Source: Escherichia phage Es2
Sequence record: OR515477.1
Reading direction: 5' to 3' (one strand)
DNA: 64,000 nucleotides
Shown here: positions 1-64,000 of the stretch, one piece after another
Numbering within the stretch: position 1 is the stretch's first letter
Layout of the letters: each line of letters opens with the position of its first letter
Translations under genes and position numbers: made by a program
The notes under the pieces: model-generated
Seen by the model: only the letters and a program-made list of their open reading frames with translations
Databases searched by the model: none
What the model was told of the DNA's origin: nothing

Positions 1-719
1 CCATCATAGTCCTTAGCAACCAGACCACGACGAGACAGCATAGATTTAACACCGCGCTCAGATTTACCAGTTTTCTCAGCGATCTCAGCAACAGTCATGT
101 TAACCAGATCCAGACCTTCTAACAGATCTTCACGAGTTTTAGCACTTGAAGTTTCCTGTACCGGCATAGCAGCGATACGACCTTCACGAAGCAGGCTCAG
201 AGCTTTACCACGGATCTGTTTGATATTACGACCGAAGTGAGCAGCGATAGCTTCAATAGTAGCACCAGCAACAACCTGATTAACAAAATCAGTTTCTTCA
301 TCCGGAGTGAAGGAACGAACAGCGGCAGCTTTTTCAGTTGGTTTAACAGAAGCGGTCATTTCCAGACTCAGGATCTTACCCTGTACCTGTTTAGCACCGA
401 ACTGACCACCAGCTACAGCAGCAGCGATCTCAGCATAGGTATACTGACCAGCATGAGCGTTCAGGAAATCAACCAGTTCAGCTTCCTGCTCAGGAGTCCA
501 CGGGGATTTCTGTACTTCGTTAGCTTTCTGTACTTCAAAACCTTCTTTACGCAGTTTAGAGCCAACGGAGCGAGCAGTAACATCTTTGCCAGTTTCAGCA
601 GCCAGTTCAGCAGCGATAGCAGCTACTTGTTCTTGAGAGATTACAGCAACACCCAGAGCAGTGGCTTTTGCTTTCAGAGACTCGGTTACACCTTCTACGT
701 TCCAGTTCAGTTTAGACAT
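1..719 (-). CDS. hypothetical protein, partial (C-terminus beyond window edge); three internal repeats, strong codon bias
   Basis: Minus frame open from ATG (plus-strand cat at 717-719) to position 1; translation MSKLNWNVEGVTESLKAKATALGVAV... with three similar segments (AEIAAAV / IEAIAAHFGRNIKQIRGKALSL / VAEIAEKTGKSERGVKSMLSRRGL); the + ORF 237-746 is its Ser-rich antisense. Confidence 0.55.
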   Translation of the reverse strand, partial: MSKLNWNVEGVTESLKAKATALGVAVISQEQVAAIAAELAAETGKDVTARSVGSKLRKEGFEVQKANEVQKSPWTPEQEAELVDFLNAHAGQYTYAEIAAAVAGGQFGAKQVQGKILSLEMTASVKPTEKAAAVRSFTPDEETDFVNQVVAGATIEAIAAHFGRNIKQIRGKALSLLREGRIAAMPVQETSSAKTREDLLEGLDLVNMTVAEIAEKTGKSERGVKSMLSRRGLVAKDYD

Positions 720-1494
720 TATTATTTTTCTCCAATAGTTCTTTAATCGACAGGATTTCTATCCCATTCGTTTCGGCTTTCTTATAAGATGAGGAAGAAC
801 GCTTTGATTCATCCTCACAGATTAGGTATTTGACGTCTTTAGTAACGGATTTCTTAACCGTATACCCTAGACTTTCTAAATAGTTTGTTGCATCCGTTCT
901 ATTTGCAAAATCTTGCAAAGATCCGGTAATACATACCGCGATTCCATTTGGTTGGGCTACTAGACCATCAGTGATGATAACCTCAGCTTTAGCACCCTTA
1001 ATACCATTTGAGAATTTCCACGGTAATTCAATAACATCCTTGCCTTGTGGGGAATTTAGCCAGGCTTTATAGTTTTCTCCAGCTTTGCCGTCAGCCTTCA
1101 CATCACGGAAGCTAGTGCAATTTTGGGATAATTTCTTTGCTGCAACCTCTCCAATTAGGGGGATTCCTAAAGAACCGAGAACTGAACCAAAGTCAATGTC
1201 TCCGCGAACTTTAGTATTTAATTCGCTAATTAACTTAGCGGCAACCTTGCTACCCACGGCTCTAACCAAATCTTCTTCGGTTAGGTAAAATAGTTCTGAA
1301 ATCTTCGTCAGCCCCAGCTTCTCAATAGTTTTTGGGCCAAAACCCTTTAACTTCATTTTTGAACAGAAGTTCTCAATTAACTTACTTGATTGCGCTGGAC
1401 AGTTGGACTTATTCCGACAGAATAATTGTCCGTTGACAAGATCTAGCTTAGAACCACAAGAGGGACATTGTGTTGGAATTTCGATTTTCATCAA
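712..1494 (-). CDS. lig: NAD-dependent DNA ligase, C-terminal module (Zn-finger, HhH, BRCT-like)
   Basis: CPSCGSKL..C..C zinc-finger-like N-terminus, GFGPKTIEKL helix-hairpin-helix, C-terminal BRCT-like region; adjacent to the adenylation module. Confidence 0.75.
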   Translation of the reverse strand: MMKIEIPTQCPSCGSKLDLVNGQLFCRNKSNCPAQSSKLIENFCSKMKLKGFGPKTIEKLGLTKISELFYLTEEDLVRAVGSKVAAKLISELNTKVRGDIDFGSVLGSLGIPLIGEVAAKKLSQNCTSFRDVKADGKAGENYKAWLNSPQGKDVIELPWKFSNGIKGAKAEVIITDGLVAQPNGIAVCITGSLQDFANRTDATNYLESLGYTVKKSVTKDVKYLICEDESKRSSSSYKKAETNGIEILSIKELLEKNNNV

Positions 1495-1521
1495 ATTTCT
1501 TCCTTATCAATTTATATAAAT

Positions 1522-1550
1522 ATTATAGCAAGTATTTAAGCATTTAGCAA
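1522..1550 (-). promoter_or_regulatory. early-type sigma70 promoter (minus strand)
   Basis: Reverse complement reads TTGCTA, 17 bp, TATAAT, then TTTATATAAATTGATAAGG. Confidence 0.6.
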
Positions 1551-1693
1551 CTACAATTTTAATTAACTTTGCTTACCCTCGCCATAACTTTCTATCCCTC
1601 AACTGAATGATAATAGTATATACCTAAGCGGCGAAAATGTCAATAACCACTTTATAATTCCGATATGGTAGATGGGTAGCAAAGGGTTATGTA

Positions 1694-2665
1694 TTAATCG
1701 TATACTCGCTCTACTATGCACGGTATTACACCACCAGCACGAATCACTCGAATCTGGCAACCGATCTCTAGATCAAGAGAGTTAATATAATCAACGTTAT
1801 TAAGAGTCGCTTTAACAATTGTAGCGTCATCAATAATTACCGGTTCGAAATATCCAACAGGAGTTACTTTACCAGAAGCCCCTACCTGCCACTCAACTTT
1901 GAGAAGAGTTGTAATTTCGCCTTCTTCATCTTGTTTAATTGCATAAGCACCGCGAGGATGTTTATTCGTCCAACCTTCTCGGAAGAATTTGTTGTTGTCA
2001 TTAATACGAACAACTTTACCGTCCGTAGGAATCCATTTAAAGAAGGAACGCACATTAACAACTGTTAAGAAGTTCTCATTCTCCAGCCAGAGCATATCTT
2101 TTAAATATGCTTCTGTAACACCTACAGATTCAGCAGAACACTGGATACCATATGCAACGAAGATTAAACCACCCTCCCCGATACGTTGTACGAAATCATC
2201 GCTATCTTTGAGGTTAATAGCACCAGAGGCAAAGTTACGTTTATTTTCTACTTCTTTTGTAATTAGAACTTCGCCAGTGATTTGAGTAGGTACTTTTTGA
2301 GAAATCTTTTTAGGAATGTTCAGCAATCTTACGTTGCTTGTGACATCATTTCCCAGAATACCATTACCACGAGTTAATGCTTGAACAAACTCACCGTTAA
2401 TATATAGCAGAGAAATTGCACAACCATCTAACTTATCAGTTTCTACCTGACCTAACGGGTTAAATGGGGGTTTATCTCCACGATTATAATAAACTTTCTG
2501 TAAAGAATACATACGATACAGATGTGGAATATCACCCTTAGGCCCGATCTCTTCTTCTAGTGGGAAGCGTTTTACTAAGCAATCATATTCTTCATCAGAG
2601 ATTAAAGACATGCCTTGATAGTATGCTTCTTGACAGCGTTTAATAAATTCTTTTACATTAGTCAT
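1694..2665 (-). CDS. lig: NAD-dependent DNA ligase, N-terminal adenylation/OB module
   Basis: KLDG adenylation motif (ETDKLDGCAISLLY), LigA-like domain order; promoter-like sequence in the 199 bp gap to the C-terminal module. Confidence 0.75.
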   Translation of the reverse strand: MTNVKEFIKRCQEAYYQGMSLISDEEYDCLVKRFPLEEEIGPKGDIPHLYRMYSLQKVYYNRGDKPPFNPLGQVETDKLDGCAISLLYINGEFVQALTRGNGILGNDVTSNVRLLNIPKKISQKVPTQITGEVLITKEVENKRNFASGAINLKDSDDFVQRIGEGGLIFVAYGIQCSAESVGVTEAYLKDMLWLENENFLTVVNVRSFFKWIPTDGKVVRINDNNKFFREGWTNKHPRGAYAIKQDEEGEITTLLKVEWQVGASGKVTPVGYFEPVIIDDATIVKATLNNVDYINSLDLEIGCQIRVIRAGGVIPCIVERVYD

Positions 2666-2697
2666 TTATTTGTATCTCTCATTAATTTATATAAATA

Positions 2698-2725
2698 TTA
2701 TATAACAGAACTGAGTTGAAAGCAA
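2698..2725 (-). promoter_or_regulatory. early-type sigma70 promoter (minus strand)
   Basis: Reverse complement TTGCTT, 16 bp, TATAAT; drives the ligase N-terminal module. Confidence 0.6.
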
Positions 2726-2752
2726 ATACATTTATAAAGAAAAAGCCAAGAA

Positions 2753-3061
2753 CTAGGCATTCTTGGCTTTGAGTTCTTCAGCTCGTTTCTGTACTTCATG
2801 TAAAACCTCAGATTCGCTAAGAATCTGTGTAAACGCATAGAAAAGCTGTGATGTTGTTTCTAGAGTGTAAGGAAAAGAGAAGCCAGATTTCGTTGGAAAC
2901 CATTCATCATTAATATCAAGAAGCCAGTAACGAATACCCATGTATAGATTCCCACGAAATTCAGATACTGTTAATCTTACTTGTTCCCCCTCCTTCTCCC
3001 AAAGTATGATGGACTGGTCATCAACGTGTCCTTCATAGTTTTGATTTACCTGTTCGCTCAT
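2753..3061 (-). CDS. hypothetical protein
   Basis: Six-frame ORF, 102 aa, preceded by early-type promoter on minus strand. Confidence 0.5.
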   Translation of the reverse strand: MSEQVNQNYEGHVDDQSIILWEKEGEQVRLTVSEFRGNLYMGIRYWLLDINDEWFPTKSGFSFPYTLETTSQLFYAFTQILSESEVLHEVQKRAEELKAKNA

Positions 3062-3080
3062 TTACATATCCCAAATACAC

Positions 3081-3101
3081 AAAAAGCCCCATATAGGGGC
3101 T
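3081..3101 (-). terminator. rho-independent terminator (minus strand)
   Basis: Reverse complement AGCCCCTATATGGGGCT followed by TTTTT. Confidence 0.55.
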
Positions 3102-3111
3102 AATTGGTTTC

Positions 3112-3408
3112 TTATCGGCCTACTGGAGAAGCACGATCTAACTCTGATTGGAGGCTAGTCACACGACGGACTTTCTCGACAGGAATAAAACGGAAGCTAT
3201 CATTAGTACGAGAGAAGACAAGGATCTCATCATCTTTCGCTTTACGAATACGTTCACGTTTAATACGCTCAGCTAGATATTTATCCTGGGCTGGATCAAA
3301 TTCCATAGTACCCTGAAGGTACGTGGTTCCTTTCTGACGAAGTTTCTCGTAATGAAGATAAAACTCACCAAATTTTTCACATTGTGCAATAATTTCAGCT
3401 TTGGTCAT
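3112..3408 (-). CDS. hypothetical protein
   Basis: Six-frame ORF, 98 aa; followed by minus-strand hairpin terminator. Confidence 0.5.
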   Translation of the reverse strand: MTKAEIIAQCEKFGEFYLHYEKLRQKGTTYLQGTMEFDPAQDKYLAERIKRERIRKAKDDEILVFSRTNDSFRFIPVEKVRRVTSLQSELDRASPVGR

Positions 3409-3444
3409 AACTGTGTTCCTTTTGTTGGTGGATTTATCTAAAAA

Positions 3445-3855
3445 TTACTTAGTGATAGCTCGGATTGCTTCTGCCAGATGAGCAGCCGCTTTACCGGTCA
3501 GTTTGTCGATAATTGCATCATCCAGAAAATCTGGTGCTAGGCCAGCATCAGAGAATGCTGAACGAAGGTCGGCATGAGCTTGGGCTTTAGAAGTACGAGA
3601 GCCACCAGAAGCTTTTTCTCCAGTAGATGCGCTAGATTTAGAAGTAGAACCAGCAGCTTTCTTGATGTACAAACCTGCTTTAGTCAGCTTCATACGAAAA
3701 CCGTTCGGGGTTACACCATTTTCCTGGGCAATTTCGCTAACAATTTCCATGCTAACACCCGGACGTTCATCCTCTGGGAATTGCTCCATACGAGCAACAT
3801 ATTCGGAAGACATTTTTTCGAACAGTTCATCAGTCCACTGAGTTGGAGTAGTCAT
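3445..3855 (-). CDS. hypothetical protein
   Basis: Six-frame ORF, 136 aa, promoter upstream at 3913-3941. Confidence 0.5.
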   Translation of the reverse strand: MTTPTQWTDELFEKMSSEYVARMEQFPEDERPGVSMEIVSEIAQENGVTPNGFRMKLTKAGLYIKKAAGSTSKSSASTGEKASGGSRTSKAQAHADLRSAFSDAGLAPDFLDDAIIDKLTGKAAAHLAEAIRAITK

Positions 3856-3912
3856 ATTTTATATTTCCTTAATTAAGAATTAAACAGAATAGTTCTTTCA
3901 AACTATGAGAAT

Positions 3913-3941
3913 ATTATATCAAGAATTGTAGGATTAAGCAA
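3913..3941 (-). promoter_or_regulatory. early-type sigma70 promoter (minus strand)
   Basis: Reverse complement TTGCTT, 17 bp, TATAAT. Confidence 0.55.
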
Positions 3942-3961
3942 TTGAAATTTTTCGGTAATTG

Positions 3962-4222
3962 CTACACATCTAGCTCAACAATCCCCCAATCATCCGCTAG
4001 AGCTTCGTCTAGGGTTAATTCAACCTCTTCATCACTAGGCAGCAGCGTAGTATCTGGAGGCATCCACACGTATTGACGTACAGTATTGCTGTCTACGTCA
4101 AATTTCAATAGTACAGTATATTCTTTATTATTTTCCCAGCTATCCCGCTGGAGATATTTTACGTCTCCAGCTTTAAGTAAATCAGTTAGTTTACTCACGG
4201 CGTTTTCCTTTTTCTTTATCAA
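3962..4222 (-). CDS. hypothetical acidic protein
   Basis: Six-frame ORF, 86 aa. Confidence 0.45.
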   Translation of the reverse strand: MIKKKENAVSKLTDLLKAGDVKYLQRDSWENNKEYTVLLKFDVDSNTVRQYVWMPPDTTLLPSDEEVELTLDEALADDWGIVELDV

Positions 4223-4895
4223 GTTTCAGGGCAGCCTTAACAGCTTCGTTAATCAACGTAATAACTTCTTCACGAGTCCACTTGTACCCCAGTGATTTTA
4301 CGTCAACTCCTAACTTTTCCAGGTGTTTAACAGAAGCCAGCTCATAATTCATATAATGAACGTTCTGTTGTTTGCCTTCCGATAGAAGCCATACGCGGTA
4401 ACAACCAACAGGGTTATCCATTGCTTTTTTGATTTCACCGATACACTGGTATCCAGGAACCCAGACAAGTTCTCCAACCTCAAATTCTTCTGCTACAGCA
4501 TCATCAGGAATAATTGGTGGATTCAATGGATCTACAATATCATTCAAACGAAGCAGAGCGCCATAGCGCTCCAGAACAGATTTAACCATTGCTACAGAGC
4601 GATAATTACGATCAGCAATCTCCTCAAAGGAATCACCAGATAGATACTGTTCAATAACGTTGGCTAACTCGATGCCTTCAATGAGTGTGCCACGTTTCTT
4701 TTTCTTCATTTCGGCAACTTGAATCTGGCGGTCTTGCCATTCCTCAATCATCCTTTCCATAGTTGGATTGGATGATACGCCGAGCATTTCACATGCTGCT
4801 TTCTTAGTACCACCGTTCTCCAGGTGCTCTATAACCTTTTTAAAGACTTCATCTGGGATTTCATGAATGTGTTTCTTTCTGCGAGAACCAGCCAT
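4191..4895 (-). CDS. putative HTH DNA-binding protein
   Basis: 234 aa; N-terminal HTH-like segment (GGTKKAACEMLGVSSNPTMERMIEEW); sits directly downstream of a PN25-like promoter. Confidence 0.5.
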   Translation of the reverse strand: MAGSRRKKHIHEIPDEVFKKVIEHLENGGTKKAACEMLGVSSNPTMERMIEEWQDRQIQVAEMKKKKRGTLIEGIELANVIEQYLSGDSFEEIADRNYRSVAMVKSVLERYGALLRLNDIVDPLNPPIIPDDAVAEEFEVGELVWVPGYQCIGEIKKAMDNPVGCYRVWLLSEGKQQNVHYMNYELASVKHLEKLGVDVKSLGYKWTREEVITLINEAVKAALKLDKEKGKRRE

Positions 4896-4926
4896 ATTTA
4901 AACTCCTCTCTCAAATTTATGAATCT

Positions 4927-4955
4927 ATTATACAGAAATTTTTTGCACTATGCAA
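4927..4955 (-). promoter_or_regulatory. PN25-like strong early promoter (minus strand)
   Basis: Reverse complement AAAAATTTATTTGCAT...TTTCTGTATAATAGATTCATAAATTTGAGAGAGGAGTTT; the -10 and downstream segment match the classic T5 N25 promoter as recalled. Confidence 0.7.
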
Positions 4956-4963
4956 ATAAATTT

Positions 4964-5206
4964 TTACGATTCCTTGAGCAAAGAAGCAAGTTCAGCATAG
5001 ACTTTATCTAACTCAAAGCCTACGCGAAGAGACACGTTAGTTTTCCGTTGTTTAAGTAACCACTCGGATATGTTAGGGATGCCAGCTAGTCTATGCGGTA
5101 CCACCCTACATAGCTTTTCCGAAGTGTCGTAAACAGGAACTTTACGTTCTTTTACTGGAAACTTCCTTGTTTCCCATTTTTTATTCTTCACTGTCATTTC
5201 TAGCAC
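4964..5206 (-). CDS. hypothetical protein
   Basis: Six-frame ORF, 80 aa. Confidence 0.4.
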   Translation of the reverse strand: MLEMTVKNKKWETRKFPVKERKVPVYDTSEKLCRVVPHRLAGIPNISEWLLKQRKTNVSLRVGFELDKVYAELASLLKES

Positions 5207-7970
5207 CTAGCTCTGCCATTGCTTCATCATGCATATGTTTTTCCTCGTCAGTCATGAATTTATAAGGAATTGGCATACACTCGATTTTACAATAAGTTCT
5301 GTACCAGTCTACGATATTTTCAGTGTTCATATCTTTGCCAATACCCATCATACCAAGATACATTCTGGCATATTTTGGGTTAGCACTCTGACCTGTTTTA
5401 AGGAAGAAATCTTTCTTCTTACCTTTCAGAGCTTCTATGAATGGTTTGATAGTGACATTTGAACACTTCTTAATATCTTCCCAGAACATCTCATGCATCT
5501 TATGGAAGAACGCAGCTCGATCATTAGGTTTATCCTTGATATATTGTTCAACATGCTCAACTGTTACATCTTTAATAGACTCAAGATGATAATAGCGAAC
5601 AAGAAGTAGTTTAGCTTCATACGCATCTGCATGGCGTGGAGCACAATAGTCCGGAGTTGAGTGCAGAATAGCTTTGATTCGCTCTTCTGTATACTCTTTT
5701 CCTGCACCTTCGATAGTTCCCCAGCTTTCACTGAAAATATCAATAGTTGCTCCCTGATCAAGCAAGTAATAGCGTAAAGTACTAGTGTAGTTCCTAGATT
5801 CCAGCTCCCTACGACGTGCGTATAATTGCTGTGCTAACTCCAGCCAACCTTCATCAATGTTATATTGTTCAGAACCTGCTGAGAATCCACTCGTAGATTT
5901 ATCAATAAAATAATAAATGTTCTGAGCGCCACGGTCGCGCCTGATTGCTTGGAAACGCATGTTTGGCGCTTGATTACTGGTTCTAGTAATAACGAATACG
6001 TTATCAAAATAGTTAAAGTCAACGCCACTCGTTACGGATGGACTACATAATAAGCAATCAATTTGTTGATCAATTAGCTCATTAGTTGTGTAATCCAGAA
6101 TACGTCTAATATCTACATCAGACGTAGAATTTGAGTGAATTTCCTTAACTAACGCACCCGTATTACGACGCAGTGCCATACCCTTCTCATTCAGCTCATC
6201 AGGGCCACAGTCAGATACTAGAATAGACTTCTCCCCCATCTCTAGTGATGTTTGGAGTGCAACCCAAATACTAGATTCATCAGGAAACTCATAAGCATGG
6301 GCTTTTGACAGCATCTTACGGTGATGATTATAAAATGCGACCGGTTTATCAAACTCAATTAAAGAACCATATGCTTCAATTGTTTCTGCACTAATGTCCC
6401 CATCAGATAATATAATGATTTTTGCAGTTGCAAGAATATCCCGAAGAACCTGAATACATTCACGACGTTGCTTAACAACCGGGGCGAATAACAGGTCATT
6501 CATTACAGCATCACATTCATCGATAAAGATTGCATCTATTTGACCAATAAAACTCTTGAATTTATGCAAAGAGTGAATAGTTGTGGACATACGGTCAATA
6601 GCACCACGCTTAAAATTAAGCATATCTACAGACTTATCGTATTGTCCTGCACTAAATTTCTTAGCATTTGAGGATACCAGTGCTCGAGTATTGGTAATTG
6701 CTAAGAAATTACCTTTAATAACTCCCGAATCTAACCAACGCACAACCGCCGTAGTTTTACCTGTACCTAGACTTGCTTTTACAAAAGTCATATAGCCTTC
6801 TGGTGGTACAGTATTTAATTTCAAGAAGTTATCAGTCTCTAAAGAGTTAGTTTCTAGCTTTTTAAGTGGAATACCTTTTAAAACATCAGGTATATCACGT
6901 TTAGAATTATTAACAAACGCTTTCAGAGCCTGTTTTCTACCATTATTAAAGTAATCTTGAATATTACGACTATTATCTTTAGTTGCAATATATTCTGATA
7001 AGGCTGGGCGGATTTCTTTTTCTAGCCATGCAAAGTCAACACCATCCTCTAAAGCTCTGTGATAGAGTTTAGGTATGATACGTAGATACACTCCATCCTC
7101 AGCTTCTTCTAGTTCGCTGATAGTTTCCTCTACTTTATCAGAGGCAGCTTTTTTACCCTTAATTTGGTCGAGTAAAGAGTAGAACTCTTCTTTAAACTCA
7201 CCTCTAGTTGTTTCATAGTCAACCAGATTATTGGGTAAATTTACTTTAGAACCCTTAACAAATACCAGACGTGAAGCACCCTCCGCTTTAAACGGATCTA
7301 CTATACCATCAGTAAATAAAGGATCTGCAAAATAATGGAGCTGTACGGAAGAGTAATAAGCTAAGTCGGCAATATCAAAGCCATACTTTTGTCTACTACT
7401 TTCGTTGATAGATGTAAATAAGAATTTGATTTGACCCTGAGTTACTTTAACATTAGATTCTAGTATTAAGTGCATTCGGATACCTGGTTTTAGCCCAGCC
7501 GAAGACGATGCGTGAGCGATAAACCCTGCATCAAGAGGAAACATATCCTCACTAATACTATTTAACATTCTAATAATATGTCGAGCCATGCCAACAAGAT
7601 CAAACTTGTTACAACCACCTGTATCTACAATACCATCCACGTCCATTGCAATTATATGACTTGGATTAGATACATTAAAGTTGCCCTTCTTACGTCGCAC
7701 ATTATTTTTAGGTGCAAGACATCGACCTCGTACCGCAACGATATGAGGGTCAGACGTTAAACGTCTCATAAGAGGAAGCATTTCTACTAGGGTTTGAGGA
7801 TCAACTTCATCAATTACATCAAACTTGAAGGGCATTGAAGCTGGTTTACCTTCAGGATGCTTTGAGGAAAATCTTTTAGCAAAAAGATAGTCTTCTGCTT
7901 TAACTTCTCGCCAAATGCCTGTGGCTAAATCGCGATGAAATCCTGCATGACCTTGTAGGATTGAGAACAC
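5181..7970 (-). CDS. SF2-like helicase/ATPase (Walker A GTGKTT, DECD box)
   Basis: Walker A LGTGKTT and Walker B-like IFIDECDAV; track ORF begins at a TTG (8048) but a GTG about 7 nt after an AGGAG at ~7970 is the better start (position +/-1). Confidence 0.6.
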   Translation of the reverse strand: MFSILQGHAGFHRDLATGIWREVKAEDYLFAKRFSSKHPEGKPASMPFKFDVIDEVDPQTLVEMLPLMRRLTSDPHIVAVRGRCLAPKNNVRRKKGNFNVSNPSHIIAMDVDGIVDTGGCNKFDLVGMARHIIRMLNSISEDMFPLDAGFIAHASSSAGLKPGIRMHLILESNVKVTQGQIKFLFTSINESSRQKYGFDIADLAYYSSVQLHYFADPLFTDGIVDPFKAEGASRLVFVKGSKVNLPNNLVDYETTRGEFKEEFYSLLDQIKGKKAASDKVEETISELEEAEDGVYLRIIPKLYHRALEDGVDFAWLEKEIRPALSEYIATKDNSRNIQDYFNNGRKQALKAFVNNSKRDIPDVLKGIPLKKLETNSLETDNFLKLNTVPPEGYMTFVKASLGTGKTTAVVRWLDSGVIKGNFLAITNTRALVSSNAKKFSAGQYDKSVDMLNFKRGAIDRMSTTIHSLHKFKSFIGQIDAIFIDECDAVMNDLLFAPVVKQRRECIQVLRDILATAKIIILSDGDISAETIEAYGSLIEFDKPVAFYNHHRKMLSKAHAYEFPDESSIWVALQTSLEMGEKSILVSDCGPDELNEKGMALRRNTGALVKEIHSNSTSDVDIRRILDYTTNELIDQQIDCLLCSPSVTSGVDFNYFDNVFVITRTSNQAPNMRFQAIRRDRGAQNIYYFIDKSTSGFSAGSEQYNIDEGWLELAQQLYARRRELESRNYTSTLRYYLLDQGATIDIFSESWGTIEGAGKEYTEERIKAILHSTPDYCAPRHADAYEAKLLLVRYYHLESIKDVTVEHVEQYIKDKPNDRAAFFHKMHEMFWEDIKKCSNVTIKPFIEALKGKKKDFFLKTGQSANPKYARMYLGMMGIGKDMNTENIVDWYRTYCKIECMPIPYKFMTDEEKHMHDEAMAELGARNDSEE

Positions 7971-8469
7971 AACAATACTCCTGTGTTGGAAATAAAATAA
8001 GTTTTCTTTAGGACTATTCAGAAAGAATAGAACAACTGTTACTGTCAATTTCTCAACAAATTAATCGCAAATACTGAAGGGGGGTGGCAACTTCCCCTTT
8101 CACGCTACACTGCCGCTTCACTATACCGCACAAATCCTTGAGGATGGCCGCTAAGCCAGATTTGCTCACCTAATGCTTCATGTACTAGCTCATACTAGGT
8201 GCAGTATACCTTACGTCATCACTTCTCAGAGTTTTTCACTCTTCCCGTCTCACTTCACAACCACCTCACACTAGGTTGCTTCGAGGCCTTACCAGGGTTC
8301 CTACGGGATGTAGATCGCTAAGTATTCTATTAACTATTTGTTTAAAAACTAACACGTAACAGTTAAAACAACCCTTAATGGGGCAGCCTAACTGTTCCGT
8401 ATCGCGGATTGTAAACAAGAAAAATTAGTAAAATCAATTTTTACTAATGTCTCTCAATTCAATATAAAT

Positions 8470-8498
8470 ATTATATCAAGATTTTGGGCATCCTGCAA
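8470..8498 (-). promoter_or_regulatory. early-type sigma70 promoter (minus strand) upstream of helicase leader
   Basis: Reverse complement TTGCAG, 17 bp, TATAAT, then TTTATATTGAATTGAGAG. Confidence 0.55.
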
Positions 8499-8589
8499 GT
8501 AAAATTTTCCAGATGGTGCTATCATTGGTCTTGGGTACGGATAAAACCGAGCCAAAATGACTCGGTAATCGGGGTTCAGCTAATAAAAA

Positions 8590-8982
8590 TCATTCATCAT
8601 TTAATCCCGGAACATAGATCCCAACACGGCTTAATTGTTCTTTAGCTTCTGCGAGAATATCTGGAGTGTACTCCCAAATATCATCTTCCACCCGTAAAAG
8701 ATGGGGTGAACAACCATCATCCGGCACACGACATATGGCCAGACCACGTGGATGGAACAAAGAGAAATTTAGGGCAACAATCAAGCCCATAGCAGACAAT
8801 TCATTCCAATCCAATTCCCGTTCCCCGGCATATCCAGACAGGAAAACACCAATGCAGGGGTCATCTATTTGCTGCTCCGGAAAAGTGAAGGAGGCTTGTC
8901 TTACCCCCAACCAACGTTGTAGTAGCTTCTCCGCACGTCTCACCAAACTAGGGTCAATCTGACGCCAATATACTTGTTCCAT
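8590..8982 (-). CDS. hypothetical protein, paralog of 8992-9420
   Basis: Shares PCIG, W.EL..MGL..ALN..LF.P and G..VPGL blocks with the adjacent ORF. Confidence 0.55.
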   Translation of the reverse strand: MEQVYWRQIDPSLVRRAEKLLQRWLGVRQASFTFPEQQIDDPCIGVFLSGYAGERELDWNELSAMGLIVALNFSLFHPRGLAICRVPDDGCSPHLLRVEDDIWEYTPDILAEAKEQLSRVGIYVPGLNDE

Positions 8983-8991
8983 TCTGCCTCC

Positions 8992-9420
8992 TTAAGCAGT
9001 TAAACCTGGGATCATATACCCGAAACGTCGAAGTTTCTGAATCCCCTCATTTACTTCTTCCGGTGAGTAAGACCAACCATAACGTTCATTAACCTGAAAA
9101 CCAGGAGATTCACTAGTCTTATAGTTAACAACGAGGCGATGCTTAGCAGGCATAAACAGCTTATAGTTTAACGCAAAAACTAAGCCCATTTCATCTAGCT
9201 CTTTCCAGCCCACAATCTCTTCAAGACCATCCTCTACCTGCACAATTAAACCAATACATGGGGCCTCATCAATATCATCTTTAAAAGCAAAGGAGATTTC
9301 GTTATTCTCACACCATATTTTCAAAAAGTTAATAGCCTCATTATACAGGCTAGCCGGGAGAGTACGCCAAAAGTTAACCAAAATTGGGTTAGCTTCTTTA
9401 GAGAATACATTATTGAACAT
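8992..9420 (-). CDS. hypothetical protein, paralog of 8590-8982
   Basis: Tandem paralog; same conserved blocks. Confidence 0.55.
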   Translation of the reverse strand: MFNNVFSKEANPILVNFWRTLPASLYNEAINFLKIWCENNEISFAFKDDIDEAPCIGLIVQVEDGLEEIVGWKELDEMGLVFALNYKLFMPAKHRLVVNYKTSESPGFQVNERYGWSYSPEEVNEGIQKLRRFGYMIPGLTA

Positions 9421-9422
9421 AC

Positions 9423-9929
9423 TTACACCTTAAATTGTTGTAAGGATTTACACATTTCAAGATCTGGGCTAAATTCTAGCATATAGCTAACAGCTTTTAA
9501 ATCTTGAAGATTTACCCCAGTCCTACCATTGACTATAACCGTTGGATACTGGTACATCATAGCACCAGCATCATCCAGCACACACCAATGTTTGAGCTTA
9601 TGCTTTTCAACGAAGCGAAGAACAGAATTACCCCTAGATAATCCACCCCCGGTAAAATCCGTTGTACCAAGAAAACGATCGATAAGACCTAATCCGGTCA
9701 TAATCTGAACGTTCTCCATCTCATTTCTGACAGAGAACCAAGATGATACCCCAACAATCATTATTGAAGAGGGACGAATAAAATCCTGAAAAGCCTTGAG
9801 AAGTGGCTTAAAAACCCAATCACTTCCGAAGAAGATCTTTTCATCATCCGGCGCATGGTGGTGCGAGATGCTCGAATTGAGCACCCCATCAATATCTAGA
9901 AAAATAACTGGAGTATTACTTATTTCCAT
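9423..9929 (-). CDS. HAD-superfamily phosphatase-like protein
   Basis: N-terminal FLDIDGVLN (DxDG[TV] HAD motif I). Confidence 0.55.
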   Translation of the reverse strand: MEISNTPVIFLDIDGVLNSSISHHHAPDDEKIFFGSDWVFKPLLKAFQDFIRPSSIMIVGVSSWFSVRNEMENVQIMTGLGLIDRFLGTTDFTGGGLSRGNSVLRFVEKHKLKHWCVLDDAGAMMYQYPTVIVNGRTGVNLQDLKAVSYMLEFSPDLEMCKSLQQFKV

Positions 9930-10098
9930 TTTTGTTCCTTTCTAAGAACGTATCATACTCAACCGTATCAACATATATGACACCATAGTCATCGGATTTA
10001 TAGTCCATTTCCCACAGCTCACAGCGATAACACCAACTACCATCCGCCCATACAAATATATCATCGGGATGTGTATATACAGATTTAACTATAGACAT
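9916..10098 (-). CDS. hypothetical protein
   Basis: 60 aa ORF overlapping neighbours by a few nt (coupled). Confidence 0.4.
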   Translation of the reverse strand: MSIVKSVYTHPDDIFVWADGSWCYRCELWEMDYKSDDYGVIYVDTVEYDTFLERNKNGNK

Positions 10099-10913
10099 AT
10101 TTGTTTCCCTGGCATATAAGGTCTACCCTCTAAATGAGCTTCCACACGAGCAATAAAATCAGGATCACTGAAAGCATCTACCGCACCTTTACTCCAGTAA
10201 GGGATACCACGTTCTTCCAACTGGTACATCTCACTACGAGTCATACCTTGATAGCCGGGCTCCGCTGCTAGAGCACTATCATAGTAGTTAACAACCATAA
10301 GTTTCGCAGCAGTCAAATTAAGAACAGGAAATAATTCCCAGTAGAAGTTAATTACTTGGTTAGAACAACCAACTACAATAATCATATCTTGACTGGTAAT
10401 ACTGTCAAAAACATTATACATTTCTGTGTATGCAGGAGCATGCTCTCCAAAGAAGATTACATTAGGTTTAACCCATTTATAATCATCTGGATCAATAGAA
10501 TTGTATCCTACGTCAATAATCCGTTTATTGCTACTATTATAGCTATCAGCTACAATAATCTCTTTTAAATATCCGTGAATGTGCAGAATGTCACTATGTG
10601 GAACGCCAGCACGTTCAATAAGGTCATCAACGTTAGTAGTCAAGTTTACTACTTGACCTGGATATTGTTTATACCATTCACCAATACGCAAATGCGCAAG
10701 ATTGGGTTCAACAGTTTTTAGCTCTTCACGACGTTTATTGTAAAATGCGTGAGTTTTATGATAAAAGTTACCACGAAAGGCATGAATATTACATACCTCT
10801 TCTAGATCATAATCATCCCACAATGCCTTACCGCTAGCAGTATCCGTACGGAAGGCTCGTACACCACTTTCAACGCTCAAACCTGCACCACTAATAATAA
10901 TTAATCTACGCAT
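10089..10913 (-). CDS. Sir2-family (sirtuin-like) NAD-dependent protein
   Basis: ISGAGLSVESGVRAFR (GAGIS..SGIP.FR-like), TNVDDLIERAG (TQNID.LH..AG-like) and HIHG motifs. Confidence 0.7.
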   Translation of the reverse strand: MRRLIIISGAGLSVESGVRAFRTDTASGKALWDDYDLEEVCNIHAFRGNFYHKTHAFYNKRREELKTVEPNLAHLRIGEWYKQYPGQVVNLTTNVDDLIERAGVPHSDILHIHGYLKEIIVADSYNSSNKRIIDVGYNSIDPDDYKWVKPNVIFFGEHAPAYTEMYNVFDSITSQDMIIVVGCSNQVINFYWELFPVLNLTAAKLMVVNYYDSALAAEPGYQGMTRSEMYQLEERGIPYWSKGAVDAFSDPDFIARVEAHLEGRPYMPGKQICL

Positions 10914-11127
10914 TTTTCACCTGTTCTCTGAAGTTTTGCCCAATACTGTCTAACAGCTCAGCTAACTCTTTATTGCCTTTCTCCATTAAGGTATTAGCAA
11001 TAACTTCTAGCATAGTAGCGCAGGATTCAACACCATCCTTATAGCCAGTTTCCCAGTGCTGCATTAATGCGTTTTCCAAAGCGGTGTTTAAATCATTATC
11101 GGGTAGCATCGGCTTCGAGAATGCCAT
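10906..11127 (-). CDS. hypothetical protein
   Basis: Six-frame ORF, 73 aa. Confidence 0.4.
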   Translation of the reverse strand: MAFSKPMLPDNDLNTALENALMQHWETGYKDGVESCATMLEVIANTLMEKGNKELAELLDSIGQNFREQVKNA

Positions 11128-11320
11128 AAAGTTTCTCCTCTAGTTCCATGATACGATTTTCATAAGAGGCACGCAACTTTTCAATTGCCAGCGCACGCAC
11201 TGTAACTTCATTAGAATTAATAGCTAATTGGGCCAGGTCTTCTGTTTCCATACGTCCGTTGTAAATTAAGCGATATTTAAGATGTTTCACATTCTTAGTC
11301 ATTATTAAACTCCACTGCAA
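11096..11320 (-). CDS. hypothetical protein
   Basis: Six-frame ORF, 74 aa. Confidence 0.4.
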   Translation of the reverse strand: MQWSLIMTKNVKHLKYRLIYNGRMETEDLAQLAINSNEVTVRALAIEKLRASYENRIMELEEKLYGILEADATR

Positions 11321-11675
11321 CTGTTTCTAGGTCTTCATCAGAAAAATTAGAGTATACATCTTTAAGGTATTGTTTAATGTCTTCAGTAATATCTTCGTAT
11401 CCCTCAGGACTACGTTGGTATACTTTTAGTACTCTATTATAAACAAATTCAATATCATACTTTATTTCACCCTCATCCTCGTCAAACAAGCAATCTGAGT
11501 TATACGGTGATACATCTAGATTTGTTTCTACCCAATCACCAATAATTGATGAATATCCAATACCCTCTAGATGGGAGTAATCTCCAGTAGATGCAAAAAT
11601 AGCTTCTCTAAGATCGTCTACGCCAAGATGGAAACCACCACATGTAGACTCAACTATATATGGTTTTAGATTCAT
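11295..11675 (-). CDS. hypothetical acidic protein
   Basis: 126 aa ORF downstream of promoter 11706-11734. Confidence 0.5.
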   Translation of the reverse strand: MNLKPYIVESTCGGFHLGVDDLREAIFASTGDYSHLEGIGYSSIIGDWVETNLDVSPYNSDCLFDEDEGEIKYDIEFVYNRVLKVYQRSPEGYEDITEDIKQYLKDVYSNFSDEDLETVAVEFNND

Positions 11676-11705
11676 AATTCATACCTCTCTCAAATTTATA
11701 AATCT

Positions 11706-11734
11706 ATTATATATAAATTTTTGGCTGAAAGCAA
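11706..11734 (-). promoter_or_regulatory. early-type sigma70 promoter (minus strand)
   Basis: Reverse complement TTGCTT, 17 bp, TATAAT, then ATTTATAAATTTGAGAGAGG. Confidence 0.6.
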
Positions 11735-11770
11735 ATAAAATAAAAGCCAGGTCGACTAGCAACCCGGCTG
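11733..11770 (-). terminator. rho-independent terminator after nrdD (minus strand)
   Basis: Reverse complement AGCCGGGTTGCTAGTCGACCTGGCT followed by TTTATTTTATTT. Confidence 0.6.
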
Positions 11771-11776
11771 ATTAGC

Positions 11777-13651
11777 TTATTTAGCTCGAATATCCTGATG
11801 TTTCACTCTGCCCATAACCTCGTGCTGTTTGCCAGGGTTAAATGGACGAGCACCTGGATTTCCAAGATACCCACAAACTCGACGAGTTACTTCAAGAGTT
11901 TCGGGGTCATGATTACCACAGATAGGGCACTTAAATCCATCTTCGGATGCTACTGTTTCACCTAAGAATCCACATTTACCACAAGAATCCACTGGAGTAT
12001 TAATACCGAAGTAATGAACTTTACTAGCAGCATAATTAATAACCCATTCCAGTGCATCTGGGAATCGTTTCATATCTGGTAGTTCTACATAGGAAATGCA
12101 CCCACCAGAAGCAATCGGAGTAAAATTAGATTCATAATCAAATTTCACATTGGGAGCAACTTTGCGTTCTACATCAAGGTGGTGCGAGTTAGTGTAGTAA
12201 CCTTTACTAAGAATATCTTCATGCTCCGGGAAATATTCACGATCTAAACGGCAGAAACGATCACATAAGGATTCAGATGGTGTAGCATACAGGCTATAAC
12301 CTAACTTAGTTTCTTCCTTCTTCTGATCGACTCTATCCCGCATGTACTGCAATACACGCTGAACAAACTTGATGCAGGTATCGGACATTGTGTCTACATC
12401 TTTGCCAAACATGAACTGTAGCATTTCATGGCAACCAATATACCCTAGAGATACAGAAGCACGGTTATAGAAATGATCGAATACATATTCATCAGGCTCC
12501 AAGCGTAACCCAAAGGCTCCTGACATATAGAGGATGGGTGCAGCTTTAGCTTGGATGTATTTTAAGCGATCAACTCTCCACTCCAATGCTTTTAGCGCTG
12601 TATCCACACGTAGCTCAAGCAAATCAAAGAATAGATCAATATTTCCTTCAGCTTCGATAGCAATTCTAGGCAAGTTTACAGAAACAACACCTAAGTTATT
12701 ACGACCGGCAGTTTCACCATCTTCTGCAGCAGCTAGGAATGAACGACAGCCCATAGAAACTTTGTAGTCTCCAGTAACTTCTACAACCTTGTCATAGCTG
12801 ATATAATCTGGATACATACGTTCAGACGTACATTTCATAGCTAACTTCTTGATGTCATAATTAACATCCCCTGGTTTCATGTTAACGCCATCACGGAGTA
12901 CAAATACCAGTTTAGGGAAGATAGCTGTACGCTTATTGATACCTAAACCATCCATGCGTACTTTCAGTATTGCTTTCTGTACTAGACGTGCTTCCCAAGA
13001 AGTTCCTAGACCAAAACCAAAGGTAATAAATGGACTCTGACCATTAGAGTTGAACATGGTATTGATTTCATATTCTAAACCCTGACAAGCGTCATAGACT
13101 TCTTTTTCAGTCATCTCCGTAGCCATTACGGATGCTTTAGCTTCATCCTTAGTCCAACGTTTTGCAAACGCATGATTTTTGTCATAGGATTTACGAACAT
13201 AAGGGGCTAATACTTCATCAAGGCGATCTACAGAAGTACCACCATACTGATGGGAGCTAACCTGAGTGATAATCTGAGCAGTAATAGCCGCCGCAGTAGT
13301 GATAGAGTTTGGAGTGCTAATTTCAGCATTACCAACCTTCATACCATTCTTCAACATATCTTCCAGAGCTACCAGGCAACAGTTAGTCATGCCTAATGCA
13401 GCATAATCAGCATCATGGAAATGAATATCCCCAATCATATGAGCATTTCGAATCTGAATTGGCATTTCTTCTAGAATCAGATACTTACTCAATTCACCTG
13501 CAAGCATATCCCTTTGTGTAGGGAAACGTTCTGAGGGTTTATTGGCATTATTAAACAGCAGCTCTTCATCTGCTGACCCTTCGATAATCTCTTTGCAGTT
13601 TCTAATTAACGCCTGCATTTCTTTATACTTTAGTTCTTCATTGCGATTCAT
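11777..13651 (-). CDS. nrdD: anaerobic ribonucleoside-triphosphate reductase (class III RNR)
   Basis: C-terminal glycyl-radical motif TRRVCGYLG, Cys-rich CGKCGF..CPICG zinc site, 624 aa. Confidence 0.8.
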   Translation of the reverse strand: MNRNEELKYKEMQALIRNCKEIIEGSADEELLFNNANKPSERFPTQRDMLAGELSKYLILEEMPIQIRNAHMIGDIHFHDADYAALGMTNCCLVALEDMLKNGMKVGNAEISTPNSITTAAAITAQIITQVSSHQYGGTSVDRLDEVLAPYVRKSYDKNHAFAKRWTKDEAKASVMATEMTEKEVYDACQGLEYEINTMFNSNGQSPFITFGFGLGTSWEARLVQKAILKVRMDGLGINKRTAIFPKLVFVLRDGVNMKPGDVNYDIKKLAMKCTSERMYPDYISYDKVVEVTGDYKVSMGCRSFLAAAEDGETAGRNNLGVVSVNLPRIAIEAEGNIDLFFDLLELRVDTALKALEWRVDRLKYIQAKAAPILYMSGAFGLRLEPDEYVFDHFYNRASVSLGYIGCHEMLQFMFGKDVDTMSDTCIKFVQRVLQYMRDRVDQKKEETKLGYSLYATPSESLCDRFCRLDREYFPEHEDILSKGYYTNSHHLDVERKVAPNVKFDYESNFTPIASGGCISYVELPDMKRFPDALEWVINYAASKVHYFGINTPVDSCGKCGFLGETVASEDGFKCPICGNHDPETLEVTRRVCGYLGNPGARPFNPGKQHEVMGRVKHQDIRAK

Positions 13652-13680
13652 TATACTCTCCTTCTCTAACTAAGACTACT

Positions 13681-13709
13681 ATTATAACTCATTCGAGGGC
13701 GGATGTCAA
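13681..13709 (-). promoter_or_regulatory. sigma70 promoter for nrdD (minus strand)
   Basis: Reverse complement TTGACA, 17 bp, TATAAT. Confidence 0.55.
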
Positions 13710-13760
13710 CAATATTTTACTATAAAGTTCTGTAACATGATCTGAGTCAAAAAATTTTAT

Positions 13761-13789
13761 TTGCCAATCTCTATTAAAAATTGTATAAT
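13761..13789 (+). promoter_or_regulatory. sigma70-like promoter (TTGCCA, 17 bp, TATAAT)
   Basis: Part of the divergent control region; followed by CACGCACTCGTGCACGC partial dyad. Confidence 0.5.
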
Positions 13790-13901
13790 CACGCACTCGT
13801 GCACGCAATATAAAATGATTATCTAGTATCACACATCTCACGTTAAAAGCAAGCAAATTTTTTATTTAAATGCAATATCATAGGCTTATTTAAAATTGTA
13901 G

Positions 13902-13930
13902 TTGCTTTTTACTGTATATATTGGTATAAT
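13902..13930 (+). promoter_or_regulatory. early-type sigma70 promoter for phoH operon
   Basis: TTGCTT, 17 bp (TG-extended), TATAAT. Confidence 0.6.
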
Positions 13931-14003
13931 ATATTTGTAAGTTGATAAACAAGATCTTTTTGTTGATCCTCTGTTAGCGAAATACACTATAGGAGTGTTA
14001 TTT

Positions 14004-14756
14004 ATGGGAAAAGCACGTCAAAAAAGAGAGAACCGCAATGGTTCAAGAAAGCGTGGCAACAAGTATGAGAATAACGTAATTCAGGCTGATTTTTCTAATG
14101 ATTACGCTAACCCAGTTGCTAAATCCCTAGTAGGTAAAAACCGCGAGCAAAAATCATATATCAATATGATCAAGAACAACACAGTGACTGTGGGTATCGG
14201 TGAGCCAGGTACTGGTAAAACCTTTATTCCGTCCGTTCTTGCAGCTCAGGAACTCGTAGACATTCACTCAGATATTGAGCAAGTGATTCTCGTCCGTCCT
14301 AATGAACCTCTAGGTAAGTCTCTTGGTATGCTTCCTGGTGATCTAGCGGAAAAGCTAGAGCCTTGGTTGGAGCCAATAGCTGATGGTATGAAATGGGCCA
14401 TCGGCGATCATGCATATAAAGGATATGTCGAACGTCAGAAAATTAAATTTTTGGCTATCGAACATGCTCGTGGCAGAACTTTCAACAACTCCTATGTAAT
14501 TGTCGATGAAGCTCAGAATATTTCCGTTGAGGCAATGATTTGTCTCCTAACTCGTGTAGGACAAGACTGCCGTTTAATTATCTGCGGAGATATAGCTCAG
14601 AAAGACATTAAAGGTGATTCAGGTCTAGCACTCCTTATGGAAGTCTATGAGAAATACGAAAATGCCCCCTTCTCAATGATCGAATTGATTGATAACGTTC
14701 GTTCTGTTGAGTCTAAAGCATTCTATGACATTTTTAAAGACATGGGGAAGGTGTAA
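14004..14756 (+). CDS. phoH: PhoH-like ATPase
   Basis: Walker A GEPGTGKTF, Walker B-like VIVDEAQN; ATG 14004 with AGGAG upstream. Confidence 0.75.
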   Translation: MGKARQKRENRNGSRKRGNKYENNVIQADFSNDYANPVAKSLVGKNREQKSYINMIKNNTVTVGIGEPGTGKTFIPSVLAAQELVDIHSDIEQVILVRPNEPLGKSLGMLPGDLAEKLEPWLEPIADGMKWAIGDHAYKGYVERQKIKFLAIEHARGRTFNNSYVIVDEAQNISVEAMICLLTRVGQDCRLIICGDIAQKDIKGDSGLALLMEVYEKYENAPFSMIELIDNVRSVESKAFYDIFKDMGKV

Positions 14757-14757
14757 T

Positions 14758-14979
14758 ATGGGAAACGTCGTTCATCTGAGCCGTAAAACTAAAATACATC
14801 GTACTTCACTGAGTGCTGCTAATATGATTACACGTAAGGAAGGGGAAGAAAGTCCTAAGACAACCCTAGCATGGAAAATTGTAACCTCAAATCCAAATAA
14901 ACCATTCAATTATAACGAGCTGAGCACCTCCATAGATATTCTATTAAAAGAAGTAGCTAGAGCTAAAGTAATTGAATAA
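14758..14979 (+). CDS. hypothetical protein
   Basis: ATG immediately after phoH stop; 73 aa. Confidence 0.45.
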   Translation: MGNVVHLSRKTKIHRTSLSAANMITRKEGEESPKTTLAWKIVTSNPNKPFNYNELSTSIDILLKEVARAKVIE

Positions 14980-15121
14980 GCTAAAAAGCTAGACTGACAA
15001 CACAGAAGGCCTGGGTATGAAAATACTCGGGCCTTTTCTATCAGAAAATTTTATTTGCCTAATGACCGATAATAAAGTAGAATATTTCCTAAATCCTGAT
15101 AACTATAAAAAGGAAAACCAA

Positions 15122-17452
15122 ATGAGCCATCGTATTGAAAAAGTAATTAAACGTGACGGTACTGTAGAAGACTTTGCTCCTGGAAAAATCAATGGTTGGG
15201 CAGAGTATGGTTGCAAAACAGTTGATGTAAGTTGGTCAGCCATTACTATGGCTGCTCAAAAAACTCTACCTAAAGGGGTTGTAGATTCCGATACTCTGAT
15301 GGACGCATTAATTAAGGCTGCTGAAAGTCTTATCAAAGATAACCCAGCATATGATGTGCCGGCAAAGGAATTACGTCTTGCGCAAATGCGTAAACGTCTT
15401 TATGACTCTTTCGAACCGCCTTCTCTGCGCTTCTTCCACGACCATATGGTTAGCGTAGGTGCATGGGAAGATATGAGTGCATGGATTACCGATGAGCAAT
15501 TTGAAGCTCTGAATCAGGTTATCGACCATGATCGTGACCGTCTTTTTACTAGTGGTGGGCTGAAGCAGTTCTTTGATAAATATTCCCGTCGTAACATAGC
15601 CACTGGTGAAATTTACGAAACCCCGCAGTTTGCCTACATGGGTATGGCAATGGCGATGCTATCTCAACCTAACTGGACAATTCTAGATGCAATCGATCTC
15701 TACAATGCAATGTCGCTCCACAAAATCAACGTTCCTACGCCGCCACTGGTTGGTCTGCGCTCTAGTGACCGTGGATTTGCTAGTTGCTGCCTCGTGGATT
15801 CCACTGACACGTTGGATTCAATCGACACCGCCGAGCACATCGTCTTCAAGATGGTCGCAGCCAGAGCGGGAATCGGGTATCATCTTGAAAGCCGATCAAT
15901 TGCTGATCCGGTGCGAAATGGGGCATTCCCGCATTCCGGAAAACTGCCATATTATCGACACATTGACCGCTCAGTAAAGGCCAATACTCAGCAAACTCGT
16001 GGTGGTTCTGCTACAGTGTCTTATCCATACTTCGACCCTGAAATCATTCAGTTGATGCAGGTTAAGCAACAACGTGCTACAGACGAGAATAAAATCGACA
16101 AGATGGATTATTCTCTGAATTTCAATAATCTTTTGTTAAAACGTTATCTTAAAAACGAAGATATTACGCTAATGTCATACTTCTATGCTCCAGAAGTTCA
16201 TGAAGCGTTTTATAGTGATGACGAGGCTAAATTTGAAGAAATCTACGTGGCAGCGGAGAAACGTGTGGCATCTCTTACAAAGATCGACCACGAAGGAAAA
16301 ACAGTTCCAGCAGCTCCTAAAGTCTCTGCAAAAGAAATCCTAGATACTTGGCTACGTATCCGAATGGAAACAGGACGTATGTATGCTCATCACATCGGGG
16401 AATCTAATCGTCACGGTAACTTCCTTGATCCGATCCGTATGACAAACCTTTGTGTTGAAATTACTCAGCCTACACGCCCGTTCCATCATATTACAGAGCT
16501 GTACAAGACAAAAGAGCAGCTTGATCAAATGAAGCCGGAGGATATTGGTGAAGTATCCCTGTGTAACTTAGGTGGTGTTGTACTTGGACGCATGGAATCT
16601 CTGGCTGAGTGGGAAAAAACTTGCTATATTCTTCTGAAATTCGTTGATACCATCATTGAAATTCAGGATTATCCGTTCCCAACTATGGAATATACGGCTA
16701 AGAAACGTCGTAACGTTGGTATTGGTCTGATGAACGCAGCGGGTGCAATGGCAGCGGAAGGTTTGGCTTACGAAGGTATTGAAGCTCGTAACTGGATCCA
16801 CCGTGAGGCTGAAAAACTATCTTACTTCCTGCATAAAGCCTCTGTACGCCTGGCTAAGGAACAGGGTGCATGTGAGTGGTTTGATCGTACTAAACCATCT
16901 AAAGGAATTCTAGTAATCGATACGTACAAGAAAACTGTTGATGAACTGGTATCCGTAGGTCTAGAAATGGATTGGGAGTCTCTGCGTGCAGATATTCTGA
17001 AATACGGTATGCGTAACTCTGTTCTGACTGCTCAGATGCCAGGAGAAAGTTCTTCTGTTCTGTTAGGTGTTACTAACTCTATTGAACCGCCTCGTAAGAT
17101 TGTATCTATCAAAGGTAGTGCAGTGAATAAAGTAATTGCAATTGCCCCGGGTGCAACCGATTGGGAAACGTTAATGAGCTATAAACTGGCTTATGATGTA
17201 GATCGTATCGAGTGGATCAAATGGGTAGCAACTATGCAGAAATTCTTCAGTCAGTCTATCAGTACGAATATGTACTATGACTACACCAAGTTTGAGAATG
17301 AAATCATTCCTGGCCCAGTAGTAGTTCGTGATTTCATGACTGCTGTTAAGTATGGGTGGAAAACTTGGTATTATGCTAACTTCAACACTGCAAATGGTGG
17401 AGGTGCAGGAGAAGAAGCAGCAGGTTGTGCATCCGGTGGTTGTACTATTTAA
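15122..17452 (+). CDS. nrdA: ribonucleoside-diphosphate reductase alpha subunit (class Ia)
   Basis: N-terminal ATP-cone-like region, active-site TNLCVEI, C-terminal CASGGC tail; start at MSHRIEK with RBS. Confidence 0.8.
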   Translation: MSHRIEKVIKRDGTVEDFAPGKINGWAEYGCKTVDVSWSAITMAAQKTLPKGVVDSDTLMDALIKAAESLIKDNPAYDVPAKELRLAQMRKRLYDSFEPPSLRFFHDHMVSVGAWEDMSAWITDEQFEALNQVIDHDRDRLFTSGGLKQFFDKYSRRNIATGEIYETPQFAYMGMAMAMLSQPNWTILDAIDLYNAMSLHKINVPTPPLVGLRSSDRGFASCCLVDSTDTLDSIDTAEHIVFKMVAARAGIGYHLESRSIADPVRNGAFPHSGKLPYYRHIDRSVKANTQQTRGGSATVSYPYFDPEIIQLMQVKQQRATDENKIDKMDYSLNFNNLLLKRYLKNEDITLMSYFYAPEVHEAFYSDDEAKFEEIYVAAEKRVASLTKIDHEGKTVPAAPKVSAKEILDTWLRIRMETGRMYAHHIGESNRHGNFLDPIRMTNLCVEITQPTRPFHHITELYKTKEQLDQMKPEDIGEVSLCNLGGVVLGRMESLAEWEKTCYILLKFVDTIIEIQDYPFPTMEYTAKKRRNVGIGLMNAAGAMAAEGLAYEGIEARNWIHREAEKLSYFLHKASVRLAKEQGACEWFDRTKPSKGILVIDTYKKTVDELVSVGLEMDWESLRADILKYGMRNSVLTAQMPGESSSVLLGVTNSIEPPRKIVSIKGSAVNKVIAIAPGATDWETLMSYKLAYDVDRIEWIKWVATMQKFFSQSISTNMYYDYTKFENEIIPGPVVVRDFMTAVKYGWKTWYYANFNTANGGGAGEEAAGCASGGCTI

Positions 17453-17459
17453 TAAAAAT

Positions 17460-17487
17460 AAGGAGATCTTCGGGTCTCCTTTTTCTT
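17460..17487 (+). terminator. rho-independent terminator after nrdA
   Basis: AGGAGATC-TTCG-GGTCTCCT followed by TTTTCTTT. Confidence 0.65.
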
Positions 17488-17553
17488 TGAAATTTTACTT
17501 GCTAATCGCTACCAGATTTGCTATAATATCTCCATTAGTTAAGGAGATTAGTT

Positions 17554-18078
17554 TTGATAACACAAGATGAATTAAAAAGGGTTCTGGAATATAATCCAGA
17601 TGAAGGAACATTTACTTGGTTAGATAATCAAGAAGTACATAATAAAGTAAGAGGGCTACCTGCCGGTTGCTTAAAACCGCACTCAGTAGATCCTAACCGA
17701 AAAGATTTAGTAATACAAATCAACGGTAAGAAGTATCCTGCACAAAATATTGCTTTCCTGTATATGACAGGAAATTTACCCAAAATTATGGTTGATCATG
17801 TAGATGGAGATCCACTAAATTATAGGTGGAATAATCTAAGGGAAGCAGACTGGCAGTTAAATAGTCAAAATAGAAAAACCAGCAAAAACAATATATTGGG
17901 TACTAAGAATATTAGGAAGAAAGGGTCTGGGTTCCAAGTTAGAAAATCCATTAACGGAAAAGAATATGTGAAAACTCTTCCTACGCTAGAAGAAGCGATA
18001 GAATATCGAGATTCTTTAATCCTCTCTATAACCAAAGACCCAACACTACTTAGAAACACAGATAAACAGGAGAACTAA
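17554..18078 (+). CDS. HNH homing endonuclease-like protein
   Basis: DHVDGDPLNYRWNNLREA HNH motif; TTG start 7 nt after AAGGAGA; inserted between nrdA and nrdB. Confidence 0.6.
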   Translation: MITQDELKRVLEYNPDEGTFTWLDNQEVHNKVRGLPAGCLKPHSVDPNRKDLVIQINGKKYPAQNIAFLYMTGNLPKIMVDHVDGDPLNYRWNNLREADWQLNSQNRKTSKNNILGTKNIRKKGSGFQVRKSINGKEYVKTLPTLEEAIEYRDSLILSITKDPTLLRNTDKQEN

Positions 18079-19223
18079 TGACAACTTTACTTAACTTAAA
18101 CTGGGACCATACCAATAAAGATCTATTTCTTGGTGATTCTCTTGGTATTGCAGATTATGTACGAGTAGCCCATCCAGAGCTAGAAAGGCTGGCGTTATTA
18201 GCTCGCTCTCAATTTTGGACTGAAACTGAAATCAGTCTGGAAGCAGATAAGAAACAATGGCCTAATCTCCCACGTGAAATTCAGGAAATTACACTCCTGA
18301 ACTTAGCATGGCAAACCCAAACCGACTCCTTTATCAGTCGTGCCCCTGAAGCAGCTATTATGCCGCTTGTAAGTCGTCCAGAATTGGAAGGTATGCTCAA
18401 GCAGTGGAGCTACTTCGAAGATCTGCATAGTCGTGCTTATAGTAATATTATTCGTAATGTGCTGACTGATCCAGCAGAATTTATTGATTCTGTAACCAAA
18501 AACCAGGAAGCATTCGCACGTATCGCTGATTCTGTTGAACTATTCGATGAACTGTACCAGTTAGGTCAGTATTTCATCGCAGTACGCGATCATCGTGGCG
18601 ACAATACATACCCAGAAACTGAGTTCCCTGAAGTTAAACGTGAAACTCAGTCTAAACTATTAGACGCTTACTTTGCGATCTATGGTCTGGAAGCAATGCA
18701 GTTTTACGCATCCTTTGCATGTACCTTTGCATTAGCAGAGAACGATATTCTGCAAGGTATTGCTAAAAATCTGCAATTAATCGCTAAAGATGAAGCTCTG
18801 CACACTCAGATGTCCAAAGCAATCATCCAGATTATGTTTCAGCAATTTGACAAAGATCTGGTAGATGAAGCAGTGGCTAAAGCACCAGCACAGCTCCTGA
18901 AAACTCTGAAAACTGAAATTGAATGGGGTCATTTCATTTTCAAAGGTCGTAGTCTGATTGGCTTGAATGCAGAACTTCTAGAAGAATATCTGTACTTTGT
19001 GGGGCGTAATGCATTTATGCACATTGGTGTAGAATGGCCTAGTCATTTACCAGTAATCACCAAAAACCCTATTCCGTGGATCATGAACTGGTTGGATACC
19101 ACTTCTTTACAGCCTGCTCCACAAGAAATCCAGATTGGTGCAGCTTACCGTGTAGGTCAGGTAACTGAGACCTCTACTGATACTCTGAAAGATTTGGGCA
19201 ATGAATTTGGAGATTTCCTATGA
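18078..19223 (+). CDS. nrdB: ribonucleoside-diphosphate reductase beta subunit
   Basis: Di-iron ligand pattern (EDLHSRAY, DEALHTQM), size 381 aa, follows nrdA. Confidence 0.75.
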   Translation: MTTLLNLNWDHTNKDLFLGDSLGIADYVRVAHPELERLALLARSQFWTETEISLEADKKQWPNLPREIQEITLLNLAWQTQTDSFISRAPEAAIMPLVSRPELEGMLKQWSYFEDLHSRAYSNIIRNVLTDPAEFIDSVTKNQEAFARIADSVELFDELYQLGQYFIAVRDHRGDNTYPETEFPEVKRETQSKLLDAYFAIYGLEAMQFYASFACTFALAENDILQGIAKNLQLIAKDEALHTQMSKAIIQIMFQQFDKDLVDEAVAKAPAQLLKTLKTEIEWGHFIFKGRSLIGLNAELLEEYLYFVGRNAFMHIGVEWPSHLPVITKNPIPWIMNWLDTTSLQPAPQEIQIGAAYRVGQVTETSTDTLKDLGNEFGDFL

Positions 19224-19753
19224 TTACAGCAATGTATGCAGTTGGGCCGAATGGGGAGTTCGGCCTCCGAGGTAAGCTACCATGGGGTTCTTTCAAAGAA
19301 GAATTGAATGCTTTTTATTCCCAACTGGATGTATTGAATCCCGATAACATCATTATTGGTGCGGGTACTTATTTAGCTCTTCCACACGCCGTTAGGGAAC
19401 GTATGATTGGAGCTTCTGACCTATTTATTCGTGCTGATCGTCCACTACCAGACGATATTACACATGATATTTACACTCCAATTTCTAAGATTGGGGATAC
19501 ATTACCTACATTCTTAAAAGATCAACAGACAGTGGTGTTAGGTGGTGCAACATTACTGTACGAAATGTATATTCATGGACATATTGAAAGTGCTTTTGTA
19601 TCCACGATCTTTAGTACTCAAAAACTAGAGGCAGATGTACATCTGGATAATACGATTCTAGATTACAACTATGAATCTACTCGTTTAGTTTACGCAACTG
19701 GCGCAAACAGTGATAACAGCCTGCGATTTGTACAGGAATTGGTTACTTATTAA
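19220..19753 (+). CDS. frd: dihydrofolate reductase
   Basis: [24 protein letters not shown]-terminal DHFR signature; ATGA overlap with nrdB. Confidence 0.7.
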
Positions 19754-20607
19754 TGGATCAGTATATCGAAGTTGGAAAACGTATTCTATCAGAAGGTCAG
19801 TGGGTAACGAATCCTAGAACAGGGGTTCGTTGCCTCACCATTATTGACGCAGATTTTACTTTTAACGTAGGTGCAGGTGAATTTCCACTTATTACTACCC
19901 GTAAGGCGTTTGCAAAACAAGCAATAATGGAAATGATTGGGTATCTACGTGGGTATGATTCAGCAGCACAATTCCGCGCTATTGGTGTTAACACATGGAA
20001 TGCTAATGCAAATGAAAATTTAGCTTGGCTAGACAATCCATACCGTAAAGGTGAGGATGATATGGGACGAGTCTATGGTGTTCAAGGACGTCAGTGGACT
20101 AATTCCGATGGTCTTATGTTTGACCAGCTAGCCAAGATTTACCATAACCTGAAGAAGGGCATTGATGATCGTGGGGAAATTCTAACGTTCTGGAATCCGG
20201 GGGAGTTCTCAAAGGGTTGCTTACGTCCATGTATGCACACTCATCAGTTCTCTATTTTGGGAGATACATTATACCTGAACTCTTTCCAGAGATCTAATGA
20301 CTTCCTGCTAGGCCAAGTATTTAACATGGTTCAGTGCTATACGCTTCTAGCATTAATGGCACAGATTACAGGCCTTAAACCAGGAATTGCACGCCAGAAG
20401 ATTATCAATCTTCATATCTATGAGGATCAGTATAATGTTTTGATGGAGCATAAGCAATTCGATCGTGAACCTTTTGCACCTCCTACTCTAGAAATCAATC
20501 CAAATATCCGAACTCTGGAGGATGTATTGACCTGGGTAAATAAGGATGATTTTACTGTTCGTGGTTATGAACACCATCCTGCTATTGCATACCCCTTTAC
20601 GGTATAA
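19753..20607 (+). CDS. thyA: thymidylate synthase
   Basis: Active-site region [11 protein letters not shown] and conserved DFLLGQVFN-like block; 284 aa. Confidence 0.8.
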
Positions 20608-20610
20608 TAT

Positions 20611-20964
20611 ATGCTTACAATATTATTATTTGTTATATTCTTCCTGAAACATTTTATGGCTGATTATCCCCTCCAAACTCCATACATGTTAAGAAAGACT
20701 CACAAAATAGGATGGAAACTTCCATTACTAACCCATTCTCTAGCACATGCTGGGCTAACCTTTATAATTCTTACTATGTTCACATCACTAGGGATGGCTA
20801 TAACTTTAGCTATAATGGAATTAATCCTACACTTTATCATAGATTACTGGAAAGCACAACGCTGTAAATACGATATAAGTGATTCCAAGTTTTGGATAGC
20901 TTTAGGATTTGATCAGTTACTTCATTACTTAACCTACGCTCTCATAATCTTGATTATAATTTAG
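20611..20964 (+). CDS. small integral membrane protein
   Basis: 117 aa, multiple hydrophobic segments; hairpin terminator follows. Confidence 0.5.
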   Translation: MLTILLFVIFFLKHFMADYPLQTPYMLRKTHKIGWKLPLLTHSLAHAGLTFIILTMFTSLGMAITLAIMELILHFIIDYWKAQRCKYDISDSKFWIALGFDQLLHYLTYALIILIII

Positions 20965-20968
20965 CTCA

Positions 20969-20995
20969 AATAGCCCTTCGGGGCTATTATATTTA
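20969..20995 (+). terminator. rho-independent terminator
   Basis: TAGCCC-TTCG-GGGCTA followed by TTATATTT. Confidence 0.6.
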
Positions 20996-21003
20996 AATTT
21001 CAT

Positions 21004-21032
21004 TTGCTTATTTAGTGAAATTTAAATATAAT
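21004..21032 (+). promoter_or_regulatory. early-type sigma70 promoter
   Basis: TTGCTT, 17 bp, TATAAT, then TTTTATAAATTGG. Confidence 0.6.
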
Positions 21033-21058
21033 ATATTTTATAAATTGGAGGTACACAT

Positions 21059-21322
21059 ATGGGACTCTTTAGAAAGAAAATTTATCTAACAGAAAGGCAA
21101 GAACACAAACTTCTTACTCTATCAGAATACTATCATTTACCTTATGACTACTTTGTAGATAGAGCAATAGAGGAATTCTTGGATAGGGAATTAGAGGCTA
21201 TAAAACCTAAGCCTCCTGAGCCGTCTTTAGCATCAAATGGTCCACAAAGAGAGTACCCAAGAGTTCCACCAATGCCTCCTACTCCGCCAAAAACTAGAGT
21301 TGTAACAGAAGGTGAAAAATAA
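21059..21322 (+). CDS. hypothetical protein
   Basis: 87 aa ORF after promoter 21004-21032, GGAGG RBS. Confidence 0.5.
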   Translation: MGLFRKKIYLTERQEHKLLTLSEYYHLPYDYFVDRAIEEFLDRELEAIKPKPPEPSLASNGPQREYPRVPPMPPTPPKTRVVTEGEK

Positions 21323-21798
21323 TGTCGGTTTTCCACATTTACACAGATGGTGCTTGTAAGTCTAATCCAGGTCCAGGTGCTTGGGGTTTTATTGTCTATG
21401 ATGATAACGACGATCGTTTAGGTTCTAAATCTGGTTATAATCCTAAAACTACAAATAATGAGATGGAACTCACAGCTATCGTAGAAGCCCTACGTTGGTC
21501 TGTTAAAAAAGATAATAGACCAATTGCTATATATACTGACTCTGCTTATTGCAAAAATGGTATGGAAAGTTGGATGTTTTCTTGGCAAAGGAAAGGTTGG
21601 AAGAAAGCAGATGGTGAAGTCCCTCTTAATCTAGAACTTTGGCAGGAAGCATTTAAATTAACACAGCAGTATATCAACTTTCATAATACTAACCCTACCT
21701 TTATTAAGGTTAAAGGACATTCTGGTATCAGTGGTAATGAAGCTGCAGATGCATTGTGTAACACAGTTATTACTGAAGCTGAAATGGCTGAGATGTGA
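21322..21798 (+). CDS. rnhA: ribonuclease H
   Basis: YTDGACKSNPGPGAWG and TNNEMEL RNase HI motifs. Confidence 0.8.
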   Translation: MSVFHIYTDGACKSNPGPGAWGFIVYDDNDDRLGSKSGYNPKTTNNEMELTAIVEALRWSVKKDNRPIAIYTDSAYCKNGMESWMFSWQRKGWKKADGEVPLNLELWQEAFKLTQQYINFHNTNPTFIKVKGHSGISGNEAADALCNTVITEAEMAEM

Positions 21799-21818
21799 TA
21801 AATAAATTAAAAATTTTC

Positions 21819-21847
21819 TTGCTTAAAGCCCTCTAATTTAGTATAAT
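21819..21847 (+). promoter_or_regulatory. early-type sigma70 promoter
   Basis: TTGCTT, 17 bp, TATAAT. Confidence 0.6.
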
Positions 21848-21874
21848 ATTCGTATTGAAAGTGAGGAGGGCTTT

Positions 21875-22153
21875 ATGCGAATTTATAACTCAAATTCACT
21901 AGGATTTAAACCATTGAGAAAACGTGCACAATCACCTCGTCAAATAAGAAAGGCTAATATTGGTGAGCCAGAAACACGTCTTCCACCCCCTCCAGAACAA
22001 CGTTTAGTTTATCTGGACGAAGAATTAGCTGAACGCGAAAGAAAAGCTCAAGAAGAGATTGAGCGTAAGAAAATGTGTACTGCTCCGGCGTATAATAAAG
22101 GAGCGTATCAATATGTCTCAGATGCTGAACAAGCTAAGATGGTTGGTAGATAA
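21875..22153 (+). CDS. hypothetical protein
   Basis: 92 aa ORF with GAGGAGGG RBS after promoter 21819-21847. Confidence 0.5.
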   Translation: MRIYNSNSLGFKPLRKRAQSPRQIRKANIGEPETRLPPPPEQRLVYLDEELAERERKAQEEIERKKMCTAPAYNKGAYQYVSDAEQAKMVGR

Positions 22154-22169
22154 TTTTTAAAAAATTCAT

Positions 22170-22198
22170 TTGCTAAACGTTTCAAATTCTCGTATAAT
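22170..22198 (+). promoter_or_regulatory. early-type sigma70 promoter
   Basis: AAAAATTCATTTGCTA, 17 bp, TATAAT, then TTCATAAATTGAT. Confidence 0.65.
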
Positions 22199-22236
22199 AT
22201 ATTTCATAAATTGATAAACAAAAAGGAAAATAAATA

Positions 22237-22752
22237 ATGGCTAAGCAGAAAAACGCAAAAACTCAAGCAGCTCCGGCAGTTAAAACTTTCCCGCAGACCG
22301 AGGCTAATCGCAAAGCTCGTCTGGAACGTCACCTGCGTAAGCATCCTACCGATGCTCAGGCTGCGCAAGCACTGAATAATCCGGCTCCGATTCGTAAGAA
22401 GCCTAAAGCTAAAAATGCCGCCCGTAAATCCTACAAAATGGTTATGTATGTAGAAAATTACGGCCACAAATCTGTCCCAGTTTCCCTGAGCTTCAACGCT
22501 GGGGCTGAATTGTTCCCTCGTAATGGTATGTCTATGAAAGACTATGAGAAGGCAGTTAACCAGAAGCGTAAACCAACAGCAGATGTATTGCGTGATACTC
22601 GTGGACAGTTTGGTTCTGTTAAGCCAAATATCTTTGGCGTAGAGTATAGTAAAGATAATGTTCGTGCTCTGTGTTACGGTGTAGGCATTAAGTTCACGGG
22701 TGATTCTGCTCGTAAATCTGCTAAACCAGCGCGCAAGCGTAAAGCGAAGTAA
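22237..22752 (+). CDS. hypothetical basic protein (possible nucleic-acid binding)
   Basis: 171 aa, Lys/Arg-rich, host-like codon bias; terminator 22762-22784 follows. Confidence 0.5.
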   Translation: MAKQKNAKTQAAPAVKTFPQTEANRKARLERHLRKHPTDAQAAQALNNPAPIRKKPKAKNAARKSYKMVMYVENYGHKSVPVSLSFNAGAELFPRNGMSMKDYEKAVNQKRKPTADVLRDTRGQFGSVKPNIFGVEYSKDNVRALCYGVGIKFTGDSARKSAKPARKRKAK

Positions 22753-22761
22753 TAGATAAAT

Positions 22762-22784
22762 AGGGGCGAAAGCCCCTCTTATTT
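22762..22784 (+). terminator. rho-independent terminator
   Basis: AGGGGC-GAAA-GCCCCT followed by CTTATTT. Confidence 0.65.
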
Positions 22785-22793
22785 GGAGAAACT

Positions 22794-23030
22794 ATGCGTA
22801 ATTTTGTAGCAAAGAATGACTTTAATCGTGCTAGCACTCATAAGTCCGCTAGAGATTATACACGACTTTCTAGTCATGAGGTAATGGATACCTGTTATGA
22901 AGAGCTGGAAGGTAGCTGGAATGAGTGGCCCGACTTCTCTATGGAAGAGAACTGGGATGTCAGTGAGGATATGCTTCCTGGTTTTAAAGACCCCAAGAAG
23001 TGGGAGTCTATTAAAGAGACAGCTCTTTAA
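22794..23030 (+). CDS. hypothetical acidic protein
   Basis: 78 aa ORF. Confidence 0.45.
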   Translation: MRNFVAKNDFNRASTHKSARDYTRLSSHEVMDTCYEELEGSWNEWPDFSMEENWDVSEDMLPGFKDPKKWESIKETAL

Positions 23031-23058
23031 TAGTTTTCTACACAATAAAGGATAAGTT

Positions 23059-23760
23059 ATGAAAGTAAAACCATTTGGTATGCTAGATATTGAATCTCTG
23101 GGAACTCCAGGAGATTGTGGTACTACTCATATCGCAATGCCTTCTTTCGCTTTTGTGGCTATGCATGGAATTGATAAAGACCCTGATCTAATATTTGTTA
23201 CTTTGGATGTGCAGGATCAGCTTAATTCTGGTGCCAAAGTTACAGCATCTACTCTAGCATTCTGGATGGATCAAGCTAAACATAGCCCGTCTGCTATCCA
23301 CATTATGGAAGCCATGAAGGAACGTAATCCAAAACTGATTGTCTTCCAAAATGGTAAACATCATTGCACTAATAAATTAGGCTCAAACTATGCTGCCTTC
23401 TCTATGGCTCAAAATATTATGGAGTTGGCTCTAGGTGAAAATGCTTTGTATTATGGCAACGGTCCAGAGTTTGATATGACTATCTACTCTGCAAACACGT
23501 TCCATGCTGGAACCAATGAAGAGGTAGTTCCGTGGAAATTCTGGAATTTGGGTAATGTTCGATCTCTTCGTAACCTCTGGATGCAAGCTGGATACAGTTA
23601 TAAAGCTCTAGAGACCGAAGGTATTAGCTGGGCAATAGCTAAAATGGAGAAGATGGACACCATTCGTTATGGGATCTATCCGGTTAAGCACGACCCTGCA
23701 TTTGATGCCTTAGTTGAAAGCTATTGTGTTGCAGCTATGATCGAAAAAATGAAAATTTGA
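23059..23760 (+). CDS. putative DEDDh-type 3'-5' exonuclease-like protein
   Basis: N-terminal MLDIESLG (D-x-E) and C-terminal KHDPAFDA (H-x-A-x-x-DA) resemble DnaQ/RNase T exonuclease motifs. Confidence 0.4.
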   Translation: MKVKPFGMLDIESLGTPGDCGTTHIAMPSFAFVAMHGIDKDPDLIFVTLDVQDQLNSGAKVTASTLAFWMDQAKHSPSAIHIMEAMKERNPKLIVFQNGKHHCTNKLGSNYAAFSMAQNIMELALGENALYYGNGPEFDMTIYSANTFHAGTNEEVVPWKFWNLGNVRSLRNLWMQAGYSYKALETEGISWAIAKMEKMDTIRYGIYPVKHDPAFDALVESYCVAAMIEKMKI

Positions 23761-23761
23761 T

Positions 23762-23790
23762 TTGCTTCCGGCTCCAAAATTCTGTATAAT
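23762..23790 (+). promoter_or_regulatory. early-type sigma70 promoter
   Basis: TTGCTT, 17 bp, TGTATAAT. Confidence 0.6.
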
Positions 23791-23830
23791 ATATTCATAA
23801 ATTTGAGAAAACAATAAAAGGAAAACAAAT

Positions 23831-24013
23831 ATGCCAGTATCTAAAAATGTTCGTAAAAATGGTAAGAAAGCTACTCGTAATCTGGGTATCCGTCGTATGG
23901 CTGAACGTCAATCAGGTATCCAGAAAATCTTTGATCTGCTAAATCGTGCTAATCCTAAAATTGATAACAGTAATGATACTGTTCTGCGCACTCTGCTGGC
24001 AATTGGTCTGTAA
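23831..24013 (+). CDS. hypothetical basic protein
   Basis: 60 aa ORF after promoter 23762-23790. Confidence 0.45.
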   Translation: MPVSKNVRKNGKKATRNLGIRRMAERQSGIQKIFDLLNRANPKIDNSNDTVLRTLLAIGL

Positions 24014-24066
24014 TAGGCCAACTTTAAACAAATTCAAATCTCAAACTTCATATAAGGAAGCAAATA

Positions 24067-24705
24067 ATGACTACTCGTATTTCTAAAACTCGCGCTCTGG
24101 CAACTATCAAATCTCTGGAAGCTAAAATCCGTAAAGCTACTGAACAACATCTTCTGATTGCTGTTGGTGAAGGTAAGGATAAAAACCAGGTTGTAGTTGG
24201 CGCTGCAATCGAAGTAGCTGATCTGTCTACTCGTATTAAGACTGATTTCCAATCTCTGCTGGATATGATGTCTCGGCGTGATCGTATTAAATCTGCTCTG
24301 ATTAAGAGCAATGCAGAAACAATCGTTGAGATCGGTTCTCGTAAGATGACTGTTGCGGAAGCAATTGAAGCTAAGCGTTCTATGGAACTTAAAGCTCAAC
24401 TGCTGGCTAACATGCGTAAGCAGTTCCATGCCGCTACGGTTAAGTTTAATACGCAGAAAGCACAGTTTGATGCTAAATACGAGCGTTTGCAGGACAGCAT
24501 GGCTACCCGCGATAAGAAAACTTCCGAAGATGAAGTTAAAATGCAGCTCAACCTGCTGGAACTCAAGAATACTCCATTCTTGATTGATCCGCTGGAACTG
24601 GAGAAGCTGATTAAGCAGCATGACGAGGAATACCAGGACTTTGCAACAAATGTTGACTTTGTTCTGTCCGAGTCTAACGCCTCTACCTTTATTGAAGTAG
24701 AGTAA
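24067..24705 (+). CDS. hypothetical protein
   Basis: 212 aa ORF, strong codon bias, coiled-coil-like. Confidence 0.55.
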   Translation: MTTRISKTRALATIKSLEAKIRKATEQHLLIAVGEGKDKNQVVVGAAIEVADLSTRIKTDFQSLLDMMSRRDRIKSALIKSNAETIVEIGSRKMTVAEAIEAKRSMELKAQLLANMRKQFHAATVKFNTQKAQFDAKYERLQDSMATRDKKTSEDEVKMQLNLLELKNTPFLIDPLELEKLIKQHDEEYQDFATNVDFVLSESNASTFIEVE

Positions 24706-25088
24706 TAATTTAAAAGCTAGTAAATCGGTAGACGAAAGCCCAAGCATCTTACCTCGCAGCAGCGGTTGAAATACGAGGTTAAATAAGACCGCTGACCATA
24801 CTATAAAGTATAATCTATTGGAGATTATGTTTATTACACCAGCCTTTTAAGCTGACACGTAAGAACAAAGCGTCGTTGATATTACCGACACAACTTCAAA
24901 GATCAACATTTAAGTATGAAAGCTGAAAAGTTCAAAGAACTCAAACTTCTAAACTTCTAAAGCTAAAAGATGCAAAGTATTCGTTGATGATTCAAACCCT
25001 AGATCAAAGGTACATGGCTCATAAGATATGGCCTGTGGCGCCTCTAGGCTGTTTATCGGTTTACTAGTTTCACAATTTAAAAATGTAT

Positions 25089-25117
25089 TTGCTAATCTAC
25101 TAAATTATATGTATAAT
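25089..25117 (+). promoter_or_regulatory. early-type sigma70 promoter
   Basis: TTGCTA, 17 bp, TGTATAAT. Confidence 0.6.
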
Positions 25118-25147
25118 ATATTTTTAAATTGATGAAACGAGGCTATT

Positions 25148-25465
25148 ATGACTTTTCATATTTTGATTGATGATGTGCGTAATCTTCACGGAATGGACAT
25201 TATCATTCGAACCCCAGAAGCCGCTGTAGAGTTTCTGAATAAAACTGATACCACAGGCCATTTCGTTTATATGGATAATGACTTGGCTGTAGATGGTATG
25301 GAAGGTTATCAAATTCTTCGTTTACTCTTAGAATTTGGGCAGAGACCAAAGAAAGTGGTACTAGTAACCTCGAACCCAGTAGCTAAGCAAAATATGCGTA
25401 ATGATTTGCTTGACTTAGGGTATAAAGAAAATCCCAATCGTGTTGAATATGATTGGCAGGAGTAA
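25148..25465 (+). CDS. hypothetical protein
   Basis: 105 aa ORF after promoter 25089-25117. Confidence 0.5.
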   Translation: MTFHILIDDVRNLHGMDIIIRTPEAAVEFLNKTDTTGHFVYMDNDLAVDGMEGYQILRLLLEFGQRPKKVVLVTSNPVAKQNMRNDLLDLGYKENPNRVEYDWQE

Positions 25466-25470
25466 AAAGA

Positions 25471-25920
25471 ATGAAGGCAGCTTTGCTTTTAGTAGCTGCC
25501 CTTACCTTCAGCTTTAGTAGTCAGGCATCGCACGATGCAAAAGAAATAGATTGCATTGCTAAAAATATCTATTTCGAAAGTCGTGGTGAGGGCATAAAGG
25601 GAATGACGGCGATTGCACATGTTACTAAAAACCGTGTAAACTCCGGTAAATTCCCAGATTCCTACTGTAAAGTAGTATATCAGTCTAACCAGTTCTCTTG
25701 GGTATCTAAGAGACCAAAAGTTGATAAAACTGATGAGGCTTGGCAAACCGCTAAGAATTTAGCTAGAGTGATATACTACGTTGATTTACCACAAGATCCT
25801 ACACATGGAGCATTATACTTCCATAGTGGTAAAGATAAACCTTACTGGACAAAGAAATTTAAGAAAACAACTAAGATTAAGGGGCATACATTCTATAAAC
25901 CTGTTGTCACTAAAACTTAA
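25471..25920 (+). CDS. secreted SleB-like cell-wall hydrolase
   Basis: Signal peptide MKAALLLVAALTFSFSSQA then CIAKNIYFESRGE...AHVTKNRV...YCKVVYQSNQFSW (cell-wall hydrolase family signature). Confidence 0.6.
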   Translation: MKAALLLVAALTFSFSSQASHDAKEIDCIAKNIYFESRGEGIKGMTAIAHVTKNRVNSGKFPDSYCKVVYQSNQFSWVSKRPKVDKTDEAWQTAKNLARVIYYVDLPQDPTHGALYFHSGKDKPYWTKKFKKTTKIKGHTFYKPVVTKT

Positions 25921-25928
25921 AAATTTAC

Positions 25929-25957
25929 TTGCTTAAATACTTAAATTTCTGTATAAT
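25929..25957 (+). promoter_or_regulatory. early-type sigma70 promoter
   Basis: TTGCTT, 17 bp, TGTATAAT. Confidence 0.6.
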
Positions 25958-25988
25958 ACTTCCATAAATTAATGAGAGGAAGCGAAAT

Positions 25989-26159
25989 ATGAAATCAGTT
26001 GTAATTATTGGTGTTAACACTCGCGGTATTCGTACTACGAAAACTGTTAAAACTTCTAACGTTGCTGAAATCACTACGAACCCTAAAAAGTTTGATTTCG
26101 CCAAAGTCTCAGCAGTTATGACAGAGCAATCTTTTAACCAAGCATTGGGGATGAAATAA
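25989..26159 (+). CDS. hypothetical small protein
   Basis: 56 aa ORF (MKSVVIIGVNTRGIR...) with AGGAAG RBS after promoter 25929-25957; below track cutoff. Confidence 0.4.
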   Translation: MKSVVIIGVNTRGIRTTKTVKTSNVAEITTNPKKFDFAKVSAVMTEQSFNQALGMK

Positions 26160-26593
26160 TGGGTACGAATATGATTCGTGTGCTGCGAGAATTAATTGAA
26201 AAAGCTCGCAAACACGGTGATACTGTGTCAGTCAAGCACCTTAGTACGATTTTAGGTGACTTACAACGAATTGATAAAGATTGCGTATCTAGACTAGAGT
26301 TTACTAACTGGATTAAATCACAGTTCAAAGCAATTGAGAATACAATGACTTCTGCTGCAAAAGCAAATATCGAGTATACTCCAGATGCTGAATATCTCGA
26401 CTTGTTAGCAGGTCTAGAGTATGAATATGCTCTAGAGCAGTTAACTGAAGTTCAGATTCGTGAGTATTTTGCAGAACTGGTTAAATTAAACCCAGGTATT
26501 ACCAAAGCTCTATTAATGAAAACTATTAAGGCAGAATTTCCTGGACGTTATGACGGTAAAACAACTGCTTTGATTGCTAGTGAATTTTTCTAA
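26159..26593 (+). CDS. hypothetical protein
   Basis: 144 aa ORF, ATGA coupling. Confidence 0.5.
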   Translation: MGTNMIRVLRELIEKARKHGDTVSVKHLSTILGDLQRIDKDCVSRLEFTNWIKSQFKAIENTMTSAAKANIEYTPDAEYLDLLAGLEYEYALEQLTEVQIREYFAELVKLNPGITKALLMKTIKAEFPGRYDGKTTALIASEFF

Positions 26594-26601
26594 AAATTCA
26601 T

Positions 26602-26630
26602 TTGCTAAATGCTTATAAATTCTGTATAAT
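26602..26630 (+). promoter_or_regulatory. early-type sigma70 promoter heading the tRNA/ncRNA cluster
   Basis: AAAAATTCATTTGCTA, 17 bp, TGTATAAT. Confidence 0.6.
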
Positions 26631-26853
26631 ATATTCATAAATTAGGGAACAGCGAGCCGATTACGCTGAGTGCAGAATCCCAACCGGAGCGCATTGAATA
26701 GAGTCGGTGGGTTAGTTGTAAAACTAGTACACAGGGGGCGGCAATCCCGGTTAGTGGCTAGAACGTGTAAAATGAGGCGTCTGAAACCTCTCCCTTAAAC
26801 TCTTCTCTAATTTATAAATAGTGGGGTGTGGAAATCACTTATGTAGTAACACT

Positions 26854-26925
26854 GCCGTCCTAGTATAATTGGTATTATCAAGCCGTAACTGGTGGAAGAT
26901 GTAGGTTCGAATCCTACGGTCGGTA
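26854..26925 (+). tRNA. tRNA-like (isotype undetermined)
   Basis: T-arm GTAGG-TTCGAAT-CCTAC and acceptor GCCGTCC/GGTCGGT, but no clean anticodon arm. Confidence 0.35.
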
Positions 26926-27427
26926 AGAACTGGATAACTGATGCTTTTAACGTAAAAGCTTCCGAGGTTAGTTGCGCACTGCCTAAACCACGCGGTAGTT
27001 GGTTCCAGACTAACCAACCAGTCTGCTGAATAGTTTTATTACGATTTAACTATGTCCAGGCTAAAGAAGAACTTTAGAAAGTATTCTAGGATAGTGAAGT
27101 TCTTTCTCCATATCGGAGTAGTTTTTCAAGCTATCCATAAAGTGGGAAATGCTGGCATGAGAGATGCCACTAATGGTGCACAATAGCACAGGTAATTCGC
27201 GATAACTCCTGTTGAGTAGCAGCAAAAGGCGGGAAGTCATGACCCCAAGCCTAACCGAGTCCTCAATATACCGCAGGACATAACCACTAAGTCACCCTGA
27301 CTTAAACTGGAAAATAATAGACGTTACTGTATTTTGTCTTGAAATACTTAATGAGTGAGACTTATGACTCTCCCGGTATCGTCTGTATTTTTAAGAGTTT
27401 TTACGAGAGTTCTTAAAAATACTTAAA

Positions 27428-27499
27428 CGGGGTGTAGTCTAAGGGAGAGGCAGGAGTCTTCTAAATTCCTTTATGCAGGTTCGAATCCTGTCACCTCGG
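27428..27499 (+). tRNA. tRNA-Arg (anticodon TCT)
   Basis: Acceptor CGGGGTG/CACCTCG, anticodon loop CTTCTAA, T-arm GCAGG-TTCGAAT-CCTGT, CCA encoded. Confidence 0.7.
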
Positions 27500-27536
27500 C
27501 CAATTTTATTAACTGTAGCTAAAACAAAGGAAATAT

Positions 27537-28484
27537 ATGTTTAATACTAAAAATATGAAAGAACTGACTTCTGAGCAAAAAGTAATTCGCACTATTAAAC
27601 GTTGGGGTATTGGTGCTGTAGTTGGTTTAGCAGGTTTAGTTCTAGCTCTTAACTCCTATACCGTTGTTCAAGACGGTACTGTTAAGACCCAGACTTTCTT
27701 GGGTAAAGTTGATCCTAACCCTGTATTGCCGGGCTTTCATATTGTAAATCCTTTTGCTTCTTTTGATACTTTTAGTACTAAAGATATTGCTCTGAAATTA
27801 GATAAACTTCAGGTTCCTAGTCAGGATAAGTTTAAATCCACTGTTGACCTGACTGTTATGTTGCAGTTTGATGGTTCTAAAGCACCGATTAACCGTATTA
27901 ATGCAGGTACTCAGGATCAAGCATTAGACAAATATGTAACTGAAAAATTACTGTCTACTATTCGTGAGTTTGGTAAGTCTGTACCTAAAGCACAAGATTT
28001 ATTTGATGCTAAAATTCAGGCTCAATTGCAAACTGCAATTCAACAGGAAGTTGAAGAGTATGCACGCCCATATGGTTACACAGTTAAGCAGGTGTTTCTT
28101 CAGGATATTACTTTGCCACCGGTAATCATGGAACAGGTACAGAATACCAAAGTTCGTGAAGAACAGGTTAATGCTGCTAAAGCTGAATTAGCTCGTGTTG
28201 AACAGGAAGCACAGCAAAAAGTTAAACAAGCAGAAGCAGATCGTGAAGCTCGCAACAACCAAGCTATTGCTAACGAACGTGACGCAGATGCTAAGCTGTA
28301 TGCAGCTAAGAAAGAAGCTGAAGCTAACGCCGCATTGCAACGTACCATTACTCCTGAGATGATTCACTGGAAGCAACTGGAAGTTGAAATGATTCGTGCT
28401 CAGAAGTATCAGGGTGGTGTACCGCAGACTGTGGTTGGCACTGGCTATGATGGCCAAATGATTATGGATATGCGTAATAAATAA
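27537..28484 (+). CDS. SPFH/band-7 (prohibitin/HflKC-like) membrane protein
   Basis: N-terminal TM (WGIGAVVGLAGLVLAL), SPFH-like core, Ala/Gln/Glu-rich coiled-coil C-terminus. Confidence 0.6.
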   Translation: MFNTKNMKELTSEQKVIRTIKRWGIGAVVGLAGLVLALNSYTVVQDGTVKTQTFLGKVDPNPVLPGFHIVNPFASFDTFSTKDIALKLDKLQVPSQDKFKSTVDLTVMLQFDGSKAPINRINAGTQDQALDKYVTEKLLSTIREFGKSVPKAQDLFDAKIQAQLQTAIQQEVEEYARPYGYTVKQVFLQDITLPPVIMEQVQNTKVREEQVNAAKAELARVEQEAQQKVKQAEADREARNNQAIANERDADAKLYAAKKEAEANAALQRTITPEMIHWKQLEVEMIRAQKYQGGVPQTVVGTGYDGQMIMDMRNK

Positions 28485-28509
28485 TACCCGCATGTAACAT
28501 CTGAAGTAA

Positions 28510-28545
28510 GCCCTGCGTTTCCTGGAGAGCGCAGGGCTTTTCTAT
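28510..28545 (+). terminator. rho-independent terminator
   Basis: GCCCTGCG...CGCAGGGC hairpin followed by TTTTC. Confidence 0.6.
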
Positions 28546-28580
28546 ATAATGTATTTGTAAATCTAACTAGGAGATCAAAT

Positions 28581-29099
28581 ATGAATGTTGATGAGCTAAC
28601 ACAGCACCTCTTATCTAGAGGATTTGATACAGATAAATATCATTGCTGGTTAAGTCCAGCAGGGTGGCTAACAGTCCCGTTGTATGATTTCTCTGGGATG
28701 TTGAGGGGCTATCAAACTTATAATCCTTCTGCTCCAAAAGGTCATGGTAAGTGTCCCTTTGAAGCTAAATATTTTACCTATTCTACTACCCAGTGTGTAT
28801 GGGGATTAGAAACTCTCAATGGAGATGAAAAAGTAGTATTGGTCGCTGAATCTGTATTTAAGGCAGTTGCGTTACATAATGCTGGTTATCCAGCCCTAGC
28901 AATGTTGGGTTCTTCTCCAGGAAAAGCGTTATTAAAGCAACTGAAATTATTACCTTTTAAATTGGTAGCTGTCGGGGATAACGATCCTGCGGGTGAAAAA
29001 TTTGCTAGAAAATTAAACGGCTTTGTTTCTCCTGTAGATGTGGATGAGATGTCTACCGAAAACTTGAAAAATTTTCTTGCTATGAAGCTAAATTTCTAA
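28581..29099 (+). CDS. hypothetical protein
   Basis: 172 aa ORF with AGGAG RBS. Confidence 0.5.
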   Translation: MNVDELTQHLLSRGFDTDKYHCWLSPAGWLTVPLYDFSGMLRGYQTYNPSAPKGHGKCPFEAKYFTYSTTQCVWGLETLNGDEKVVLVAESVFKAVALHNAGYPALAMLGSSPGKALLKQLKLLPFKLVAVGDNDPAGEKFARKLNGFVSPVDVDEMSTENLKNFLAMKLNF

Positions 29100-29120
29100 T
29101 ATAATATATCTTATAAATTC

Positions 29121-29206
29121 GGAAGAATAGCATAATGGTATTGCAGCAGATTGCTAATCTGTCGGTTTGAAATATAGCCTTGTGGGTTCGATTCCCACTT
29201 CTTCCG
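29121..29206 (+). tRNA. tRNA-Ser (anticodon GCT)
   Basis: Acceptor GGAAGAA/TTCTTCC, anticodon loop TTGCTAA, long variable arm, T-arm GTGGG-TTCGATT-CCCAC, CCA encoded. Confidence 0.75.
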
Positions 29207-29215
29207 CCAGATTTT

Positions 29216-29290
29216 GGTTCTCAAGCTCATATGGTATGAGCACCCGGCTCATAACCGGAAGGTACGTAGGTTCGAATCCTCGGGGAGCCA
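29216..29290 (+). tRNA. tRNA-Met/Ile2 (anticodon CAT)
   Basis: Acceptor GGTTCTC/GGGAGCC, anticodon loop CTCATAA, TTCGAAT T-loop (T-stem imperfect), CCA encoded. Confidence 0.6.
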
Positions 29291-29312
29291 CCAACTTATT
29301 TAGGAGCTACAA

Positions 29313-29501
29313 GTGGAACTATACATAGTTTATGTTGTGTTTATTCAAGATAGAGAATATCCGGATGAGTATAAACAAGGGTATAGGTTAGCCAGGGCTA
29401 CCTCTGAAGCACAAGCTATGGATAAAGTAGCTGAGTATATGATTATGGTAGAAAATGTACACTATATCGACTCACTTGAAGCCTCAAAAGTAATTGAATA
29501 A
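29313..29501 (+). CDS. hypothetical protein
   Basis: 62 aa ORF. Confidence 0.4.
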   Translation: MELYIVYVVFIQDREYPDEYKQGYRLARATSEAQAMDKVAEYMIMVENVHYIDSLEASKVIE

Positions 29502-29510
29502 GGAGACTGT

Positions 29511-29696
29511 ATGTCCAAGTTTCAAGAACTCAAGCAAGAGCTAGAAGAATGTGCCTGCCCTGAGTGTAGGGGAATTGGTGAAAGTTCTGATGCAGAAGCA
29601 GGAGATACTTTTTGCAATATCTGGGTTTGCCCAAATTGCAATGGTACAGGTATTAATCCTAACTGTGGTATTTCTCTAGATATTGAAAGGGGATAA
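29511..29696 (+). CDS. small zinc-ribbon protein
   Basis: CACPECRG...CPNCNG paired CxxC motifs, AAGGAG RBS. Confidence 0.5.
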   Translation: MSKFQELKQELEECACPECRGIGESSDAEAGDTFCNIWVCPNCNGTGINPNCGISLDIERG

Positions 29697-29797
29697 TATC
29701 TGTGAAACTAAAAGATTATTATATTGGTTGGTTTGTGGGACTAGTAGTAGGATTTTCACTAGGCTATAATATGTATCAACTAATAAACTGATTACAC

Positions 29798-29871
29798 GGG
29801 GGTGTAATCGAATTGGCATAGGTACTGGACTTAAAATTCAGGTTTTGTGGGTTCGAATCCCACCACCCCTA
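29798..29871 (+). tRNA. tRNA with anticodon TAA (Leu-decoding; class I architecture)
   Basis: Acceptor GGGGGTG/CACCCCT, anticodon loop CTTAAAA, short variable arm, T-arm GTGGG-TTCGAAT-CCCAC, CCA encoded. Confidence 0.55.
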
Positions 29872-30049
29872 CCAAATTAAGGAAATAAGATGTATAGACA
29901 TCCACCTCCGCCAACACGTCGTTCTAGAGAAGTTATCCTCATGGAATTGACTAAAAACTTCAAGGCAACTCTTGAAGATAGAGATTTAGGCACGGATGAA
30001 GACATTGATTTTATTTGTAGACTATTAAAGATGAAATTGGAGAAACAAC

Positions 30050-30256
30050 ATGGCTAATCCTGAAATTACCGCACAACGTTTCATGCTTAAAGGCATGATT
30101 GCTGAAGCAGGTATGACTCAAGAGGTTGCAGACTTTCATAAGCAATTTCTTGATATTATAACTCTAGCTAAGGAGACTGGAGAAAAAGAGCACGCAGCAG
30201 CAATTATGGCTATATCTCTTATTAGTCTAGACTTGGCTGAAGAATCTGGAGTTTAG
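30050..30256 (+). CDS. hypothetical protein
   Basis: 68 aa ORF. Confidence 0.45.
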   Translation: MANPEITAQRFMLKGMIAEAGMTQEVADFHKQFLDIITLAKETGEKEHAAAIMAISLISLDLAEESGV

Positions 30257-30285
30257 CTCCTCCAAACAGAATTTTTAAAAATGTA

Positions 30286-30315
30286 CTTGCCTTTTGCTTT
30301 AAATTTCTGATATAA
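30286..30315 (+). promoter_or_regulatory. early-type sigma70 promoter
   Basis: TTGCCT, 18 bp, TATAAT. Confidence 0.5.
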
Positions 30316-30346
30316 TAGTTATATAAATTAATGAAGGAGTTAACAA

Positions 30347-30622
30347 ATGCAAAATCGTGTTATAGCAACTGGTATTGAAAGTGCAATCTGTAAATCCTGG
30401 GAAGGCTGGGAAGGTGAGATTGAATGGCTTTATTTCTACGATGTAGAACTTCTGCCGGAAGTTAAAGCTAAATGTGTTGAAGCTGGCATGGCTCCAGATG
30501 CAAAAGCTGATATTGATATTTCAATGTCTGAACTTAAAGGCCGTGTAATTACTGTTAGTGATGAGGGCGAAGAAGTTTTCGAACTTCCGTTCTCCTTAAC
30601 TGTCACTCCTAAGTTCGACTAA
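30347..30622 (+). CDS. hypothetical acidic protein
   Basis: 91 aa ORF, AAGGAG RBS after promoter 30286-30315. Confidence 0.5.
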   Translation: MQNRVIATGIESAICKSWEGWEGEIEWLYFYDVELLPEVKAKCVEAGMAPDAKADIDISMSELKGRVITVSDEGEEVFELPFSLTVTPKFD

Positions 30623-30658
30623 CTAATACAGCACTGAGCAAGTTCTTTAAAATTTGAC

Positions 30659-30687
30659 TTGCTCAGTGCCTTAAAACTTGGTATAAT
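30659..30687 (+). promoter_or_regulatory. early-type sigma70 promoter overlapping a 12 bp-stem hairpin
   Basis: TTGCTC, 17 bp, TGGTATAAT; -35 lies inside the inverted repeat GCACTGAGCAAG...CTTGCTCAGTGC (30631-30669). Confidence 0.55.
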
Positions 30688-30705
30688 AGTTATCTAATTT
30701 GGAAA

Positions 30706-30812
30706 CATATTTGAATGAGAAGTAACTAAGCGAGTTGCTTTGAGGGGTAAAGTCAGGATAGCCTGAAATATTCCACCTTGAGTTTAACCGACTTACTTTT
30801 CATTCAAATATG
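30706..30812 (+). ncRNA. long hairpin element (20 bp stem enclosing 67 nt) at start of tRNA-Tyr transcript
   Basis: CATATTTGAATGAGAAGTAA (30706-30725) pairs with TTACTTTTCATTCAAATATG (30793-30812); lies between promoter -10 (30682-30687) and tRNA-Tyr. Confidence 0.4.
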
Positions 30813-30890
30813 GGGGGGTTGGCTCAGAGGCGACGGCGCCTGGCTGTAGACCGGGTATACCACGCGGAGGTTCGAGTCCTCCATCCCCCA
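30813..30890 (+). tRNA. tRNA-Tyr (anticodon GTA)
   Basis: Acceptor GGGGGGT/ATCCCCC, anticodon loop CTGTAGA, extended variable region, T-arm GGAGG-TTCGAGT-CCTCC, CCA encoded. Confidence 0.6.
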
Positions 30891-30911
30891 CCAAATTACT
30901 AAGGAAATAAT

Positions 30912-31457
30912 ATGCACAATAAGTTAATAAATGAACTTCAAAAAAGACAAATAATAACAAAAACTAAGGAGTTTGATATAACTCCGGATTTAATAGTTGA
31001 ATGTTCGAAAGTTTACTTAGAGTTAAGTAACACAAAGGCTAAGAAAGTCTCTTTAGGAGATCTTAGATATAATGTTAAACTATTGTGCCTATCCTTAATT
31101 AAATTTAAGCAAGAAAATAAACTTCTCATAAAAGAAGGTTTCATATATTTTATAGCAAATAAGGCGTGGCCCAATTATTTTAAGATTGGTATGTCAGCTA
31201 ACCCAAAGAAACGTCTGGCTAACTATCAAACATATAGTCCTTTTAGGGATTATACAATGCTACACTGGTCTTTCTGGTTTGACAGAAAGGAAGGTGAAAA
31301 ATTTGTACATAGTCTCTACCAAGACAGAGATCATGAATGGGTTAGGCTGCCACAAAGAAAACTAAATAAAATATTTGAGCAAATAAATAAACTTTCTGGC
31401 CTAGAACACTTGGTACAGAAAGTTAATAGAGAAATAGTTAATGCACCTATCGTCTAA
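30912..31457 (+). CDS. GIY-YIG-like (T5orf172-type) domain protein
   Basis: FIYFIANKAWPNYFKIGMSANPKKRLANYQTYSP resembles the GIY-YIG/T5orf172 fold; 3' end overlaps tRNA-Glu. Confidence 0.5.
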   Translation: MHNKLINELQKRQIITKTKEFDITPDLIVECSKVYLELSNTKAKKVSLGDLRYNVKLLCLSLIKFKQENKLLIKEGFIYFIANKAWPNYFKIGMSANPKKRLANYQTYSPFRDYTMLHWSFWFDRKEGEKFVHSLYQDRDHEWVRLPQRKLNKIFEQINKLSGLEHLVQKVNREIVNAPIV

Positions 31458-31514
31458 TGGTTAGGACATCAGGATTTCAATCTGAGAATCGGAGTTCAAT
31501 TCTCCGTGGGTGTA
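31443..31514 (+). tRNA. tRNA-Glu (anticodon TTC)
   Basis: Acceptor GCACCTA/TGGGTGT, anticodon loop ATTTCAA, T-arm CGGAG-TTCAATT-CTCCG, CCA encoded. Confidence 0.7.
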
Positions 31515-31523
31515 CCAAATTCT

Positions 31524-31599
31524 GCATTCCTAGAGTGTTACTGGACAGCATGTCGGTCTCCAAAACCGTACGGTCTAGGTTCGAGTCCTAGTAGGTTTG
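31524..31599 (+). tRNA. tRNA-like, possible tRNA-Trp (anticodon CCA)
   Basis: Good T-arm CTAGG-TTCGAGT-CCTAG and anticodon loop CTCCAAA, but acceptor stem pairing is poor; ends approximate. Confidence 0.35.
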
Positions 31600-31608
31600 C
31601 CAAAATTT

Positions 31609-31680
31609 GCACCTTTAGCTGAGATGGATTAGCGCTTGCCTGAAGAGCTTGAGAGGTTCGTTCGATTCGAACAGGGTGCA
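31609..31680 (+). tRNA. tRNA, possible tRNA-Phe (anticodon GAA)
   Basis: Acceptor GCACCTT/AGGGTGC, T-arm GTTCG-TTCGATT-CGAAC, CCA encoded; anticodon stem weak (loop CTGAAGA). Confidence 0.5.
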
Positions 31681-31685
31681 CCAAT

Positions 31686-31973
31686 TTGAGGGAGCTGCTG
31701 ATGCATCCTGAAAACTTCTTTATTTACTGCGCTGATAAGTCGCTGAAACGTAGAATTAACAAAGTCTATCATTATAGTGCTAGTCAACAGCCTTATGTAT
31801 ACGCTTTTGACGGTGATCACATTCCACTAGAACAATTATCTTGTGATTACATGATATTGAAGAACTTTGATGAGACGAAGATCTCGAGCGTTCATAATCG
31901 ACAGAATCCATTGACGTGGAAATATAAGAAGAAAAAGAAAGGCATCAAATTCTTAAAAAATGTAGTTGCTTAG
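31686..31973 (+). CDS. hypothetical protein
   Basis: 95 aa ORF; a promoter overlaps its 3' end. Confidence 0.45.
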   Translation: MRELLMHPENFFIYCADKSLKRRINKVYHYSASQQPYVYAFDGDHIPLEQLSCDYMILKNFDETKISSVHNRQNPLTWKYKKKKKGIKFLKNVVA

Positions 31974-31994
31974 TTTCCAAAAGTTCTGTATAAT
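31966..31994 (+). promoter_or_regulatory. early-type sigma70 promoter
   Basis: TTGCTT, 17 bp, TGTATAAT. Confidence 0.6.
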
Positions 31995-32005
31995 AATTAC
32001 ATAAA

Positions 32006-32248
32006 TTGAACTGGAGAAGCAACATGACAGAACAAGAATTGAATGAACGTAAGCTGGTAATGCTTCGCTTACTAAATATTTTCTCTGGTATGGACGGTGG
32101 AATTGACTTTGTTCATCTACGTTCTTTCGTAGAAGAAGCTGAAGGCGAATCTATCACTAAAATCCTTAAACACATGGGATTACTTTTAGATGCTGCTAAT
32201 GTGGCTACTGAATATAAAATAGAAGATCTACCGGAGCGTGTTAAATGA
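32006..32248 (+). CDS. hypothetical protein
   Basis: 80 aa ORF after promoter 31966-31994. Confidence 0.5.
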   Translation: MNWRSNMTEQELNERKLVMLRLLNIFSGMDGGIDFVHLRSFVEEAEGESITKILKHMGLLLDAANVATEYKIEDLPERVK

Positions 32249-32436
32249 AACGATTAGTTAGATTTAAGTGTTGTGGTTCCGAGCACATTTTCACACATCT
32301 TCGTGAATTTAAAATGTGTGATTGTGGTAAATCAGGCTATGACTCAGGAGATGGGTTCTACACCCGTACTCTAGGGAACTTCAATGATCTAGAATTTGAA
32401 GATCTCGAAAAACAAGATAAACCGACCGTTGGCTGA
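32245..32436 (+). CDS. small Cys-rich protein
   Basis: 63 aa, CCGSEH...CDCG motif; 3' end overlaps tRNA-Cys. Confidence 0.45.
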   Translation: MKRLVRFKCCGSEHIFTHLREFKMCDCGKSGYDSGDGFYTRTLGNFNDLEFEDLEKQDKPTVG

Positions 32437-32495
32437 ATGGCTTAGGCGAAGGATTGCAAATCCTTTTTATGTGAGTTCAAATCTCATGCGGTCGT
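32423..32495 (+). tRNA. tRNA-Cys (anticodon GCA)
   Basis: Acceptor CGACCGT/GCGGTCG, anticodon stem-loop AAGGA-TTGCAAA-TCCTT, T-arm GTGAG-TTCAAAT-CTCAT, CCA encoded. Confidence 0.7.
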
Positions 32496-32501
32496 CCAAT
32501 T

Positions 32502-32640
32502 TGCTGAAAGAATTGTTAAATCAATTCAGGCACGCGTAGGAACACTGTCTCCGTAATTGAAAGATGAGGCACGGTTTGGAGAGGTATGCCGCTACACGCT
32601 ACGGTGCTAACTCCGTCTAGGTGAAAATCCTAGTCAGCAA
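32502..32640 (+). ncRNA. long tRNA-like element (~139 nt)
   Basis: 7 bp acceptor-like pairing TTGCTGA/TCAGCAA, D-arm-like hairpin GAATTG-TTAAAT-CAATTC, T-arm-like CTAGG-TGAAAAT-CCTAG; no ORF. Confidence 0.35.
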
Positions 32641-32650
32641 TATAAATTTA

Positions 32651-32730
32651 GGGTCGTTAGCCAAGCGGTTTGGCGGTGGACTGTTAATCCATGTCGAAAG
32701 ACAACGTAGGTTCGAATCCTACACGGCCCG
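32651..32730 (+). tRNA. tRNA-Asn (anticodon GTT)
   Basis: Acceptor GGGTCGT/ACGGCCC, anticodon loop CTGTTAA, extended variable region, T-arm GTAGG-TTCGAAT-CCTAC, CCA encoded. Confidence 0.65.
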
Positions 32731-32835
32731 CCAAATTCTGTGTAGAGTTAAGTAAACCGGTAGCCAACCAGCTATCATTGCTGATATCGAATTCAGCCAC
32801 AGATACCATTTTCATTAATAACTGAGGAAACAAGC

Positions 32836-33021
32836 ATGTCCAAGAATGTAATTGCACAGCTAGAAGTTCATCGTGATAACACAGCTAATAACATTAAGTG
32901 CCGACAAAAAGATATTGAAGCTCGAAAGGCTGATCTTTTAATGAGTATTCGAGAGCTTAATGTACGGAAAGAGTTTCTTAAAGAACTTAATGCAGCTATT
33001 GAAAAACTCAAAGTTGAGTAA
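32836..33021 (+). CDS. hypothetical protein
   Basis: 61 aa ORF, coiled-coil-like. Confidence 0.4.
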   Translation: MSKNVIAQLEVHRDNTANNIKCRQKDIEARKADLLMSIRELNVRKEFLKELNAAIEKLKVE

Positions 33022-33030
33022 ATAAATTAT

Positions 33031-33104
33031 GCGACCGGGGCTGGCTTGGTAATGGTACTCCCCTGTCACGGGAGGGAATGTGGGTTCAAATCCCATCGGT
33101 CGCG
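33031..33104 (+). tRNA. tRNA-Asp (anticodon GTC)
   Basis: Acceptor GCGACCG/CGGTCGC, anticodon stem-loop CTCCC-CTGTCAC-GGGAG, T-arm GTGGG-TTCAAAT-CCCAT, CCA encoded. Confidence 0.75.
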
Positions 33105-33132
33105 CCAAATTAATTTAGTATGAGAATATACT

Positions 33133-33480
33133 ATGCGTAATGCTAAAGAAGAGTTGTTACTTGCCTTAAAAAATACTAATTCTGAAGTTAAATGTATTAA
33201 AATAGAATTCGGGTATTATGGGGATAAAAAAGTTTGGGTATTACCTTTAGGTTATACAGAAAAAGATATTGAGGATTTTCTTAATAATCTAGACTTTAAG
33301 TACGATTCTGGGTATGGTGGGCAATTACTTTATGGTAATGTATGGTTTGCCGACGGAACTTGGCTAGAACGTGGGGAATACGATGGTGCTGAGTGGTGGG
33401 AGTACAAAGCTACCCCGGAAATTCCAGAGGAATGCCGAACAATTAATGGTGAAGTAGATAATACTTTACTATTAAACTAA
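33133..33480 (+). CDS. hypothetical protein
   Basis: 115 aa ORF. Confidence 0.5.
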   Translation: MRNAKEELLLALKNTNSEVKCIKIEFGYYGDKKVWVLPLGYTEKDIEDFLNNLDFKYDSGYGGQLLYGNVWFADGTWLERGEYDGAEWWEYKATPEIPEECRTINGEVDNTLLLN

Positions 33481-33602
33481 AAGAATTTCAGTGCAGAACA
33501 CGGAGCTAGCAATTCGGAAGTGCTGACTCATGATAAGCTGCCTATGTACTTGCTAAGCGGTCGTGTCCAAGACTCGGACTCTTGCACTGAAAACAATCAA
33601 AC

Positions 33603-33723
33603 ATTCTAGCGTGGTTGATGGGGAAACCAGCTTGGCTAGGGCAGAAGCTCGTTCGATTCGAGTGAAAGAATGGTTCTCGTAAGTCCGCACAAGTGATAGC
33701 AGGTTCGAGTCCTGTCTAGAATG
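33603..33723 (+). ncRNA. long tRNA-like element (~121 nt)
   Basis: Perfect 7 bp acceptor pairing ATTCTAG/CTAGAAT, T-arm GCAGG-TTCGAGT-CCTGT, internal second T-arm-like GCTCG-TTCGATT-CGAGT; too long for a canonical tRNA. Confidence 0.4.
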
Positions 33724-33731
33724 ACACTATA

Positions 33732-33859
33732 AAGTTTACTTATTATGTAGGTTCCGATAGATCGGCGGGTCTATTCTGGCATTTAAGAGAAGTCTCGCAA
33801 ACTTCTTTGTCAGCCGTGGGGTTGGTAGCCTCCAGGTGGCCTACACAATAAGTAAATTT
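33732..33859 (+). ncRNA. long hairpin element (20 bp stem enclosing ~88 nt)
   Basis: AAGTTTACTTATTATGTAGG (33732-33751) pairs with CCTACACAATAAGTAAATTT (33840-33859); sub-hairpins inside; no ORF. Confidence 0.4.
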
Positions 33860-33872
33860 ATTAAAAATTCAT

Positions 33873-33901
33873 TTGCTATTTTTCTTAATTATCTGTATAA
33901 T
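33873..33901 (+). promoter_or_regulatory. early-type sigma70 promoter
   Basis: AAAAATTCATTTGCTA, 17 bp, TGTATAAT. Confidence 0.6.
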
Positions 33902-33933
33902 ATATTTTATAAAGTGAAGAGAAGGAAAGCAAA

Positions 33934-34092
33934 ATGAAACACAAGATAGCCCAAGTTTTTATGGCATTATGGTGTATGCCAATAGCTATAACAGCATTTA
34001 ATCTAGATACTTTTACTATAGAAGAAAAATGTATCGGATTAGTTAGCGGCTTTAGTATGCTTGGCTTATCTTTGTTGTGGTTGAAGAAATAA
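33934..34092 (+). CDS. small hydrophobic protein
   Basis: 52 aa ORF MKHKIAQVFMALWCMPIAITAF... after promoter 33873-33901; below track cutoff. Confidence 0.4.
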   Translation: MKHKIAQVFMALWCMPIAITAFNLDTFTIEEKCIGLVSGFSMLGLSLLWLKK

Positions 34093-34096
34093 TATT

Positions 34097-34171
34097 CTCC
34101 GTGTAGCTCAGTTTGGCCAGAGCGTTTCGTTTGGGGCGATAGGGTCGGGGGTTCAAATCCTCCCACGGAGA
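34097..34171 (+). tRNA. tRNA-Pro (anticodon TGG)
   Basis: Acceptor CTCCGTG/CACGGAG, D-arm GCTC..GAGC, anticodon loop TTTGGGG, T-arm GGGGG-TTCAAAT-CCTCC, CCA encoded. Confidence 0.7.
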
Positions 34172-34180
34172 CCAAACAAT

Positions 34181-34255
34181 TGCGGGTTAGATCTCTGGTA
34201 GAGATCGCTAGTCTCATAAGCTAGAAAGAGGTAGGTTCGATTCCTGCACCCGCTT
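34181..34255 (+). tRNA. tRNA-Met/Ile2 (anticodon CAT)
   Basis: Acceptor TGCGGGT/ACCCGCT (1-72 mismatch), anticodon stem-loop CTAGT-CTCATAA-GCTAG, T-arm GTAGG-TTCGATT-CCTGC, CCA encoded. Confidence 0.65.
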
Positions 34256-34278
34256 CCATTTTAATAGAGGATTTCGAA

Positions 34279-34446
34279 ATGAAAGTATTTCGATTAGTAG
34301 TAAGTGACAAACGGTTAGGTAAGAATACATCAAAATCCCTACTCGCTCATTACGGTAAAAATTGGGATGAAGTAATGGCAGAGTTTAGTACTAATCACCC
34401 TTACTTGAAAGTTCACTCTATTAAAGAAGTATATAATGGTTACTAA
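34279..34446 (+). CDS. hypothetical small protein
   Basis: 55 aa ORF with GAGGA RBS between tRNAs; below track cutoff. Confidence 0.4.
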   Translation: MKVFRLVVSDKRLGKNTSKSLLAHYGKNWDEVMAEFSTNHPYLKVHSIKEVYNGY

Positions 34447-34447
34447 T

Positions 34448-34523
34448 AGATCGCTAGCTCAATAGGTTTAGTAGCATCCGACTTTTAATCGGAAGGTTCT
34501 GGGTTCGAGTCCCAGGCGATCTA
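34448..34523 (+). tRNA. tRNA-Lys (anticodon TTT)
   Basis: Acceptor AGATCGC/GCGATCT, anticodon stem-loop TCCGA-CTTTTAA-TCGGA, T-arm CTGGG-TTCGAGT-CCCAG, CCA encoded. Confidence 0.75.
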
Positions 34524-34530
34524 CCAAATT

Positions 34531-34601
34531 GCTCGGTTAGTTTAATGGGAGAACCCCGTCTTTACACGGCGGTTGAGATAGTTCAATTCTATCACCGAGT
34601 A
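34531..34601 (+). tRNA. tRNA-Val (anticodon TAC)
   Basis: Acceptor GCTCGGT/ACCGAGT, anticodon loop TTTACAC, T-arm GATAG-TTCAATT-CTATC, CCA encoded. Confidence 0.7.
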
Positions 34602-34623
34602 CCAATTAACTCAAAATAAGGAA

Positions 34624-34983
34624 TTGCAAATGCAATTATCAAGCAAGATTCAAGGTTATTTCGGTCATGTAACAATGGAGTTCGCTATCTCTAAAGGTTG
34701 GGACTTCGAACAAGATTTAGCTGAGTTCTACAAAGATATTGATCTGAACGTACCGTACATGGGACTTTCTACTGGTCAGGAGATCACAGAAGCCGATGTA
34801 TTCAAGGCAAGTCAAGGTGAGGTAACACCTAGTTTTGCCGAGTTCTGGTTAGGCATTACGTTAAAAGAAGATGCACCAGATAGTGGTGTACTAATGTCTA
34901 GTATGCACTCTGGAAGTTCCGATTACCTTTTCATTAGCGATGTTAAGGAAATACAAGAAGTCTGCAAAAATGTACTTGCTTGA
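34624..34983 (+). CDS. hypothetical protein
   Basis: 119 aa ORF with AAGGA RBS. Confidence 0.5.
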   Translation: MQMQLSSKIQGYFGHVTMEFAISKGWDFEQDLAEFYKDIDLNVPYMGLSTGQEITEADVFKASQGEVTPSFAEFWLGITLKEDAPDSGVLMSSMHSGSSDYLFISDVKEIQEVCKNVLA

Positions 34984-35004
34984 TGCTTAATTTCTTGTTA
35001 TAAT
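34976..35004 (+). promoter_or_regulatory. early-type sigma70 promoter
   Basis: TTGCTT, 17 bp, TATAAT; followed by hairpin GATGAGGA-GAAA-TCCTCATC. Confidence 0.55.
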
Positions 35005-35242
35005 ATTTATATAAATTGATGAGGAGAAATCCTCATCATAGTTCACTAAGGTATTAGCTCGACCTAGGACTGGCTGCCAAAAAGCACGATCCCTACGATT
35101 CGGGAAAAGTTCTAGATTGGTCCACTAGATTCAGCGGCAACTGAATAGTGTATTGGGTTTGCGAGATGACGTAGTTCCTTCCGCTCTAAGCGAAGGTGCT
35201 GTAGTTACGCCGAGCTAATAGCCTTAGTAAACTAAAGAATTT

Positions 35243-35318
35243 GGGGAATGGGTCTGCATGGAGTGGACACCTCGCTTGCACCGAGGACATCAGAACGGTT
35301 CGATTCCGTTATTCTCCA
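35243..35318 (+). tRNA. tRNA-Ala (anticodon TGC)
   Basis: Acceptor GGGGAAT/ATTCTCC, anticodon stem-loop CCTCG-CTTGCAC-CGAGG, T-arm AACGG-TTCGATT-CCGTT, CCA encoded. Confidence 0.7.
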
Positions 35319-35326
35319 CCAAATAC

Positions 35327-35400
35327 GCGTGATTGATGGAATGGGCATACATACCGTCCTTAGAAGTCGGGTTTTGAGGGTTCGAATCCCTTGTCACGCA
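35327..35400 (+). tRNA. tRNA with anticodon TAG (Leu-decoding; class I architecture)
   Basis: Acceptor GCGTGAT/GTCACGC, anticodon loop CTTAGAA, short variable arm, T-arm GAGGG-TTCGAAT-CCCTT, CCA encoded. Confidence 0.55.
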
Positions 35401-35515
35401 CCAAATTTGATGGTCAGAGTAAATTAAACCTACTATCTCGGTTGAGCTGTTTTAATGGGTTCGAATCCCAGCGGGGCGTAACTGCCTGGTGTGATAGAGG
35501 CATCATCTTATTATT

Positions 35516-35603
35516 GGAAGAGCAAATCGAATTGGCGACGAAAACCGCTTGGAAAGTGGCTGACTGGTAAAACGGCTTGAGAGTTCAAATCTCTCCTCTT
35601 CCG
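35516..35603 (+). tRNA. tRNA-Ser (anticodon GGA)
   Basis: Acceptor GGAAGAG/CTCTTCC, anticodon loop TTGGAAA, 18 nt variable arm, T-arm GAGAG-TTCAAAT-CTCTC, CCA encoded. Confidence 0.7.
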
Positions 35604-35618
35604 CCAAACAATTTATAT

Positions 35619-35710
35619 GGTAGGTCAATCCAATGGCTGGCGCTGGACTCCGACTTGAAATCGGTTGATCGTAGTGATACGGTGTAAGGGTTCGATCCCC
35701 TTACCTACCT
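35619..35710 (+). tRNA. tRNA-Ser (anticodon TGA)
   Basis: Acceptor GGTAGGT/ACCTACC, anticodon loop CTTGAAA, 20 nt variable arm, T-arm AAGGG-TTCGATC-CCCTT, CCA encoded. Confidence 0.7.
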
Positions 35711-35716
35711 CCAAAT

Positions 35717-35850
35717 CTTGAAGTATGCCGGAATCGGTAGACGGGGCTGCCTAAAAGGTTTATAGGGAACATCCACTCCCTGCAACATACCTCATAAAGC
35801 GGCTGAGATAAATGGTCTATCTCGTGAAGGTTCAAGTCCTTCTGCTTCTT
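35717..35850 (+). ncRNA. long tRNA-like element (~134 nt)
   Basis: Acceptor-like pairing TGAAGTA/TGCTTCT (6 of 7), T-arm GAAGG-TTCAAGT-CCTTC, internal D-arm-like hairpins; no CCA, no ORF. Confidence 0.35.
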
Positions 35851-35964
35851 GATACATCTATGGCTCAAAGTGTAACGGTGCTATTTGATGCTCTTGGTAA
35901 GACTTCCCCGACATGCGTTCGGGAGTAAGCTGCTAAGACTAGAGTAGAAGAGTTTCTGAGAGCC

Positions 35965-36084
35965 GCCACAATTGAAAATTCGTACTCGTCTTGAGCTGCG
36001 CGCAATAGGAGATAACTTGATTAGTATTCTAGAACATGCTAATTGAGGAAGGTTTCGCTAACCCTGCGAGTTTTCAATTGTGGC
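35965..36084 (+). ncRNA. long hairpin element (18 bp stem enclosing ~85 nt) abutting tRNA-His
   Basis: GCCACAATTGAAAATTCG (35965-35982) pairs with CGAGTTTTCAATTGTGGC (36067-36084); the 3' arm overlaps the tRNA-His acceptor. Confidence 0.4.
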
Positions 36085-36153
36085 TATATCATAATTGGTT
36101 AATGATCCTGATTGTGAATCAGGCCTATGTGGATTCGAATTCCACTAGCCACC
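36080..36153 (+). tRNA. tRNA-His (anticodon GTG)
   Basis: Acceptor GTGGCTA/TAGCCAC, D-arm TCAT..ATGA, anticodon stem-loop CCTGA-TTGTGAA-TCAGG, T-arm GTGGA-TTCGAAT-TCCAC, CCA encoded. Confidence 0.7.
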
Positions 36154-36180
36154 CCAAATTAACTTAAATAGGAAATAAAT

Positions 36181-36387
36181 ATGGCTGATTTCTGCAAACA
36201 ATGCTCCATTGATATGTGGGGTAAAGATACTGGTGATCTTTCTGGTTTGATTACAGAAGCTGAAGTTAAAGAAGGCTACGGTGCTGCTGTGATCTGCGAA
36301 GGATGCGGAGTTATTCGAGTAGATCATGAAGGCAAACGTTTAGAAGATCCAAAAAGTATTAAGAAGAAGGTTAGCCAAGTAGGTTAA
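36181..36387 (+). CDS. small zinc-ribbon protein
   Basis: CKQCS...CEGCG motifs, 68 aa; 3' end overlaps tRNA-Gln. Confidence 0.5.
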   Translation: MADFCKQCSIDMWGKDTGDLSGLITEAEVKEGYGAAVICEGCGVIRVDHEGKRLEDPKSIKKKVSQVG

Positions 36388-36437
36388 GGCTGGGGTCTCT
36401 GAAATCCTGATCAGTGGTTCGAATCCACTACCTTCTG
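36365..36437 (+). tRNA. tRNA-Gln (anticodon CTG)
   Basis: Acceptor AGAAGGT/ACCTTCT, anticodon loop CTCTGAA, T-arm AGTGG-TTCGAAT-CCACT, CCA encoded. Confidence 0.6.
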
Positions 36438-36446
36438 CCAAACAAT

Positions 36447-36521
36447 TGGGGATTAGCTTAGCTTGGCCTAAAGCTTCGGCCTTTGAAGTCGAGATCATTG
36501 GTTCAAATCCAATATCCCCTG
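36447..36521 (+). tRNA. tRNA-Gln (anticodon TTG)
   Basis: Acceptor TGGGGAT/ATCCCCT, D-arm GCTT..AAGC, anticodon stem-loop TCGGC-CTTTGAA-GTCGA, T-arm ATTGG-TTCAAAT-CCAAT, CCA encoded. Confidence 0.65.
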
Positions 36522-36534
36522 CCAGCTAAATTAA

Positions 36535-36607
36535 TGCGTGATTAGTTCAGTGGCTAGAATAACTGGCTTCCAACCAGTAGACACGAGTTCGACTCTCGTA
36601 TCCCGCA
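36535..36607 (+). tRNA. tRNA-Gly (anticodon TCC)
   Basis: Acceptor GCGTGAT/ATCCCGC, anticodon stem-loop ACTGG-CTTCCAA-CCAGT, T-arm ACGAG-TTCGACT-CTCGT, CCA encoded. Confidence 0.7.
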
Positions 36608-36624
36608 CCAAATAAGGAAACGTT

Positions 36625-36846
36625 ATGCACGTTTTTGAGTTTCGTAATAAAAATACTGATAAGCGAGTTATCATTATTGGAGAAACATACCGAGCATATG
36701 AACAAACTGACGGCTCTGTTATCTTGAATGATGAGAAAGGAGGTTTTAGCTTTTATCCAGAAGAACCTTATGAAGAGTTTCGTACTAAGTTTCTTTTACC
36801 AGACTGGCTAGCAGTAGCCGAGCAACGAGAATCCGAAGATGGCTGA
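36625..36846 (+). CDS. hypothetical protein
   Basis: 73 aa ORF, AAGGAAAC RBS. Confidence 0.5.
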   Translation: MHVFEFRNKNTDKRVIIIGETYRAYEQTDGSVILNDEKGGFSFYPEEPYEEFRTKFLLPDWLAVAEQRESEDG

Positions 36847-37001
36847 TAACCTAAAATTAAGGGTCGACAAACAAAAGAAATACATTGAGGTTGAATTAGG
36901 CGAAGAACGATTAAAGCTAACTTTCGAGTTTCTTCAGCAGTTGGCTATGACAGTTATGACTGATAAGTCTCCTGTTATTGAAAAAGAAATCCCGTTGAAA
37001 T
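36840..37001 (+). CDS. hypothetical small protein
   Basis: About 53 aa ORF (MADNLKLRVDKQKKYIEV...) overlapping the previous stop; coordinates +/-2. Confidence 0.35.
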
Positions 37002-37012
37002 AACGGGATCAT

Positions 37013-37085
37013 CGCTCCTAAAGCATTGCTGGCGATGCAGTTGCCTTGTAAGCATCTGAACCGGGTTCGATTCCTGGTGGGAGCA
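37013..37085 (+). tRNA. tRNA-Thr (anticodon TGT)
   Basis: Acceptor GCTCCTA/TGGGAGC, D-arm GCAT..ATGC, anticodon loop CTTGTAA, T-arm CCGGG-TTCGATT-CCTGG, CCA encoded. Confidence 0.65.
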
Positions 37086-37103
37086 CCAAATTTAAAAATT
37101 CAT

Positions 37104-37132
37104 TTGCTTTCTCTCTTATTTATTGTTATAAT
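37104..37132 (+). promoter_or_regulatory. early-type sigma70 promoter
   Basis: AAAAATTCATTTGCTT, 17 bp, TATAAT. Confidence 0.6.
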
Positions 37133-37162
37133 ATTCATATAAATTAATGAGAGGGAAGCCAA

Positions 37163-37456
37163 ATGAAACGTTATCTTTCTGTTGTGTTCCAAACTGGTGG
37201 TCAACGCTATACTTACGAATTTCCTGGCTCTTGGAAGATCAAAGAAGGTGATCAAGTAGTAGTGTTAACACCGCGTGAGGGTTTTAAGGTAGTAACGGTT
37301 AAGCAAGTATTTCCAAAAGAGCGTGAACCAGCTAAAGGCATTCGCTATAAGATGATTCATGGTGTAGTTCGTCAAGTACCACGAGCGGAAGTCGAAATCA
37401 AAGTAGATAAAGATGGTAAACTTAAATATACCTCTTGCTTAGACGAGTTGCTATAA
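37163..37456 (+). CDS. hypothetical protein
   Basis: 97 aa ORF after promoter 37104-37132. Confidence 0.5.
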   Translation: MKRYLSVVFQTGGQRYTYEFPGSWKIKEGDQVVVLTPREGFKVVTVKQVFPKEREPAKGIRYKMIHGVVRQVPRAEVEIKVDKDGKLKYTSCLDELL

Positions 37457-37662
37457 TGAGGATTACTTTTACAGAAAAGATCATGAGTAATGGTGTTATG
37501 ATCATTACCGCATGGGATGGTAATCAGTGGTGTAGTGTTTCAGGTATTAAGCCTGAAGAACAAACACTAGATAATATCTCAAAGATTAAGCGAAGAATGA
37601 CAGAACGTGCACGACTTCCAGGTGCACCTAGAAATGGCAAACGTTCTGCTGCAAAATGTTAA
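37456..37662 (+). CDS. hypothetical protein
   Basis: 68 aa ORF starting at overlapping TAATG. Confidence 0.45.
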   Translation: MRITFTEKIMSNGVMIITAWDGNQWCSVSGIKPEEQTLDNISKIKRRMTERARLPGAPRNGKRSAAKC

Positions 37663-37663
37663 T

Positions 37664-37737
37664 GCTTCGGTAGCTTAGCGATCTAAAGCACTCGGCTGAT
37701 AACCGAGAGATCGGGGGTTTAAATCCCTCCCGGAGTA
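37664..37737 (+). tRNA. tRNA-Ile (anticodon GAT)
   Basis: Acceptor GCTTCGG/CCGGAGT, D-arm GCTT..AAGC, anticodon stem-loop CTCGG-CTGATAA-CCGAG, unusual T-loop TTTAAAT, CCA encoded. Confidence 0.7.
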
Positions 37738-37836
37738 CCAAATTTAGGAATTAAGACTATGCGTCCAGGAAAGTTTAAAAAAGCTAATTGGTCTAAAGAG
37801 TATAAAGAATACTTACTTAGTCTAGTAAAACATAAT

Positions 37837-37909
37837 AGTTAGTTGGCAGAGTGGTTATGCACCTCCTTCATACGGAGCGACTACAGTGGTTCAAATCCAC
37901 TACTAACTA
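37837..37909 (+). tRNA. tRNA-Met/Ile2 (anticodon CAT)
   Basis: Acceptor AGTTAGT/ACTAACT, anticodon loop TTCATAC, T-arm AGTGG-TTCAAAT-CCACT, CCA encoded. Confidence 0.65.
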
Positions 37910-37949
37910 CCATTAAAAGAGCTAGAGATAGCTAACTTTAGGAGCAGCT

Positions 37950-38144
37950 ATGTTAACAATTAAAATAATGTCAGCCAAGAATGGGGAACAGATTCATACA
38001 GGCAAAAGTGTAAGCTTTAATCCTAGAAATAAAAGACTGGCTATAGTTGGAGTAGACCAAGCCATCTTTTTAAAAGAAGATGAAGTAGCATATGTCATGA
38101 ACCAAACTGGTAAGACAGTTTCCGTATACTATGGAAAAGTATAA
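37950..38144 (+). CDS. hypothetical protein
   Basis: 64 aa ORF, AGGAG RBS. Confidence 0.45.
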   Translation: MLTIKIMSAKNGEQIHTGKSVSFNPRNKRLAIVGVDQAIFLKEDEVAYVMNQTGKTVSVYYGKV

Positions 38145-38186
38145 AGAATAAATAGCTGAGCCAAATTCTAACATCGGGGAGATCTA

Positions 38187-38555
38187 ATGAAAGCATATCA
38201 AAACCTTAAATCTGGCGTAATTAATATTGTTCATAATAATCAGATCATTCAGCTATATTCCGATAATGGTGAACTTAAACAGAAAGTTCTAGTTGAAGAT
38301 CTAGAAGGTATCACACCTCACTTTGACCCTGAGGCCTTTCGCATTGTAGATGTGGAAGTGGTTCCTCAAATCGAAGGTGGTCAGCACCTAAATGTCAATG
38401 TATTAAGCCGTGATCAGCTTTTGGATGCGCAGAAACATCCTGAAAAATACCCTCAATTAACTATCCGTGTTTCAGGGTACGCTGTTCGATTTAATGCACT
38501 GACTCGTGAACAACAGAACGACGTTATTAGTCGTACATTTACTCAGGCGATGTAA
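38187..38555 (+). CDS. grcA: autonomous glycyl-radical cofactor-like protein (GrcA/YfiD-like)
   Basis: C-terminal [11 protein letters not shown]...[37 protein letters not shown] closely matches the GrcA/PFL glycyl-radical domain as recalled from memory (RVSGY motif). Confidence 0.7.
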
Positions 38556-38636
38556 TGGGGTTTGGGTACGATTTCTCCCAGCTACGCAAGGTAGTCGAGC
38601 AAACTCCGTTTATCTCCCAAGTTTTAGGAGAAATGT

Positions 38637-38951
38637 GTGGATCGAGCATTAAGACGTCATCACAGGCAACGTGTAAAGAACAACCGCAAGAAGTACTGGA
38701 CAGTCTTTCCACATGAAGAAAGCCCTAAGCGGTTAGGTATTATCACTACTACTCCTTGCATCTGTTCTTGTTGGATGTGTGGGAACCCTCGCAAGTACTA
38801 TAAGAATAGTAAAGCAGGCATGAAAACCTCGGAGATCAGGAAAATGGAAGCGATGATTATGGGCATCTCAAATGATGAATTTGATGGCTTTGTAGGATTC
38901 GGAGAAGGAATCAGCTCAGGCTGTTTAGAAGATGAACGCCCCGACCTGTAA
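38637..38951 (+). CDS. hypothetical Cys-rich basic protein
   Basis: 104 aa ORF, CICSCWMC motif; start codon uncertain. Confidence 0.4.
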   Translation: MDRALRRHHRQRVKNNRKKYWTVFPHEESPKRLGIITTTPCICSCWMCGNPRKYYKNSKAGMKTSEIRKMEAMIMGISNDEFDGFVGFGEGISSGCLEDERPDL

Positions 38952-38962
38952 TTAATAACAAA

Positions 38963-38997
38963 CCCCAGCTATTGAATAAGTAGTCTGGGGTTTTTCT
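38963..38997 (+). terminator. rho-independent terminator
   Basis: CCCCAG...CTGGGG hairpin followed by TTTTTCT. Confidence 0.6.
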
Positions 38998-39072
38998 GTA
39001 TAAAGGTACATAATATATGTATAATAAAATTCATCCACATTAGGTTAATTTAAAAGACTTAATGGAGGTAAT

Positions 39073-39420
39073 ATGAGCCGTACTTATCGTAGACAATCTG
39101 GTGATCAGTGGTGGAAGTCTAAAGAACAATTCTCTCAAGAATATTCTTTCCTCAAAGAAAATGGCTACTGGATTCGTGTTATTTATGCCAAATCCTGGGA
39201 CGACATCAAAAAAGAAATGAAGGAAGCAACCATTCGTAATGAGAAAAAGGATGGTTATAACTGGAATTCCATTAGTAAGAATGTTAAGTGGCATTCTAAT
39301 AAAATGGTTCGTCAAGGGAATCGTCAAGAACTCCACCGCGTGATGAAAGATCCAGAAAATTACGACTATAATCGCGACCATGACATGCGTAAGCGTGGAT
39401 TATGGTGGTGCTATGACTAA
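39073..39420 (+). CDS. hypothetical protein
   Basis: 115 aa, Trp/Lys-rich, GGAGG RBS. Confidence 0.5.
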   Translation: MSRTYRRQSGDQWWKSKEQFSQEYSFLKENGYWIRVIYAKSWDDIKKEMKEATIRNEKKDGYNWNSISKNVKWHSNKMVRQGNRQELHRVMKDPENYDYNRDHDMRKRGLWWCYD

Positions 39421-39437
39421 ATTCTGAAATAATTCAT

Positions 39438-39466
39438 TTGCTAAACCTCTCTTTTCTTGCTATAAT
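39438..39466 (+). promoter_or_regulatory. early-type sigma70 promoter
   Basis: TTGCTA, 17 bp, TATAAT. Confidence 0.6.
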
Positions 39467-39496
39467 ATATTTATAAATTGATAAGAGAGGTTTGAA

Positions 39497-39778
39497 ATGA
39501 AAAATCGCCTAGACTGTGCCATTCATGTTCTTGAACATGATGTTACGGGAACCTGTATGTCTTACCACGAAGCAGGTCGTTTAATTAAAGAACGCGTGGC
39601 AGATGTGTGCGGATTGAAGATTACTGCTGAGGAAGCTGATGATCTTTTAGGTCAAGCACTGGAGAAAACCGAAATGTTCCTCTGCGATTCTTGTTCTTGG
39701 TGGTGTGAAGCTCACGAACGTTCTTTCAACGATTATGATGTATGTCGTGATTGTAGTGGGGAGGATAAAGATGAATAA
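39497..39778 (+). CDS. hypothetical Cys-rich protein
   Basis: 93 aa ORF after promoter 39438-39466; CDSCSWWC...CRDC motifs. Confidence 0.5.
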   Translation: MKNRLDCAIHVLEHDVTGTCMSYHEAGRLIKERVADVCGLKITAEEADDLLGQALEKTEMFLCDSCSWWCEAHERSFNDYDVCRDCSGEDKDE

Positions 39779-40067
39779 GTTTATTATTGCACTGATGATC
39801 TCCGCAGTTAGTTTCGGTTCTCTGGCGTCTACCAAAGTTTCTATGAAAAATGGTAATGTTAAAGTCCAACAGAACGGTATTATTACTGAGTATGGTAAAG
39901 TTCGTGATGTTAAAGAACGTAATGGTAAGGTAGAAATCTATACTAATAAAAACTTCTCTACTCCAGCCGTTACTATTAGCAAACGCGGTGAAATAACCAC
40001 TCAACGTACTAATAGCTCCAGTTCTTTTACTTGTCGTTATGATTGCGACTTTGAAGGGGAAGAGTAA
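39771..40067 (+). CDS. secreted small protein (signal peptide)
   Basis: MNKFIIALMISAVSFGSLAS signal-like N-terminus; ATGAATAA overlap with upstream stop. Confidence 0.5.
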   Translation: MNKFIIALMISAVSFGSLASTKVSMKNGNVKVQQNGIITEYGKVRDVKERNGKVEIYTNKNFSTPAVTISKRGEITTQRTNSSSSFTCRYDCDFEGEE

Positions 40068-40068
40068 C

Positions 40069-40377
40069 ATGGAAAAGAACGTGAAAAAACTAAACATCAA
40101 CAGCACAGTGCAGATTCCAGCAACTAAGGATGTTTTAACATTCCTACGGAGTGAAAACGCTCAGTTTTGGCATGATCATGTTGTAAAGAACGGTAGTACT
40201 CCAGATGTAGTTTACTTTGCTAAAAAACGTATCGAAGAATATAAAGATCCAGAGATTAAAGATGGGATGATAACTATGCAATTGTGGGTAGCCATGAATA
40301 CGTTTGGACCTACTATGAGTCTAGGAGTTACTCCACTGTTTACTAATATTCTAATTAATGAAAAGGATCTGAAATGA
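40069..40377 (+). CDS. hypothetical protein
   Basis: 102 aa ORF starting MEKNVKKLN with GAAGGGGAAGAG RBS. Confidence 0.5.
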   Translation: MEKNVKKLNINSTVQIPATKDVLTFLRSENAQFWHDHVVKNGSTPDVVYFAKKRIEEYKDPEIKDGMITMQLWVAMNTFGPTMSLGVTPLFTNILINEKDLK

Positions 40378-40658
40378 TTATCTCTCCATTTGCTCTTTGG
40401 TTCGTCATCGGATCTATAGTAGCTATTTACAGCTTGGTTGATGATCTGTATATTTCTAAGAATAAAGATGTAATATTATACATTATACATAAAACTCGAC
40501 CGTTAGATCTGCCTCCTCTTGATGATAAAACATTACTGAGATGTGCTAGATCTATGATATTTATTGTGGATATTCTTCTAGGCCCAACATCTGTGTTTTT
40601 CTTTTATAGAAAGACTCGTAATATGAAAAAATTTAAAGCTGAAATGCAGAATACCTAA
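40374..40658 (+). CDS. small membrane protein
   Basis: 94 aa with two hydrophobic segments; ATGA coupling. Confidence 0.5.
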   Translation: MIISPFALWFVIGSIVAIYSLVDDLYISKNKDVILYIIHKTRPLDLPPLDDKTLLRCARSMIFIVDILLGPTSVFFFYRKTRNMKKFKAEMQNT

Positions 40659-40768
40659 AGAACTCGCGTAGGACCGAGTTGCGTCACCTGCAACTGTTAC
40701 GGATAAGGGAGTCGTGCCCCTTAGTGCGGTAAGTGGTGAGGTGGCTGCTAGCCCTAACTGGAGATAAT

Positions 40769-41113
40769 ATGACTATATTACTAATTCTTGTTACAACTTG
40801 GTTTTTAATCGGTGCTGGATATGCGATAGCTATTATTAGACATTTGGATGAACATTCTGCTGAATGGTTTGTTAAGTATCTACGTATTGATGGTCAAGAA
40901 CAGAAGTTTAAAGACGAAAAGCAGAAAAAAGCAGTAAATAATATGACAGCCAAAGAATGCTTGTTCTACATGCGTATTGTAGGGTTCTTTGGACTATTAG
41001 TTGCTGGCCCAATTGGTTCTACCATTGCCCCATATAAAGAAACAGTTGCTGACATCAAATTGTGGAGAAATGCAGGGGTACTGCACAAAGCTAGAAAAAC
41101 TAATATTACATAA
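40769..41113 (+). CDS. membrane protein
   Basis: Start MTILLILVTTWFLIGAGYAIAII with GGAGA RBS; hydrophobic segments; terminator follows. Confidence 0.5.
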   Translation: MTILLILVTTWFLIGAGYAIAIIRHLDEHSAEWFVKYLRIDGQEQKFKDEKQKKAVNNMTAKECLFYMRIVGFFGLLVAGPIGSTIAPYKETVADIKLWRNAGVLHKARKTNIT

Positions 41114-41158
41114 GATTGACACTAAGTCAGCTTACTAGCAAAAGCAAATAATGACAAA

Positions 41159-41193
41159 GCCCAGCCTGCACTTTTGCGACTGGGCTATTTTTA
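41159..41193 (+). terminator. rho-independent terminator
   Basis: GCCCAG...CTGGGC hairpin followed by TATTTTTAT. Confidence 0.6.
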
Positions 41194-41207
41194 TAATAAA
41201 ATTTTAG

Positions 41208-41236
41208 TTGCTTAGATGCCCAAACTTTTGTATAAT
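41208..41236 (+). promoter_or_regulatory. early-type sigma70 promoter
   Basis: TTGCTT, 17 bp, TGTATAAT. Confidence 0.6.
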
Positions 41237-41267
41237 ATGTTTATAGATTGAGGCAAGAGGATTAAAT

Positions 41268-41966
41268 ATGAGGATTATTTCTAAGTTCGCCGATGTGTAT
41301 GATTTGCAGAACAGTTTGTTTGACCCAGATCGTGTGTGGGAACGTAAAACTGAGGAGTTACTGGTTAAAGTAACCGATGATGCAGAAAAGAACATTGTGC
41401 ATACTCGCCAGGTATTTCGTGATGGTTCGCTATCTTTCCGTGGTGATTTCGAATACTTTGTAAACCCACTATTTGTTGCAGGTGAAGTTTACTGGTTACA
41501 CGAGCTGTACTGCTGGCATCCAGCATTTAGCTTCAAAACGTTCAACCTCGACACTATGTTCGATAAAATGGAAGAGATGGGATTGCATGCTCGCTCTTAC
41601 TTAATGGATAAGAGTCGCGGAGATGTTCGTGAAACAATGCGTGATTTGCTCGCTGAAGCAAAACCTAAAGCAGAACGTATCTTATCCGAACTGCGTGTAC
41701 CGATTGCATATGTGAAAGGTATTAAGAAGAACGATAACGATGATGTTCGTAACTTCGTGATTCAGACTAACATTCGTTTCCATCAGTCAGGTATTCCGTG
41801 GCAGGAAATTGAAAGTAACTTATACCGTTTACACCAAGTTCTCGAACAGTATATCTTCGGTGTACTAGGAACTGGTGAGCCTGATATGATTAAAGTATCA
41901 GATAAAGACAGGTTAGCAGCGCATGGATTTGATACAAAAACTTCTTTCAGGAATATGGCAAGGTAA
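41268..41966 (+). CDS. hypothetical protein
   Basis: 232 aa ORF after promoter 41208-41236. Confidence 0.55.
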   Translation: MRIISKFADVYDLQNSLFDPDRVWERKTEELLVKVTDDAEKNIVHTRQVFRDGSLSFRGDFEYFVNPLFVAGEVYWLHELYCWHPAFSFKTFNLDTMFDKMEEMGLHARSYLMDKSRGDVRETMRDLLAEAKPKAERILSELRVPIAYVKGIKKNDNDDVRNFVIQTNIRFHQSGIPWQEIESNLYRLHQVLEQYIFGVLGTGEPDMIKVSDKDRLAAHGFDTKTSFRNMAR

Positions 41967-42372
41967 GTGGTATATCCTGGGAGCAGGTCTAGCGATAGGC
42001 ATCGGGTTCGGTGCTTATCACTTAGTAGATAAAGTGGAGACTTTAGCGGGAGATCTTGCGGTAGCTACTAAAAAGATCTCTTCTCTAGAAACTTCCCTTA
42101 ATAAGGTGAAAGCTGAGAGCGAACTTCGGGAGACTCGAATGAACCAGTATTTCACAATGAATAATATTTCGCAAGCAGATCTAGACAAAAAGATTAAGCA
42201 GCTAGATAAAGCTCTTAGTCGTCAAGATATTATAGCTGCAAAGCCTGGATTGGTAACATTAATAGCTAAAAAGCAGAGTAGAGAGTTCGAGGAAAGATTA
42301 GCATGTTTAACTGGAAACTTGGAATACTGCTCGCAGCCGCAATCACAATCACAGGCTGTGCAGAAGAAATAA
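41923..42372 (+). CDS. putative i-spanin-like protein (TM plus coiled coil)
   Basis: N-terminal TM (WYILGAGLAIGIGFGAYHLV) followed by coiled-coil; downstream lipoprotein gene starts inside its 3' end. Confidence 0.45.
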   Translation: MDLIQKLLSGIWQGKWYILGAGLAIGIGFGAYHLVDKVETLAGDLAVATKKISSLETSLNKVKAESELRETRMNQYFTMNNISQADLDKKIKQLDKALSRQDIIAAKPGLVTLIAKKQSREFEERLACLTGNLEYCSQPQSQSQAVQKK

Positions 42373-42656
42373 AACCAGAGCCTTCTCATGAGTTAAAGCA
42401 AGCTCATGTAGACTGGCCTAAAGGACTTCAACCTTGTAGCTTTGACTTTAAGTTTGAAAAGAAATTAGCTACAAATGGGGAAGATGGCGTAGTAGTTGTT
42501 GTACCATATAAAGATTGGAATGCAAAAGCAAAATGTGAGGAAGCAGTTTACTCTTACATTTCACGACTGACTGGTATGGTTTGCTTCTATCGCCAAGATT
42601 TACAAGAAAAACGTTGCTTAGTTTACTATCCACCAATTAACAATAGGAAAGATTAA
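42303..42656 (+). CDS. putative o-spanin-like lipoprotein
   Basis: Lipoprotein signal MFNWKLGILLAAAITITGC (lipobox ITGC); overlaps the upstream gene in another frame (Rz/Rz1-like arrangement). Confidence 0.45.
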   Translation: MFNWKLGILLAAAITITGCAEEIKPEPSHELKQAHVDWPKGLQPCSFDFKFEKKLATNGEDGVVVVVPYKDWNAKAKCEEAVYSYISRLTGMVCFYRQDLQEKRCLVYYPPINNRKD

Positions 42657-43408
42657 TGTCAGTATTAGTCGGTTTACATGGTGAAGCTGGTTCGGGAAAA
42701 GATACCGTTGCAAAATTAATTATCGATTGGTGTAATGACACGTATCCAACGTGTTTATCCCGTCGTTATAGTTTTGCTAAGCCCGTTTATGAACTTGCAT
42801 CCGTAATCCTCGGTGTAACTCCAGAGTTTCTAGGAGAGCGCAGAGGAAAAGAGATTGCTCAATGGTTTACGGTCACACAATCTCAATTGGAGCGAGCTAG
42901 AGATGTGTGGTTTAAATACGGTATCGATAAGTTTGAAGACTTCTCGTACGTTTGGCCTATTTTTGAGGAAAAATATCTTAATCCTCAACAACTTATCTCA
43001 GAGAATAAAGAAGACGGACTTTATAGTTTATTTATTTCTCCGAGAAAAATGTTACAGCTCGTAGGGACAGAGCTAGGAAGGCAGCTGGTGCATGAACGCA
43101 TTTGGCTCATAATTCTGGAGCAATCCATCGCTAAAGACGACCCAGACGTCGCCGTAATAACAGATGTTAGATTCCCCAATGAAGGAGAGCTACTCAGAGA
43201 AACAAACCATTTAGATATGGATTCTTTGATAGTAAATGTAGTACCCGCTGAGCAGAAGTTTACTATTAAATCAGATCATCCATCTGAAAGTGGTATTCCT
43301 GCAAAATATATTACTCACGAATTAGTTAATAAATTCGATGGTATCAATAACCTTAAACTAGAAGTTTATAACTTCTGTGACTTAGAGCTAGAACCACTAG
43401 TTGGATAA
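42656..43408 (+). CDS. deoxynucleoside monophosphate kinase-like P-loop kinase
   Basis: Walker A LHGEAGSGKDT resembles phage dNMP kinases. Confidence 0.55.
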   Translation: MSVLVGLHGEAGSGKDTVAKLIIDWCNDTYPTCLSRRYSFAKPVYELASVILGVTPEFLGERRGKEIAQWFTVTQSQLERARDVWFKYGIDKFEDFSYVWPIFEEKYLNPQQLISENKEDGLYSLFISPRKMLQLVGTELGRQLVHERIWLIILEQSIAKDDPDVAVITDVRFPNEGELLRETNHLDMDSLIVNVVPAEQKFTIKSDHPSESGIPAKYITHELVNKFDGINNLKLEVYNFCDLELEPLVG

Positions 43409-43420
43409 TCAAGGATCGCT

Positions 43421-44020
43421 ATGACTAATAAAAAAGAAGAAAAGACTAACCTGTTTCACTCCATTCGCCAATCTAACGAGTATACCTTTTTCTTTGATGA
43501 AGAATTAGGCCCACCAGATGAATACCGTGATTTATCAATGGTACTTATGCAGGCAAATGAGGACGACGAAATTAATCTGATGATTAATGGTCCGGGTGGT
43601 TATGTTGATACTGCTGCACAGTTATCTAACTTAATTGCTAATTGCCGTGGAACAGTTATAGGGCATCTGATTGGTCCTAGTGCTTCTGCTTACTGCACAA
43701 TTTTCCTATCCTGTCATGGGTGGGTAGTACATCCACATGCTACGCTAATGGGGCACACGTTCTCTGGCGGATTCTGTGAGAAGGGTCAAGAAATTAAGAA
43801 AGCCTATGAATCTTACAACAAGTTCGTAGAAGATATGATGCTAGATGTCTACTATCCGTTCTTCTCAATAGACGAAATCGACGAGATGGTAAAAGACAAC
43901 AAAAATATCTATCTAGATAGCAAAGAAATCCATAAGCGTATTGAAATCTTGGCAAAATATCGATCTGAGCAATATAATAAAGCCCAGTTACCTCAATTAG
44001 AGGAGCACAGTGAAGAGTAA
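43421..44020 (+). CDS. ClpP-like serine peptidase
   Basis: INGPGGYVDTAAQL (ClpP INSPGG-like), GPSASAY serine region, downstream His residues. Confidence 0.55.
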   Translation: MTNKKEEKTNLFHSIRQSNEYTFFFDEELGPPDEYRDLSMVLMQANEDDEINLMINGPGGYVDTAAQLSNLIANCRGTVIGHLIGPSASAYCTIFLSCHGWVVHPHATLMGHTFSGGFCEKGQEIKKAYESYNKFVEDMMLDVYYPFFSIDEIDEMVKDNKNIYLDSKEIHKRIEILAKYRSEQYNKAQLPQLEEHSEE

Positions 44021-44029
44021 GTAGTTTTA

Positions 44030-44060
44030 AGCCAGGGTTTAACGACCCTGGCTTTTCTTT
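44030..44060 (+). terminator. rho-independent terminator
   Basis: GCCAGGG...CCCTGGC hairpin followed by TTTTCTTTT. Confidence 0.65.
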
Positions 44061-44176
44061 TATCTAAAATTCTTCTTGACAACGACAAAATTTTATGCTC
44101 CAGAAGTGATCTTTAAAAACACATTGTAATTTTCCTCCAAAATTAGTATAATGGTACTGGTTAGAGGAGGTTACAA

Positions 44177-44833
44177 TTGGAAAAGTTCTTACAATTATTA
44201 ACGGTACTGCTCCAAGAAGCGAAAGATCCAGCATCGCTTCTTAAACGTCTGCTAACTATCTTAGTTGCTGTCATTATTTTCTTATTTGTTAGTAATACTA
44301 GCGAGGTGATGTCATTCTTAAAGACTTTCTCCACGTCTGCGGTTCTACAGGATGTTCAAACTCAAAGGATAGATAACTTTCCTAATGTAGCTAGAGAAAA
44401 AAGCATGGTACTCTTTTCTCAAACGGGTGCGGATGCTGTTTTTGTCGTCAAGTATAAACCCGATGCCATTAATGATTATTCTAACATTATTGCATGGGAA
44501 AGCAATGCGCAATTAGATAGGGCTGACTTGGCCGATAAAGCGGTAAATAAAACGTCTGAGCTATATAGACGTCACTTGGAAGGCTTTAACTACGCATCGG
44601 ATTTAAGTGTAAAAGTAAATAAATACATGGGGTTAGATATACCTGCGTTTAAGAACGTTACTTTTAATTACATATACACTTGTCCATATTTCAATCTAAA
44701 CAATATCTATGCTGGATATATTGGTATTGCTTGGAAAGATAATCCTGTAGATGCAGCCGATTCTGAGAAATTTAACGAGTATTTAACAAAGCTCTGTTCC
44801 CCACAACAGAGATCTTTAGGTAGATCAATATGA
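44177..44833 (+). CDS. putative holin
   Basis: 218 aa with N-terminal TM (LTILVAVIIFLFV), directly upstream of and overlapping the endolysin gene. Confidence 0.6.
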   Translation: MEKFLQLLTVLLQEAKDPASLLKRLLTILVAVIIFLFVSNTSEVMSFLKTFSTSAVLQDVQTQRIDNFPNVAREKSMVLFSQTGADAVFVVKYKPDAINDYSNIIAWESNAQLDRADLADKAVNKTSELYRRHLEGFNYASDLSVKVNKYMGLDIPAFKNVTFNYIYTCPYFNLNNIYAGYIGIAWKDNPVDAADSEKFNEYLTKLCSPQQRSLGRSI

Positions 44834-45243
44834 GTTTTAAATTTGGTAAAAATAGTGAAAAACAATTAGCTACCGTTAAGCCAGAGCTACAAAAAGTAGC
44901 TCGTAGAGCTTTAGAATTATCTCCATATGATTTCACGATCGTACAGGGTATTCGTACAGTAGCACAAAGTGCCCAGAATATTGCTAATGGTACTTCATTT
45001 TTAAAAGATCCTAGTAAAAGCAAGCATATTACTGGGGATGCCCTTGATTTTGCTCCATATATTAATGGCAAAATTGATTGGAATGATTTAGAAGCATTTT
45101 GGGCAGTTAAAAAGGCTTTTGAACAAGCAGGTAAAGAACTAGGCATTAAACTTCGTTTTGGTGCTGATTGGAATGCTTCGGGAGACTATCACGATGAAAT
45201 AAAACGTGGTACCTATGATGGCGGTCATGTCGAACTAGTTTAA
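44830..45243 (+). CDS. lys: endolysin, L-alanyl-D-glutamate peptidase type
   Basis: 137 aa; H..D...H metal-site pattern (KHITGDALD ... DGGHVELV); matches the T5 endolysin as recalled from memory. Confidence 0.75.
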   Translation: MSFKFGKNSEKQLATVKPELQKVARRALELSPYDFTIVQGIRTVAQSAQNIANGTSFLKDPSKSKHITGDALDFAPYINGKIDWNDLEAFWAVKKAFEQAGKELGIKLRFGADWNASGDYHDEIKRGTYDGGHVELV

Positions 45244-45252
45244 TTGATAACT

Positions 45253-45278
45253 GAGGCGGGAATATTCCCGCCTTTTTA
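45253..45278 (+). terminator. rho-independent terminator
   Basis: GGCGGG-AATATT-CCCGCC hairpin followed by TTTTT. Confidence 0.7.
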
Positions 45279-45320
45279 GGCAAAGGGGGCTTTAATAATT
45301 TTTGAAGATAGGAGAAAGCC

Positions 45321-45737
45321 ATGTTTGCAGAACTATTCACTATGATGCTGCTAGGTATCTGGAAAATAAGTCTAGTAGTATTCGTTTTAATGATAGTTTT
45401 TACTATCCTTGCATTAACTACCCGAAATAGCTTACTAATAAAGGTTATTCACGGACTAGAGTATATAATTATGGGTTCATTCGGCGTTTGTAAATGCAAT
45501 TGCCATAGAGATACGAAATATTGTTGGTTATGGATGGAACTAGAGAATCCTATATCCATAGCTTTGGCTGTTTCATTCGGCATGATTCTTATGGCCCTTA
45601 CTCTAGCATTAATTCCTTTGATGTTAGCTGGGGGAGTTACAGCGTATTTCACCCTTTTCTCCCCGATACTTATGTACTCAATTTACCCAATAACTATGTA
45701 TCTAGTTAGGAAAAGATTTATACATGCAGTAGATTAA
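45321..45737 (+). CDS. integral membrane protein
   Basis: 138 aa with 3-4 hydrophobic segments. Confidence 0.5.
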   Translation: MFAELFTMMLLGIWKISLVVFVLMIVFTILALTTRNSLLIKVIHGLEYIIMGSFGVCKCNCHRDTKYCWLWMELENPISIALAVSFGMILMALTLALIPLMLAGGVTAYFTLFSPILMYSIYPITMYLVRKRFIHAVD

Positions 45738-45750
45738 GATAAAAAAGTAG

Positions 45751-45779
45751 TTGACTTTTAGCCCTAGTTATTATATAAT
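45751..45779 (+). promoter_or_regulatory. sigma70 promoter
   Basis: TTGACT, 17 bp, TATAAT. Confidence 0.6.
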
Positions 45780-45812
45780 ATATACATAAATTAGTTAAGA
45801 GAGGTATATATT

Positions 45813-46244
45813 ATGTCTGATCGTTTCTATACTCAAATGGCGGAACATTTTCGTATACCACATTACGAGCTAAACATTGCACTCCGTGATCATGACTCTC
45901 CTGAGTACAAAAAGCTCGAAAAGAAAGCGGAAAAATCTATTGATACAAAGGTAGGTGCATCTATGTCTAAGGGCAAAAAGTTAACTCGTCTTGATCTTAA
46001 TAAAATTTTAACTGAACTTTTGGGTACTGATATTGAAGGTGCTAAATTACCGCTTCTTGTACTAGAGACTATGATTAAAAAGGTCAAAAATAAAGAGTAT
46101 AAAAAGGTAGAAGTCCCAGAAGGCAGATTAAAGGCTCCTTATCAGGAAGCATTAACCGAGTGTTTGGGTGTAAATCTTGATCTGAGCACCGCAACCGTAA
46201 AAACTATGAAAAACTTCTTAGAGGCCATTAATAACTATGAGTAA
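45813..46244 (+). CDS. hypothetical protein
   Basis: 143 aa ORF after promoter 45751-45779, GAGAGG RBS. Confidence 0.5.
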   Translation: MSDRFYTQMAEHFRIPHYELNIALRDHDSPEYKKLEKKAEKSIDTKVGASMSKGKKLTRLDLNKILTELLGTDIEGAKLPLLVLETMIKKVKNKEYKKVEVPEGRLKAPYQEALTECLGVNLDLSTATVKTMKNFLEAINNYE

Positions 46245-46527
46245 ATTAGTATATCTATTGAAAGGTTCTACTTGCAACCCTTGCAAAATGTTTGAGCCAG
46301 TATTTGATAAAGTAGTCAATGAATATAATTTGGAAGTCCATAAAGAGACTGATAATACAGAATTAATGCAGAAATTTGGCGTACGCCAAGTTCCTGTAGT
46401 AGTTCTGGCAGATCGCTTACCTAATGGTCGAGTAGAAGCTAATCATATTTTGATTGGACGTCAGCTTCGTAAAGAAACTATGCACGAAGCTATTAAAAAT
46501 TTCCTGGATGATAATCCAGAGGATTAA
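46237..46527 (+). CDS. thioredoxin-fold protein (CxxC)
   Basis: N-terminal STCNPCKMFEP CxxC motif, 96 aa. Confidence 0.5.
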   Translation: MSKLVYLLKGSTCNPCKMFEPVFDKVVNEYNLEVHKETDNTELMQKFGVRQVPVVVLADRLPNGRVEANHILIGRQLRKETMHEAIKNFLDDNPED

Positions 46528-46533
46528 TAAACC

Positions 46534-46566
46534 AAGCCTGATCTTAGCGGATCAGGCTTTTATTTT
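46534..46566 (+). terminator. rho-independent terminator
   Basis: AAGCCTGAT...ATCAGGCTT hairpin followed by TTTATTTT. Confidence 0.7.
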
Positions 46567-46568
46567 AC

Positions 46569-46597
46569 TTGCTTTCAGCTAAAAATTTTGGTATAAT
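46569..46597 (+). promoter_or_regulatory. early-type sigma70 promoter
   Basis: TTGCTT, 17 bp, TGGTATAAT. Confidence 0.6.
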
Positions 46598-46624
46598 ACT
46601 TATATAAATTGATTGGAGGATTAA

Positions 46625-46870
46625 ATGTTAGCGGAACAAGCAAAACGTTTAGCTAGGATAAATAGAGCTGCTCTTCTCAAGAGCAGAAAGAAGCCGTATA
46701 GATACGTTAAAAGACGGATTCTAGCTTCTGTAGAGGCTGGGGGTTCTTTTATACAATTTAATCGTGATGAAATTAGTTATGAAGCTATAAAAGCCCTCTA
46801 TAAAGATGGTTATACTCTAAAACTATCAAATAATTATGGTACAACTATTTTAAATGTTATTTGGGAATAA
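46625..46870 (+). CDS. hypothetical protein
   Basis: 81 aa ORF after promoter 46569-46597. Confidence 0.5.
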   Translation: MLAEQAKRLARINRAALLKSRKKPYRYVKRRILASVEAGGSFIQFNRDEISYEAIKALYKDGYTLKLSNNYGTTILNVIWE

Positions 46871-46872
46871 TT

Positions 46873-47736
46873 ATGAAAAAAGAATTTAATGTACATAAAA
46901 CACTAGTAGTACCTGATGATGTTAACTTATTCTTTGTTGGTGATATTCATGGATGCAACGATTTACTAGAAGATGCACTACAATTAGCTGGATATAACGG
47001 CAAGAAAGATTGCGTTGTATGCGTGGGAGATTTAATTGATCGAGGCACGCAGAACCTACAAGTTTTAGCTAAATTCCTGTATAATCCACGCTTTATCAGT
47101 GTCCGTGGTAATCATGACCAATTTATGATTGTGGGAGATTGGGCTAACTGGATGTATAACGGTGGTATGTGGGCTATGAATGAACTAGATGCAGATACCA
47201 TTAAAAATATTGCCGAAGACATGGCTGAAAAAATGCCAGTATTCCTAACTGTTAAACATCGCGGCAAGAAGTATGGTGTTGTTCATGGTGGTGTACCTTT
47301 TACATACAAAGAATGTGGTAATGAAGTAGAAACCCCAGTATGGGATAATCTTATTGCACAAGTAGAAGCAGCTAAGGAAGACCCACACGACCATCCTGGA
47401 TACCATGTTGAGCCATACTTATGGGATCGAGATGTAATCCAAGAAATAGGTTTTCACTTAGCTAAAAATGGTGAAGAACACTCATATTTCCAGCGTTATG
47501 CAGGGTTTAAAGAGAAATACATGGTAGAAGTACCTCCAGTTAATGGGGTAGACTTTGTATTTCATGGACATACCGGAGTACCTTACCCGATTTTATACCA
47601 GAACCGTGTTTATCTTGATACTGGCGGTGTTTTCAACGGGCAGTTGACGGTTGCGCAAGTTAATGATGAAACTGGGAAAATCACAACATTTACCACGCTT
47701 CGAGAAGATAGCTGTGGTGTACAGAGGATTCTTTAA
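46873..47736 (+). CDS. Ser/Thr protein phosphatase (calcineurin-like metallophosphoesterase)
   Basis: GDIHGC, GDLIDRG and RGNHD motifs. Confidence 0.75.
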   Translation: MKKEFNVHKTLVVPDDVNLFFVGDIHGCNDLLEDALQLAGYNGKKDCVVCVGDLIDRGTQNLQVLAKFLYNPRFISVRGNHDQFMIVGDWANWMYNGGMWAMNELDADTIKNIAEDMAEKMPVFLTVKHRGKKYGVVHGGVPFTYKECGNEVETPVWDNLIAQVEAAKEDPHDHPGYHVEPYLWDRDVIQEIGFHLAKNGEEHSYFQRYAGFKEKYMVEVPPVNGVDFVFHGHTGVPYPILYQNRVYLDTGGVFNGQLTVAQVNDETGKITTFTTLREDSCGVQRIL

Positions 47737-48023
47737 TGAATGATAGAATGAAAGAAGTACAAGAAGAATTACGAGCAATGCGTATTGATGCCCTTCGTTG
47801 GAGAGCATTAGTTAATGCTTTCGTCAAAGGAGATACCGGAGTAATATATTCTGGAATAGCAGTCAATTTTTGTTTTAATTCTCCTGCTGAAATAGAGATA
47901 GAAACAAGGCTTACTACCTACCTTAATGAGGTAGACCTTAAGGAAGGAGAGACTCCCGGGGAGTTTAAAACTAGAGTATTAACTACCTGGGTTGATAATT
48001 TAATACAAAAAAGGAGTAAGTGA
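47736..48023 (+). CDS. hypothetical protein
   Basis: 95 aa ORF, ATGA coupling. Confidence 0.45.
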   Translation: MNDRMKEVQEELRAMRIDALRWRALVNAFVKGDTGVIYSGIAVNFCFNSPAEIEIETRLTTYLNEVDLKEGETPGEFKTRVLTTWVDNLIQKRSK

Positions 48024-48613
48024 TGAAGGTTAAATTCTGGTCAGACTTGCACTTAGACCACCCTGGAGCACTACGTTTCCGTCCGTGGTTTAAGAACATG
48101 AAAGAGCACGATGAGTATATTCTAGATACTTTATCCAAGCATATTGGTAAACGAACAAAACTTATTTTGCTAGGAGATATTGCAGTAGGTCGTGAAGGTC
48201 TGGCCAAATTAAAGTCGGTTATCCACAATGTCCCTAATCAACTCATTATGGGTAATCATGATGCGGAGCGTCAAGGACTGAGTATTAGGGACTTAGCGGA
48301 AGTTTATGACGATATTCAAGCTCTAGGCAAACAGACTGGAGGTGGCAAAAAGTTTTGGCTATCTCACTGCCCTTTGCACCCTAATGAACTTCGTGGCAAA
48401 CTAAATATTCACGGACATGTACATACTACTTCTTTACGTGATCCACGTTATATTAATGTCTCATTTGAAATGAGTAGAACTCCAATTCCACTAGAGGATA
48501 TTGTGTCTGGTAAGTTTACTAGTTACGATAGAGTGGTTAATTGTACTACCGGCGAGGTATTACAAATAGGAGAAGACGTAGCTGCTGTATTGCGTGGCGA
48601 TATAAATGTCTAA
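48020..48613 (+). CDS. calcineurin-like metallophosphoesterase (second copy)
   Basis: LGDIAVGREG, GNHD and HGHVH motifs. Confidence 0.6.
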   Translation: MMKVKFWSDLHLDHPGALRFRPWFKNMKEHDEYILDTLSKHIGKRTKLILLGDIAVGREGLAKLKSVIHNVPNQLIMGNHDAERQGLSIRDLAEVYDDIQALGKQTGGGKKFWLSHCPLHPNELRGKLNIHGHVHTTSLRDPRYINVSFEMSRTPIPLEDIVSGKFTSYDRVVNCTTGEVLQIGEDVAAVLRGDINV

Positions 48614-48721
48614 GTATATAGCTAGGGCTATTATTAAACGAATTATACAAGTGATAGCAATACTTATAGTTATTTGTATTGCCATTGGCACAGGACTAGG
48701 CATTTTAATTAAAAGTTTTAT

Positions 48722-48750
48722 TTGCTAAAATGCCTAAATTTCTGTATAAT
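48722..48750 (+). promoter_or_regulatory. early-type sigma70 promoter
   Basis: TTGCTA, 17 bp, TGTATAAT. Confidence 0.6.
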
Positions 48751-48780
48751 TACTTTATAAATTGATGAGAAGGAATAAAA

Positions 48781-49212
48781 ATGAACAAAGTCGATAAAGC
48801 CTTAGTTTTCGCAGCAGCAGATAAGTTTGAACAAGTCAAGGCAACTTTCCGAACCTTGTTCCAGTCTTACGTTCAAGATAAGTCTAATCCTATTTCTGAA
48901 CGCTTAATGGTTTGGGAATGTCATGCTTGCAATGCCCTGCTAATTGCGGATTATCGTAGTGATATAGATAAAGATCTCTGTGAAATCCTCATCCCTGAGG
49001 AAGCAGAACGTTATCAGCTAATCTCTTTTCAAGATTTGGCAGAGCACATAATCCCTGATGATCTTTGGGATAAATACTATGGTGATCCTGAAGATGAGGG
49101 GATGACTCCAGAAGCATGTATTGAGTTAATCTGTAAGGATCATCCTGAAATTGCAGAAAAATTTGAAAAAGTTTTTGCTTCTGAGTTCTCTGGTGTTGTT
49201 AACGATTGGTAA
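48781..49212 (+). CDS. hypothetical protein
   Basis: 143 aa ORF after promoter 48722-48750. Confidence 0.5.
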   Translation: MNKVDKALVFAAADKFEQVKATFRTLFQSYVQDKSNPISERLMVWECHACNALLIADYRSDIDKDLCEILIPEEAERYQLISFQDLAEHIIPDDLWDKYYGDPEDEGMTPEACIELICKDHPEIAEKFEKVFASEFSGVVNDW

Positions 49213-49229
49213 GTAATTAAAAAATTCAG

Positions 49230-49258
49230 TTGCTTTAAGCCTTAAAATTCTGTATAAT
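49230..49258 (+). promoter_or_regulatory. early-type sigma70 promoter
   Basis: TTGCTT, 17 bp, TGTATAAT. Confidence 0.6.
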
Positions 49259-49290
49259 AAGTTCATAAATTAATGAGAGAGGAAATTCTA

Positions 49291-49542
49291 ATGGAAAACA
49301 TGACTAAAAATGAAATGGCTAACGTTCTGGCAATTCTCCTCGACATGCAGGGTTTTGAGGGTCAGCTCATGAAGATGTCTATTCCGGCAATGAAAAAGAT
49401 GTATGATTCTCTGAATAAGAATGCTATGGCATTCAACCTTGCAAAACAGGAAGCACGTTTTGCTAAAGAGCATCAAGCGACTGCCGAACGTCGTGCAGCA
49501 TCTTTTGAGCGTGAAGTTAAGCAACTGAAAGGTAAGAAATAA
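49291..49542 (+). CDS. hypothetical protein
   Basis: ATG 49291 with GAGAGG RBS after promoter 49230-49258. Confidence 0.5.
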   Translation: MENMTKNEMANVLAILLDMQGFEGQLMKMSIPAMKKMYDSLNKNAMAFNLAKQEARFAKEHQATAERRAASFEREVKQLKGKK

Positions 49543-49564
49543 GGACTAAGGGAGTATATAATTA

Positions 49565-49846
49565 ATGTTGATTGAAATTCTTATTGGGTTACTAGTTCTT
49601 ACTACCCTAGTAGCGATTGGCGGAGTTATTGGGATTGTGAATGCACGAAAAAGCATGGAAAATATGCTTATTACTAATGATGGACTACACCACCGTTTGC
49701 TAGAGCAAGAGCAGGATATTGAATTAGCACAAAGACGCTCGGATATTCTTAAGGAAAAATTAAATAATATAGAAGCAATAGTTGGGAATAATAAATTACC
49801 TGCTAAAGTAATGCGTACACAGATAATCACGGAGATTAAAAAATGA
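49565..49846 (+). CDS. membrane-anchored protein
   Basis: N-terminal TM (ILIGLLVLTTLVAIGGVIGIV), 93 aa. Confidence 0.5.
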   Translation: MLIEILIGLLVLTTLVAIGGVIGIVNARKSMENMLITNDGLHHRLLEQEQDIELAQRRSDILKEKLNNIEAIVGNNKLPAKVMRTQIITEIKK

Positions 49847-50088
49847 TGATGTTTATTCTAGCGTTTTATCTAATTGTGGTTGGTGTACTGGTTACTAAGT
49901 ATCACACATGGACACCAAAGAATGTAGGTAAGGTAGCACTGTTTGTTATCCCAGTTCCACTTATTATCTTTTCTATGTTACTGGTGATGTTAATTGGTAA
50001 AGTAACAAAAACTGATATTAAACGTATTGCTGATGAATTGCAACAGTCTTGTGATATGGTAGAGGATATTATTAAAGATGAAGCTTAA
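49843..50088 (+). CDS. small membrane protein
   Basis: 81 aa, two hydrophobic segments. Confidence 0.5.
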   Translation: MMMFILAFYLIVVGVLVTKYHTWTPKNVGKVALFVIPVPLIIFSMLLVMLIGKVTKTDIKRIADELQQSCDMVEDIIKDEA

Positions 50089-50404
50089 TTTTAATGAATT
50101 AAATACCTTACATGAGATATTACAGTTTGTGAATAATAATATTAGTATTCCAGATGATACTCTAGAAGTTCTCATGTTAATCGAGAAAAAGGTAGGAATT
50201 GAAATTGAGGATTCTTGGAAACCACTTTCTGTATTAACACCACTTAATATAAAAGTGATAGTTAAAAATATTGATACTGGTGAAGAGTGTGAAATGATTC
50301 GTAAAGAACTAGCTGATAGTTATTCACCAAAGTCTGTAGTAATGTACCATGATGATACTCCTAAGGTTCTACAGACAGCTAATTACGTATGGCGTCTACC
50401 ATGA
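50078..50404 (+). CDS. hypothetical protein
   Basis: 108 aa ORF. Confidence 0.5.
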   Translation: MKLNFNELNTLHEILQFVNNNISIPDDTLEVLMLIEKKVGIEIEDSWKPLSVLTPLNIKVIVKNIDTGEECEMIRKELADSYSPKSVVMYHDDTPKVLQTANYVWRLP

Positions 50405-50503
50405 TTGATCTAGTACCAGTTACTGCGGGGCTAATAGCATTGCTAGTATTAGCAGTATTCATTATTGTGGAGCAGGCCAAAGTAATAAGGAGACTTAAAA
50501 ACA

Positions 50504-50704
50504 ATGATAAAACGTCTTGTTTATCAGGCACCAAAGATTGTAACTGAGTATTTTGTATTACTGCCTCAGATTGTATTTCTAACAGCATTATTTAATATAC
50601 TTTTTCGACATCTAGGAATAACGGAAAATATCTTCTACACTTCTGAACTACTTCCCTTTATGTACGAAGGCATCATCGTGGCAATTAACGGAGTTCGTAA
50701 ATGA
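50504..50704 (+). CDS. hypothetical protein
   Basis: 66 aa ORF. Confidence 0.4.
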   Translation: MIKRLVYQAPKIVTEYFVLLPQIVFLTALFNILFRHLGITENIFYTSELLPFMYEGIIVAINGVRK

Positions 50705-51162
50705 CAGCACTACAACAACTACAGAATTACTGGTTTGATAACCAATTTAACGATCTCTTTATCCAGTTGTTTGTCGAAACGAACGGACGCTTCAACTACC
50801 GATTCTTTAATAAGTTTCACGAAACAAAATTCTCCCATACAGAAATTAACGCAGCAATTCAGGACTTAACAGGTTCTAAGGTAATTCAGTATCGTGAAGT
50901 AGACTTTACACCAGATTGTTTTGGATTTGAATTGTTTAAGAAAGCGTATAAATTTGGCAAGTTTGAGGATGCTCGTCAATGGGTTCATGATTTCTGGTAT
51001 AATACCGATATTGTTCCTAGTCGTGTGCTGATTCTTAACTGGATTGCTAAACAACACCCACCTAAAGCTCAATCGTCCTTCTTACCAACTGACACAGGAA
51101 ACCTTTACCATGACAGAAAAGAAAAATCCATTGCTGGAGCAGATGAAGGAATGGGAGAGTAA
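50701..51162 (+). CDS. hypothetical protein
   Basis: 153 aa ORF, ATGA coupling. Confidence 0.5.
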   Translation: MTALQQLQNYWFDNQFNDLFIQLFVETNGRFNYRFFNKFHETKFSHTEINAAIQDLTGSKVIQYREVDFTPDCFGFELFKKAYKFGKFEDARQWVHDFWYNTDIVPSRVLILNWIAKQHPPKAQSSFLPTDTGNLYHDRKEKSIAGADEGMGE

Positions 51163-51481
51163 TATTGAAACTGGTCTAGTAGACGGAGAAGATATTGTTA
51201 ACTCTATGCTAGAAGTAACAGTGGATAATATTAACCCTATTTTGGCCGGGGAAACCTCAGATCTTATAGGACTTTCTAGTACATTCGATTCTTTGGCTAA
51301 ATTAGCCTTAGATAACGAAGAGATAACCAAAGAAGATCTCGCTACAGCTATGAATATGGCTATTAACGCCTATATTGGTAAACGTACTGATGAACTCGAT
51401 AAACAAATCAAAAAGCGTGATACAACGTTAGATCTTATGGAAATGGCCACTATGTTAAGAAGTGGTAAACAACTTCATTAA
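51110..51481 (+). CDS. hypothetical protein
   Basis: Start MTEKKNPLLEQ (ACAGGAAACC upstream); terminator follows. Confidence 0.45.
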   Translation: MTEKKNPLLEQMKEWESNIETGLVDGEDIVNSMLEVTVDNINPILAGETSDLIGLSSTFDSLAKLALDNEEITKEDLATAMNMAINAYIGKRTDELDKQIKKRDTTLDLMEMATMLRSGKQLH

Positions 51482-51487
51482 TTTTAG

Positions 51488-51518
51488 GGGCCAGGACTTA
51501 ATTGTTCTGGCCTTTTGT
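51488..51518 (+). terminator. rho-independent terminator
   Basis: GGCCAGG...CTGGCC hairpin followed by TTTTGTG. Confidence 0.6.
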
Positions 51519-51535
51519 GTTTCAAGGAACTCCAA

Positions 51536-51739
51536 ATGCAAGTATACGTCCTTACTAGAGACATAAATGAGTATAATCAGGATGGTGAGTATTTTGTAAA
51601 AGTGTTCGCTGAAAAGCCAAGTAAACAACAACTATTAGACGCTGGAGTACCAGAAGACCAGGCTAAGTATATACTACAAGATAAAGAATTTACTGGAGAT
51701 GCTTACGAATGCTTCCATCTTAGTTGTGAGAATATCTAA
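51536..51739 (+). CDS. hypothetical protein
   Basis: 67 aa ORF. Confidence 0.45.
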   Translation: MQVYVLTRDINEYNQDGEYFVKVFAEKPSKQQLLDAGVPEDQAKYILQDKEFTGDAYECFHLSCENI

Positions 51740-51740
51740 T

Positions 51741-52187
51741 ATGAGAGAAAAAGTAAATGAATTATTAATCGAGGAAGCGAACAACTTCCCAATAAATAGG
51801 TTTATCAAATCGGATGGATCTATTAATAGAACTAAGATTAAGCAGTTACACCCCGACTTTCAACAAGAAGCGCTAAATCTTATATTTGTCAAGAAAGCTG
51901 TTGCAGCTCATGGGGTTTTCTTCGGGTATGAGCGTGTAAATTATAAGACAATGCAACAGCAGGTTGAGATATATTGTCCAGACCACAAGGGTTATTACTG
52001 GCAAACTGCTAGATCTCATTTAGAAGGGCATGGTTGTCGACTGTGCGCACACAAGGTTGTGCAGCGTATCACGGATTATGGAACTTATACCGTACCAGCA
52101 TGTTATCATAAATTTGTAATTGACGATAACCATATAGTTTGGTATAATAAGTTTTCAAAGTTAAGAATGGAGATAAATAGTGAGTAG
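51741..52187 (+). CDS. hypothetical Cys/His-containing protein
   Basis: 148 aa; CPDHKGYYW...HGCRLCAHK motif. Confidence 0.45.
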   Translation: MREKVNELLIEEANNFPINRFIKSDGSINRTKIKQLHPDFQQEALNLIFVKKAVAAHGVFFGYERVNYKTMQQQVEIYCPDHKGYYWQTARSHLEGHGCRLCAHKVVQRITDYGTYTVPACYHKFVIDDNHIVWYNKFSKLRMEINSE

Positions 52188-52470
52188 CTACATTGTATGG
52201 TCAAATCCATTAGCAGCACTTAGTAATAAATTATTTAAAACAGAATGGGGTAAAAACGAAATAGACTTAGGTAGTCGCCCAATACCAAATAAGCACCCAT
52301 TAGTACCCGAGCTATATAGGGTAGTTATAAATGGCACAGAGTATTTGGTCGATAAATTTGACAGAAAACGTTTACTAGAGGGTATCTACGATAATTCTAT
52401 ATCAATAAATGAATTAGTGGAACATGCCCAAATATATGATAAAAGCTGGATGTTAATATGGAAATCATAG
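52180..52470 (+). CDS. hypothetical protein
   Basis: 96 aa ORF. Confidence 0.45.
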   Translation: MSSYIVWSNPLAALSNKLFKTEWGKNEIDLGSRPIPNKHPLVPELYRVVINGTEYLVDKFDRKRLLEGIYDNSISINELVEHAQIYDKSWMLIWKS

Positions 52471-52691
52471 CAATTATTTTAGTAGTTATGTTATTCATCG
52501 TAGTACTTGTATCTTTTGCTATTATGAGCAGAGCTAGAGAACTAGCAGAAGATCTAACAAAATTACGTGGTGAAGTGGCCGCCCTTAAACTACAGCGTGA
52601 GGCTTTAAAGTTGTTTGTAGTTCAGGGTAGCGTAGCTCATACACCAGAAGACTTCATCATATACCTCAAACGCTATATGGGGATTAAATAA
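52458..52691 (+). CDS. small membrane protein
   Basis: 77 aa with N-terminal TM. Confidence 0.45.
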   Translation: MEIIAIILVVMLFIVVLVSFAIMSRARELAEDLTKLRGEVAALKLQREALKLFVVQGSVAHTPEDFIIYLKRYMGIK

Positions 52692-52876
52692 TGGAAACAC
52701 TTTTTCTTTTAATGCTCGTAGGTTCGTTAGTAGTTATATTAGCACTCCTATTAATCTGTAATATTCTTAATAATAAGAATTTAGGACTAAAGTGTGAGAA
52801 CCAAATCCTTAATCGTGAACTTGAGCAATATAACCTAGCAGCCCATAAACTATTAGACAAACTGGAGAATAAATAA
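52691..52876 (+). CDS. small membrane protein
   Basis: 61 aa with N-terminal TM. Confidence 0.45.
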   Translation: METLFLLMLVGSLVVILALLLICNILNNKNLGLKCENQILNRELEQYNLAAHKLLDKLENK

Positions 52877-53475
52877 TGTTCACACAACAACCTATTCAAG
52901 TAGTACCAGACCATGAACTGAACACATGGGATTATAGCTTTAAAGATTTAACTGCTACTGTACAATTCAAATCTATGAAGCTAACATTTGCACACACTGA
53001 CCTTAGAGCATGTAAAGATCTTGAAGGTAAGCTAGAAGATGCTCGTAAGATTTTTGGCAAGGCTCGCATCCCGGCTGATAACCTGATTAATGCACTGATC
53101 GATGCAGGATACAAACTCGTGAAGGCTGAGGTTAACCGTCCTAGTACTCCAGTGACTATTAGAGATCCGTGGCAATCAGGGCCAATCGCAATGCTAAATA
53201 AATCATCGGATTTGCACAATGTTCCATGTGGCGGTACGCTGTCGTCTAATCAATCCTATCGAGTTGGGGAAGATTATGGGCCTTCTATACAGTTGAAACA
53301 TACTCAAGAAGCTCTTGAGTCTGACATGAAAAGCGTAGCACCGGGGAACTCTGGAGTTTCTAGGAATTCTGTCTATACTGTTCATTTAAACAATCCTGGT
53401 AATCATGGAAGTTTAGAGGATGCTATTATGGAGGCGTTGGGAGCTGTCATTAATGAAGATAAGAGAGGTAATTAA
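52876..53475 (+). CDS. hypothetical protein
   Basis: 199 aa ORF. Confidence 0.5.
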   Translation: MFTQQPIQVVPDHELNTWDYSFKDLTATVQFKSMKLTFAHTDLRACKDLEGKLEDARKIFGKARIPADNLINALIDAGYKLVKAEVNRPSTPVTIRDPWQSGPIAMLNKSSDLHNVPCGGTLSSNQSYRVGEDYGPSIQLKHTQEALESDMKSVAPGNSGVSRNSVYTVHLNNPGNHGSLEDAIMEALGAVINEDKRGN

Positions 53476-53822
53476 TGATATTTGGTAAAACAAAAATAGC
53501 CCCTGCTGGGGAAAATTTAATTACTCTTAGCCTCTACTATAAGGATGAAAATGTAGAAATAGAAACATTAGAGTATGTTCTTATAAATACTAATAAGCCT
53601 AAAATAGGAGAGTTACTTGGTATAATCTCTAATATCTCTGATAGGGAAGATATTCCAAGTATAACACCAAAGAATATAGCTCACTTAGCACAACAATTAG
53701 GAATCTTGTGGTATAAAGTAGATCTTCCAGCTAAAGAAAGAACCAAAGGAACCTTTGCAGAGATCGCAAGAAAACCTAAGTCAGAAAAGAAAGAAACAGG
53801 GGAGCAAGCGTCTGATATATGA
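53475..53822 (+). CDS. hypothetical protein
   Basis: 115 aa ORF. Confidence 0.5.
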   Translation: MIFGKTKIAPAGENLITLSLYYKDENVEIETLEYVLINTNKPKIGELLGIISNISDREDIPSITPKNIAHLAQQLGILWYKVDLPAKERTKGTFAEIARKPKSEKKETGEQASDI

Positions 53823-54532
53823 TTAAAGAAGCCGAAAAATTAAAACGTCTCATCCAGCTAGCGCGGGGTGCTACACAAAAGAGTCTTTCCCAGCTAACTA
53901 ATGAAGAAAAATATGCAGTAATGTTTTTAGGAGATCATTATCCTGCTAGGTGGGATAAAGGTAAGATCAAGTATGATCGTGATGCAAAACAAGTTGTTTG
54001 GTCAGGCTCATATGTAGAAGTGAATAAAGCATTAAAGGCTTTAGATCCTGAAGCAAAAGGTTTCTCTTCTAATGCTATTCATATTCTAATTGATGAAGAT
54101 CTCCCAAGATTTAAGGAAGCATCATTTAAAGAAGCATTAGCTAGTGAAGATCTTATTCCTTTTAAACACGGTAAGTATGCACATCTTCCACCACTAGAAA
54201 AAGAGAAACCTACTCTAGTTAAAGATGAAGTTTATCGTGGGATTGGCACAATGCTAGCGAGTTTGACTGTAGCTCTCCATAAAGATCTAGAGTTAACGCC
54301 CCTAGAAAACGCTGTGCATTTCATGTGCCATAAGTACGAGGATACATTTAAAGAGCTATGTAAGTCGCTAGGAATGCCAAGTTACACGATATTAAACTAT
54401 GCTCCTGAATATACTAGAGCAGCTCGTGGAACTATGGATTACGATGATACAGGATCCACTGCTTCCTATTTAGCAACTTATATCTACTTCGCATCCTTAG
54501 GTATCAAACTCAAATCCAAGAAGGAGGAATAA
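53819..54532 (+). CDS. hypothetical protein
   Basis: 237 aa ORF; last gene before the repeat region. Confidence 0.5.
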   Translation: MIKEAEKLKRLIQLARGATQKSLSQLTNEEKYAVMFLGDHYPARWDKGKIKYDRDAKQVVWSGSYVEVNKALKALDPEAKGFSSNAIHILIDEDLPRFKEASFKEALASEDLIPFKHGKYAHLPPLEKEKPTLVKDEVYRGIGTMLASLTVALHKDLELTPLENAVHFMCHKYEDTFKELCKSLGMPSYTILNYAPEYTRAARGTMDYDDTGSTASYLATYIYFASLGIKLKSKKEE

Positions 54533-54547
54533 AAGTTAACAAAAAGT

Positions 54548-54576
54548 TCTTGCATTCTCATACCCAAACATGTTAT
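54548..54576 (+). promoter_or_regulatory. sigma70-like promoter (TTGCAT, 17 bp, TATAAT)
   Basis: ttcTTGCATtctcatacccaaacatgtTATAATaatc. Confidence 0.5.
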
Positions 54577-54582
54577 AATAAT

Positions 54583-54750
54583 CTCATAGATTAACAACTA
54601 CTCTAGTTGATTAACTCTAGGGGCGATGATTATTACACGAATGTCTCGTATAGCTTGCGGCCTAGCAACAGCGGTATGACGGCATGAGTACTCACGTAAT
54701 TAATCACGCGCCCACAGGAGAGACTCTCATGAAATTGGGGGTCTCTTTTT
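54583..54750 (+). ncRNA. candidate small RNA unit (promoter to terminator, no ORF)
   Basis: Bounded by promoter 54548-54576 and hairpin AGAGAC...GTCTCT plus TTTTTCTTT (~54713-54750); internal inverted repeat TTAACAACT...AGTTGATTAA. Confidence 0.35.
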
Positions 54751-55042
54751 CTTTATATTATTTAAATATTTTTAATGGCAATATCTGTGTTCAAGATGAT
54801 ACACCTGTTGCCGCTCATCTGCTAGGATGGCACAACACTTTCTTCTAGACTCCTAAGTTTCTAGGAATAGTTGAGCACTAACTCTAGAGTTTACATTAAA
54901 CTTTAAATCTGTTTCTCTAGTCAACTCAGGCGGTTTTCATATTCCTAGAAACTCTAGCAATAGGCGGTTAATACAGGGCGGTTTTAGGGAGGGCGGTTAT
55001 TTCTAGAAGACATTTTTTGAAAACACATTTCTAGAAATTACT

Positions 55043-55643
55043 GTCGTATTTGCACACTGCATTTCTAGAAATTTATGGTCGGATTTGCACAAACGCCTAA
55101 GTTTTTAGGAACATATAATCTCTTGAAAATGGCAGCATTATTTCGGGCCGAAGGCCCGTGATTGCCTGAGTTTTTAGAGCCACAAGAATTTTCACTTGTC
55201 AAGCTATTTTGCCCCATTTAGCAAATAAAATTTTACTTTATCTCCTCTAATCTCAAATTAACCCAAATCTTCTCAACTCTTCCCCAAAATACCCGCAAAT
55301 CAGGTGCTCCGCACCAAACATGCGCCTCTCCCACAGTTCCCCCAAAATTTCTCTCGCTCTCTCAACTTCTCCCCAAACATACACAATCACACACCCTCCA
55401 ATCGAAGCCACAAAAATCTTGTCGGATTCGCACATCTTAATCCTAGAAAAACCGTGTCGGATTTGCACATACCCCACAGGATTCGAACGCAGTTCGAGAT
55501 TGCTGGAGTTTTTAGGAAAATTCATTGTCGGATTCGCACACTATAAAAATTTTTCGGGTCGGATTTGCACACTACCAAAAATTGTCGGATTCGCACATAC
55601 ACGCCCGCACGTAACACCCGTGGAGCAATGTCGGATTTGCACA
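55043..55643 (+). repeat. eight dispersed copies of a 14 bp motif GTCGGATT(T/C)GCACA
   Basis: Copies at about 55043, 55078, 55421, 55456, 55527, 55558, 55584 and 55630; interspersed TTCTAGAA palindromes and GGCGGTT repeats. Confidence 0.7.
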
Positions 55644-55646
55644 AAA

Positions 55647-55668
55647 GCGCAGGGCAATTGCCCTGCGC
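55647..55668 (+). repeat. perfect palindrome GCGCAGGGC-AATT-GCCCTGCGC
   Basis: 9 bp arms with 4 nt centre; read directly. Confidence 0.8.
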
Positions 55669-55669
55669 T

Positions 55670-55900
55670 AAATGAGAATAAAAATAAGAATCATTCTCAT
55701 TTAGAAAGCGGAATGAGAATGATAATAATTCGCATTTAGAAAGCGAAATGAGAATCAATCTCATTTAAGAACGGAAACGAAAATTATTCAGGAAGTGAAA
55801 CGATTCTCATTTAGAAAGTGGAATGATTCTCATTTAGAAAGTGGAATGCAAATGATAATGATTCGCATTTAAGAATGGAAGTGAGAAACACTGTTATTTA
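55670..55900 (+). repeat. tandem ~28-30 bp direct repeats (CTCATTTAGAAAG[CT]GGAATGA-like), about 6 units
   Basis: Repeated ATTCTCATTTAGAAAGCGGAATGAGAATGA-like units with variants; no ORF. Confidence 0.7.
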
Positions 55901-56010
55901 AGTTATCCACAGACTTATCAACAGCACGATTTGACTTGACAAAATTCTAGCCATTTTGAGGCGTTATCAACAGACTTATCAACAGCTTATCCTACTGTAT
56001 AAATATACAG
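55881..56010 (+). repeat. left composite inverted repeat (IR-A and IR-B) with DnaA-box-like TTATCCACA
   Basis: IR-A 55881-55918 is 37/38 identical to the reverse complement of 59205-59242; IR-B 55971-56010 is 38/40 identical to the reverse complement of 59113-59152. Confidence 0.75.
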
Positions 56011-56207
56011 TATTCCTATGCAGTGAATAATTCTAATATACAGCTAAAACGCTCTCAAACGCATTCTAACGCGTTTAATTTTGGTGGGGATACTAAAACA
56101 CGGGCAAAATTGGAGGAGGCTTAGAAATTAGTTAGCTCGCTAACGATCACACAAGGCGACACGTAACATCCTAACCATTAGCAGGCTAACCATCGCGGGC
56201 GCGGTCA

Positions 56208-56228
56208 AATGAGAATGATTCTCATTTG
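56208..56228 (+). repeat. palindrome AAATGAGAAT-G-ATTCTCATTT
   Basis: 10 bp perfect arms; same half-site as the 55670-55900 repeats. Confidence 0.75.
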
Positions 56229-56378
56229 AGAATTGGGGGCACTTCCTGATAGTTGCGCCCCGTGATTATTACAGTAGTGGGCAACCTTTACGCTTTGCCC
56301 ATTCCCGCCACTCATCTTGATGTCTAGACTTGCGACGGCGTACTAAAAACCATTTATACCAGTGATTAAACCATCGTT

Positions 56379-56582
56379 TCATAAATCCTCCTCCGGTAGT
56401 CGGTGCGTGATTTTTTCCTCCTCTCCGTAGGAATCCACTAAATGCTGATAATAACCATCGTGATCATAAATCACTTTATCATATTCGCCACGCTCGACCG
56501 CTTGTCGGTTTTCCGGCGTATCTGGCACGTAAAAAACATCAACCATTGTACTGATTTTGGTTACAACAATTTTATTGCTCAT
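56379..56582 (-). CDS. hypothetical protein
   Basis: 67 aa; last gene of the inverted-repeat-bounded block; GGAG RBS. Confidence 0.45.
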   Translation of the reverse strand: MSNKIVVTKISTMVDVFYVPDTPENRQAVERGEYDKVIYDHDGYYQHLVDSYGEEEKITHRLPEEDL

Positions 56583-56607
56583 AATAACGCTCCGTTATTA
56601 TATAATC

Positions 56608-56952
56608 TCATTGTGCCACCTTTCGAAACGCTGTTTCAATACTTTCCGCAGTTGACTGAATATACGCGCCTTTCATGATCAGGCGCTCAGTGCATACCTT
56701 ACGGAAGATATTAATAAAATCATCTTCATTTTCTGCAATTAACGCTTCACCCATAACCTGAACGTCACAAGATGCAAAGGTCAAAAATTGAAACGCTAGT
56801 TCACGGGCAACGACCTCATTGATTTTATAATGCGCCTTGCCCTCATAAATATTAATAACGCCCTTATATGTTGGGGAAAGCTGATTTAAATAATTTGCTA
56901 ATAATGCTGGGCGGCAATTAGCAATAAAACGATTGCCTTCATAAATAACCAT
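56608..56952 (-). CDS. hypothetical protein
   Basis: Start MVIYEGNRF after GGGAGG; 114 aa. Confidence 0.5.
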   Translation of the reverse strand: MVIYEGNRFIANCRPALLANYLNQLSPTYKGVINIYEGKAHYKINEVVARELAFQFLTFASCDVQVMGEALIAENEDDFINIFRKVCTERLIMKGAYIQSTAESIETAFRKVAQ

Positions 56953-57079
56953 TTGACAGCCTCCCAATTAGATAGCCAGATAATAACATAAAGATCCCCA
57001 ATGAAAGGGGGTCATTTTTAAATAGGGTGGCGGTAAAACCGCCAGCCATTGCAAGGATGATAACAATAACGCTTTTCAT
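56942..57079 (-). CDS. small hydrophobic peptide
   Basis: 45 aa (MKSVIVIILAMAGGFTATLF...), ATGA coupling to the upstream gene; below track cutoff. Confidence 0.35.
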
Positions 57080-57288
57080 AGTACCCCACGAAACGCAGCG
57101 TAAAAGGTGGCAAAATGTTTAACTGTTTCAGCTATCACGTTGCCGCGCTTGTCAAATTTCTTTTCTGTAACACGAAAGGCATTCTTATTACGTGCTACAT
57201 ATTCAATTTTACAATCTTCCCGCTCGAACGTGTTAACATCCACCAGCTTAAAGCCTTTCGAACGTGCAAGAGAAACATTGCGGATCAT
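57076..57288 (-). CDS. hypothetical protein
   Basis: 70 aa; AGGAGAATAA RBS. Confidence 0.5.
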   Translation of the reverse strand: MIRNVSLARSKGFKLVDVNTFEREDCKIEYVARNKNAFRVTEKKFDKRGNVIAETVKHFATFYAAFRGVL

Positions 57289-57290
57289 TT

Positions 57291-57446
57291 TTATTCTCCT
57301 TTACTAGTCATGCAGCCCAGCAGATAAGAAAATGCAGCGATACCCGCGCCAATAATAACCGCGTGAACACCGAAAGCTATTGCAAAAAGGGATAAAATAG
57401 CGCCCAAGATACCTGCTAGAATAGCTCGAAAAATAACCATTTTCAT
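57291..57446 (-). CDS. small hydrophobic peptide
   Basis: 51 aa (MKMVIFRAILAGILGAILSLFAIAFGVHAVIIGAGIAAF...), GGAGA RBS; below track cutoff. Confidence 0.35.
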   Translation of the reverse strand: MKMVIFRAILAGILGAILSLFAIAFGVHAVIIGAGIAAFSYLLGCMTSKGE

Positions 57447-57486
57447 TCTCCTAGTTTGCGGGGCGAAAGTAACGCCCCGTTATTAC

Positions 57487-57717
57487 TTACATTAAAACAA
57501 TTTTTGCCGCTTGTTTTTTAGTACAGTGTTCCGCTTTCAGGGTATCCAGCAAAAAGCCGGCCGTTTGCTGATCGATTTTATCGGCGTTGTATAGTTCTTG
57601 GATGGTGTTATAAGTTTTAGCAATGCCGAACTCCTGCACCATTTCATGAATGATGGCGCGATTAGATACCCAGCCTTGCGCGGTGAACAGATGACTAGCA
57701 GAAGAATAAGCAACCAT
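57487..57717 (-). CDS. hypothetical protein
   Basis: Start MVAYSSASH after GGAGGT; 76 aa. Confidence 0.5.
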   Translation of the reverse strand: MVAYSSASHLFTAQGWVSNRAIIHEMVQEFGIAKTYNTIQELYNADKIDQQTAGFLLDTLKAEHCTKKQAAKIVLM

Positions 57718-57781
57718 TTTAAACCTCCAAATTTTTGGGAAAATTTTCAACCGTCCTCAAACGGTGTAAAGGCATTATAAC

Positions 57782-57810
57782 AAAAAAGGTCGCCATAAAA
57801 GGCGACCTTT
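57782..57810 (-). terminator. rho-independent terminator (hairpin usable on both strands)
   Basis: AAAGGTCGCC-ATAAAA-GGCGACCTTT with A/T runs on both sides. Confidence 0.65.
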
Positions 57811-57835
57811 ACAAAACTTTACATTAGATTATTTA

Positions 57836-58846
57836 TTACTCGTTTTCGGTGTTAGTGGTAAAAGTAGAAATATCGATACCTTTTACCATTTCATCAATCA
57901 TTTCAGCGATGTTAAAACTTTGCACCATTTCCAACATTGCCGCTTCCATAGCTGCCCCTGCTACCGCTTTCGCTTTCTGGTTGCTTGGGGCATACTGGTC
58001 AACCGCTACGCTCAGCAGGTTGGCAATTACTACTCGACCGATAGGCGTATCAATATAACCTTTAATCATGAACGGTGCTTTTTTAGCCGCTACTTTCGTA
58101 ATTTGAGTCAGTGCAATTTTACCCGCTTCCAGTTTTGCAGCGTTTACAACGGCGGATTTATTAGCGGCAACGATGTTAGCAATCTTGGTCATGGTATTTT
58201 TTCCTTTATTTTCAGTGATTTGAGTATTAACGCTTTGAGTGTTAGAATTTACAGCATGGTTTTCTACGCTGTCAATAATCTGATCTTCATCTTTCCAGAA
58301 AGAAAAACCAGCGCTTTCTATATCCCCATCATAAATATACGGGTATAGCTCCCGTGGTAACAAAAAATTACCGTCGCCATCAAAAGCCATTATACCGGTA
58401 TATTGAGATCCGTCGTTATCCGGCTTATACCATCCAGCGGGTAAATACTTCCAGATAACATCTAAAAATCCCTCAATGCTAGAAAGTCCATTTATCAGAT
58501 CAAGCCCAATAAGCTCAAAACCATTTATATTAAATGATTGACGGCCTGAATTGCTATGATACGCAACAATAGTATTGCCCTGCGCAACAATAAAATCGGT
58601 ATCCGGCCCCGCTCCCCTGCCCGTAAAGATATGGCAATCCCGATTATGTAAAACTAGCGTTGCCCCTTGCTTATATAAGGGTAGAAAACTATCCATATCA
58701 TAGGCGTCATATTCATCAAAAAAGTTTTGATGAATAGTTTCAACCTTGTTAATAAAATGTTTAATGCTGGTTGACTTGCTACCGTCCAGCAGGTTACGCA
58801 ATGCACCTTTTAAGACGGTTGCGTTATCTGGTTTATAAAGCCTCAT
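57836..58846 (-). CDS. hypothetical protein (336 aa)
   Basis: AGGAGG RBS; GC-richer codon usage than the surrounding phage genes; no recognisable motif. Confidence 0.55.
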   Translation of the reverse strand: MRLYKPDNATVLKGALRNLLDGSKSTSIKHFINKVETIHQNFFDEYDAYDMDSFLPLYKQGATLVLHNRDCHIFTGRGAGPDTDFIVAQGNTIVAYHSNSGRQSFNINGFELIGLDLINGLSSIEGFLDVIWKYLPAGWYKPDNDGSQYTGIMAFDGDGNFLLPRELYPYIYDGDIESAGFSFWKDEDQIIDSVENHAVNSNTQSVNTQITENKGKNTMTKIANIVAANKSAVVNAAKLEAGKIALTQITKVAAKKAPFMIKGYIDTPIGRVVIANLLSVAVDQYAPSNQKAKAVAGAAMEAAMLEMVQSFNIAEMIDEMVKGIDISTFTTNTENE

Positions 58847-59112
58847 TTGTTCGGCCTCCTCGTTAATCGGTGAGTGAATGATAAAGGTATTTTCTTTCTA
58901 GGGGCAAATATTATTTTACCTTTTTATTTTCTTTGCCTAACTCCTAGTTTTATGCTAATCGCGCAGCGGTACAGTAAAGAGCAAAACACGGCGAAGCCAC
59001 CAGGGCGACGGGTGAAGGCTTTACTTTAATATTACCCCACTGCATTTAGCTCGTTAGAAAGCGATTTAGGCCGCTTAAAATTGATTGCAGTTGTTAACAC
59101 TACCTTTTTACC

Positions 59113-59242
59113 CTGTATATTTATACAGTAGGATAACCTGTGGATAAGTCTGTGTAAAAGTCCTTATATCGCCGCCTATCATGTCAAGTTATTTTACAAA
59201 ATGTATAAGTCTGTGGATAACTTAAATAATAGTGTTTCTCAC
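59113..59242 (+). repeat. right composite inverted repeat (IR-B' and IR-A') with two TGTGGATAA DnaA-box-like sites
   Basis: Reverse-complement match to 55881-56010. Confidence 0.75.
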
Positions 59243-59410
59243 TAACTAATTTATGCAGTTATTATATCGTAAAATATAGTTAGTTGGCTAATAGGATTTT
59301 AAAGTGATTATGAGTCCGCTAATTAAACCTGAAAAACTCATTAGCTAGTCTGCTAATCATTTTGATATAATATAATAGAGATTAAATTAATAACATAAGG
59401 AAACAATTAG

Positions 59411-59929
59411 ATGCCTAAATATAAACATATAGATTATGACCTTTTTAATAGTTACTTTTATTATGATGAAACATCGTTATCATTTTTACGCTGGCGAGAA
59501 GATCATGCCATCGCTGGTGGTTTAAATGGTAATTATTGGCAAGTTGAATTATTAGATAAAGGACAATTCAAAGTACATAGAATTATTTTTTGTATAATGA
59601 ATGGTGGTATAGATAGCGAGCTAATGATTGATCATATTGATCGTAACCCCCGTAATAATAACATTTGGAATCTTCGCGCGGTTGATAGTTCCCAGAATAA
59701 CTATAATAAGACTCCTAGTGAGTATGAAAACTATAAGCGTGCTAATGGTATCCCTAGAAACATTTACGTTAATAAAATTCGCCCCCGTGATAGTTTCGGG
59801 CGTGATTATTTAACTGCTCAAATTAAGAATCCTATTACTAACAAGCGTGTTAGTAAGTCTGGTTATGATTTACAAGAGTTATTATTATGGCTTGAAGCTA
59901 AAAAAGCTGAATTCGGAATTGTCAATTAA
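59411..59929 (+). CDS. HNH endonuclease
   Basis: DHIDRNPRNNNIWNLRAV HNH motif; AAGGAAAC RBS. Confidence 0.65.
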   Translation: MPKYKHIDYDLFNSYFYYDETSLSFLRWREDHAIAGGLNGNYWQVELLDKGQFKVHRIIFCIMNGGIDSELMIDHIDRNPRNNNIWNLRAVDSSQNNYNKTPSEYENYKRANGIPRNIYVNKIRPRDSFGRDYLTAQIKNPITNKRVSKSGYDLQELLLWLEAKKAEFGIVN

Positions 59930-60875
59930 TTTATTTTATAAATTAACTCGTTTAGTCTTGATTTTTAAAAGTCAAGACCTTTTTCAACTATTTTTCAATT
60001 TTGCGGTTGTTAAATATTTGTTAAACCGAAAATAAGCCGCCTAAAACGCCCCAGAACGCGATGAAAGTTTTAGTCATGCCATTGCATTGCCTACCCTCGT
60101 TTATCGCTACCACGAGCTTTTTAGATTTTGTCAAGTAGGGGAAAGCAAATATAAATGAAAAAATTACTTGCCTATCTGCTATGTTTTGTGGTATTCACGC
60201 GCCCGTTTCTTTTAATTTTAGTGTGCCGCGCCCTAGTCGCCGCACGCCGTCCGGTGAATCGTGTCTTTACGTTTCTTTACAAAAATAAGGTTGCGCCATT
60301 TTCGGGAATCCCCTATTATTTATCACGTAGGGCGGCAATGACGAACTACACGGCGGGAAGTTTACCGCCACGCTCTTTAAAAATTGGGTATATCTTAAAG
60401 CCTATCGGCGGTAAACTTATTCATTATAAGGAATCGACGATATGAAACAAACGCTTTTGATAACTGGTAAACCAGCTAAAAAATTAGATGGTACTACTAA
60501 AAAATTGTTGACAGTAGCGCAAAGATCCATAAGATATAGATTCACGCAGTACAAGAAAGGCCGCCAGCAAGGTTTAGAAATGATCTGGCGAAATATTATG
60601 ATTGACCTGAAAGAAAATCATAAAAAACTGCAAAAAATTGTTTGACACCCTAGCCGATAGGCTTTAAGATGTACCCAGTTCGATGAGAGCGATAACTTGA
60701 TACAATTTGACGGTCGGTGCTTACCATAATGCATCCCGCCCCCTAACTGGGATATAGCGGCCTGAGTGGAGTTCTTTAAATTGATTATAATGGCGAGCGG
60801 ATTGTTACTTATTACCTGCTACTATTTTCTAGTAGGTAATGCGAAACAATCCCCTAAATAACTGGAGTTTATACT

Positions 60876-61127
60876 ATGCAAAACGTTACTAATGCGCCGA
60901 AAATTGGTCAATCCGTTTTTATCCCTTTCGTTACCAAAACGGATGAATTAACCGGAAAAGCCGAACGTATTAAAGGTGCGGCGCTTATGCCGTTCGATAC
61001 AATCGACGCGGTATACGCTGAAAATGAACGCAGTAACAACGGCAAGCCGATTTATAACGTTCGCGTTAAATCCGGCGACGTTGTAAAGGTTGTTCAACGC
61101 AACGAAAAATGGGAAGCTGTACTGTAA
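60876..61127 (+). CDS. hypothetical protein
   Basis: 83 aa ORF with TGGAG RBS. Confidence 0.5.
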   Translation: MQNVTNAPKIGQSVFIPFVTKTDELTGKAERIKGAALMPFDTIDAVYAENERSNNGKPIYNVRVKSGDVVKVVQRNEKWEAVL

Positions 61128-61225
61128 TCTAGTGTTAACTTTATATTCCCCTGAAATATGGGGAATATAACGATTAACATTAGTTAATCATAATCCCTTA
61201 AATTAAACTAATAGGAGTTTATATC

Positions 61226-61633
61226 ATGACTAACGCAAAAACCGCAAAATTCGCATGGAATGAAGAAAACACCCAAAAAGCTGTTACCATGTACCAGCAG
61301 TTAATCAACGAAAACGGTTTAGATTTCGCAAATAGTGACGGGCTGAAAGAGATTGCAAAAGCAGTAGGCGCGGCTTCTCCCGTATCCGTTCGCTCAAAAT
61401 TGACCAGTGCAAAAGCCTACCAGAAAAGCGATAAGCCGCGTAAAGTTGGCGGCGGCAGTTCTGTACGCAAAGCGCATTATGTGCGTGTTATTGCTAAACA
61501 TGCCATTGATTCCGGCATTATCAAAGACGCTGACGATCTGGCATCACTGGAAAGTGCAAAACTTGAAACGCTGGACGCGGTAGCGCAATTGCTAGGCGTT
61601 GCCGATGAAGTGAAACAAGCCGCAGGCGAATAA
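61226..61633 (+). CDS. hypothetical protein
   Basis: 135 aa ORF with AGGAG RBS. Confidence 0.5.
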   Translation: MTNAKTAKFAWNEENTQKAVTMYQQLINENGLDFANSDGLKEIAKAVGAASPVSVRSKLTSAKAYQKSDKPRKVGGGSSVRKAHYVRVIAKHAIDSGIIKDADDLASLESAKLETLDAVAQLLGVADEVKQAAGE

Positions 61634-61722
61634 TAGTTATACATTGCCCTTCCTAGTGGGAGGGCAATAATATAACTGTTTAGCGATAGTTATTTTCTTC
61701 CCTTAAATCAGGAGTTTTAAAA

Positions 61723-61920
61723 ATGATTTTCTTTCCTACTGAATCATTAATTTTAGGCTTGTTTATTATGGCGGCCTCATTATTGTTCGCTTATTTTCAA
61801 AATGATTTAGATTCATATTATTTTAAACGTAAATCTAAGTTAGCAAAGCGTTTAGGTCTGATTTGTTTTATTGCCGCCGTTGCTTGTGGTGTTAGTTCTA
61901 GCCTTATGCCTTTAAATTAA
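61723..61920 (+). CDS. small membrane protein
   Basis: 65 aa, two hydrophobic segments. Confidence 0.45.
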   Translation: MIFFPTESLILGLFIMAASLLFAYFQNDLDSYYFKRKSKLAKRLGLICFIAAVACGVSSSLMPLN

Positions 61921-62016
61921 TGTTGCAAATTATAACGCCTATTATTCAAGGCGTTATATTTGGCAATATTTGCCAATAACAAACGTTTTTTAATCCCTTT
62001 AATGGAGTTTATTACT

Positions 62017-63681
62017 ATGATTATTTCCGCAGAAAAACAAACCGTTATCCTGAAAATGGCCGCTGACTTTAATTTCTATGGTAAACGTCTGCGCGCCACT
62101 AAACTGGAGGTCTGCGACGATATATCAAAAGCGGTCTACGATACAACAAAACACTCGACCGCCATTTGTGATTGGCTGGAAGCAAATAAACCAGTTAAAC
62201 CAAAAGCTGCAAAAGTAGCAAAAGCTATTAAAAACGATGAGCGCCCCGAAGCGGCTGGGATCGTTTCTAGCACGGTTGAACAGTGGGAAGTAAAACAAGG
62301 CAAACGCTTTATTATTACGTCGATTCAGAATAATACTTTCCCGCATAAAAACTTTTTGGCCTCGCTTGAACAGTATGCTAAATACATCGGCGCTGATTTG
62401 CTTGTTTCTAAGTATATTTATAATAAAAACGGCTTCCAAAATGGTGAAGGTGCGGATGGAATCAAATATGATTCCGCGTTCGATAAGTATATTTGCAGCA
62501 AAAACGTGTTTTTAAACAACCGCCGTTTTGCTTTCATGGCTGAAATTAACGTTTTGCCTACCGCAGATTATCCGCTTTCTGGATTCGCTGAAACTGCAAC
62601 GGCGCTTAATCTTGAAGGTCTGGCAATTGGTCACGCTAAAATCACCGCCGAAAGCGTGCCAGCTTTAAAAGGTGAAGTAGTACGCCGCATGTACTCAACC
62701 GGAACGGCAACGCTAAAAAACTACATTCAGCAGAAAGCAGGGCAAAAAGCGGAAGCGCTGCATAACTTCGGTGCGCTGATTGTTGAGTTCGACGAAGACG
62801 GTGAGTTTTTTGTACGCCAGCTTGAAACAATGGACGAAAGCGGGGTGTTTTATGATCTGAATGTTTGCGCTACTCCCGCAGGATGCTATGAAACATCGGG
62901 GCATGTTTTAGGTTTACAATATGGCGACATCCACGCAGAAAAATTAGATGATGATTGTGCCGTTGCGTCATGGGCTGGCGAAAATAGCTTGCTTGATATT
63001 CTTAAACCAAAATATCAGTTTATCCATGACGTTCACGATTTTACATCTCGCAATCATCATAATCGTGCGTCCGGTGTATTCCTAGCGAAACAGTACGCCG
63101 CCGGACGTGATAAAGTTCTGGATGATCTTATCGATACGGGGCGCGTGCTGGAATCAATGGAACGTGATTTTAGTCAAACGATCATTGTTGAATCGAATCA
63201 CGATTTGGCGCTATCCCGTTGGCTGGATGATCGTAATGCTAACATTAAAGACGATCCAGCAAACGCCGAACTATATCACCGCCTGAATGCTGCAATTTAC
63301 GCGGCAATCGGTGAACACGACGAAACGTTTAACGTGTTAGATTATGCGCTGCGCAAGGTTGCAGGTTGCGAGTTTAACGCCATTTTCCTAACAACTGACC
63401 AATCATTTAAAATTGCAGGCATCGAGTGTGGCGTACACGGTCACAACGGCATTAACGGAAGCCGTGGCAATCCTAAACAGTTTAAGAAATTGGGCAAACT
63501 GAACACGGGGCATACGCATACGGCAAGCATTTACGGCGGGGTATACACCGCTGGCGTGGCTGGTAGTCTGGACATGGGTTACAACGTTGGCGCGTCAAGC
63601 TGGACGCAAACGCATTTAATTACCTATGCAAACGGTCAGCGCACTTTGATTGACTTTAAAAACGGTAAATTCTTTGCGTAA
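62017..63681 (+). CDS. A1: A1-like pre-early protein with calcineurin-like phosphoesterase motifs
   Basis: GDIHAE, ESNHD, GHNG and GHTHT metallophosphoesterase motifs; size ~554 aa; gene symbol assigned by analogy to T5 A1 from memory. Confidence 0.5.
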   Translation: MIISAEKQTVILKMAADFNFYGKRLRATKLEVCDDISKAVYDTTKHSTAICDWLEANKPVKPKAAKVAKAIKNDERPEAAGIVSSTVEQWEVKQGKRFIITSIQNNTFPHKNFLASLEQYAKYIGADLLVSKYIYNKNGFQNGEGADGIKYDSAFDKYICSKNVFLNNRRFAFMAEINVLPTADYPLSGFAETATALNLEGLAIGHAKITAESVPALKGEVVRRMYSTGTATLKNYIQQKAGQKAEALHNFGALIVEFDEDGEFFVRQLETMDESGVFYDLNVCATPAGCYETSGHVLGLQYGDIHAEKLDDDCAVASWAGENSLLDILKPKYQFIHDVHDFTSRNHHNRASGVFLAKQYAAGRDKVLDDLIDTGRVLESMERDFSQTIIVESNHDLALSRWLDDRNANIKDDPANAELYHRLNAAIYAAIGEHDETFNVLDYALRKVAGCEFNAIFLTTDQSFKIAGIECGVHGHNGINGSRGNPKQFKKLGKLNTGHTHTASIYGGVYTAGVAGSLDMGYNVGASSWTQTHLITYANGQRTLIDFKNGKFFA

Positions 63682-63735
63682 TTAAATTATTACCCTAGCG
63701 GCTTGAAATACAGCCGCTATTATAGGAGTCAAAAA

Positions 63736-63993
63736 ATGAAAGTTACATTACCCAAAACATTAGACGAAAAAGCGTTTATTTCCCCCGATGAAATGGAATC
63801 CGATAAAGTTTACAGCTTCGGGCCTATCCTAGCCGCCAAAACTAATACTGATGGAATTATTACAGTCGATTATCGTGATAATGATATTGTTCCCTTTGAC
63901 GATGATGACGCTTTTTACGAGTGGTTAAGCGATAATAATTTACCCGTAAGTGGTGAATTAACGCCGTATCAGATGCAAATCATTATCAAATAA
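63736..63993 (+). CDS. hypothetical acidic protein
   Basis: Start MKVTLPKT with AGGAG RBS; 85 aa. Confidence 0.45.
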   Translation: MKVTLPKTLDEKAFISPDEMESDKVYSFGPILAAKTNTDGIITVDYRDNDIVPFDDDDAFYEWLSDNNLPVSGELTPYQMQIIIK

Positions 63994-64000
63994 TTTAAAT

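What the first reader, a model, noticed from the sequence alone, without database searches (positions are those of the whole stretch)
25471..25920. Secreted SleB-like cell-wall hydrolase in addition to the lysis-cassette endolysin
A signal-peptide-bearing protein with the cell-wall hydrolase (SleB-like) signature is encoded 19 kb from the holin/endolysin pair (44177-45243). A second, exported peptidoglycan hydrolase is not needed for canonical lysis; it could act at DNA entry, in superinfection exclusion, or on neighbouring cells.
Basis: partly seen in the sequence, partly recalled or inferred. Interest (0 to 1): 0.45.

Follow-up and report, generated by a model that had tools for sequence, protein, structure and literature searches.

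The report
Exported SleB-like wall hydrolase of T5
This is the well-conserved, already annotated gene T5.083 of T5-like phages: a small cell-wall-cutting enzyme that carries an export signal and sits far from the normal lysis genes. Its existence is ordinary knowledge, but its actual job has never been tested.

Summary
Window 25471-25920 (+) encodes a 149-aa protein with a full-length Pfam Hydrolase_2 (SleB/CwlJ) domain (89.7 bits; cut-off 27). A confident AlphaFold model matches only SleB catalytic domains. The N-terminus has classic Sec signal-peptide anatomy (MK / AALLLVAALTFSF / SSQA|S).

The window is a T5-like phage and the gene is T5.083/T5p081 (97% identical), annotated with PF07486 in the original T5 records. 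Papers from 2012 and 2024 already note it as a second "endolysin" far from the holin. It occurs in about as many T5-like records as the canonical M15 endolysin (520 vs 526) and is under purifying selection (dN/dS 0.07-0.17). Among 81 relatives, the motif glutamate E36 (81/81), a C28/C66 pair (80/80) and an export signal (78/79) are conserved.

Most likely it is a Sec-exported, holin-independent periplasmic glycan-strand cleaver (probable lytic transglycosylase) that assists EndoT5 in destroying the sacculus or remodels it. The role is inferred, not shown.

A DNA-entry role is unlikely, because pb2C does that job and an exported protein cannot enter cytoplasmically assembled virions. Nothing supports superinfection exclusion or action on neighbouring cells.

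It is not an ortholog of spore SleB (50 bits vs a 236.5-bit cut-off). Already known; low-to-moderate interest.

The parts
25471..25920 (+). Gene for the exported SleB/CwlJ-family (Hydrolase_2) cell wall hydrolase, the ortholog of T5.083/T5p081. The pre-protein is 149 aa (16.9 kDa).
25471..25527 (+). Predicted Sec (SPase I) signal peptide, residues 1-19 (MKAALLLVAALTFSFSSQA), with predicted cleavage before S20. The mature protein would be about 130 aa, 14.9 kDa, pI 9.7.
   Evidence: Rule-based analysis. The layout is conserved in 78/79 homologs. pLDDT is 63-72 for residues 1-20 against more than 90 for the domain. Cleavage has not been shown experimentally.
25552..25896 (+). Catalytic domain, from about residue 28 to 142. 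It contains the YFESRGE motif with the invariant E36 (codon 25576-25578) and the conserved cysteines C28 (25552-25554) and C66 (25666-25668).
   Evidence: Pfam match covers residues 39-142. E36 is present in 81/81 sequences and C28+C66 in 80/80. Both cysteines are absent in 4MG, PAK_P5 and Bacillus SleB.
25457..25461 (+). Shine-Dalgarno AGGAG. It lies inside the last codons of the upstream gene, and there is a 5-nt gap between the upstream stop codon and the ATG, which suggests translational coupling.
   Evidence: Sequence read directly.
25148..25465 (+). Upstream co-transcribed gene encoding a single-domain cREC_REC protein (the T5.084 ortholog). It is part of the operon; no functional link to the hydrolase has been shown.
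   Evidence: Pfam PF20274, 56.8 bits; T5 annotation. It is not upstream of the hydrolase in Klebsiella phage GZ8.
25089..25117 (+). Sigma-70-type promoter-like site TTGCTA-17-TATAAT. Its position corresponds to the promoter annotated upstream of T5.084 in T5.
   Evidence: (10/12 match; such sites are not enriched over shuffles in this AT-rich region) and the T5 annotation. Function is inferred.
25927..25955 (+). Next promoter (TTGCTT-17-TATAAT), equivalent to T5 'P-D/E 33'. It lies immediately after the hydrolase stop codon and starts the next transcription unit (DUF7616 gene and the PHROG-1460 gene).
   Evidence: Sequence; T5 annotation.
44177..45243 (+). Canonical lysis pair used for comparison: a T-type holin (44177-44833) and EndoT5, an M15 L-alanyl-D-glutamate peptidase (44830-45243).

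Best explanation
The gene encodes a small, single-domain member of the SleB/CwlJ (Pfam Hydrolase_2) family of peptidoglycan glycan-strand cleaving enzymes. It is made during infection by a T5-like phage and exported to the periplasm.

Proposed steps:
1. Host RNA polymerase transcribes the gene from an early sigma-70-type promoter as the second cistron behind a cREC_REC gene. This is inferred from the T5 annotation and the sequence.
2. The 19-residue signal peptide routes the pre-protein through Sec, and leader peptidase cuts after Ser-Gln-Ala19. This is inferred from the anatomy and its conservation.
3. The mature protein of about 15 kDa (pI 9.7) folds in the periplasm, probably with a C28-C66 disulfide. 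This is inferred from the strict co-conservation of the two cysteines.
4. Glu36 of the YFESRGE motif acts as the single catalytic acid that cleaves the MurNAc-GlcNAc bond, most likely as a lytic transglycosylase. This is inferred by homology to SleB.
5. The enzyme therefore reaches the murein independently of the holin. It acts as an accessory that attacks the glycan strands, while the holin-released EndoT5 attacks the peptide stems. The two together would weaken or finish off the sacculus. This role is the least certain step.
For: Identity and fold.

Orthology to T5.083/T5p081 at 97% identity.

Real, selected gene: dN/dS is 0.07 against T5 and 0.16 against Klebsiella phage GZ8. It is present in about 520 T5-like records, against 526 for EndoT5. 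T5st0 retains it even though the st0 deletion ends two genes away.

Export: n/h/c anatomy with SQA|S; 78/79 homologs have a hydrophobic N-terminus plus an AXA-like site. C28/C66 occur in 80/80 sequences and are both missing in lineages that lack the pair.

Catalysis: E36 is present in 81/81 sequences. It aligns to the ESRGE motif of SleB, whose catalytic glutamate is essential (PMC12331253).

SleB-fold enzymes act on E. coli murein from the periplasm. The T6SS effector T6EC3 rounds and bursts E. coli, and an E-to-Q change at the aligned glutamate abolishes toxicity (PMC11148199). A soluble SleB of Zymomonas shapes the wall, and its overexpression impairs growth (bioRxiv 2026.07.21.739787).

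Phage precedent: the signal-peptide SleB-like protein CB7_83 is toxic in E. coli, and its homolog CR3_087 is 'implicated in host lysis' (PMC7344957).

Complementary bond specificity: the partner enzyme here is the L-Ala-D-Glu peptidase EndoT5. An M15 peptidase plus a SleB-like protein also co-occur in Septuagintavirus and in CB7.
Against: No experiment on T5.083 or any T5-like ortholog was found.

The signal peptide was judged by rules and conservation, not by SignalP or N-terminal sequencing.

The chemistry is unproven for any phage member. Several genome papers call the domain an amidase, and the lytic transglycosylase assignment rests on Bacillus SleB.

Bacillus SleB needs muramic-delta-lactam, which E. 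coli murein lacks, so the substrate preference here is unknown.

An active periplasmic murein hydrolase made from an early promoter should threaten premature lysis, and the model does not explain how that is avoided.

The pairing with an M15 peptidase is not general. Phapecoctavirus pairs Hydrolase_2 with a GH24 lysozyme. Many Pseudomonas phages have the hydrolase but few have an EndoT5-like enzyme (172 vs 22 records).
Confidence: 0.55

Rival explanations
1. Early murein remodelling unrelated to lysis. The exported enzyme acts through the latent period as a controlled lytic transglycosylase. It might relax the sacculus for cell enlargement, interfere with septation, or alter murein turnover, rather than contribute to the final burst.
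For: The gene lies in the early cluster behind a sigma-70-type promoter, 18 kb from the holin.

Homologs in at least six other phage lineages also sit among nucleotide-metabolism and replication genes rather than next to annotated holins. These are PAK_P5 (DNA ligase, dCMP deaminase), 4MG (RNA ligase), CHOED (RNA polymerase) and three metagenomic phage contigs (RNR, ThyX, RNase H, UvdE).

Cellular SleB of Zymomonas is a housekeeping remodelling enzyme that affects morphology and daughter-cell separation.
Against: In T5 the holin and EndoT5 genes are themselves in the 'early' cluster (introduction of PMC8624392), so map position does not separate lysis from non-lysis functions.

No remodelling phenotype is known for T5 infection from the papers held. 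Related phage proteins are toxic or lytic when expressed alone.
Confidence: 0.2
2. It is a self-sufficient exported endolysin of the signal-peptide or SAR type. It would be held inactive at or near the membrane until the holin collapses the proton-motive force, which would make it a second, redundant lysis system.
For: All phage members belong to PHROG 938, 'endolysin'. All carry N-terminal hydrophobic segments. In CHOED, 4MG and CB7 a small membrane protein flanks the gene. Some metagenomic relatives (the 159-aa group) have Ser/Thr-rich, weakly hydrophobic N-termini without a clear AXA site, which is more SAR-like.
Against: In the T5-like proteins the h-region is only about 13 residues, has no Gly, and is followed by a canonical SQA|S site that is conserved as small-x-Ala across orthologs. 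That points to a cleaved signal, not a signal-anchor-release domain.

Neither neighbour in this window is a membrane protein. The flanking small proteins elsewhere are not recognised holins. T5 already has a complete large-hole T-type holin plus a cytoplasmic endolysin.
Confidence: 0.12
3. These are (a) a virion-associated lysin that acts at DNA entry, or (b) a superinfection-exclusion factor or an agent released to attack neighbouring cells.
For: (a) None was found. (b) The mature protein is strongly basic (pI 9.7), a feature common among lysins of Gram-negative-infecting phages, and it would be released at lysis.
Against: (a) The export signal is incompatible with packaging into cytoplasmically assembled virions. 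The gene is in the early, non-structural region. T5 uses pb2C to digest murein at entry. AKFV33 virion MS found only capsid, tail, fibre and pb2. The PA5oct SleB-domain protein was not in virions.

(b) No known exclusion mechanism uses a murein hydrolase. T5 exclusion is assigned to the Llp lipoprotein that blocks FhuA (title and abstract of PMC9586334). The outer membrane shields the murein of neighbouring cells, and the basic C-terminus is part of the folded beta-sheet rather than a free amphipathic helix.
Confidence: 0.05
4. A catalytically weak or inactive murein-binding protein, or a dispensable relic carried along in the variable tRNA region.
For: It lies at the edge of the deletable tRNA region. 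No phenotype has ever been reported for it.
Against: The motif glutamate and about a dozen other positions are invariant across relatives as low as 30-40% identical. dN/dS is 0.07-0.17. The gene is nearly universal in T5-like genomes and is retained in T5st0.
Confidence: 0.05

Closest known systems
T5.083 / T5p081 of Escherichia phage T5 (YP_006911.1, AAU05220.1) and its orthologs across Demerecviridae (for example AKFV33 ORF81)
   Same: It is the same gene. It is 97% identical to T5 and 100% identical to AKFV33 ORF81. The length (149 aa), the neighbours (T5.084 cREC_REC upstream; promoter P-D/E 33 and T5.082 downstream) and the position at the edge of the tRNA region are all the same.
   Different: Nothing material: four amino-acid differences from T5.
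Spore cortex-lytic enzyme SleB of Bacillus (PDB 4f55, 4fet) and the single-domain paralog CwlJ
   Same: The catalytic fold and the ESRGE motif with the catalytic glutamate. Like CwlJ, it consists of the catalytic domain only.
   Different: About 30% identity. It lacks the N-terminal peptidoglycan-binding domain of SleB. It fails the NCBIfam spore_SleB equivalog cut-off (50.3 vs 236.5 bits). It has a Cys pair that SleB lacks. The host murein has no muramic-delta-lactam. There is no YpeB-type partner or spore context.
Signal-peptide SleB-like proteins of Vequintavirinae (CB7_83, CR3_087, Septuagintavirus; 4MG gp079)
   Same: An exported Hydrolase_2 protein in a large virulent phage of enterobacteria, encoded apart from a second muralytic enzyme that is an M15 peptidase in several of them. 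All fall in PHROG 938.
   Different: About 40% identity. These proteins are longer (about 176 aa) and lack the C28/C66 pair. Some have an adjacent small membrane protein proposed as a holin, which the T5-like gene lacks.
T6SS effector T6EC3 (a SleB structural homolog) and soluble SleB of Zymomonas mobilis
   Same: These are SleB-fold enzymes that work on Gram-negative murein from the periplasm. The essential glutamate is at the equivalent position.
   Different: The delivery route differs (T6SS versus Sec, cellular housekeeping versus phage). T6EC3 has a cognate periplasmic immunity protein, and no equivalent is evident next to the phage gene.
Sec-exported endolysin Lys44 of Oenococcus phage fOg44 and SAR endolysins (P1 Lyz, phage 21 R21); the comparison with these is from my own knowledge, not tested here
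   Same: Holin-independent export of a phage muralytic enzyme through the Sec system.
   Different: Those are the sole endolysins of their phages and sit in lysis cassettes. Here the exported enzyme is additional to a cytoplasmic endolysin and is unlinked to the holin. The T5-like N-terminus looks cleavable rather than SAR-like.

Membership tests
Pfam Hydrolase_2 (PF07486; SleB/CwlJ catalytic domain) | Full-length match to the family HMM above the gathering threshold | tested here: met
   89.7 bits against a 27-bit cut-off, covering profile positions 1-100 of 100.
Pfam Hydrolase_2 (PF07486; SleB/CwlJ catalytic domain) | SleB catalytic-domain fold | tested here: met
   The AF2 model has pLDDT 90.1. 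The only significant PDB matches are 4f55 and 4fet, with target-normalised TM 0.71-0.79.
Pfam Hydrolase_2 (PF07486; SleB/CwlJ catalytic domain) | Catalytic glutamate in the ESRGE motif | tested here: met
   E36 aligns to the motif in 4f55 and is present in 81/81 homologs. That this glutamate is the catalytic one is taken from the literature. I could not read the residue number in the original structure papers.
Pfam Hydrolase_2 (PF07486; SleB/CwlJ catalytic domain) | Lytic transglycosylase chemistry (1,6-anhydro-MurNAc products) | not testable with these tools
   This needs muropeptide analysis of digested sacculi.
Spore cortex-lytic enzyme SleB proper (NCBIfam TIGR02869 equivalog) | Score above the equivalog cut-off, with the two-domain architecture (N-terminal PG-binding domain plus catalytic domain) | tested here: not met
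   50.3 bits against a 236.5-bit cut-off. Only profile positions 79-201 match. The protein has a single domain after the signal peptide.
Spore cortex-lytic enzyme SleB proper (NCBIfam TIGR02869 equivalog) | Dependence on muramic-delta-lactam in the substrate | not testable with these tools
   The host is an enterobacterium whose murein lacks this modification (established knowledge), so a different specificity is expected.
Canonical holin-dependent (cytoplasmic) endolysin | No export signal; gene linked to the holin gene | tested here: not met
   An N-terminal signal peptide is present. The gene is 18.3 kb from the holin, and neither neighbour is a membrane protein. That role is filled by EndoT5 at 44830-45243.
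Sec-exported (signal-peptide) phage muralytic enzyme | Cleavable n/h/c signal peptide with a small-x-small site directly before the catalytic domain | tested here: met
   Rule-based: K2; a 13-residue h-region; SQA|S at 19|20. This is conserved in 78/79 homologs, with the site 5-9 residues before C28. It is not confirmed by a trained predictor or by experiment.
Sec-exported (signal-peptide) phage muralytic enzyme | Actual export and processing in vivo | not testable with these tools
   This needs PhoA/Bla fusions or N-terminal sequencing. Indirect support comes from the subfamily-specific conserved Cys pair.
SAR (signal-anchor-release) endolysin | Uncleaved, weakly hydrophobic Gly/Ala-rich N-terminal transmembrane domain of about 20 residues | tested here: not met
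   No 19-residue window reaches TM-grade hydrophobicity. There is no Gly in the h-region, and a canonical cleavage site is present. This is a heuristic judgement only.
Virion-associated lysin (entry enzyme) | Encoded in the structural module, or fused to a tail or baseplate protein, and present in virions | tested here: not met
   It is a stand-alone gene in the early region between RNase H/thymidylate synthase and the tRNA cluster. T5's entry muralytic activity is pb2C. Virion proteomics for this exact protein could not be read.

The most novel reading that the evidence does not exclude
The exported SleB-like enzyme is harmless on intact murein and acts only on glycan strands whose peptide stems have been trimmed. 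This would echo SleB's preference for stem-less muramic-delta-lactam cortex. It could then accumulate safely in the periplasm from early in infection and become active only once the holin releases the L-Ala-D-Glu peptidase EndoT5. The result would be a two-enzyme, substrate-gated lysis system.

More broadly, 'early-region, holin-unlinked, Sec-exported Hydrolase_2' would be a conserved module shared by several unrelated lineages of virulent phages of Gram-negative bacteria (T5-like, Vequintavirinae, Nankokuvirus/Pakpunavirus and uncultured phages), with a role distinct from that of classical endolysins.
Probability: 0.12. Interest if true: 0.6.

Novelty: already known. Interest (0 to 1): 0.25.

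Why it matters
The existence of this gene adds nothing new. It has been annotated in T5 since the genome was deposited and is present in hundreds of sequenced T5-like phages.

What is still open is its function. T5 carries three murein-active proteins (pb2C for entry, EndoT5 for lysis, and this exported enzyme), and the role of the third has never been tested even though it is strictly conserved.

If it proves to be a holin-independent helper of lysis or an early wall-remodelling factor, that would refine the lysis model for a classic phage. It would also explain why many large virulent phages of Gram-negative bacteria carry a 'second endolysin'. And it would flag a small, basic, naturally secreted muralytic domain for enzybiotic work.

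The practical caveat is for annotation. The labels 'endolysin', 'spore cortex-lytic enzyme precursor' and 'N-acetylmuramoyl-L-alanine amidase' attached to this gene in databases all go beyond the evidence.

Tried and rejected
1. Peptidoglycan-recycling module. In Klebsiella phage GZ8 a 'metallopeptidase' lies directly upstream of the hydrolase, and in this window one lies 1.7 kb upstream (T5 records note 'M14 carboxypeptidase'). I considered a link between a transglycosylase and an MpaA-like peptidase. Pfam instead identifies both proteins as Rv2179c-like 3'-5' exoribonucleases, so I dropped the idea.

2. Adjacent holin or immunity partner. The flanking genes here (cREC_REC upstream, DUF7616 downstream) have no transmembrane segment. 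The small membrane proteins next to the CHOED and 4MG homologs are not recognised holins in PHROGs.

3. Truncation in Klebsiella T5-like phages. The tblastn match stops at residue 119, but the GZ8 gene is full length (153 aa) with a diverged C-terminus. It is not a pseudogene.

4. Functional link with the upstream cREC_REC gene. The pairing is not conserved in GZ8 and no rationale was found.

5. Virion proteomics for the phiR2-01 ortholog g072. The supplementary tables are not held.

6. Residue numbering of the SleB catalytic glutamate in the two 2012 structure papers. Neither paper is held.

7. Functional literature on T5.083. Searches for 'T5.083', for T5 with SleB, for Tequintavirus with cell wall hydrolase, and inside recent T5 papers gave only annotation-level mentions.

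8. Bacterial relatives. Sixty chromosomal or MAG loci at 28-43% identity exist, mostly in Proteobacteria. The two neighbourhoods I examined were uninformative or mixed (CobT in one, a small terminase subunit in the other), and I did not pursue them.

9. The C28-C66 distance in the model could not be measured, because model coordinates are not exposed.
Full report
**What is at the coordinates.** Window 25471-25920 (+) is an intact ORF running from ATG to TAA and encoding 149 aa. An AGGAG Shine-Dalgarno sequence lies 8 nt upstream, inside the last codons of the preceding gene, with only 5 nt between that gene's stop codon and the ATG.
- The protein matches Pfam Hydrolase_2 (PF07486, 'Cell Wall Hydrolase', the SleB/CwlJ catalytic domain) over the entire profile, at 89.7 bits against a 27-bit cut-off.
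- It matches PHROG 938 'endolysin' at E 5.5e-30.
- It matches the crystallised catalytic domains of Bacillus SleB at E 3e-8.
- An AlphaFold2 model built on 26 homologs is confident (mean pLDDT 90.1, pTM 0.82). A Foldseek search of the PDB returns only SleB catalytic domains as significant hits (TM 0.71-0.79 normalised to the target, rmsd 2.4-2.9 A).

The hydrolase signature is therefore real and far beyond chance.

**The export signal.** No trained predictor was available, so I judged the N-terminus by its anatomy and its conservation.
- Residues 1-19 read MK / AALLLVAALTFSF / SSQA, followed by S. That gives one positive charge, a 13-residue hydrophobic core (9-residue Kyte-Doolittle maximum 2.96) and a -3/-1 site (S-Q-A|S).
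- No 19-residue window reaches transmembrane-grade hydrophobicity.
- In the model, residues 1-20 have pLDDT 63-72 against more than 90 for the domain.
- Among the 81 database relatives (down to about 33% identity), 78 of the 79 with an intact N-terminus have a hydrophobic core followed by an AXA-like motif. Examples are SQA|S, SHA|T, AYA|T, VQA|Q, AIA|S, VVA|K, VSA|S, AKA|N and VQA|N. The motif lies 5-9 residues before the first conserved residue of the domain, although the signal sequences themselves are not conserved.
- Two cysteines, C28 and C66, are present in 80 of 80 relatives with an intact N-terminus. Both are absent in the more distant phage homologs of 4MG and PAK_P5 and in Bacillus SleB. 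This both-or-neither pattern fits a disulfide formed in an oxidising compartment. I could not measure the distance in the model.

I therefore accept the signal peptide as very probable but not demonstrated.

**What genome this is, and whether the finding is new.** The surrounding 6 kb is 97% identical to many E. coli and Salmonella T5-like phages (Demerecviridae, Tequintavirus).
- The gene is the ortholog of T5.083 (NC_005859 42290-42739, labelled 'endolysin') and of T5p081 in T5st0. The T5st0 record annotates it as 'cell wall hydrolase homolog; contains cell wall hydrolase motif (PF07486)'. The proteins differ at four positions.
- The AKFV33 genome paper (2012) lists 'cell wall hydrolase SleB (ORF81)' together with the lysozyme and holin of the early region (PMC3326045). 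The AKFV33 protein is 100% identical to the window protein.
- A 2024 paper on Salmonella phages explicitly points out that T5-like genomes have an M15 endolysin next to the holin and a second 'endolysin, far from holin' with a SleB domain. It leaves open which enzyme the phage uses (PMC11180984).

So both the observation and the puzzle are already in the literature. I found no functional experiment on it.

**Is it a real, maintained gene?** Yes.
- dN/dS is 0.07 against T5 and 0.16 against Klebsiella phage GZ8 (62% amino-acid identity).
- tblastn finds the protein at 60% identity or better in about 520 phage records. The canonical endolysin, counted the same way, is found in 526.
- The T5st0 deletion of the tRNA region ends two genes downstream and leaves the gene intact.
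- The motif glutamate E36 (YFESRGE) is present in 81 of 81 relatives. Y34, R55, Q74, W77, H139 and F141 are also invariant or nearly so.

**Genomic setting.**
- The gene is the second cistron behind a 105-aa single-domain cREC_REC protein (PF20274; the T5.084 ortholog).
- A TTGCTA-17-TATAAT site at 25089-25117 corresponds to the promoter annotated upstream of T5.084.
- The next annotated T5 promoter (P-D/E 33) starts right after the hydrolase stop codon.
- Upstream lie RNase H, thymidylate synthase and dihydrofolate reductase. Downstream lie the 23-tRNA cluster and an SPFH protein.
- The holin (Phage_holin_T, 377.9 bits) and EndoT5 (PDB 2mxz, 303.6 bits over the full length) are at 44177-45243, 18.3 kb away.
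- One caution applies. T5's 'early' cluster also contains the lysis genes (introduction of PMC8624392), so the map position alone does not say that the hydrolase acts early.

**Relatives elsewhere.** The family is common in phages of Gram-negative bacteria: 1,328 phage records have a tblastn match.
- In PAK_P5 the homolog sits between DNA ligase and DprA/helicase genes. In 4MG it is next to RNA ligase. In CHOED it is next to RNA polymerase.
- In three metagenomic phage contigs it lies among ribonucleotide reductase, ThyX, RNase H, UvdE and dGTP diphosphohydrolase genes.
- All these proteins have hydrophobic N-termini and all fall in PHROG 938.
- For Vequintavirinae, the CB7 paper reports that the SleB-like protein has a signal peptide, is toxic when expressed in E. 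coli, has a homolog (CR3_087) implicated in host lysis, and is followed by a small two-TMD protein proposed as a holin (PMC7344957).
- Septuagintavirus combines an M15C peptidase with a SleB-like hydrolase, as T5 does. Phapecoctavirus combines a GH24 lysozyme with Hydrolase_2.
- In this window neither neighbour is a membrane protein.
- Chromosomal relatives at 28-43% identity occur in many Proteobacteria.
- A soluble SleB of Zymomonas was recently shown to matter for wall cross-linking, morphology and stress tolerance.
- A T6SS effector with the SleB fold rounds and bursts E. coli when active in the periplasm, and toxicity depends on the glutamate aligned with SleB's catalytic residue (PMC11148199).

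SleB-fold enzymes therefore can act on ordinary Gram-negative murein from the periplasmic side.

**Most likely mechanism.**
- Shown by sequence and structure prediction: a single SleB/CwlJ-type catalytic domain with the catalytic motif intact, preceded by a cleavable-looking Sec signal.
- Inferred: export, cleavage after A19, a C28-C66 disulfide, and cleavage of the MurNAc-GlcNAc bond (probably as a lytic transglycosylase, by homology to SleB).
- Proposed role: a holin-independent accessory that attacks glycan strands while the holin-released EndoT5 cuts the L-Ala-D-Glu bond of the stems.

I give the whole statement about 0.55. Taken alone, the identity-and-export part would be about 0.9.

The main weakness is that an active periplasmic murein hydrolase made from an early promoter should risk premature lysis. 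Possible explanations are low expression, intrinsically limited activity on intact murein, or substrate gating by EndoT5 (the speculative 'novel case'). None of these could be tested here.

**Rivals.**
- Early wall remodelling unrelated to lysis: 0.2.
- A self-sufficient signal-peptide or SAR-type second endolysin: 0.12.
- A dispensable or inactive relic: 0.05.

The entry idea is weak for four reasons. The protein is exported rather than packaged. It is encoded outside the structural module. T5's entry muralytic activity is the pb2C fragment of the tape-measure protein (PMC10038345). And the SleB-domain protein of PA5oct was absent from virions.

**Membership.** The protein is a member of Pfam Hydrolase_2.
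- It is not an ortholog of spore SleB. The NCBIfam equivalog model gives 50.3 bits against a cut-off of 236.5 and matches only the catalytic part. The N-terminal peptidoglycan-binding domain is missing, and the host lacks muramic-delta-lactam.
- It does not fit the definition of a canonical cytoplasmic endolysin, because it has a signal and is unlinked to the holin.
- It does not fit a SAR endolysin, because the h-region is short and Gly-free and is followed by a canonical cleavage site.
- The database labels 'endolysin', 'spore cortex-lytic enzyme precursor' and 'amidase' are therefore all stronger than the evidence.

**Verdict.** The feature is already known as an annotated, conserved T5 gene that has been noted in print as a second 'endolysin'. 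Its function is an open but modest question. Interest 0.25.

Noticed in passing
window 26854-26925 (+): A tRNA-like element scores 35.5 bits on Rfam RF00005 (gathering score 29), but ARAGORN does not call it. It lies in the stretch that the T5 record annotates as the stable 'RNAX' of unknown function, just upstream of tRNA-Arg. Some relatives annotate it as 'tRNA' or 'tRNA-OTHER'.
   Followed up: partly
window 25148-25465 (+): A stand-alone 105-aa cREC_REC ('cyclic-phosphate processing receiver') domain protein (PF20274, 56.8 bits). It appears translationally coupled to the hydrolase gene and sits next to a large tRNA cluster. Its role in the phage is unknown. It is not upstream of the hydrolase in Klebsiella phage GZ8.
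   Followed up: partly
window 23059-23760 (+): This gene is widely annotated 'metallopeptidase', 'M14 peptidase' or 'exonuclease' in T5-like records. Pfam instead matches it to the Rv2179c-like 3'-5' exoribonuclease domain (33.1 bits; cut-off 27). The database names conflict.
   Followed up: partly
window 27537-28484 (+): The T5.080 ortholog, labelled 'lipoprotein' in the T5 reference, is an SPFH/Band 7 domain protein (64.2 bits).
   Followed up: no
window 24067-24705 (+): A 212-aa protein in the early region is labelled 'tail fiber protein' by PHROG 1491 and many records, but it has no Pfam match and is far from the structural genes. The label looks doubtful.
   Followed up: no
window 45321-45737 (+): A 138-aa protein with an N-terminal hydrophobic segment lies immediately after EndoT5 (PHROG 5944, function unknown). 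A quick scan of 43300-47000 on the + strand found no lipobox-bearing ORF. The spanin component of this lysis cassette was therefore not identified here.
   Followed up: partly
window 27428-37912 (+): A cluster of 23 tRNA genes on one strand, interspersed with small ORFs, as is typical of T5.
   Followed up: no
phage database records OR847290.1 and OR848346.1 (hits H87, H88): Short records named 'Listeria phage LM 4-11-1 / 4-14-1' encode a protein 100% identical to this window's EndoT5. They are probably mislabelled or contaminant T5-like fragments.
   Followed up: no
L003 2296-2475 (Vibrio phage CHOED) and L005 2922-3095 (Escherichia phage 4MG): Small proteins of 57-59 aa with one or two predicted transmembrane segments lie directly next to the Hydrolase_2 genes of these phages. 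They are holin-like in topology but PHROGs does not recognise them as holins.
   Followed up: partly

What the first reader, a model, noticed from the sequence alone, without database searches (positions are those of the whole stretch)
26640..27427. ~790 nt ORF-free stretch after an early promoter, containing a tRNA-like fragment and hairpins
The region following promoter 26602-26630 has no credible ORF. It holds a T-arm and acceptor of a tRNA-like element (26854-26925) without a clean anticodon arm, an 8 bp hairpin (TAGTTGGTT-CCAGACT-AACCAACCA near 26986-27010) and a 13 bp hairpin just before tRNA-Arg (27389-27421). It is likely a non-coding RNA locus or decayed tRNA genes.
Basis: seen in the sequence. 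Interest (0 to 1): 0.5.

Follow-up and report, generated by a model that had tools for sequence, protein, structure and literature searches.

The report
RNAX: large structured RNA of T5-like phages
The ORF-free stretch is the gene for RNAX, a roughly 785-base non-coding RNA already annotated in phage T5 relatives as a "stable RNA with unknown functions"; comparison across T5-like phages shows a conserved multi-domain fold with a built-in tRNA-shaped domain, not decayed tRNA junk.

Summary
There is a sigma-70-type promoter at 26602-26630, then about 790 nt with no conserved ORF. A tRNA-like element lies at 26854-26925 (Rfam tRNA 35.5 bits; ARAGORN makes no call). A 17-bp hairpin abuts tRNA-Arg.

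The stretch is 98-99% identical to a feature that GenBank records of phage 5, BF23, T5 and DT571/2 annotate as rnaX, "stable RNA with unknown functions". Homologues occur at the same locus in Tequintavirus, Epseptimavirus, Klebsiella Sugarlandvirus, Erwinia KEY, Pantoea AAS21, Pectobacterium DU_PP_V and Serratia Kamaji.

A 14-sequence alignment supports 19 helices. In these, 91.7% of cells are paired, against 35-42% when partners are slid. 47 pairs changed on both sides, against 23±3 in shuffles and 6-13 when slid.

The tRNA-like domain keeps its acceptor, D and T arms and its elbow, but has no conserved anticodon arm. A 12-bp covarying helix encloses it, so it is an integral domain, not a decayed gene.

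No Rfam family other than tRNA matches. GOLLD and ROOL are the closest analogues by context, but RNAX is not a member of either. Function is unknown, and the T5 st0 deletion removes the locus. The locus is already annotated; the fold and its family-wide conservation are, as far as I could find, undescribed.

The parts
26602..26630 (+). Early sigma-70-type promoter (TTGCTA-17-TATAAT, TG-extended -10); equals 'promoter P16-17' of the T5 and phage 5 records
   Evidence: 10 of 12 matches; annotation; conserved in all clades
26643..27427 (+). RNAX transcript as annotated in phage 5 and BF23 (785 nt), running from just after the promoter to the base before tRNA-Arg
   Evidence: L001 70-854 maps to window 26643-27427 at 99.0% identity. 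T5 and DT571/2 rnaX
26642..26810 (+). 5' domain. Closing helix UUAGGGAA (26642-26649) with UUCUCUAA (26803-26810). Inner helix GCCGAUU (26656-26662) with AGUCGGU (26702-26708). The interior 26650-26797 is deleted in T5 and DT571/2 with the closing helix kept, and is replaced by an HNH endonuclease ORF in some Epseptimaviruses
   Evidence: 96% of cells paired; pair 26658-26706 is C-G, U-A or A-U in different clades. T5 sequence. Deletion. HNH ORF
26834..26942 (+). 12-bp helix formed by the two flanks of the tRNA-like element (26834-26847 with 26929-26942). It makes the tRNA-like element the tip of a long arm
   Evidence: helix 8: 98.2% paired, 10 of 12 pairs changed on both sides. Also found by alifold and by the single-sequence MFE
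26854..26925 (+). tRNA-like domain with acceptor stem, D arm (GG kept) and T arm (UUCGAAU loop). In place of an anticodon arm there is a 3-4 bp stem with a GUAACU hexaloop that varies between clades. No CCA is encoded
   Evidence: 35.5 bits. (no ARAGORN call). (compensatory changes; variants). (relatives called Ser(ACU), SeC(UCA) or Leu(UAG)). helices 9 and 10
26943..26959 (+). Conserved 5-bp hairpin GCUUU/AAAGC directly 3' of the flank helix
   Evidence: helix 11: 100% paired, 3 of 5 pairs changed on both sides (GCUUA/UAAGC, GCUUC/GAAGC, GGUUC/GAACC, GAUUA/UAAUC, GCGUA/UACGC)
26965..27110 (+). Variable central segment.
   Evidence: poorly conserved, with indels. (hairpin z -0.74)
27141..27290 (+). 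Conserved 3' core. It holds the GUGGGAA island, hairpin 27154-27158/27164-27168, hairpin 27176-27179/27186-27189, hairpin 27209-27214/27220-27225, the near-universal GRAGUCAUGACC island (palindrome GUCAUGAC at 27236-27243) and the AUAACCAC island at 27280-27287
   Evidence: invariant columns. helices 14-17 (helix 15 has 5 of 5 pairs changed on both sides)
26821..27287 (+). Long-range pairing of GUGG islands (26821-26828, 27142-27145) with CCAC islands (27019-27026, 27278-27287). The exact partner assignment is ambiguous
   Evidence: helices 6 and 14 (94-96% paired). helices 4 and 5 (95-96% paired). Co-changes in one sequence: G-C to A-U and U-A to C-G
27385..27422 (+). 17-bp A/U-rich terminal hairpin, 5 nt before tRNA-Arg
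   Evidence: z -3.65. helix 19 (93% paired, 6 pairs changed on both sides). 93% identical in Pectobacterium phage DU_PP_V. Also precedes tRNA-Arg in Felixounavirus 'dune'
27428..27502 (+). tRNA-Arg(UCU). Its 5' maturation (RNase P) would create the RNAX 3' end
   Evidence: 49.3 bits. The RNAX end is annotated at the tRNA's first base. RNase P cleavage is inferred from general tRNA biology

Best explanation
The stretch is the gene for RNAX, a long (about 785 nt here, about 0.6-1.3 kb in relatives) non-coding RNA of T5-like phages (Demerecviridae).

Shown:
- It lies behind a strong early-type promoter, has no conserved reading frame, and is conserved at one genomic position across several genera.
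- It folds on the + strand into a multi-domain structure supported by compensatory substitutions.
- Its tRNA-like element is an integral domain at the tip of a 12-bp helix. The acceptor/T-arm stack and the D-loop/T-loop elbow are kept. The anticodon arm is free to vary.

Inferred:
- The primary transcript continues into tRNA-Arg and the band-7 gene. RNase P cleavage at tRNA-Arg releases RNAX.
- The base-paired 5' end and the 3'-terminal 17-bp hairpin then protect it from decay, which would explain the annotation as a 'stable RNA'.
- It acts in trans as an accessory, non-essential structured RNA during early infection. The most likely mode is presenting a tRNA-shaped elbow on a large scaffold to something that recognises tRNA shape. 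Candidates are host tRNA-handling enzymes, the ribosome, or the phage YqeY-like protein encoded just upstream. This sits in a genome region otherwise devoted to tRNAs and counter-defence.

Identity as a structured ncRNA is near certain. The functional part is a hypothesis.
For: Identity: 99% identity over the full length to annotated rnaX, 'stable RNA with unknown functions'.

Non-coding: no ORF above 60 aa. The small ORFs are broken in relatives.

Conservation: 539 phage records match. The same architecture is found in Epseptimavirus, Sugarlandvirus, KEY, AAS21, DU_PP_V and Kamaji.

Structure:
- 107 pairs are 91.7% paired, against 35-42% when partners are slid.
- 47 pairs changed on both sides, against 23.1±3.1 in shuffles (0 of 500 reach the observed value) and 6-13 when slid.
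- A structure predicted from the Tequintavirus, Epseptimavirus and Klebsiella sequences alone is 70% canonical in four held-out distant phages, against 34-44% when slid.
- The single-sequence MFE reproduces the flank helix, cloverleaf and hairpin.

Strand: 171 G.U cells against 48 A.C cells.

Independent gene: in Serratia phage Kamaji the homologue has its own promoter and a terminator-like stem plus U23 tract, with no tRNA-Arg after it.

Modularity typical of large structured RNAs:
- T5 deletes the 5' domain interior but keeps its closing helix.
- Eps7-type phages replace the tRNA-like domain with a 46-nt hairpin on the same helix.
- Extra 200-300 nt domains are inserted in Epseptimavirus and Klebsiella phages.

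tRNA-like domain under selection: acceptor pair 5 is A-U (T5), U-A (BF23) or U.U (window). Pair 6 is C-G or U-A. T-stem pairs change A-U to G-C.

Context: a PHROG 1460 'tRNA amidotransferase'/YqeY-like gene lies upstream in four clades. The T5 tRNA region acts as an anti-defence island.
Against: - Thermodynamic stability is unremarkable: z -1.54 for the whole RNA and z -0.39 for the core.
- The consensus structure was derived from the same alignment on which pairs were counted. This circularity is only partly offset by the hold-out test.
- Long-range helices join invariant islands and their topology is ambiguous.
- I found no experimental data on size, ends, abundance or processing beyond the GenBank notes. 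No paper on RNAX is in the searchable library.
- The tRNA-like domain is dispensable in some natural variants, and the 5' domain in T5.
- The whole locus lies inside the segment deleted in the T5 st0 mutant, so any function is conditional.
- Nothing tested here identifies a binding partner.
Confidence: 0.6

Rival explanations
1. RNAX is a passive leader or spacer of the tRNA-Arg/band-7 operon. Its structure exists only to guide processing (RNase P, RNase III or RNase E) and to stabilise or time the downstream products. It has no trans-acting role.
For: No + strand terminator lies between the promoter and 28508, so RNAX, tRNA-Arg and the band-7 ORF are co-transcribed. The terminal hairpin plus tRNA-Arg module also occurs in Felixounavirus 'dune' without RNAX, which ties the hairpin to the tRNA.
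Against: About 800 nt with many invariant islands and more than 15 covarying helices is far more than a processing signal needs. In Kamaji the RNA appears to be a separate unit with its own promoter, a terminator-like end and no tRNA after it. In KEY, AAS21 and the Klebsiella phages, ORFs separate it from tRNA-Arg. GenBank calls it a stable RNA.
Confidence: 0.15
2. RNAX is a decoy or sponge against tRNA-targeting host defences (anticodon nucleases such as PrrC, RloC, retron PtuAB or PARIS AriB). It offers a tRNA-shaped bait.
For: It has a tRNA-like domain with an intact elbow. It is located at the edge of the T5 tRNA block, which acts as an anti-defence island. It is dispensable in the laboratory (T5 st0), as counter-defence genes usually are.
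Against: The known nucleases recognise specific anticodon loops, and this is exactly the part that is not conserved here. Some phages replaced the tRNA-like domain altogether but kept the rest. A decoy would not need about 700 nt of additional conserved structure.
Confidence: 0.12
3. RNAX is a functional analogue of GOLLD and ROOL: a large RNA that self-assembles into an RNA-only multimer or cage.
For: It shares their context. It is phage-encoded, lies at a tRNA island and has a tRNA(-like) unit inside the RNA. It is about 0.8-1.3 kb, with a conserved 3' part and a more variable, deletable 5' part. A near-universal palindrome, GUCAUGAC (27236-27243), could mediate symmetric RNA-RNA contact.
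Against: No Rfam GOLLD or ROOL match was found, even at E-values of 1 to 10, in seven divergent homologues. Oligomerisation is untested. The palindrome is imperfect in Kamaji.
Confidence: 0.1
4. The region is decayed tRNA genes or decayed mobile-element debris with no selected function.
For: There is one degenerate tRNA-like element. Homing-endonuclease ORFs insert in the locus in relatives. There are large indels between lineages.
Against: Only one tRNA-like match exists in the whole stretch, in any clade. Compensatory changes maintain the helices. Islands are invariant across subfamilies. Indels respect helix boundaries.
Confidence: 0.03

Closest known systems
RNAX (rnaX) of phages T5, BF23, 'phage 5' and DT571/2, as annotated in GenBank AY734508, NC_042564, AJ604531 and KM979355
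   Same: It is the same locus with the same boundaries (promoter P16-17 to the first base of tRNA-Arg). Identity is 98-99% to the phage 5 and BF23 versions and about 93% to T5, which carries a 5' domain deletion.
   Different: Nothing differs in kind; this window's copy is the long form. The records give only 'stable RNA with unknown functions', with no structure, family or function.
GOLLD RNA (large ornate phage/prophage RNA)
   Same: It is phage-encoded and lies at tRNA islands, and tRNAs are sometimes embedded in the RNA. It exceeds 800 nt, has a conserved 3' region and a variable 5' region, and its function is unknown (PMC12286853; PMC5737381). RNAX shares all of these contextual traits.
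   Different: There is no sequence or structure match to the Rfam model. RNAX's embedded unit is a tRNA mimic closed by a helix, not a functional tRNA in a linker. The hosts are Enterobacterales phages. Multimerisation is untested.
ROOL RNA
   Same: It is a large (about 580 nt), multi-junction RNA of phages and prophages near tRNA islands. It is abundant but non-essential, and its function is unknown.
   Different: There is no Rfam match. RNAX has an embedded tRNA-like domain, which ROOL is not described as having.
tRNA (Rfam RF00005) and tRNA-like structural mimics
   Same: It has an acceptor stem, a D arm with GG, and a T arm with a canonical T-loop. It scores above the tRNA gathering threshold (35.5 bits here, 33-50 bits in relatives).
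   Different: It has no canonical anticodon stem-loop and no conserved anticodon. Programs call it Ser, SeC, Leu, Pro or nothing. No CCA is encoded. Its 5' and 3' flanks are base-paired into a 12-bp helix.
Small stable RNAs in the phage T4 tRNA cluster (recalled from memory; not tested here)
   Same: They are non-tRNA stable RNAs co-transcribed with phage tRNA genes, released by tRNA-processing enzymes, and of unknown function.
   Different: As I recall, they are much smaller (about 120-140 nt). No sequence comparison was made here.

Membership tests
RNAX (GenBank rnaX of T5-like phages) | Collinear, near-identical sequence between promoter P16-17 and tRNA-Arg | tested here: met
   100% coverage at 99.0% identity to AJ604531 rnaX and 98.0% to BF23 rnaX, with the same flanking features
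RNAX (GenBank rnaX of T5-like phages) | Accumulates as a stable RNA in infected cells | not testable with these tools
   This rests only on the depositors' note. No paper was found in the library
tRNA (functional) | Acceptor stem, D arm and T arm with a canonical T-loop | tested here: met
   Rfam tRNA 35.5 bits. The stems covary. D-loop GG and UUCGAAU are kept
tRNA (functional) | 5-bp anticodon stem with a 7-nt loop and an anticodon conserved among orthologues | tested here: not met
   The model skips the arm. ARAGORN makes no call. The arm is 3-4 bp with a GUAACU hexaloop here, and has other shapes and lengths elsewhere. Relatives are called Ser, SeC, Leu or Pro
tRNA (functional) | Free single-stranded 5' leader and 3' trailer, or CCA, allowing excision | tested here: not met
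   No CCA is encoded. The flanks form a 12-bp helix that is 98% paired with 10 covarying pairs
GOLLD RNA | Match to the Rfam covariance model | tested here: not met
   There is no hit at E up to 10 in the window region, or at E up to 1 in six divergent homologues
GOLLD RNA | Phage-encoded, next to a tRNA island, with a tRNA unit within the RNA, and a conserved 3' part with a variable 5' part | tested here: met
   23 tRNA genes follow. There is an embedded tRNA-like domain. The 5' domain is deleted or replaced in relatives while the 3' core is kept. The defining features are taken from PMC12286853
GOLLD RNA | Homo-oligomeric nanocage | not testable with these tools
   This needs native gels or cryo-EM
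ROOL RNA | Match to the Rfam covariance model | tested here: not met
   no hit
tmRNA | tRNA-like domain plus a tag reading frame, detected by ARAGORN or Rfam | tested here: not met
   ARAGORN found no tmRNA. Rfam found none
Protein-coding gene | A reading frame kept open in relatives | tested here: not met
   All ORFs of 42-60 aa acquire stops or frameshifts in homologues

The most novel reading that the evidence does not exclude
RNAX is a third, independent class of giant 'ornate' phage RNA alongside GOLLD and ROOL. It would self-associate through its near-universal palindromic GUCAUGAC element into an RNA-only assembly. That assembly would display tRNA-shaped arms and act on host tRNA-recognising machinery or on tRNA-directed immunity. 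Because it sits in the genetically tractable E. coli phage T5, the function of this whole kind of RNA would become directly testable.
Probability: 0.12. Interest if true: 0.85.

Novelty: new member of a known kind. Interest (0 to 1): 0.55.

Why it matters
Large, intricately folded bacterial and phage RNAs of unknown function (GOLLD, ROOL, OLE, raiA) are rare and are a long-standing puzzle. GOLLD and ROOL sit in phages next to tRNA islands, yet their function is still unknown.

RNAX has been listed in T5 records for about twenty years as a "stable RNA with unknown functions". It is absent from Rfam, and I found no structural or comparative description of it.

This analysis shows that it is a conserved, covariation-supported RNA of 0.6-1.3 kb with an integral tRNA mimic, present in hundreds of T5-like phages. 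That gives the field a candidate of the same kind in a classical E. coli phage. Natural domain-deletion variants exist (T5, Eps7 type), and so does a viable whole-locus deletion (T5 st0), so genetics, probing and cryo-EM are straightforward.

It also warns annotators that the 'tRNA-OTHER', 'tRNA-Sec', 'tRNA-Pro' and 'hypothetical protein' calls in this stretch are artefacts.

Tried and rejected
- Rfam at permissive thresholds, on the window region and on six divergent homologues, gave only tRNA hits. There was no GOLLD, ROOL, tmRNA, Y-RNA-like, intron or riboswitch match.
- Coding potential was rejected. The ORFs are short and are broken in relatives.
- Whole-RNA MFE z-scores were uninformative.
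- Literature searches for RNAX and T5 stable RNAs found nothing. PubMed 29512629 (T5 tRNA-region deletion mutants) is not held.
- Two attempts to reach more distant homologues added only close relatives, or nothing. One was an IMG/VR scan with the band-7 protein and the hairpin pattern. The other was a pattern scan of metagenome and genome contigs.
- Loci with about 75%-identical band-7 genes (L032-L040), Vibrio phage Skimmer and Felixounavirus 'dune' have no RNAX by nhmmer. 'dune' has only the terminal hairpin before tRNA-Arg.
- My first hand-drawn small hairpin, GUG-GAAAU-CAC at 26828-26838, was dropped in favour of the far better supported flank helix.
- A DNA-level role was judged unlikely, because G.U pairs outnumber A.C pairs 171 to 48 on the + strand.

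Full report
**What is in the window**

The window is from a Tequintavirus (T5-like phage). Region 26594-27427 is 99.3% identical to Escherichia phage OSYSP and Salmonella phage VSe12.

- A TTGCTA-17-TATAAT promoter lies at 26602-26630.
- tRNA-Arg(UCU) starts at 27428 and is the first of 23 tRNA genes.
- Between them no ORF exceeds 60 aa.
- The Rfam tRNA model hits 26854-26925 at 35.5 bits, with the anticodon arm skipped. ARAGORN does not call it.
- The hairpin before tRNA-Arg is 17 bp, at 27385-27401/27406-27422, z -3.65.
It lies in a poorly conserved segment.

**It is already annotated**

GenBank AJ604531 ('Bacteriophage 5 tRNA gene region') annotates exactly this stretch as misc_RNA rnaX, 'stable RNA with unknown functions'. 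The feature follows 'promoter P16-17' and ends at the first base of tRNA-Arg. L001 70-854 maps to window 26643-27427.

BF23, T5 (AY734508) and DT571/2 carry the same feature. Other records label parts of it 'tRNA-OTHER', 'tRNA-Sec', 'tRNA-Pro', 'tRNA-Ser' or 'hypothetical protein'.

No paper on RNAX is in the searchable library.

**It is not coding**

Each of the five ORFs of 42-60 aa in the window is interrupted by stops or frameshifts in homologues. For three of them this already happens within Tequintavirus.

**It is conserved far beyond T5**

A sensitive BLAST search finds 539 phage records. The same arrangement is present in:

- Epseptimavirus;
- Klebsiella Sugarlandvirus;
- Erwinia phage KEY and Pantoea phage AAS21;
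- Pectobacterium phage DU_PP_V, from another subfamily;
- Serratia phage Kamaji.

The arrangement is a promoter, about 200-500 nt, a tRNA-like element, about 500 nt and a terminal hairpin.

In Kamaji the RNA has its own promoter. It ends in a stem followed by a run of 23 U, with another promoter next and no tRNA-Arg. This argues that it is a gene in its own right.

Invariant or near-invariant islands are spread along the whole length. Examples are AGUGGGGUG...ACACUGCC, GAUAAC, GUGGGAA, GRAGUCAUGACC, AUAACCAC and ACUGGAA.

**It is a structured RNA**

I ran RNAalifold on a 14-sequence alignment (A1) and filtered the result to 19 helices with 107 pairs. Counting pairs on that alignment gave:

| Measure | Observed | Partners slid by 1-3 columns | 500 column shuffles |
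|---|---|---|---|
| Cells forming a standard pair | 91.7% | 35-42% | 83.9% |
| Pairs changed on both sides | 47 | 6-13 | 23.1±3.1 (0 of 500 reach 47) |
| Covariation score | 0.302 | about 0.07 | 0.166 |

The structure came from the same alignment, so I also ran a hold-out test. A structure predicted from the nine Tequintavirus, Epseptimavirus and Klebsiella sequences is 70% canonical in KEY, AAS21, DU_PP_V and Kamaji, against 34-44% when slid. It has 44 doubly changed cells, against 14-27.

G.U pairs (171 cells) far outnumber A.C pairs (48 cells), so the fold belongs to the + strand transcript.

Thermodynamic z-scores are unimpressive: -1.54 for the whole RNA and -0.39 for the core.

**Anatomy in window coordinates**

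1. *5' domain, 26642-26810.* It is closed by UUAGGGAA/UUCUCUAA. It contains GCCGAUU/AGUCGGU, whose pair 26658-26706 is C-G, U-A or A-U in different clades.
   - T5 and about a third of Tequintaviruses lack 26650-26797 but keep the closing helix as AUUAGAGA-loop-UCUCUAAU.
   - Some Epseptimaviruses carry an HNH endonuclease gene there instead.
2. *Flank helix, 26834-26847 with 26929-26942.* It has 12 bp, is 98% paired, and 10 pairs changed on both sides. It carries the tRNA-like domain at its tip. The single-sequence MFE finds the same fold.
3. *tRNA-like domain, 26854-26925.* Details are in the next section.
4. *Hairpin, 26943-26959.* It is 100% paired, with three doubly changed pairs.
5. *Variable central segment.*
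6. *Conserved 3' core, 27141-27290.* It has three covarying hairpins and the near-universal palindrome GUCAUGAC.
7. *Long-range GUGG/CCAC helices.* Their partner assignment is ambiguous, because both motifs occur twice.
8. *Terminal hairpin.*

Extra domains of 200-300 nt are inserted in Epseptimavirus and Klebsiella phages.

**The tRNA-like domain is selected, not decayed**

- Among nearly identical phages, acceptor pair 5 is A-U (T5), U-A (BF23) or U.U (this window). Pair 6 is C-G, U-A (DT571/2) or U.G.
- T-stem pairs switch from A-U to G-C in bastian and Kamaji.
- The D-loop GG and the T-loop UUCGAAU, which together form the elbow, are kept in nearly all clades.
- The 'anticodon arm' is a 3-4 bp stem with a GUAACU hexaloop here. 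In bastian the loop is CUUCACC, in DU_PP_V it is a triloop, and in Sealy the arm is a long hairpin.
- Programs accordingly call it Ser(ACU), SeC(UCA), Leu(UAG), Pro or nothing.
- No CCA is encoded. The bases flanking the acceptor stem pair with each other, which would disfavour excision.
- In Eps7, SH9, PMBT22 and L028 the whole domain is replaced by a 46-nt hairpin on the same helix. The domain is therefore peripheral and exchangeable.

**How it probably works**

The facts shown are the promoter, the non-coding nature, the conserved fold and the integral tRNA mimic.

The following steps are inferred:

- No + strand terminator lies before 28508. The transcript therefore runs into tRNA-Arg and the band-7 gene (Pfam PF01145).
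- RNase P cleavage at tRNA-Arg would give the annotated 3' end.
- The paired 5' end and the 3' hairpin would then protect the RNA, which fits the 'stable RNA' note.

AY734508 is exactly the 8,208-bp segment removed in the T5 st0 deletion (note). RNAX is therefore dispensable on laboratory hosts. The same is reported for ROOL and for the anti-defence genes of the T5 tRNA region.

My best guess is a trans-acting scaffold RNA that presents a tRNA elbow to a tRNA-shape reader. A gene of PHROG 1460 ('tRNA amidotransferase', YqeY-like) lies just upstream in Tequintavirus, Epseptimavirus, KEY/AAS21 and DU_PP_V. Its product is a candidate partner.

The rivals are a mere processing leader, an anticodon-nuclease decoy, a GOLLD/ROOL-like self-assembling RNA, and junk. 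Their evidence is weighed in the rival explanations section.

**Comparison with known families**

By context RNAX resembles GOLLD and ROOL. These are phage RNAs at tRNA islands. GOLLD sometimes contains tRNAs, and has a conserved 3' region and a variable 5' region.

RNAX fails the membership test for both. No Rfam model other than tRNA matches the window or six divergent homologues, even at E-values of 1 to 10. It is also not a functional tRNA, a tmRNA or a protein-coding gene.

**Verdict**

This is a real feature. The locus is already catalogued as RNAX but is unexplained. The new findings are its family-wide conservation, its covariation-supported multi-domain fold and the integral nature of its tRNA mimic. 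Interest is moderate to high for RNA and phage biologists.

Noticed in passing
window 26159-26593 (+); L093 896-1318; L054 796-1242: The 144-aa ORF just upstream of RNAX belongs to PHROG 1460, 'tRNA amidotransferase' (YqeY/GatB-tail-like label). It has no Pfam hit at E 0.01. The same family sits upstream of RNAX in Erwinia KEY and Pectobacterium DU_PP_V, and relatives annotate it as YqeY-like. This synteny makes it a possible protein partner of the tRNA-like RNA.
   Followed up: partly
L049 844-1326; L047 829-1326 and 1914-2423; L027 and L028 (169-aa ORF): In some Epseptimaviruses an HNH endonuclease gene (PF13392, E 1e-11) occupies the place of the RNAX 5' domain. A 169-aa ORF of no known family is inserted between RNAX and tRNA-Arg. 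The locus is a landing site for mobile ORFs, at domain boundaries.
   Followed up: partly
L004 (AY734508) 1-11 and the whole record: The T5 record is exactly the st0 deletion segment (wild-type coordinates 33684-41891, with a 10-bp recombination repeat). The viable T5 st0 mutant therefore lacks RNAX, tRNA-Arg and the neighbouring genes.
   Followed up: no
L095 1998-2114 (Escherichia phage dune, Felixounavirus): A hairpin homologous to the RNAX terminal hairpin sits 2 nt upstream of tRNA-Arg(UCU) in an unrelated phage family, with no RNAX upstream. The hairpin plus tRNA-Arg may be a horizontally shared processing module.
   Followed up: partly
window 27236-27243: The 8-nt palindrome GUCAUGAC lies in an island that is identical in 13 of 14 clade representatives (GGCAUGA in Kamaji). 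It is a candidate for symmetric RNA-RNA (kissing) contact or a protein site.
   Followed up: no
window 26821-26825, 27021-27026, 27142-27145, 27282-27287: There are two GUGG islands and two ACCAC islands. In DU_PP_V the first GUGG island reads ACGG and both ACCAC islands read ACCGU. This suggests either two helices or alternative pairings (a switch). The question is unresolved.
   Followed up: partly
window 26594-26644 versus other sites in relatives (e.g. L002 828-878, L014 5891-5940): The roughly 50-bp promoter block (AAATTCATTTGCTAAA...TGTATAAT...CATAAATTA) recurs at several places in the tRNA region at about 80-86% identity. It is a family of near-identical early promoters.
   Followed up: no
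window 25989-26159 (+): The 56-aa ORF two genes upstream of RNAX matches Pfam DUF7616 over its full length (E 5e-33). Its function is unknown.
   Followed up: no
L088 8493-8599; L052 1984-2068; L090: A Tequintavirus-like metagenome contig and the Klebsiella phages carry a longer version of the tRNA-like domain. It has an extra hairpin, GGAGAUUAUAUCUCC in one and GGGGAGCUAUCCCC in the other, which differ by compensatory changes.
   Followed up: no
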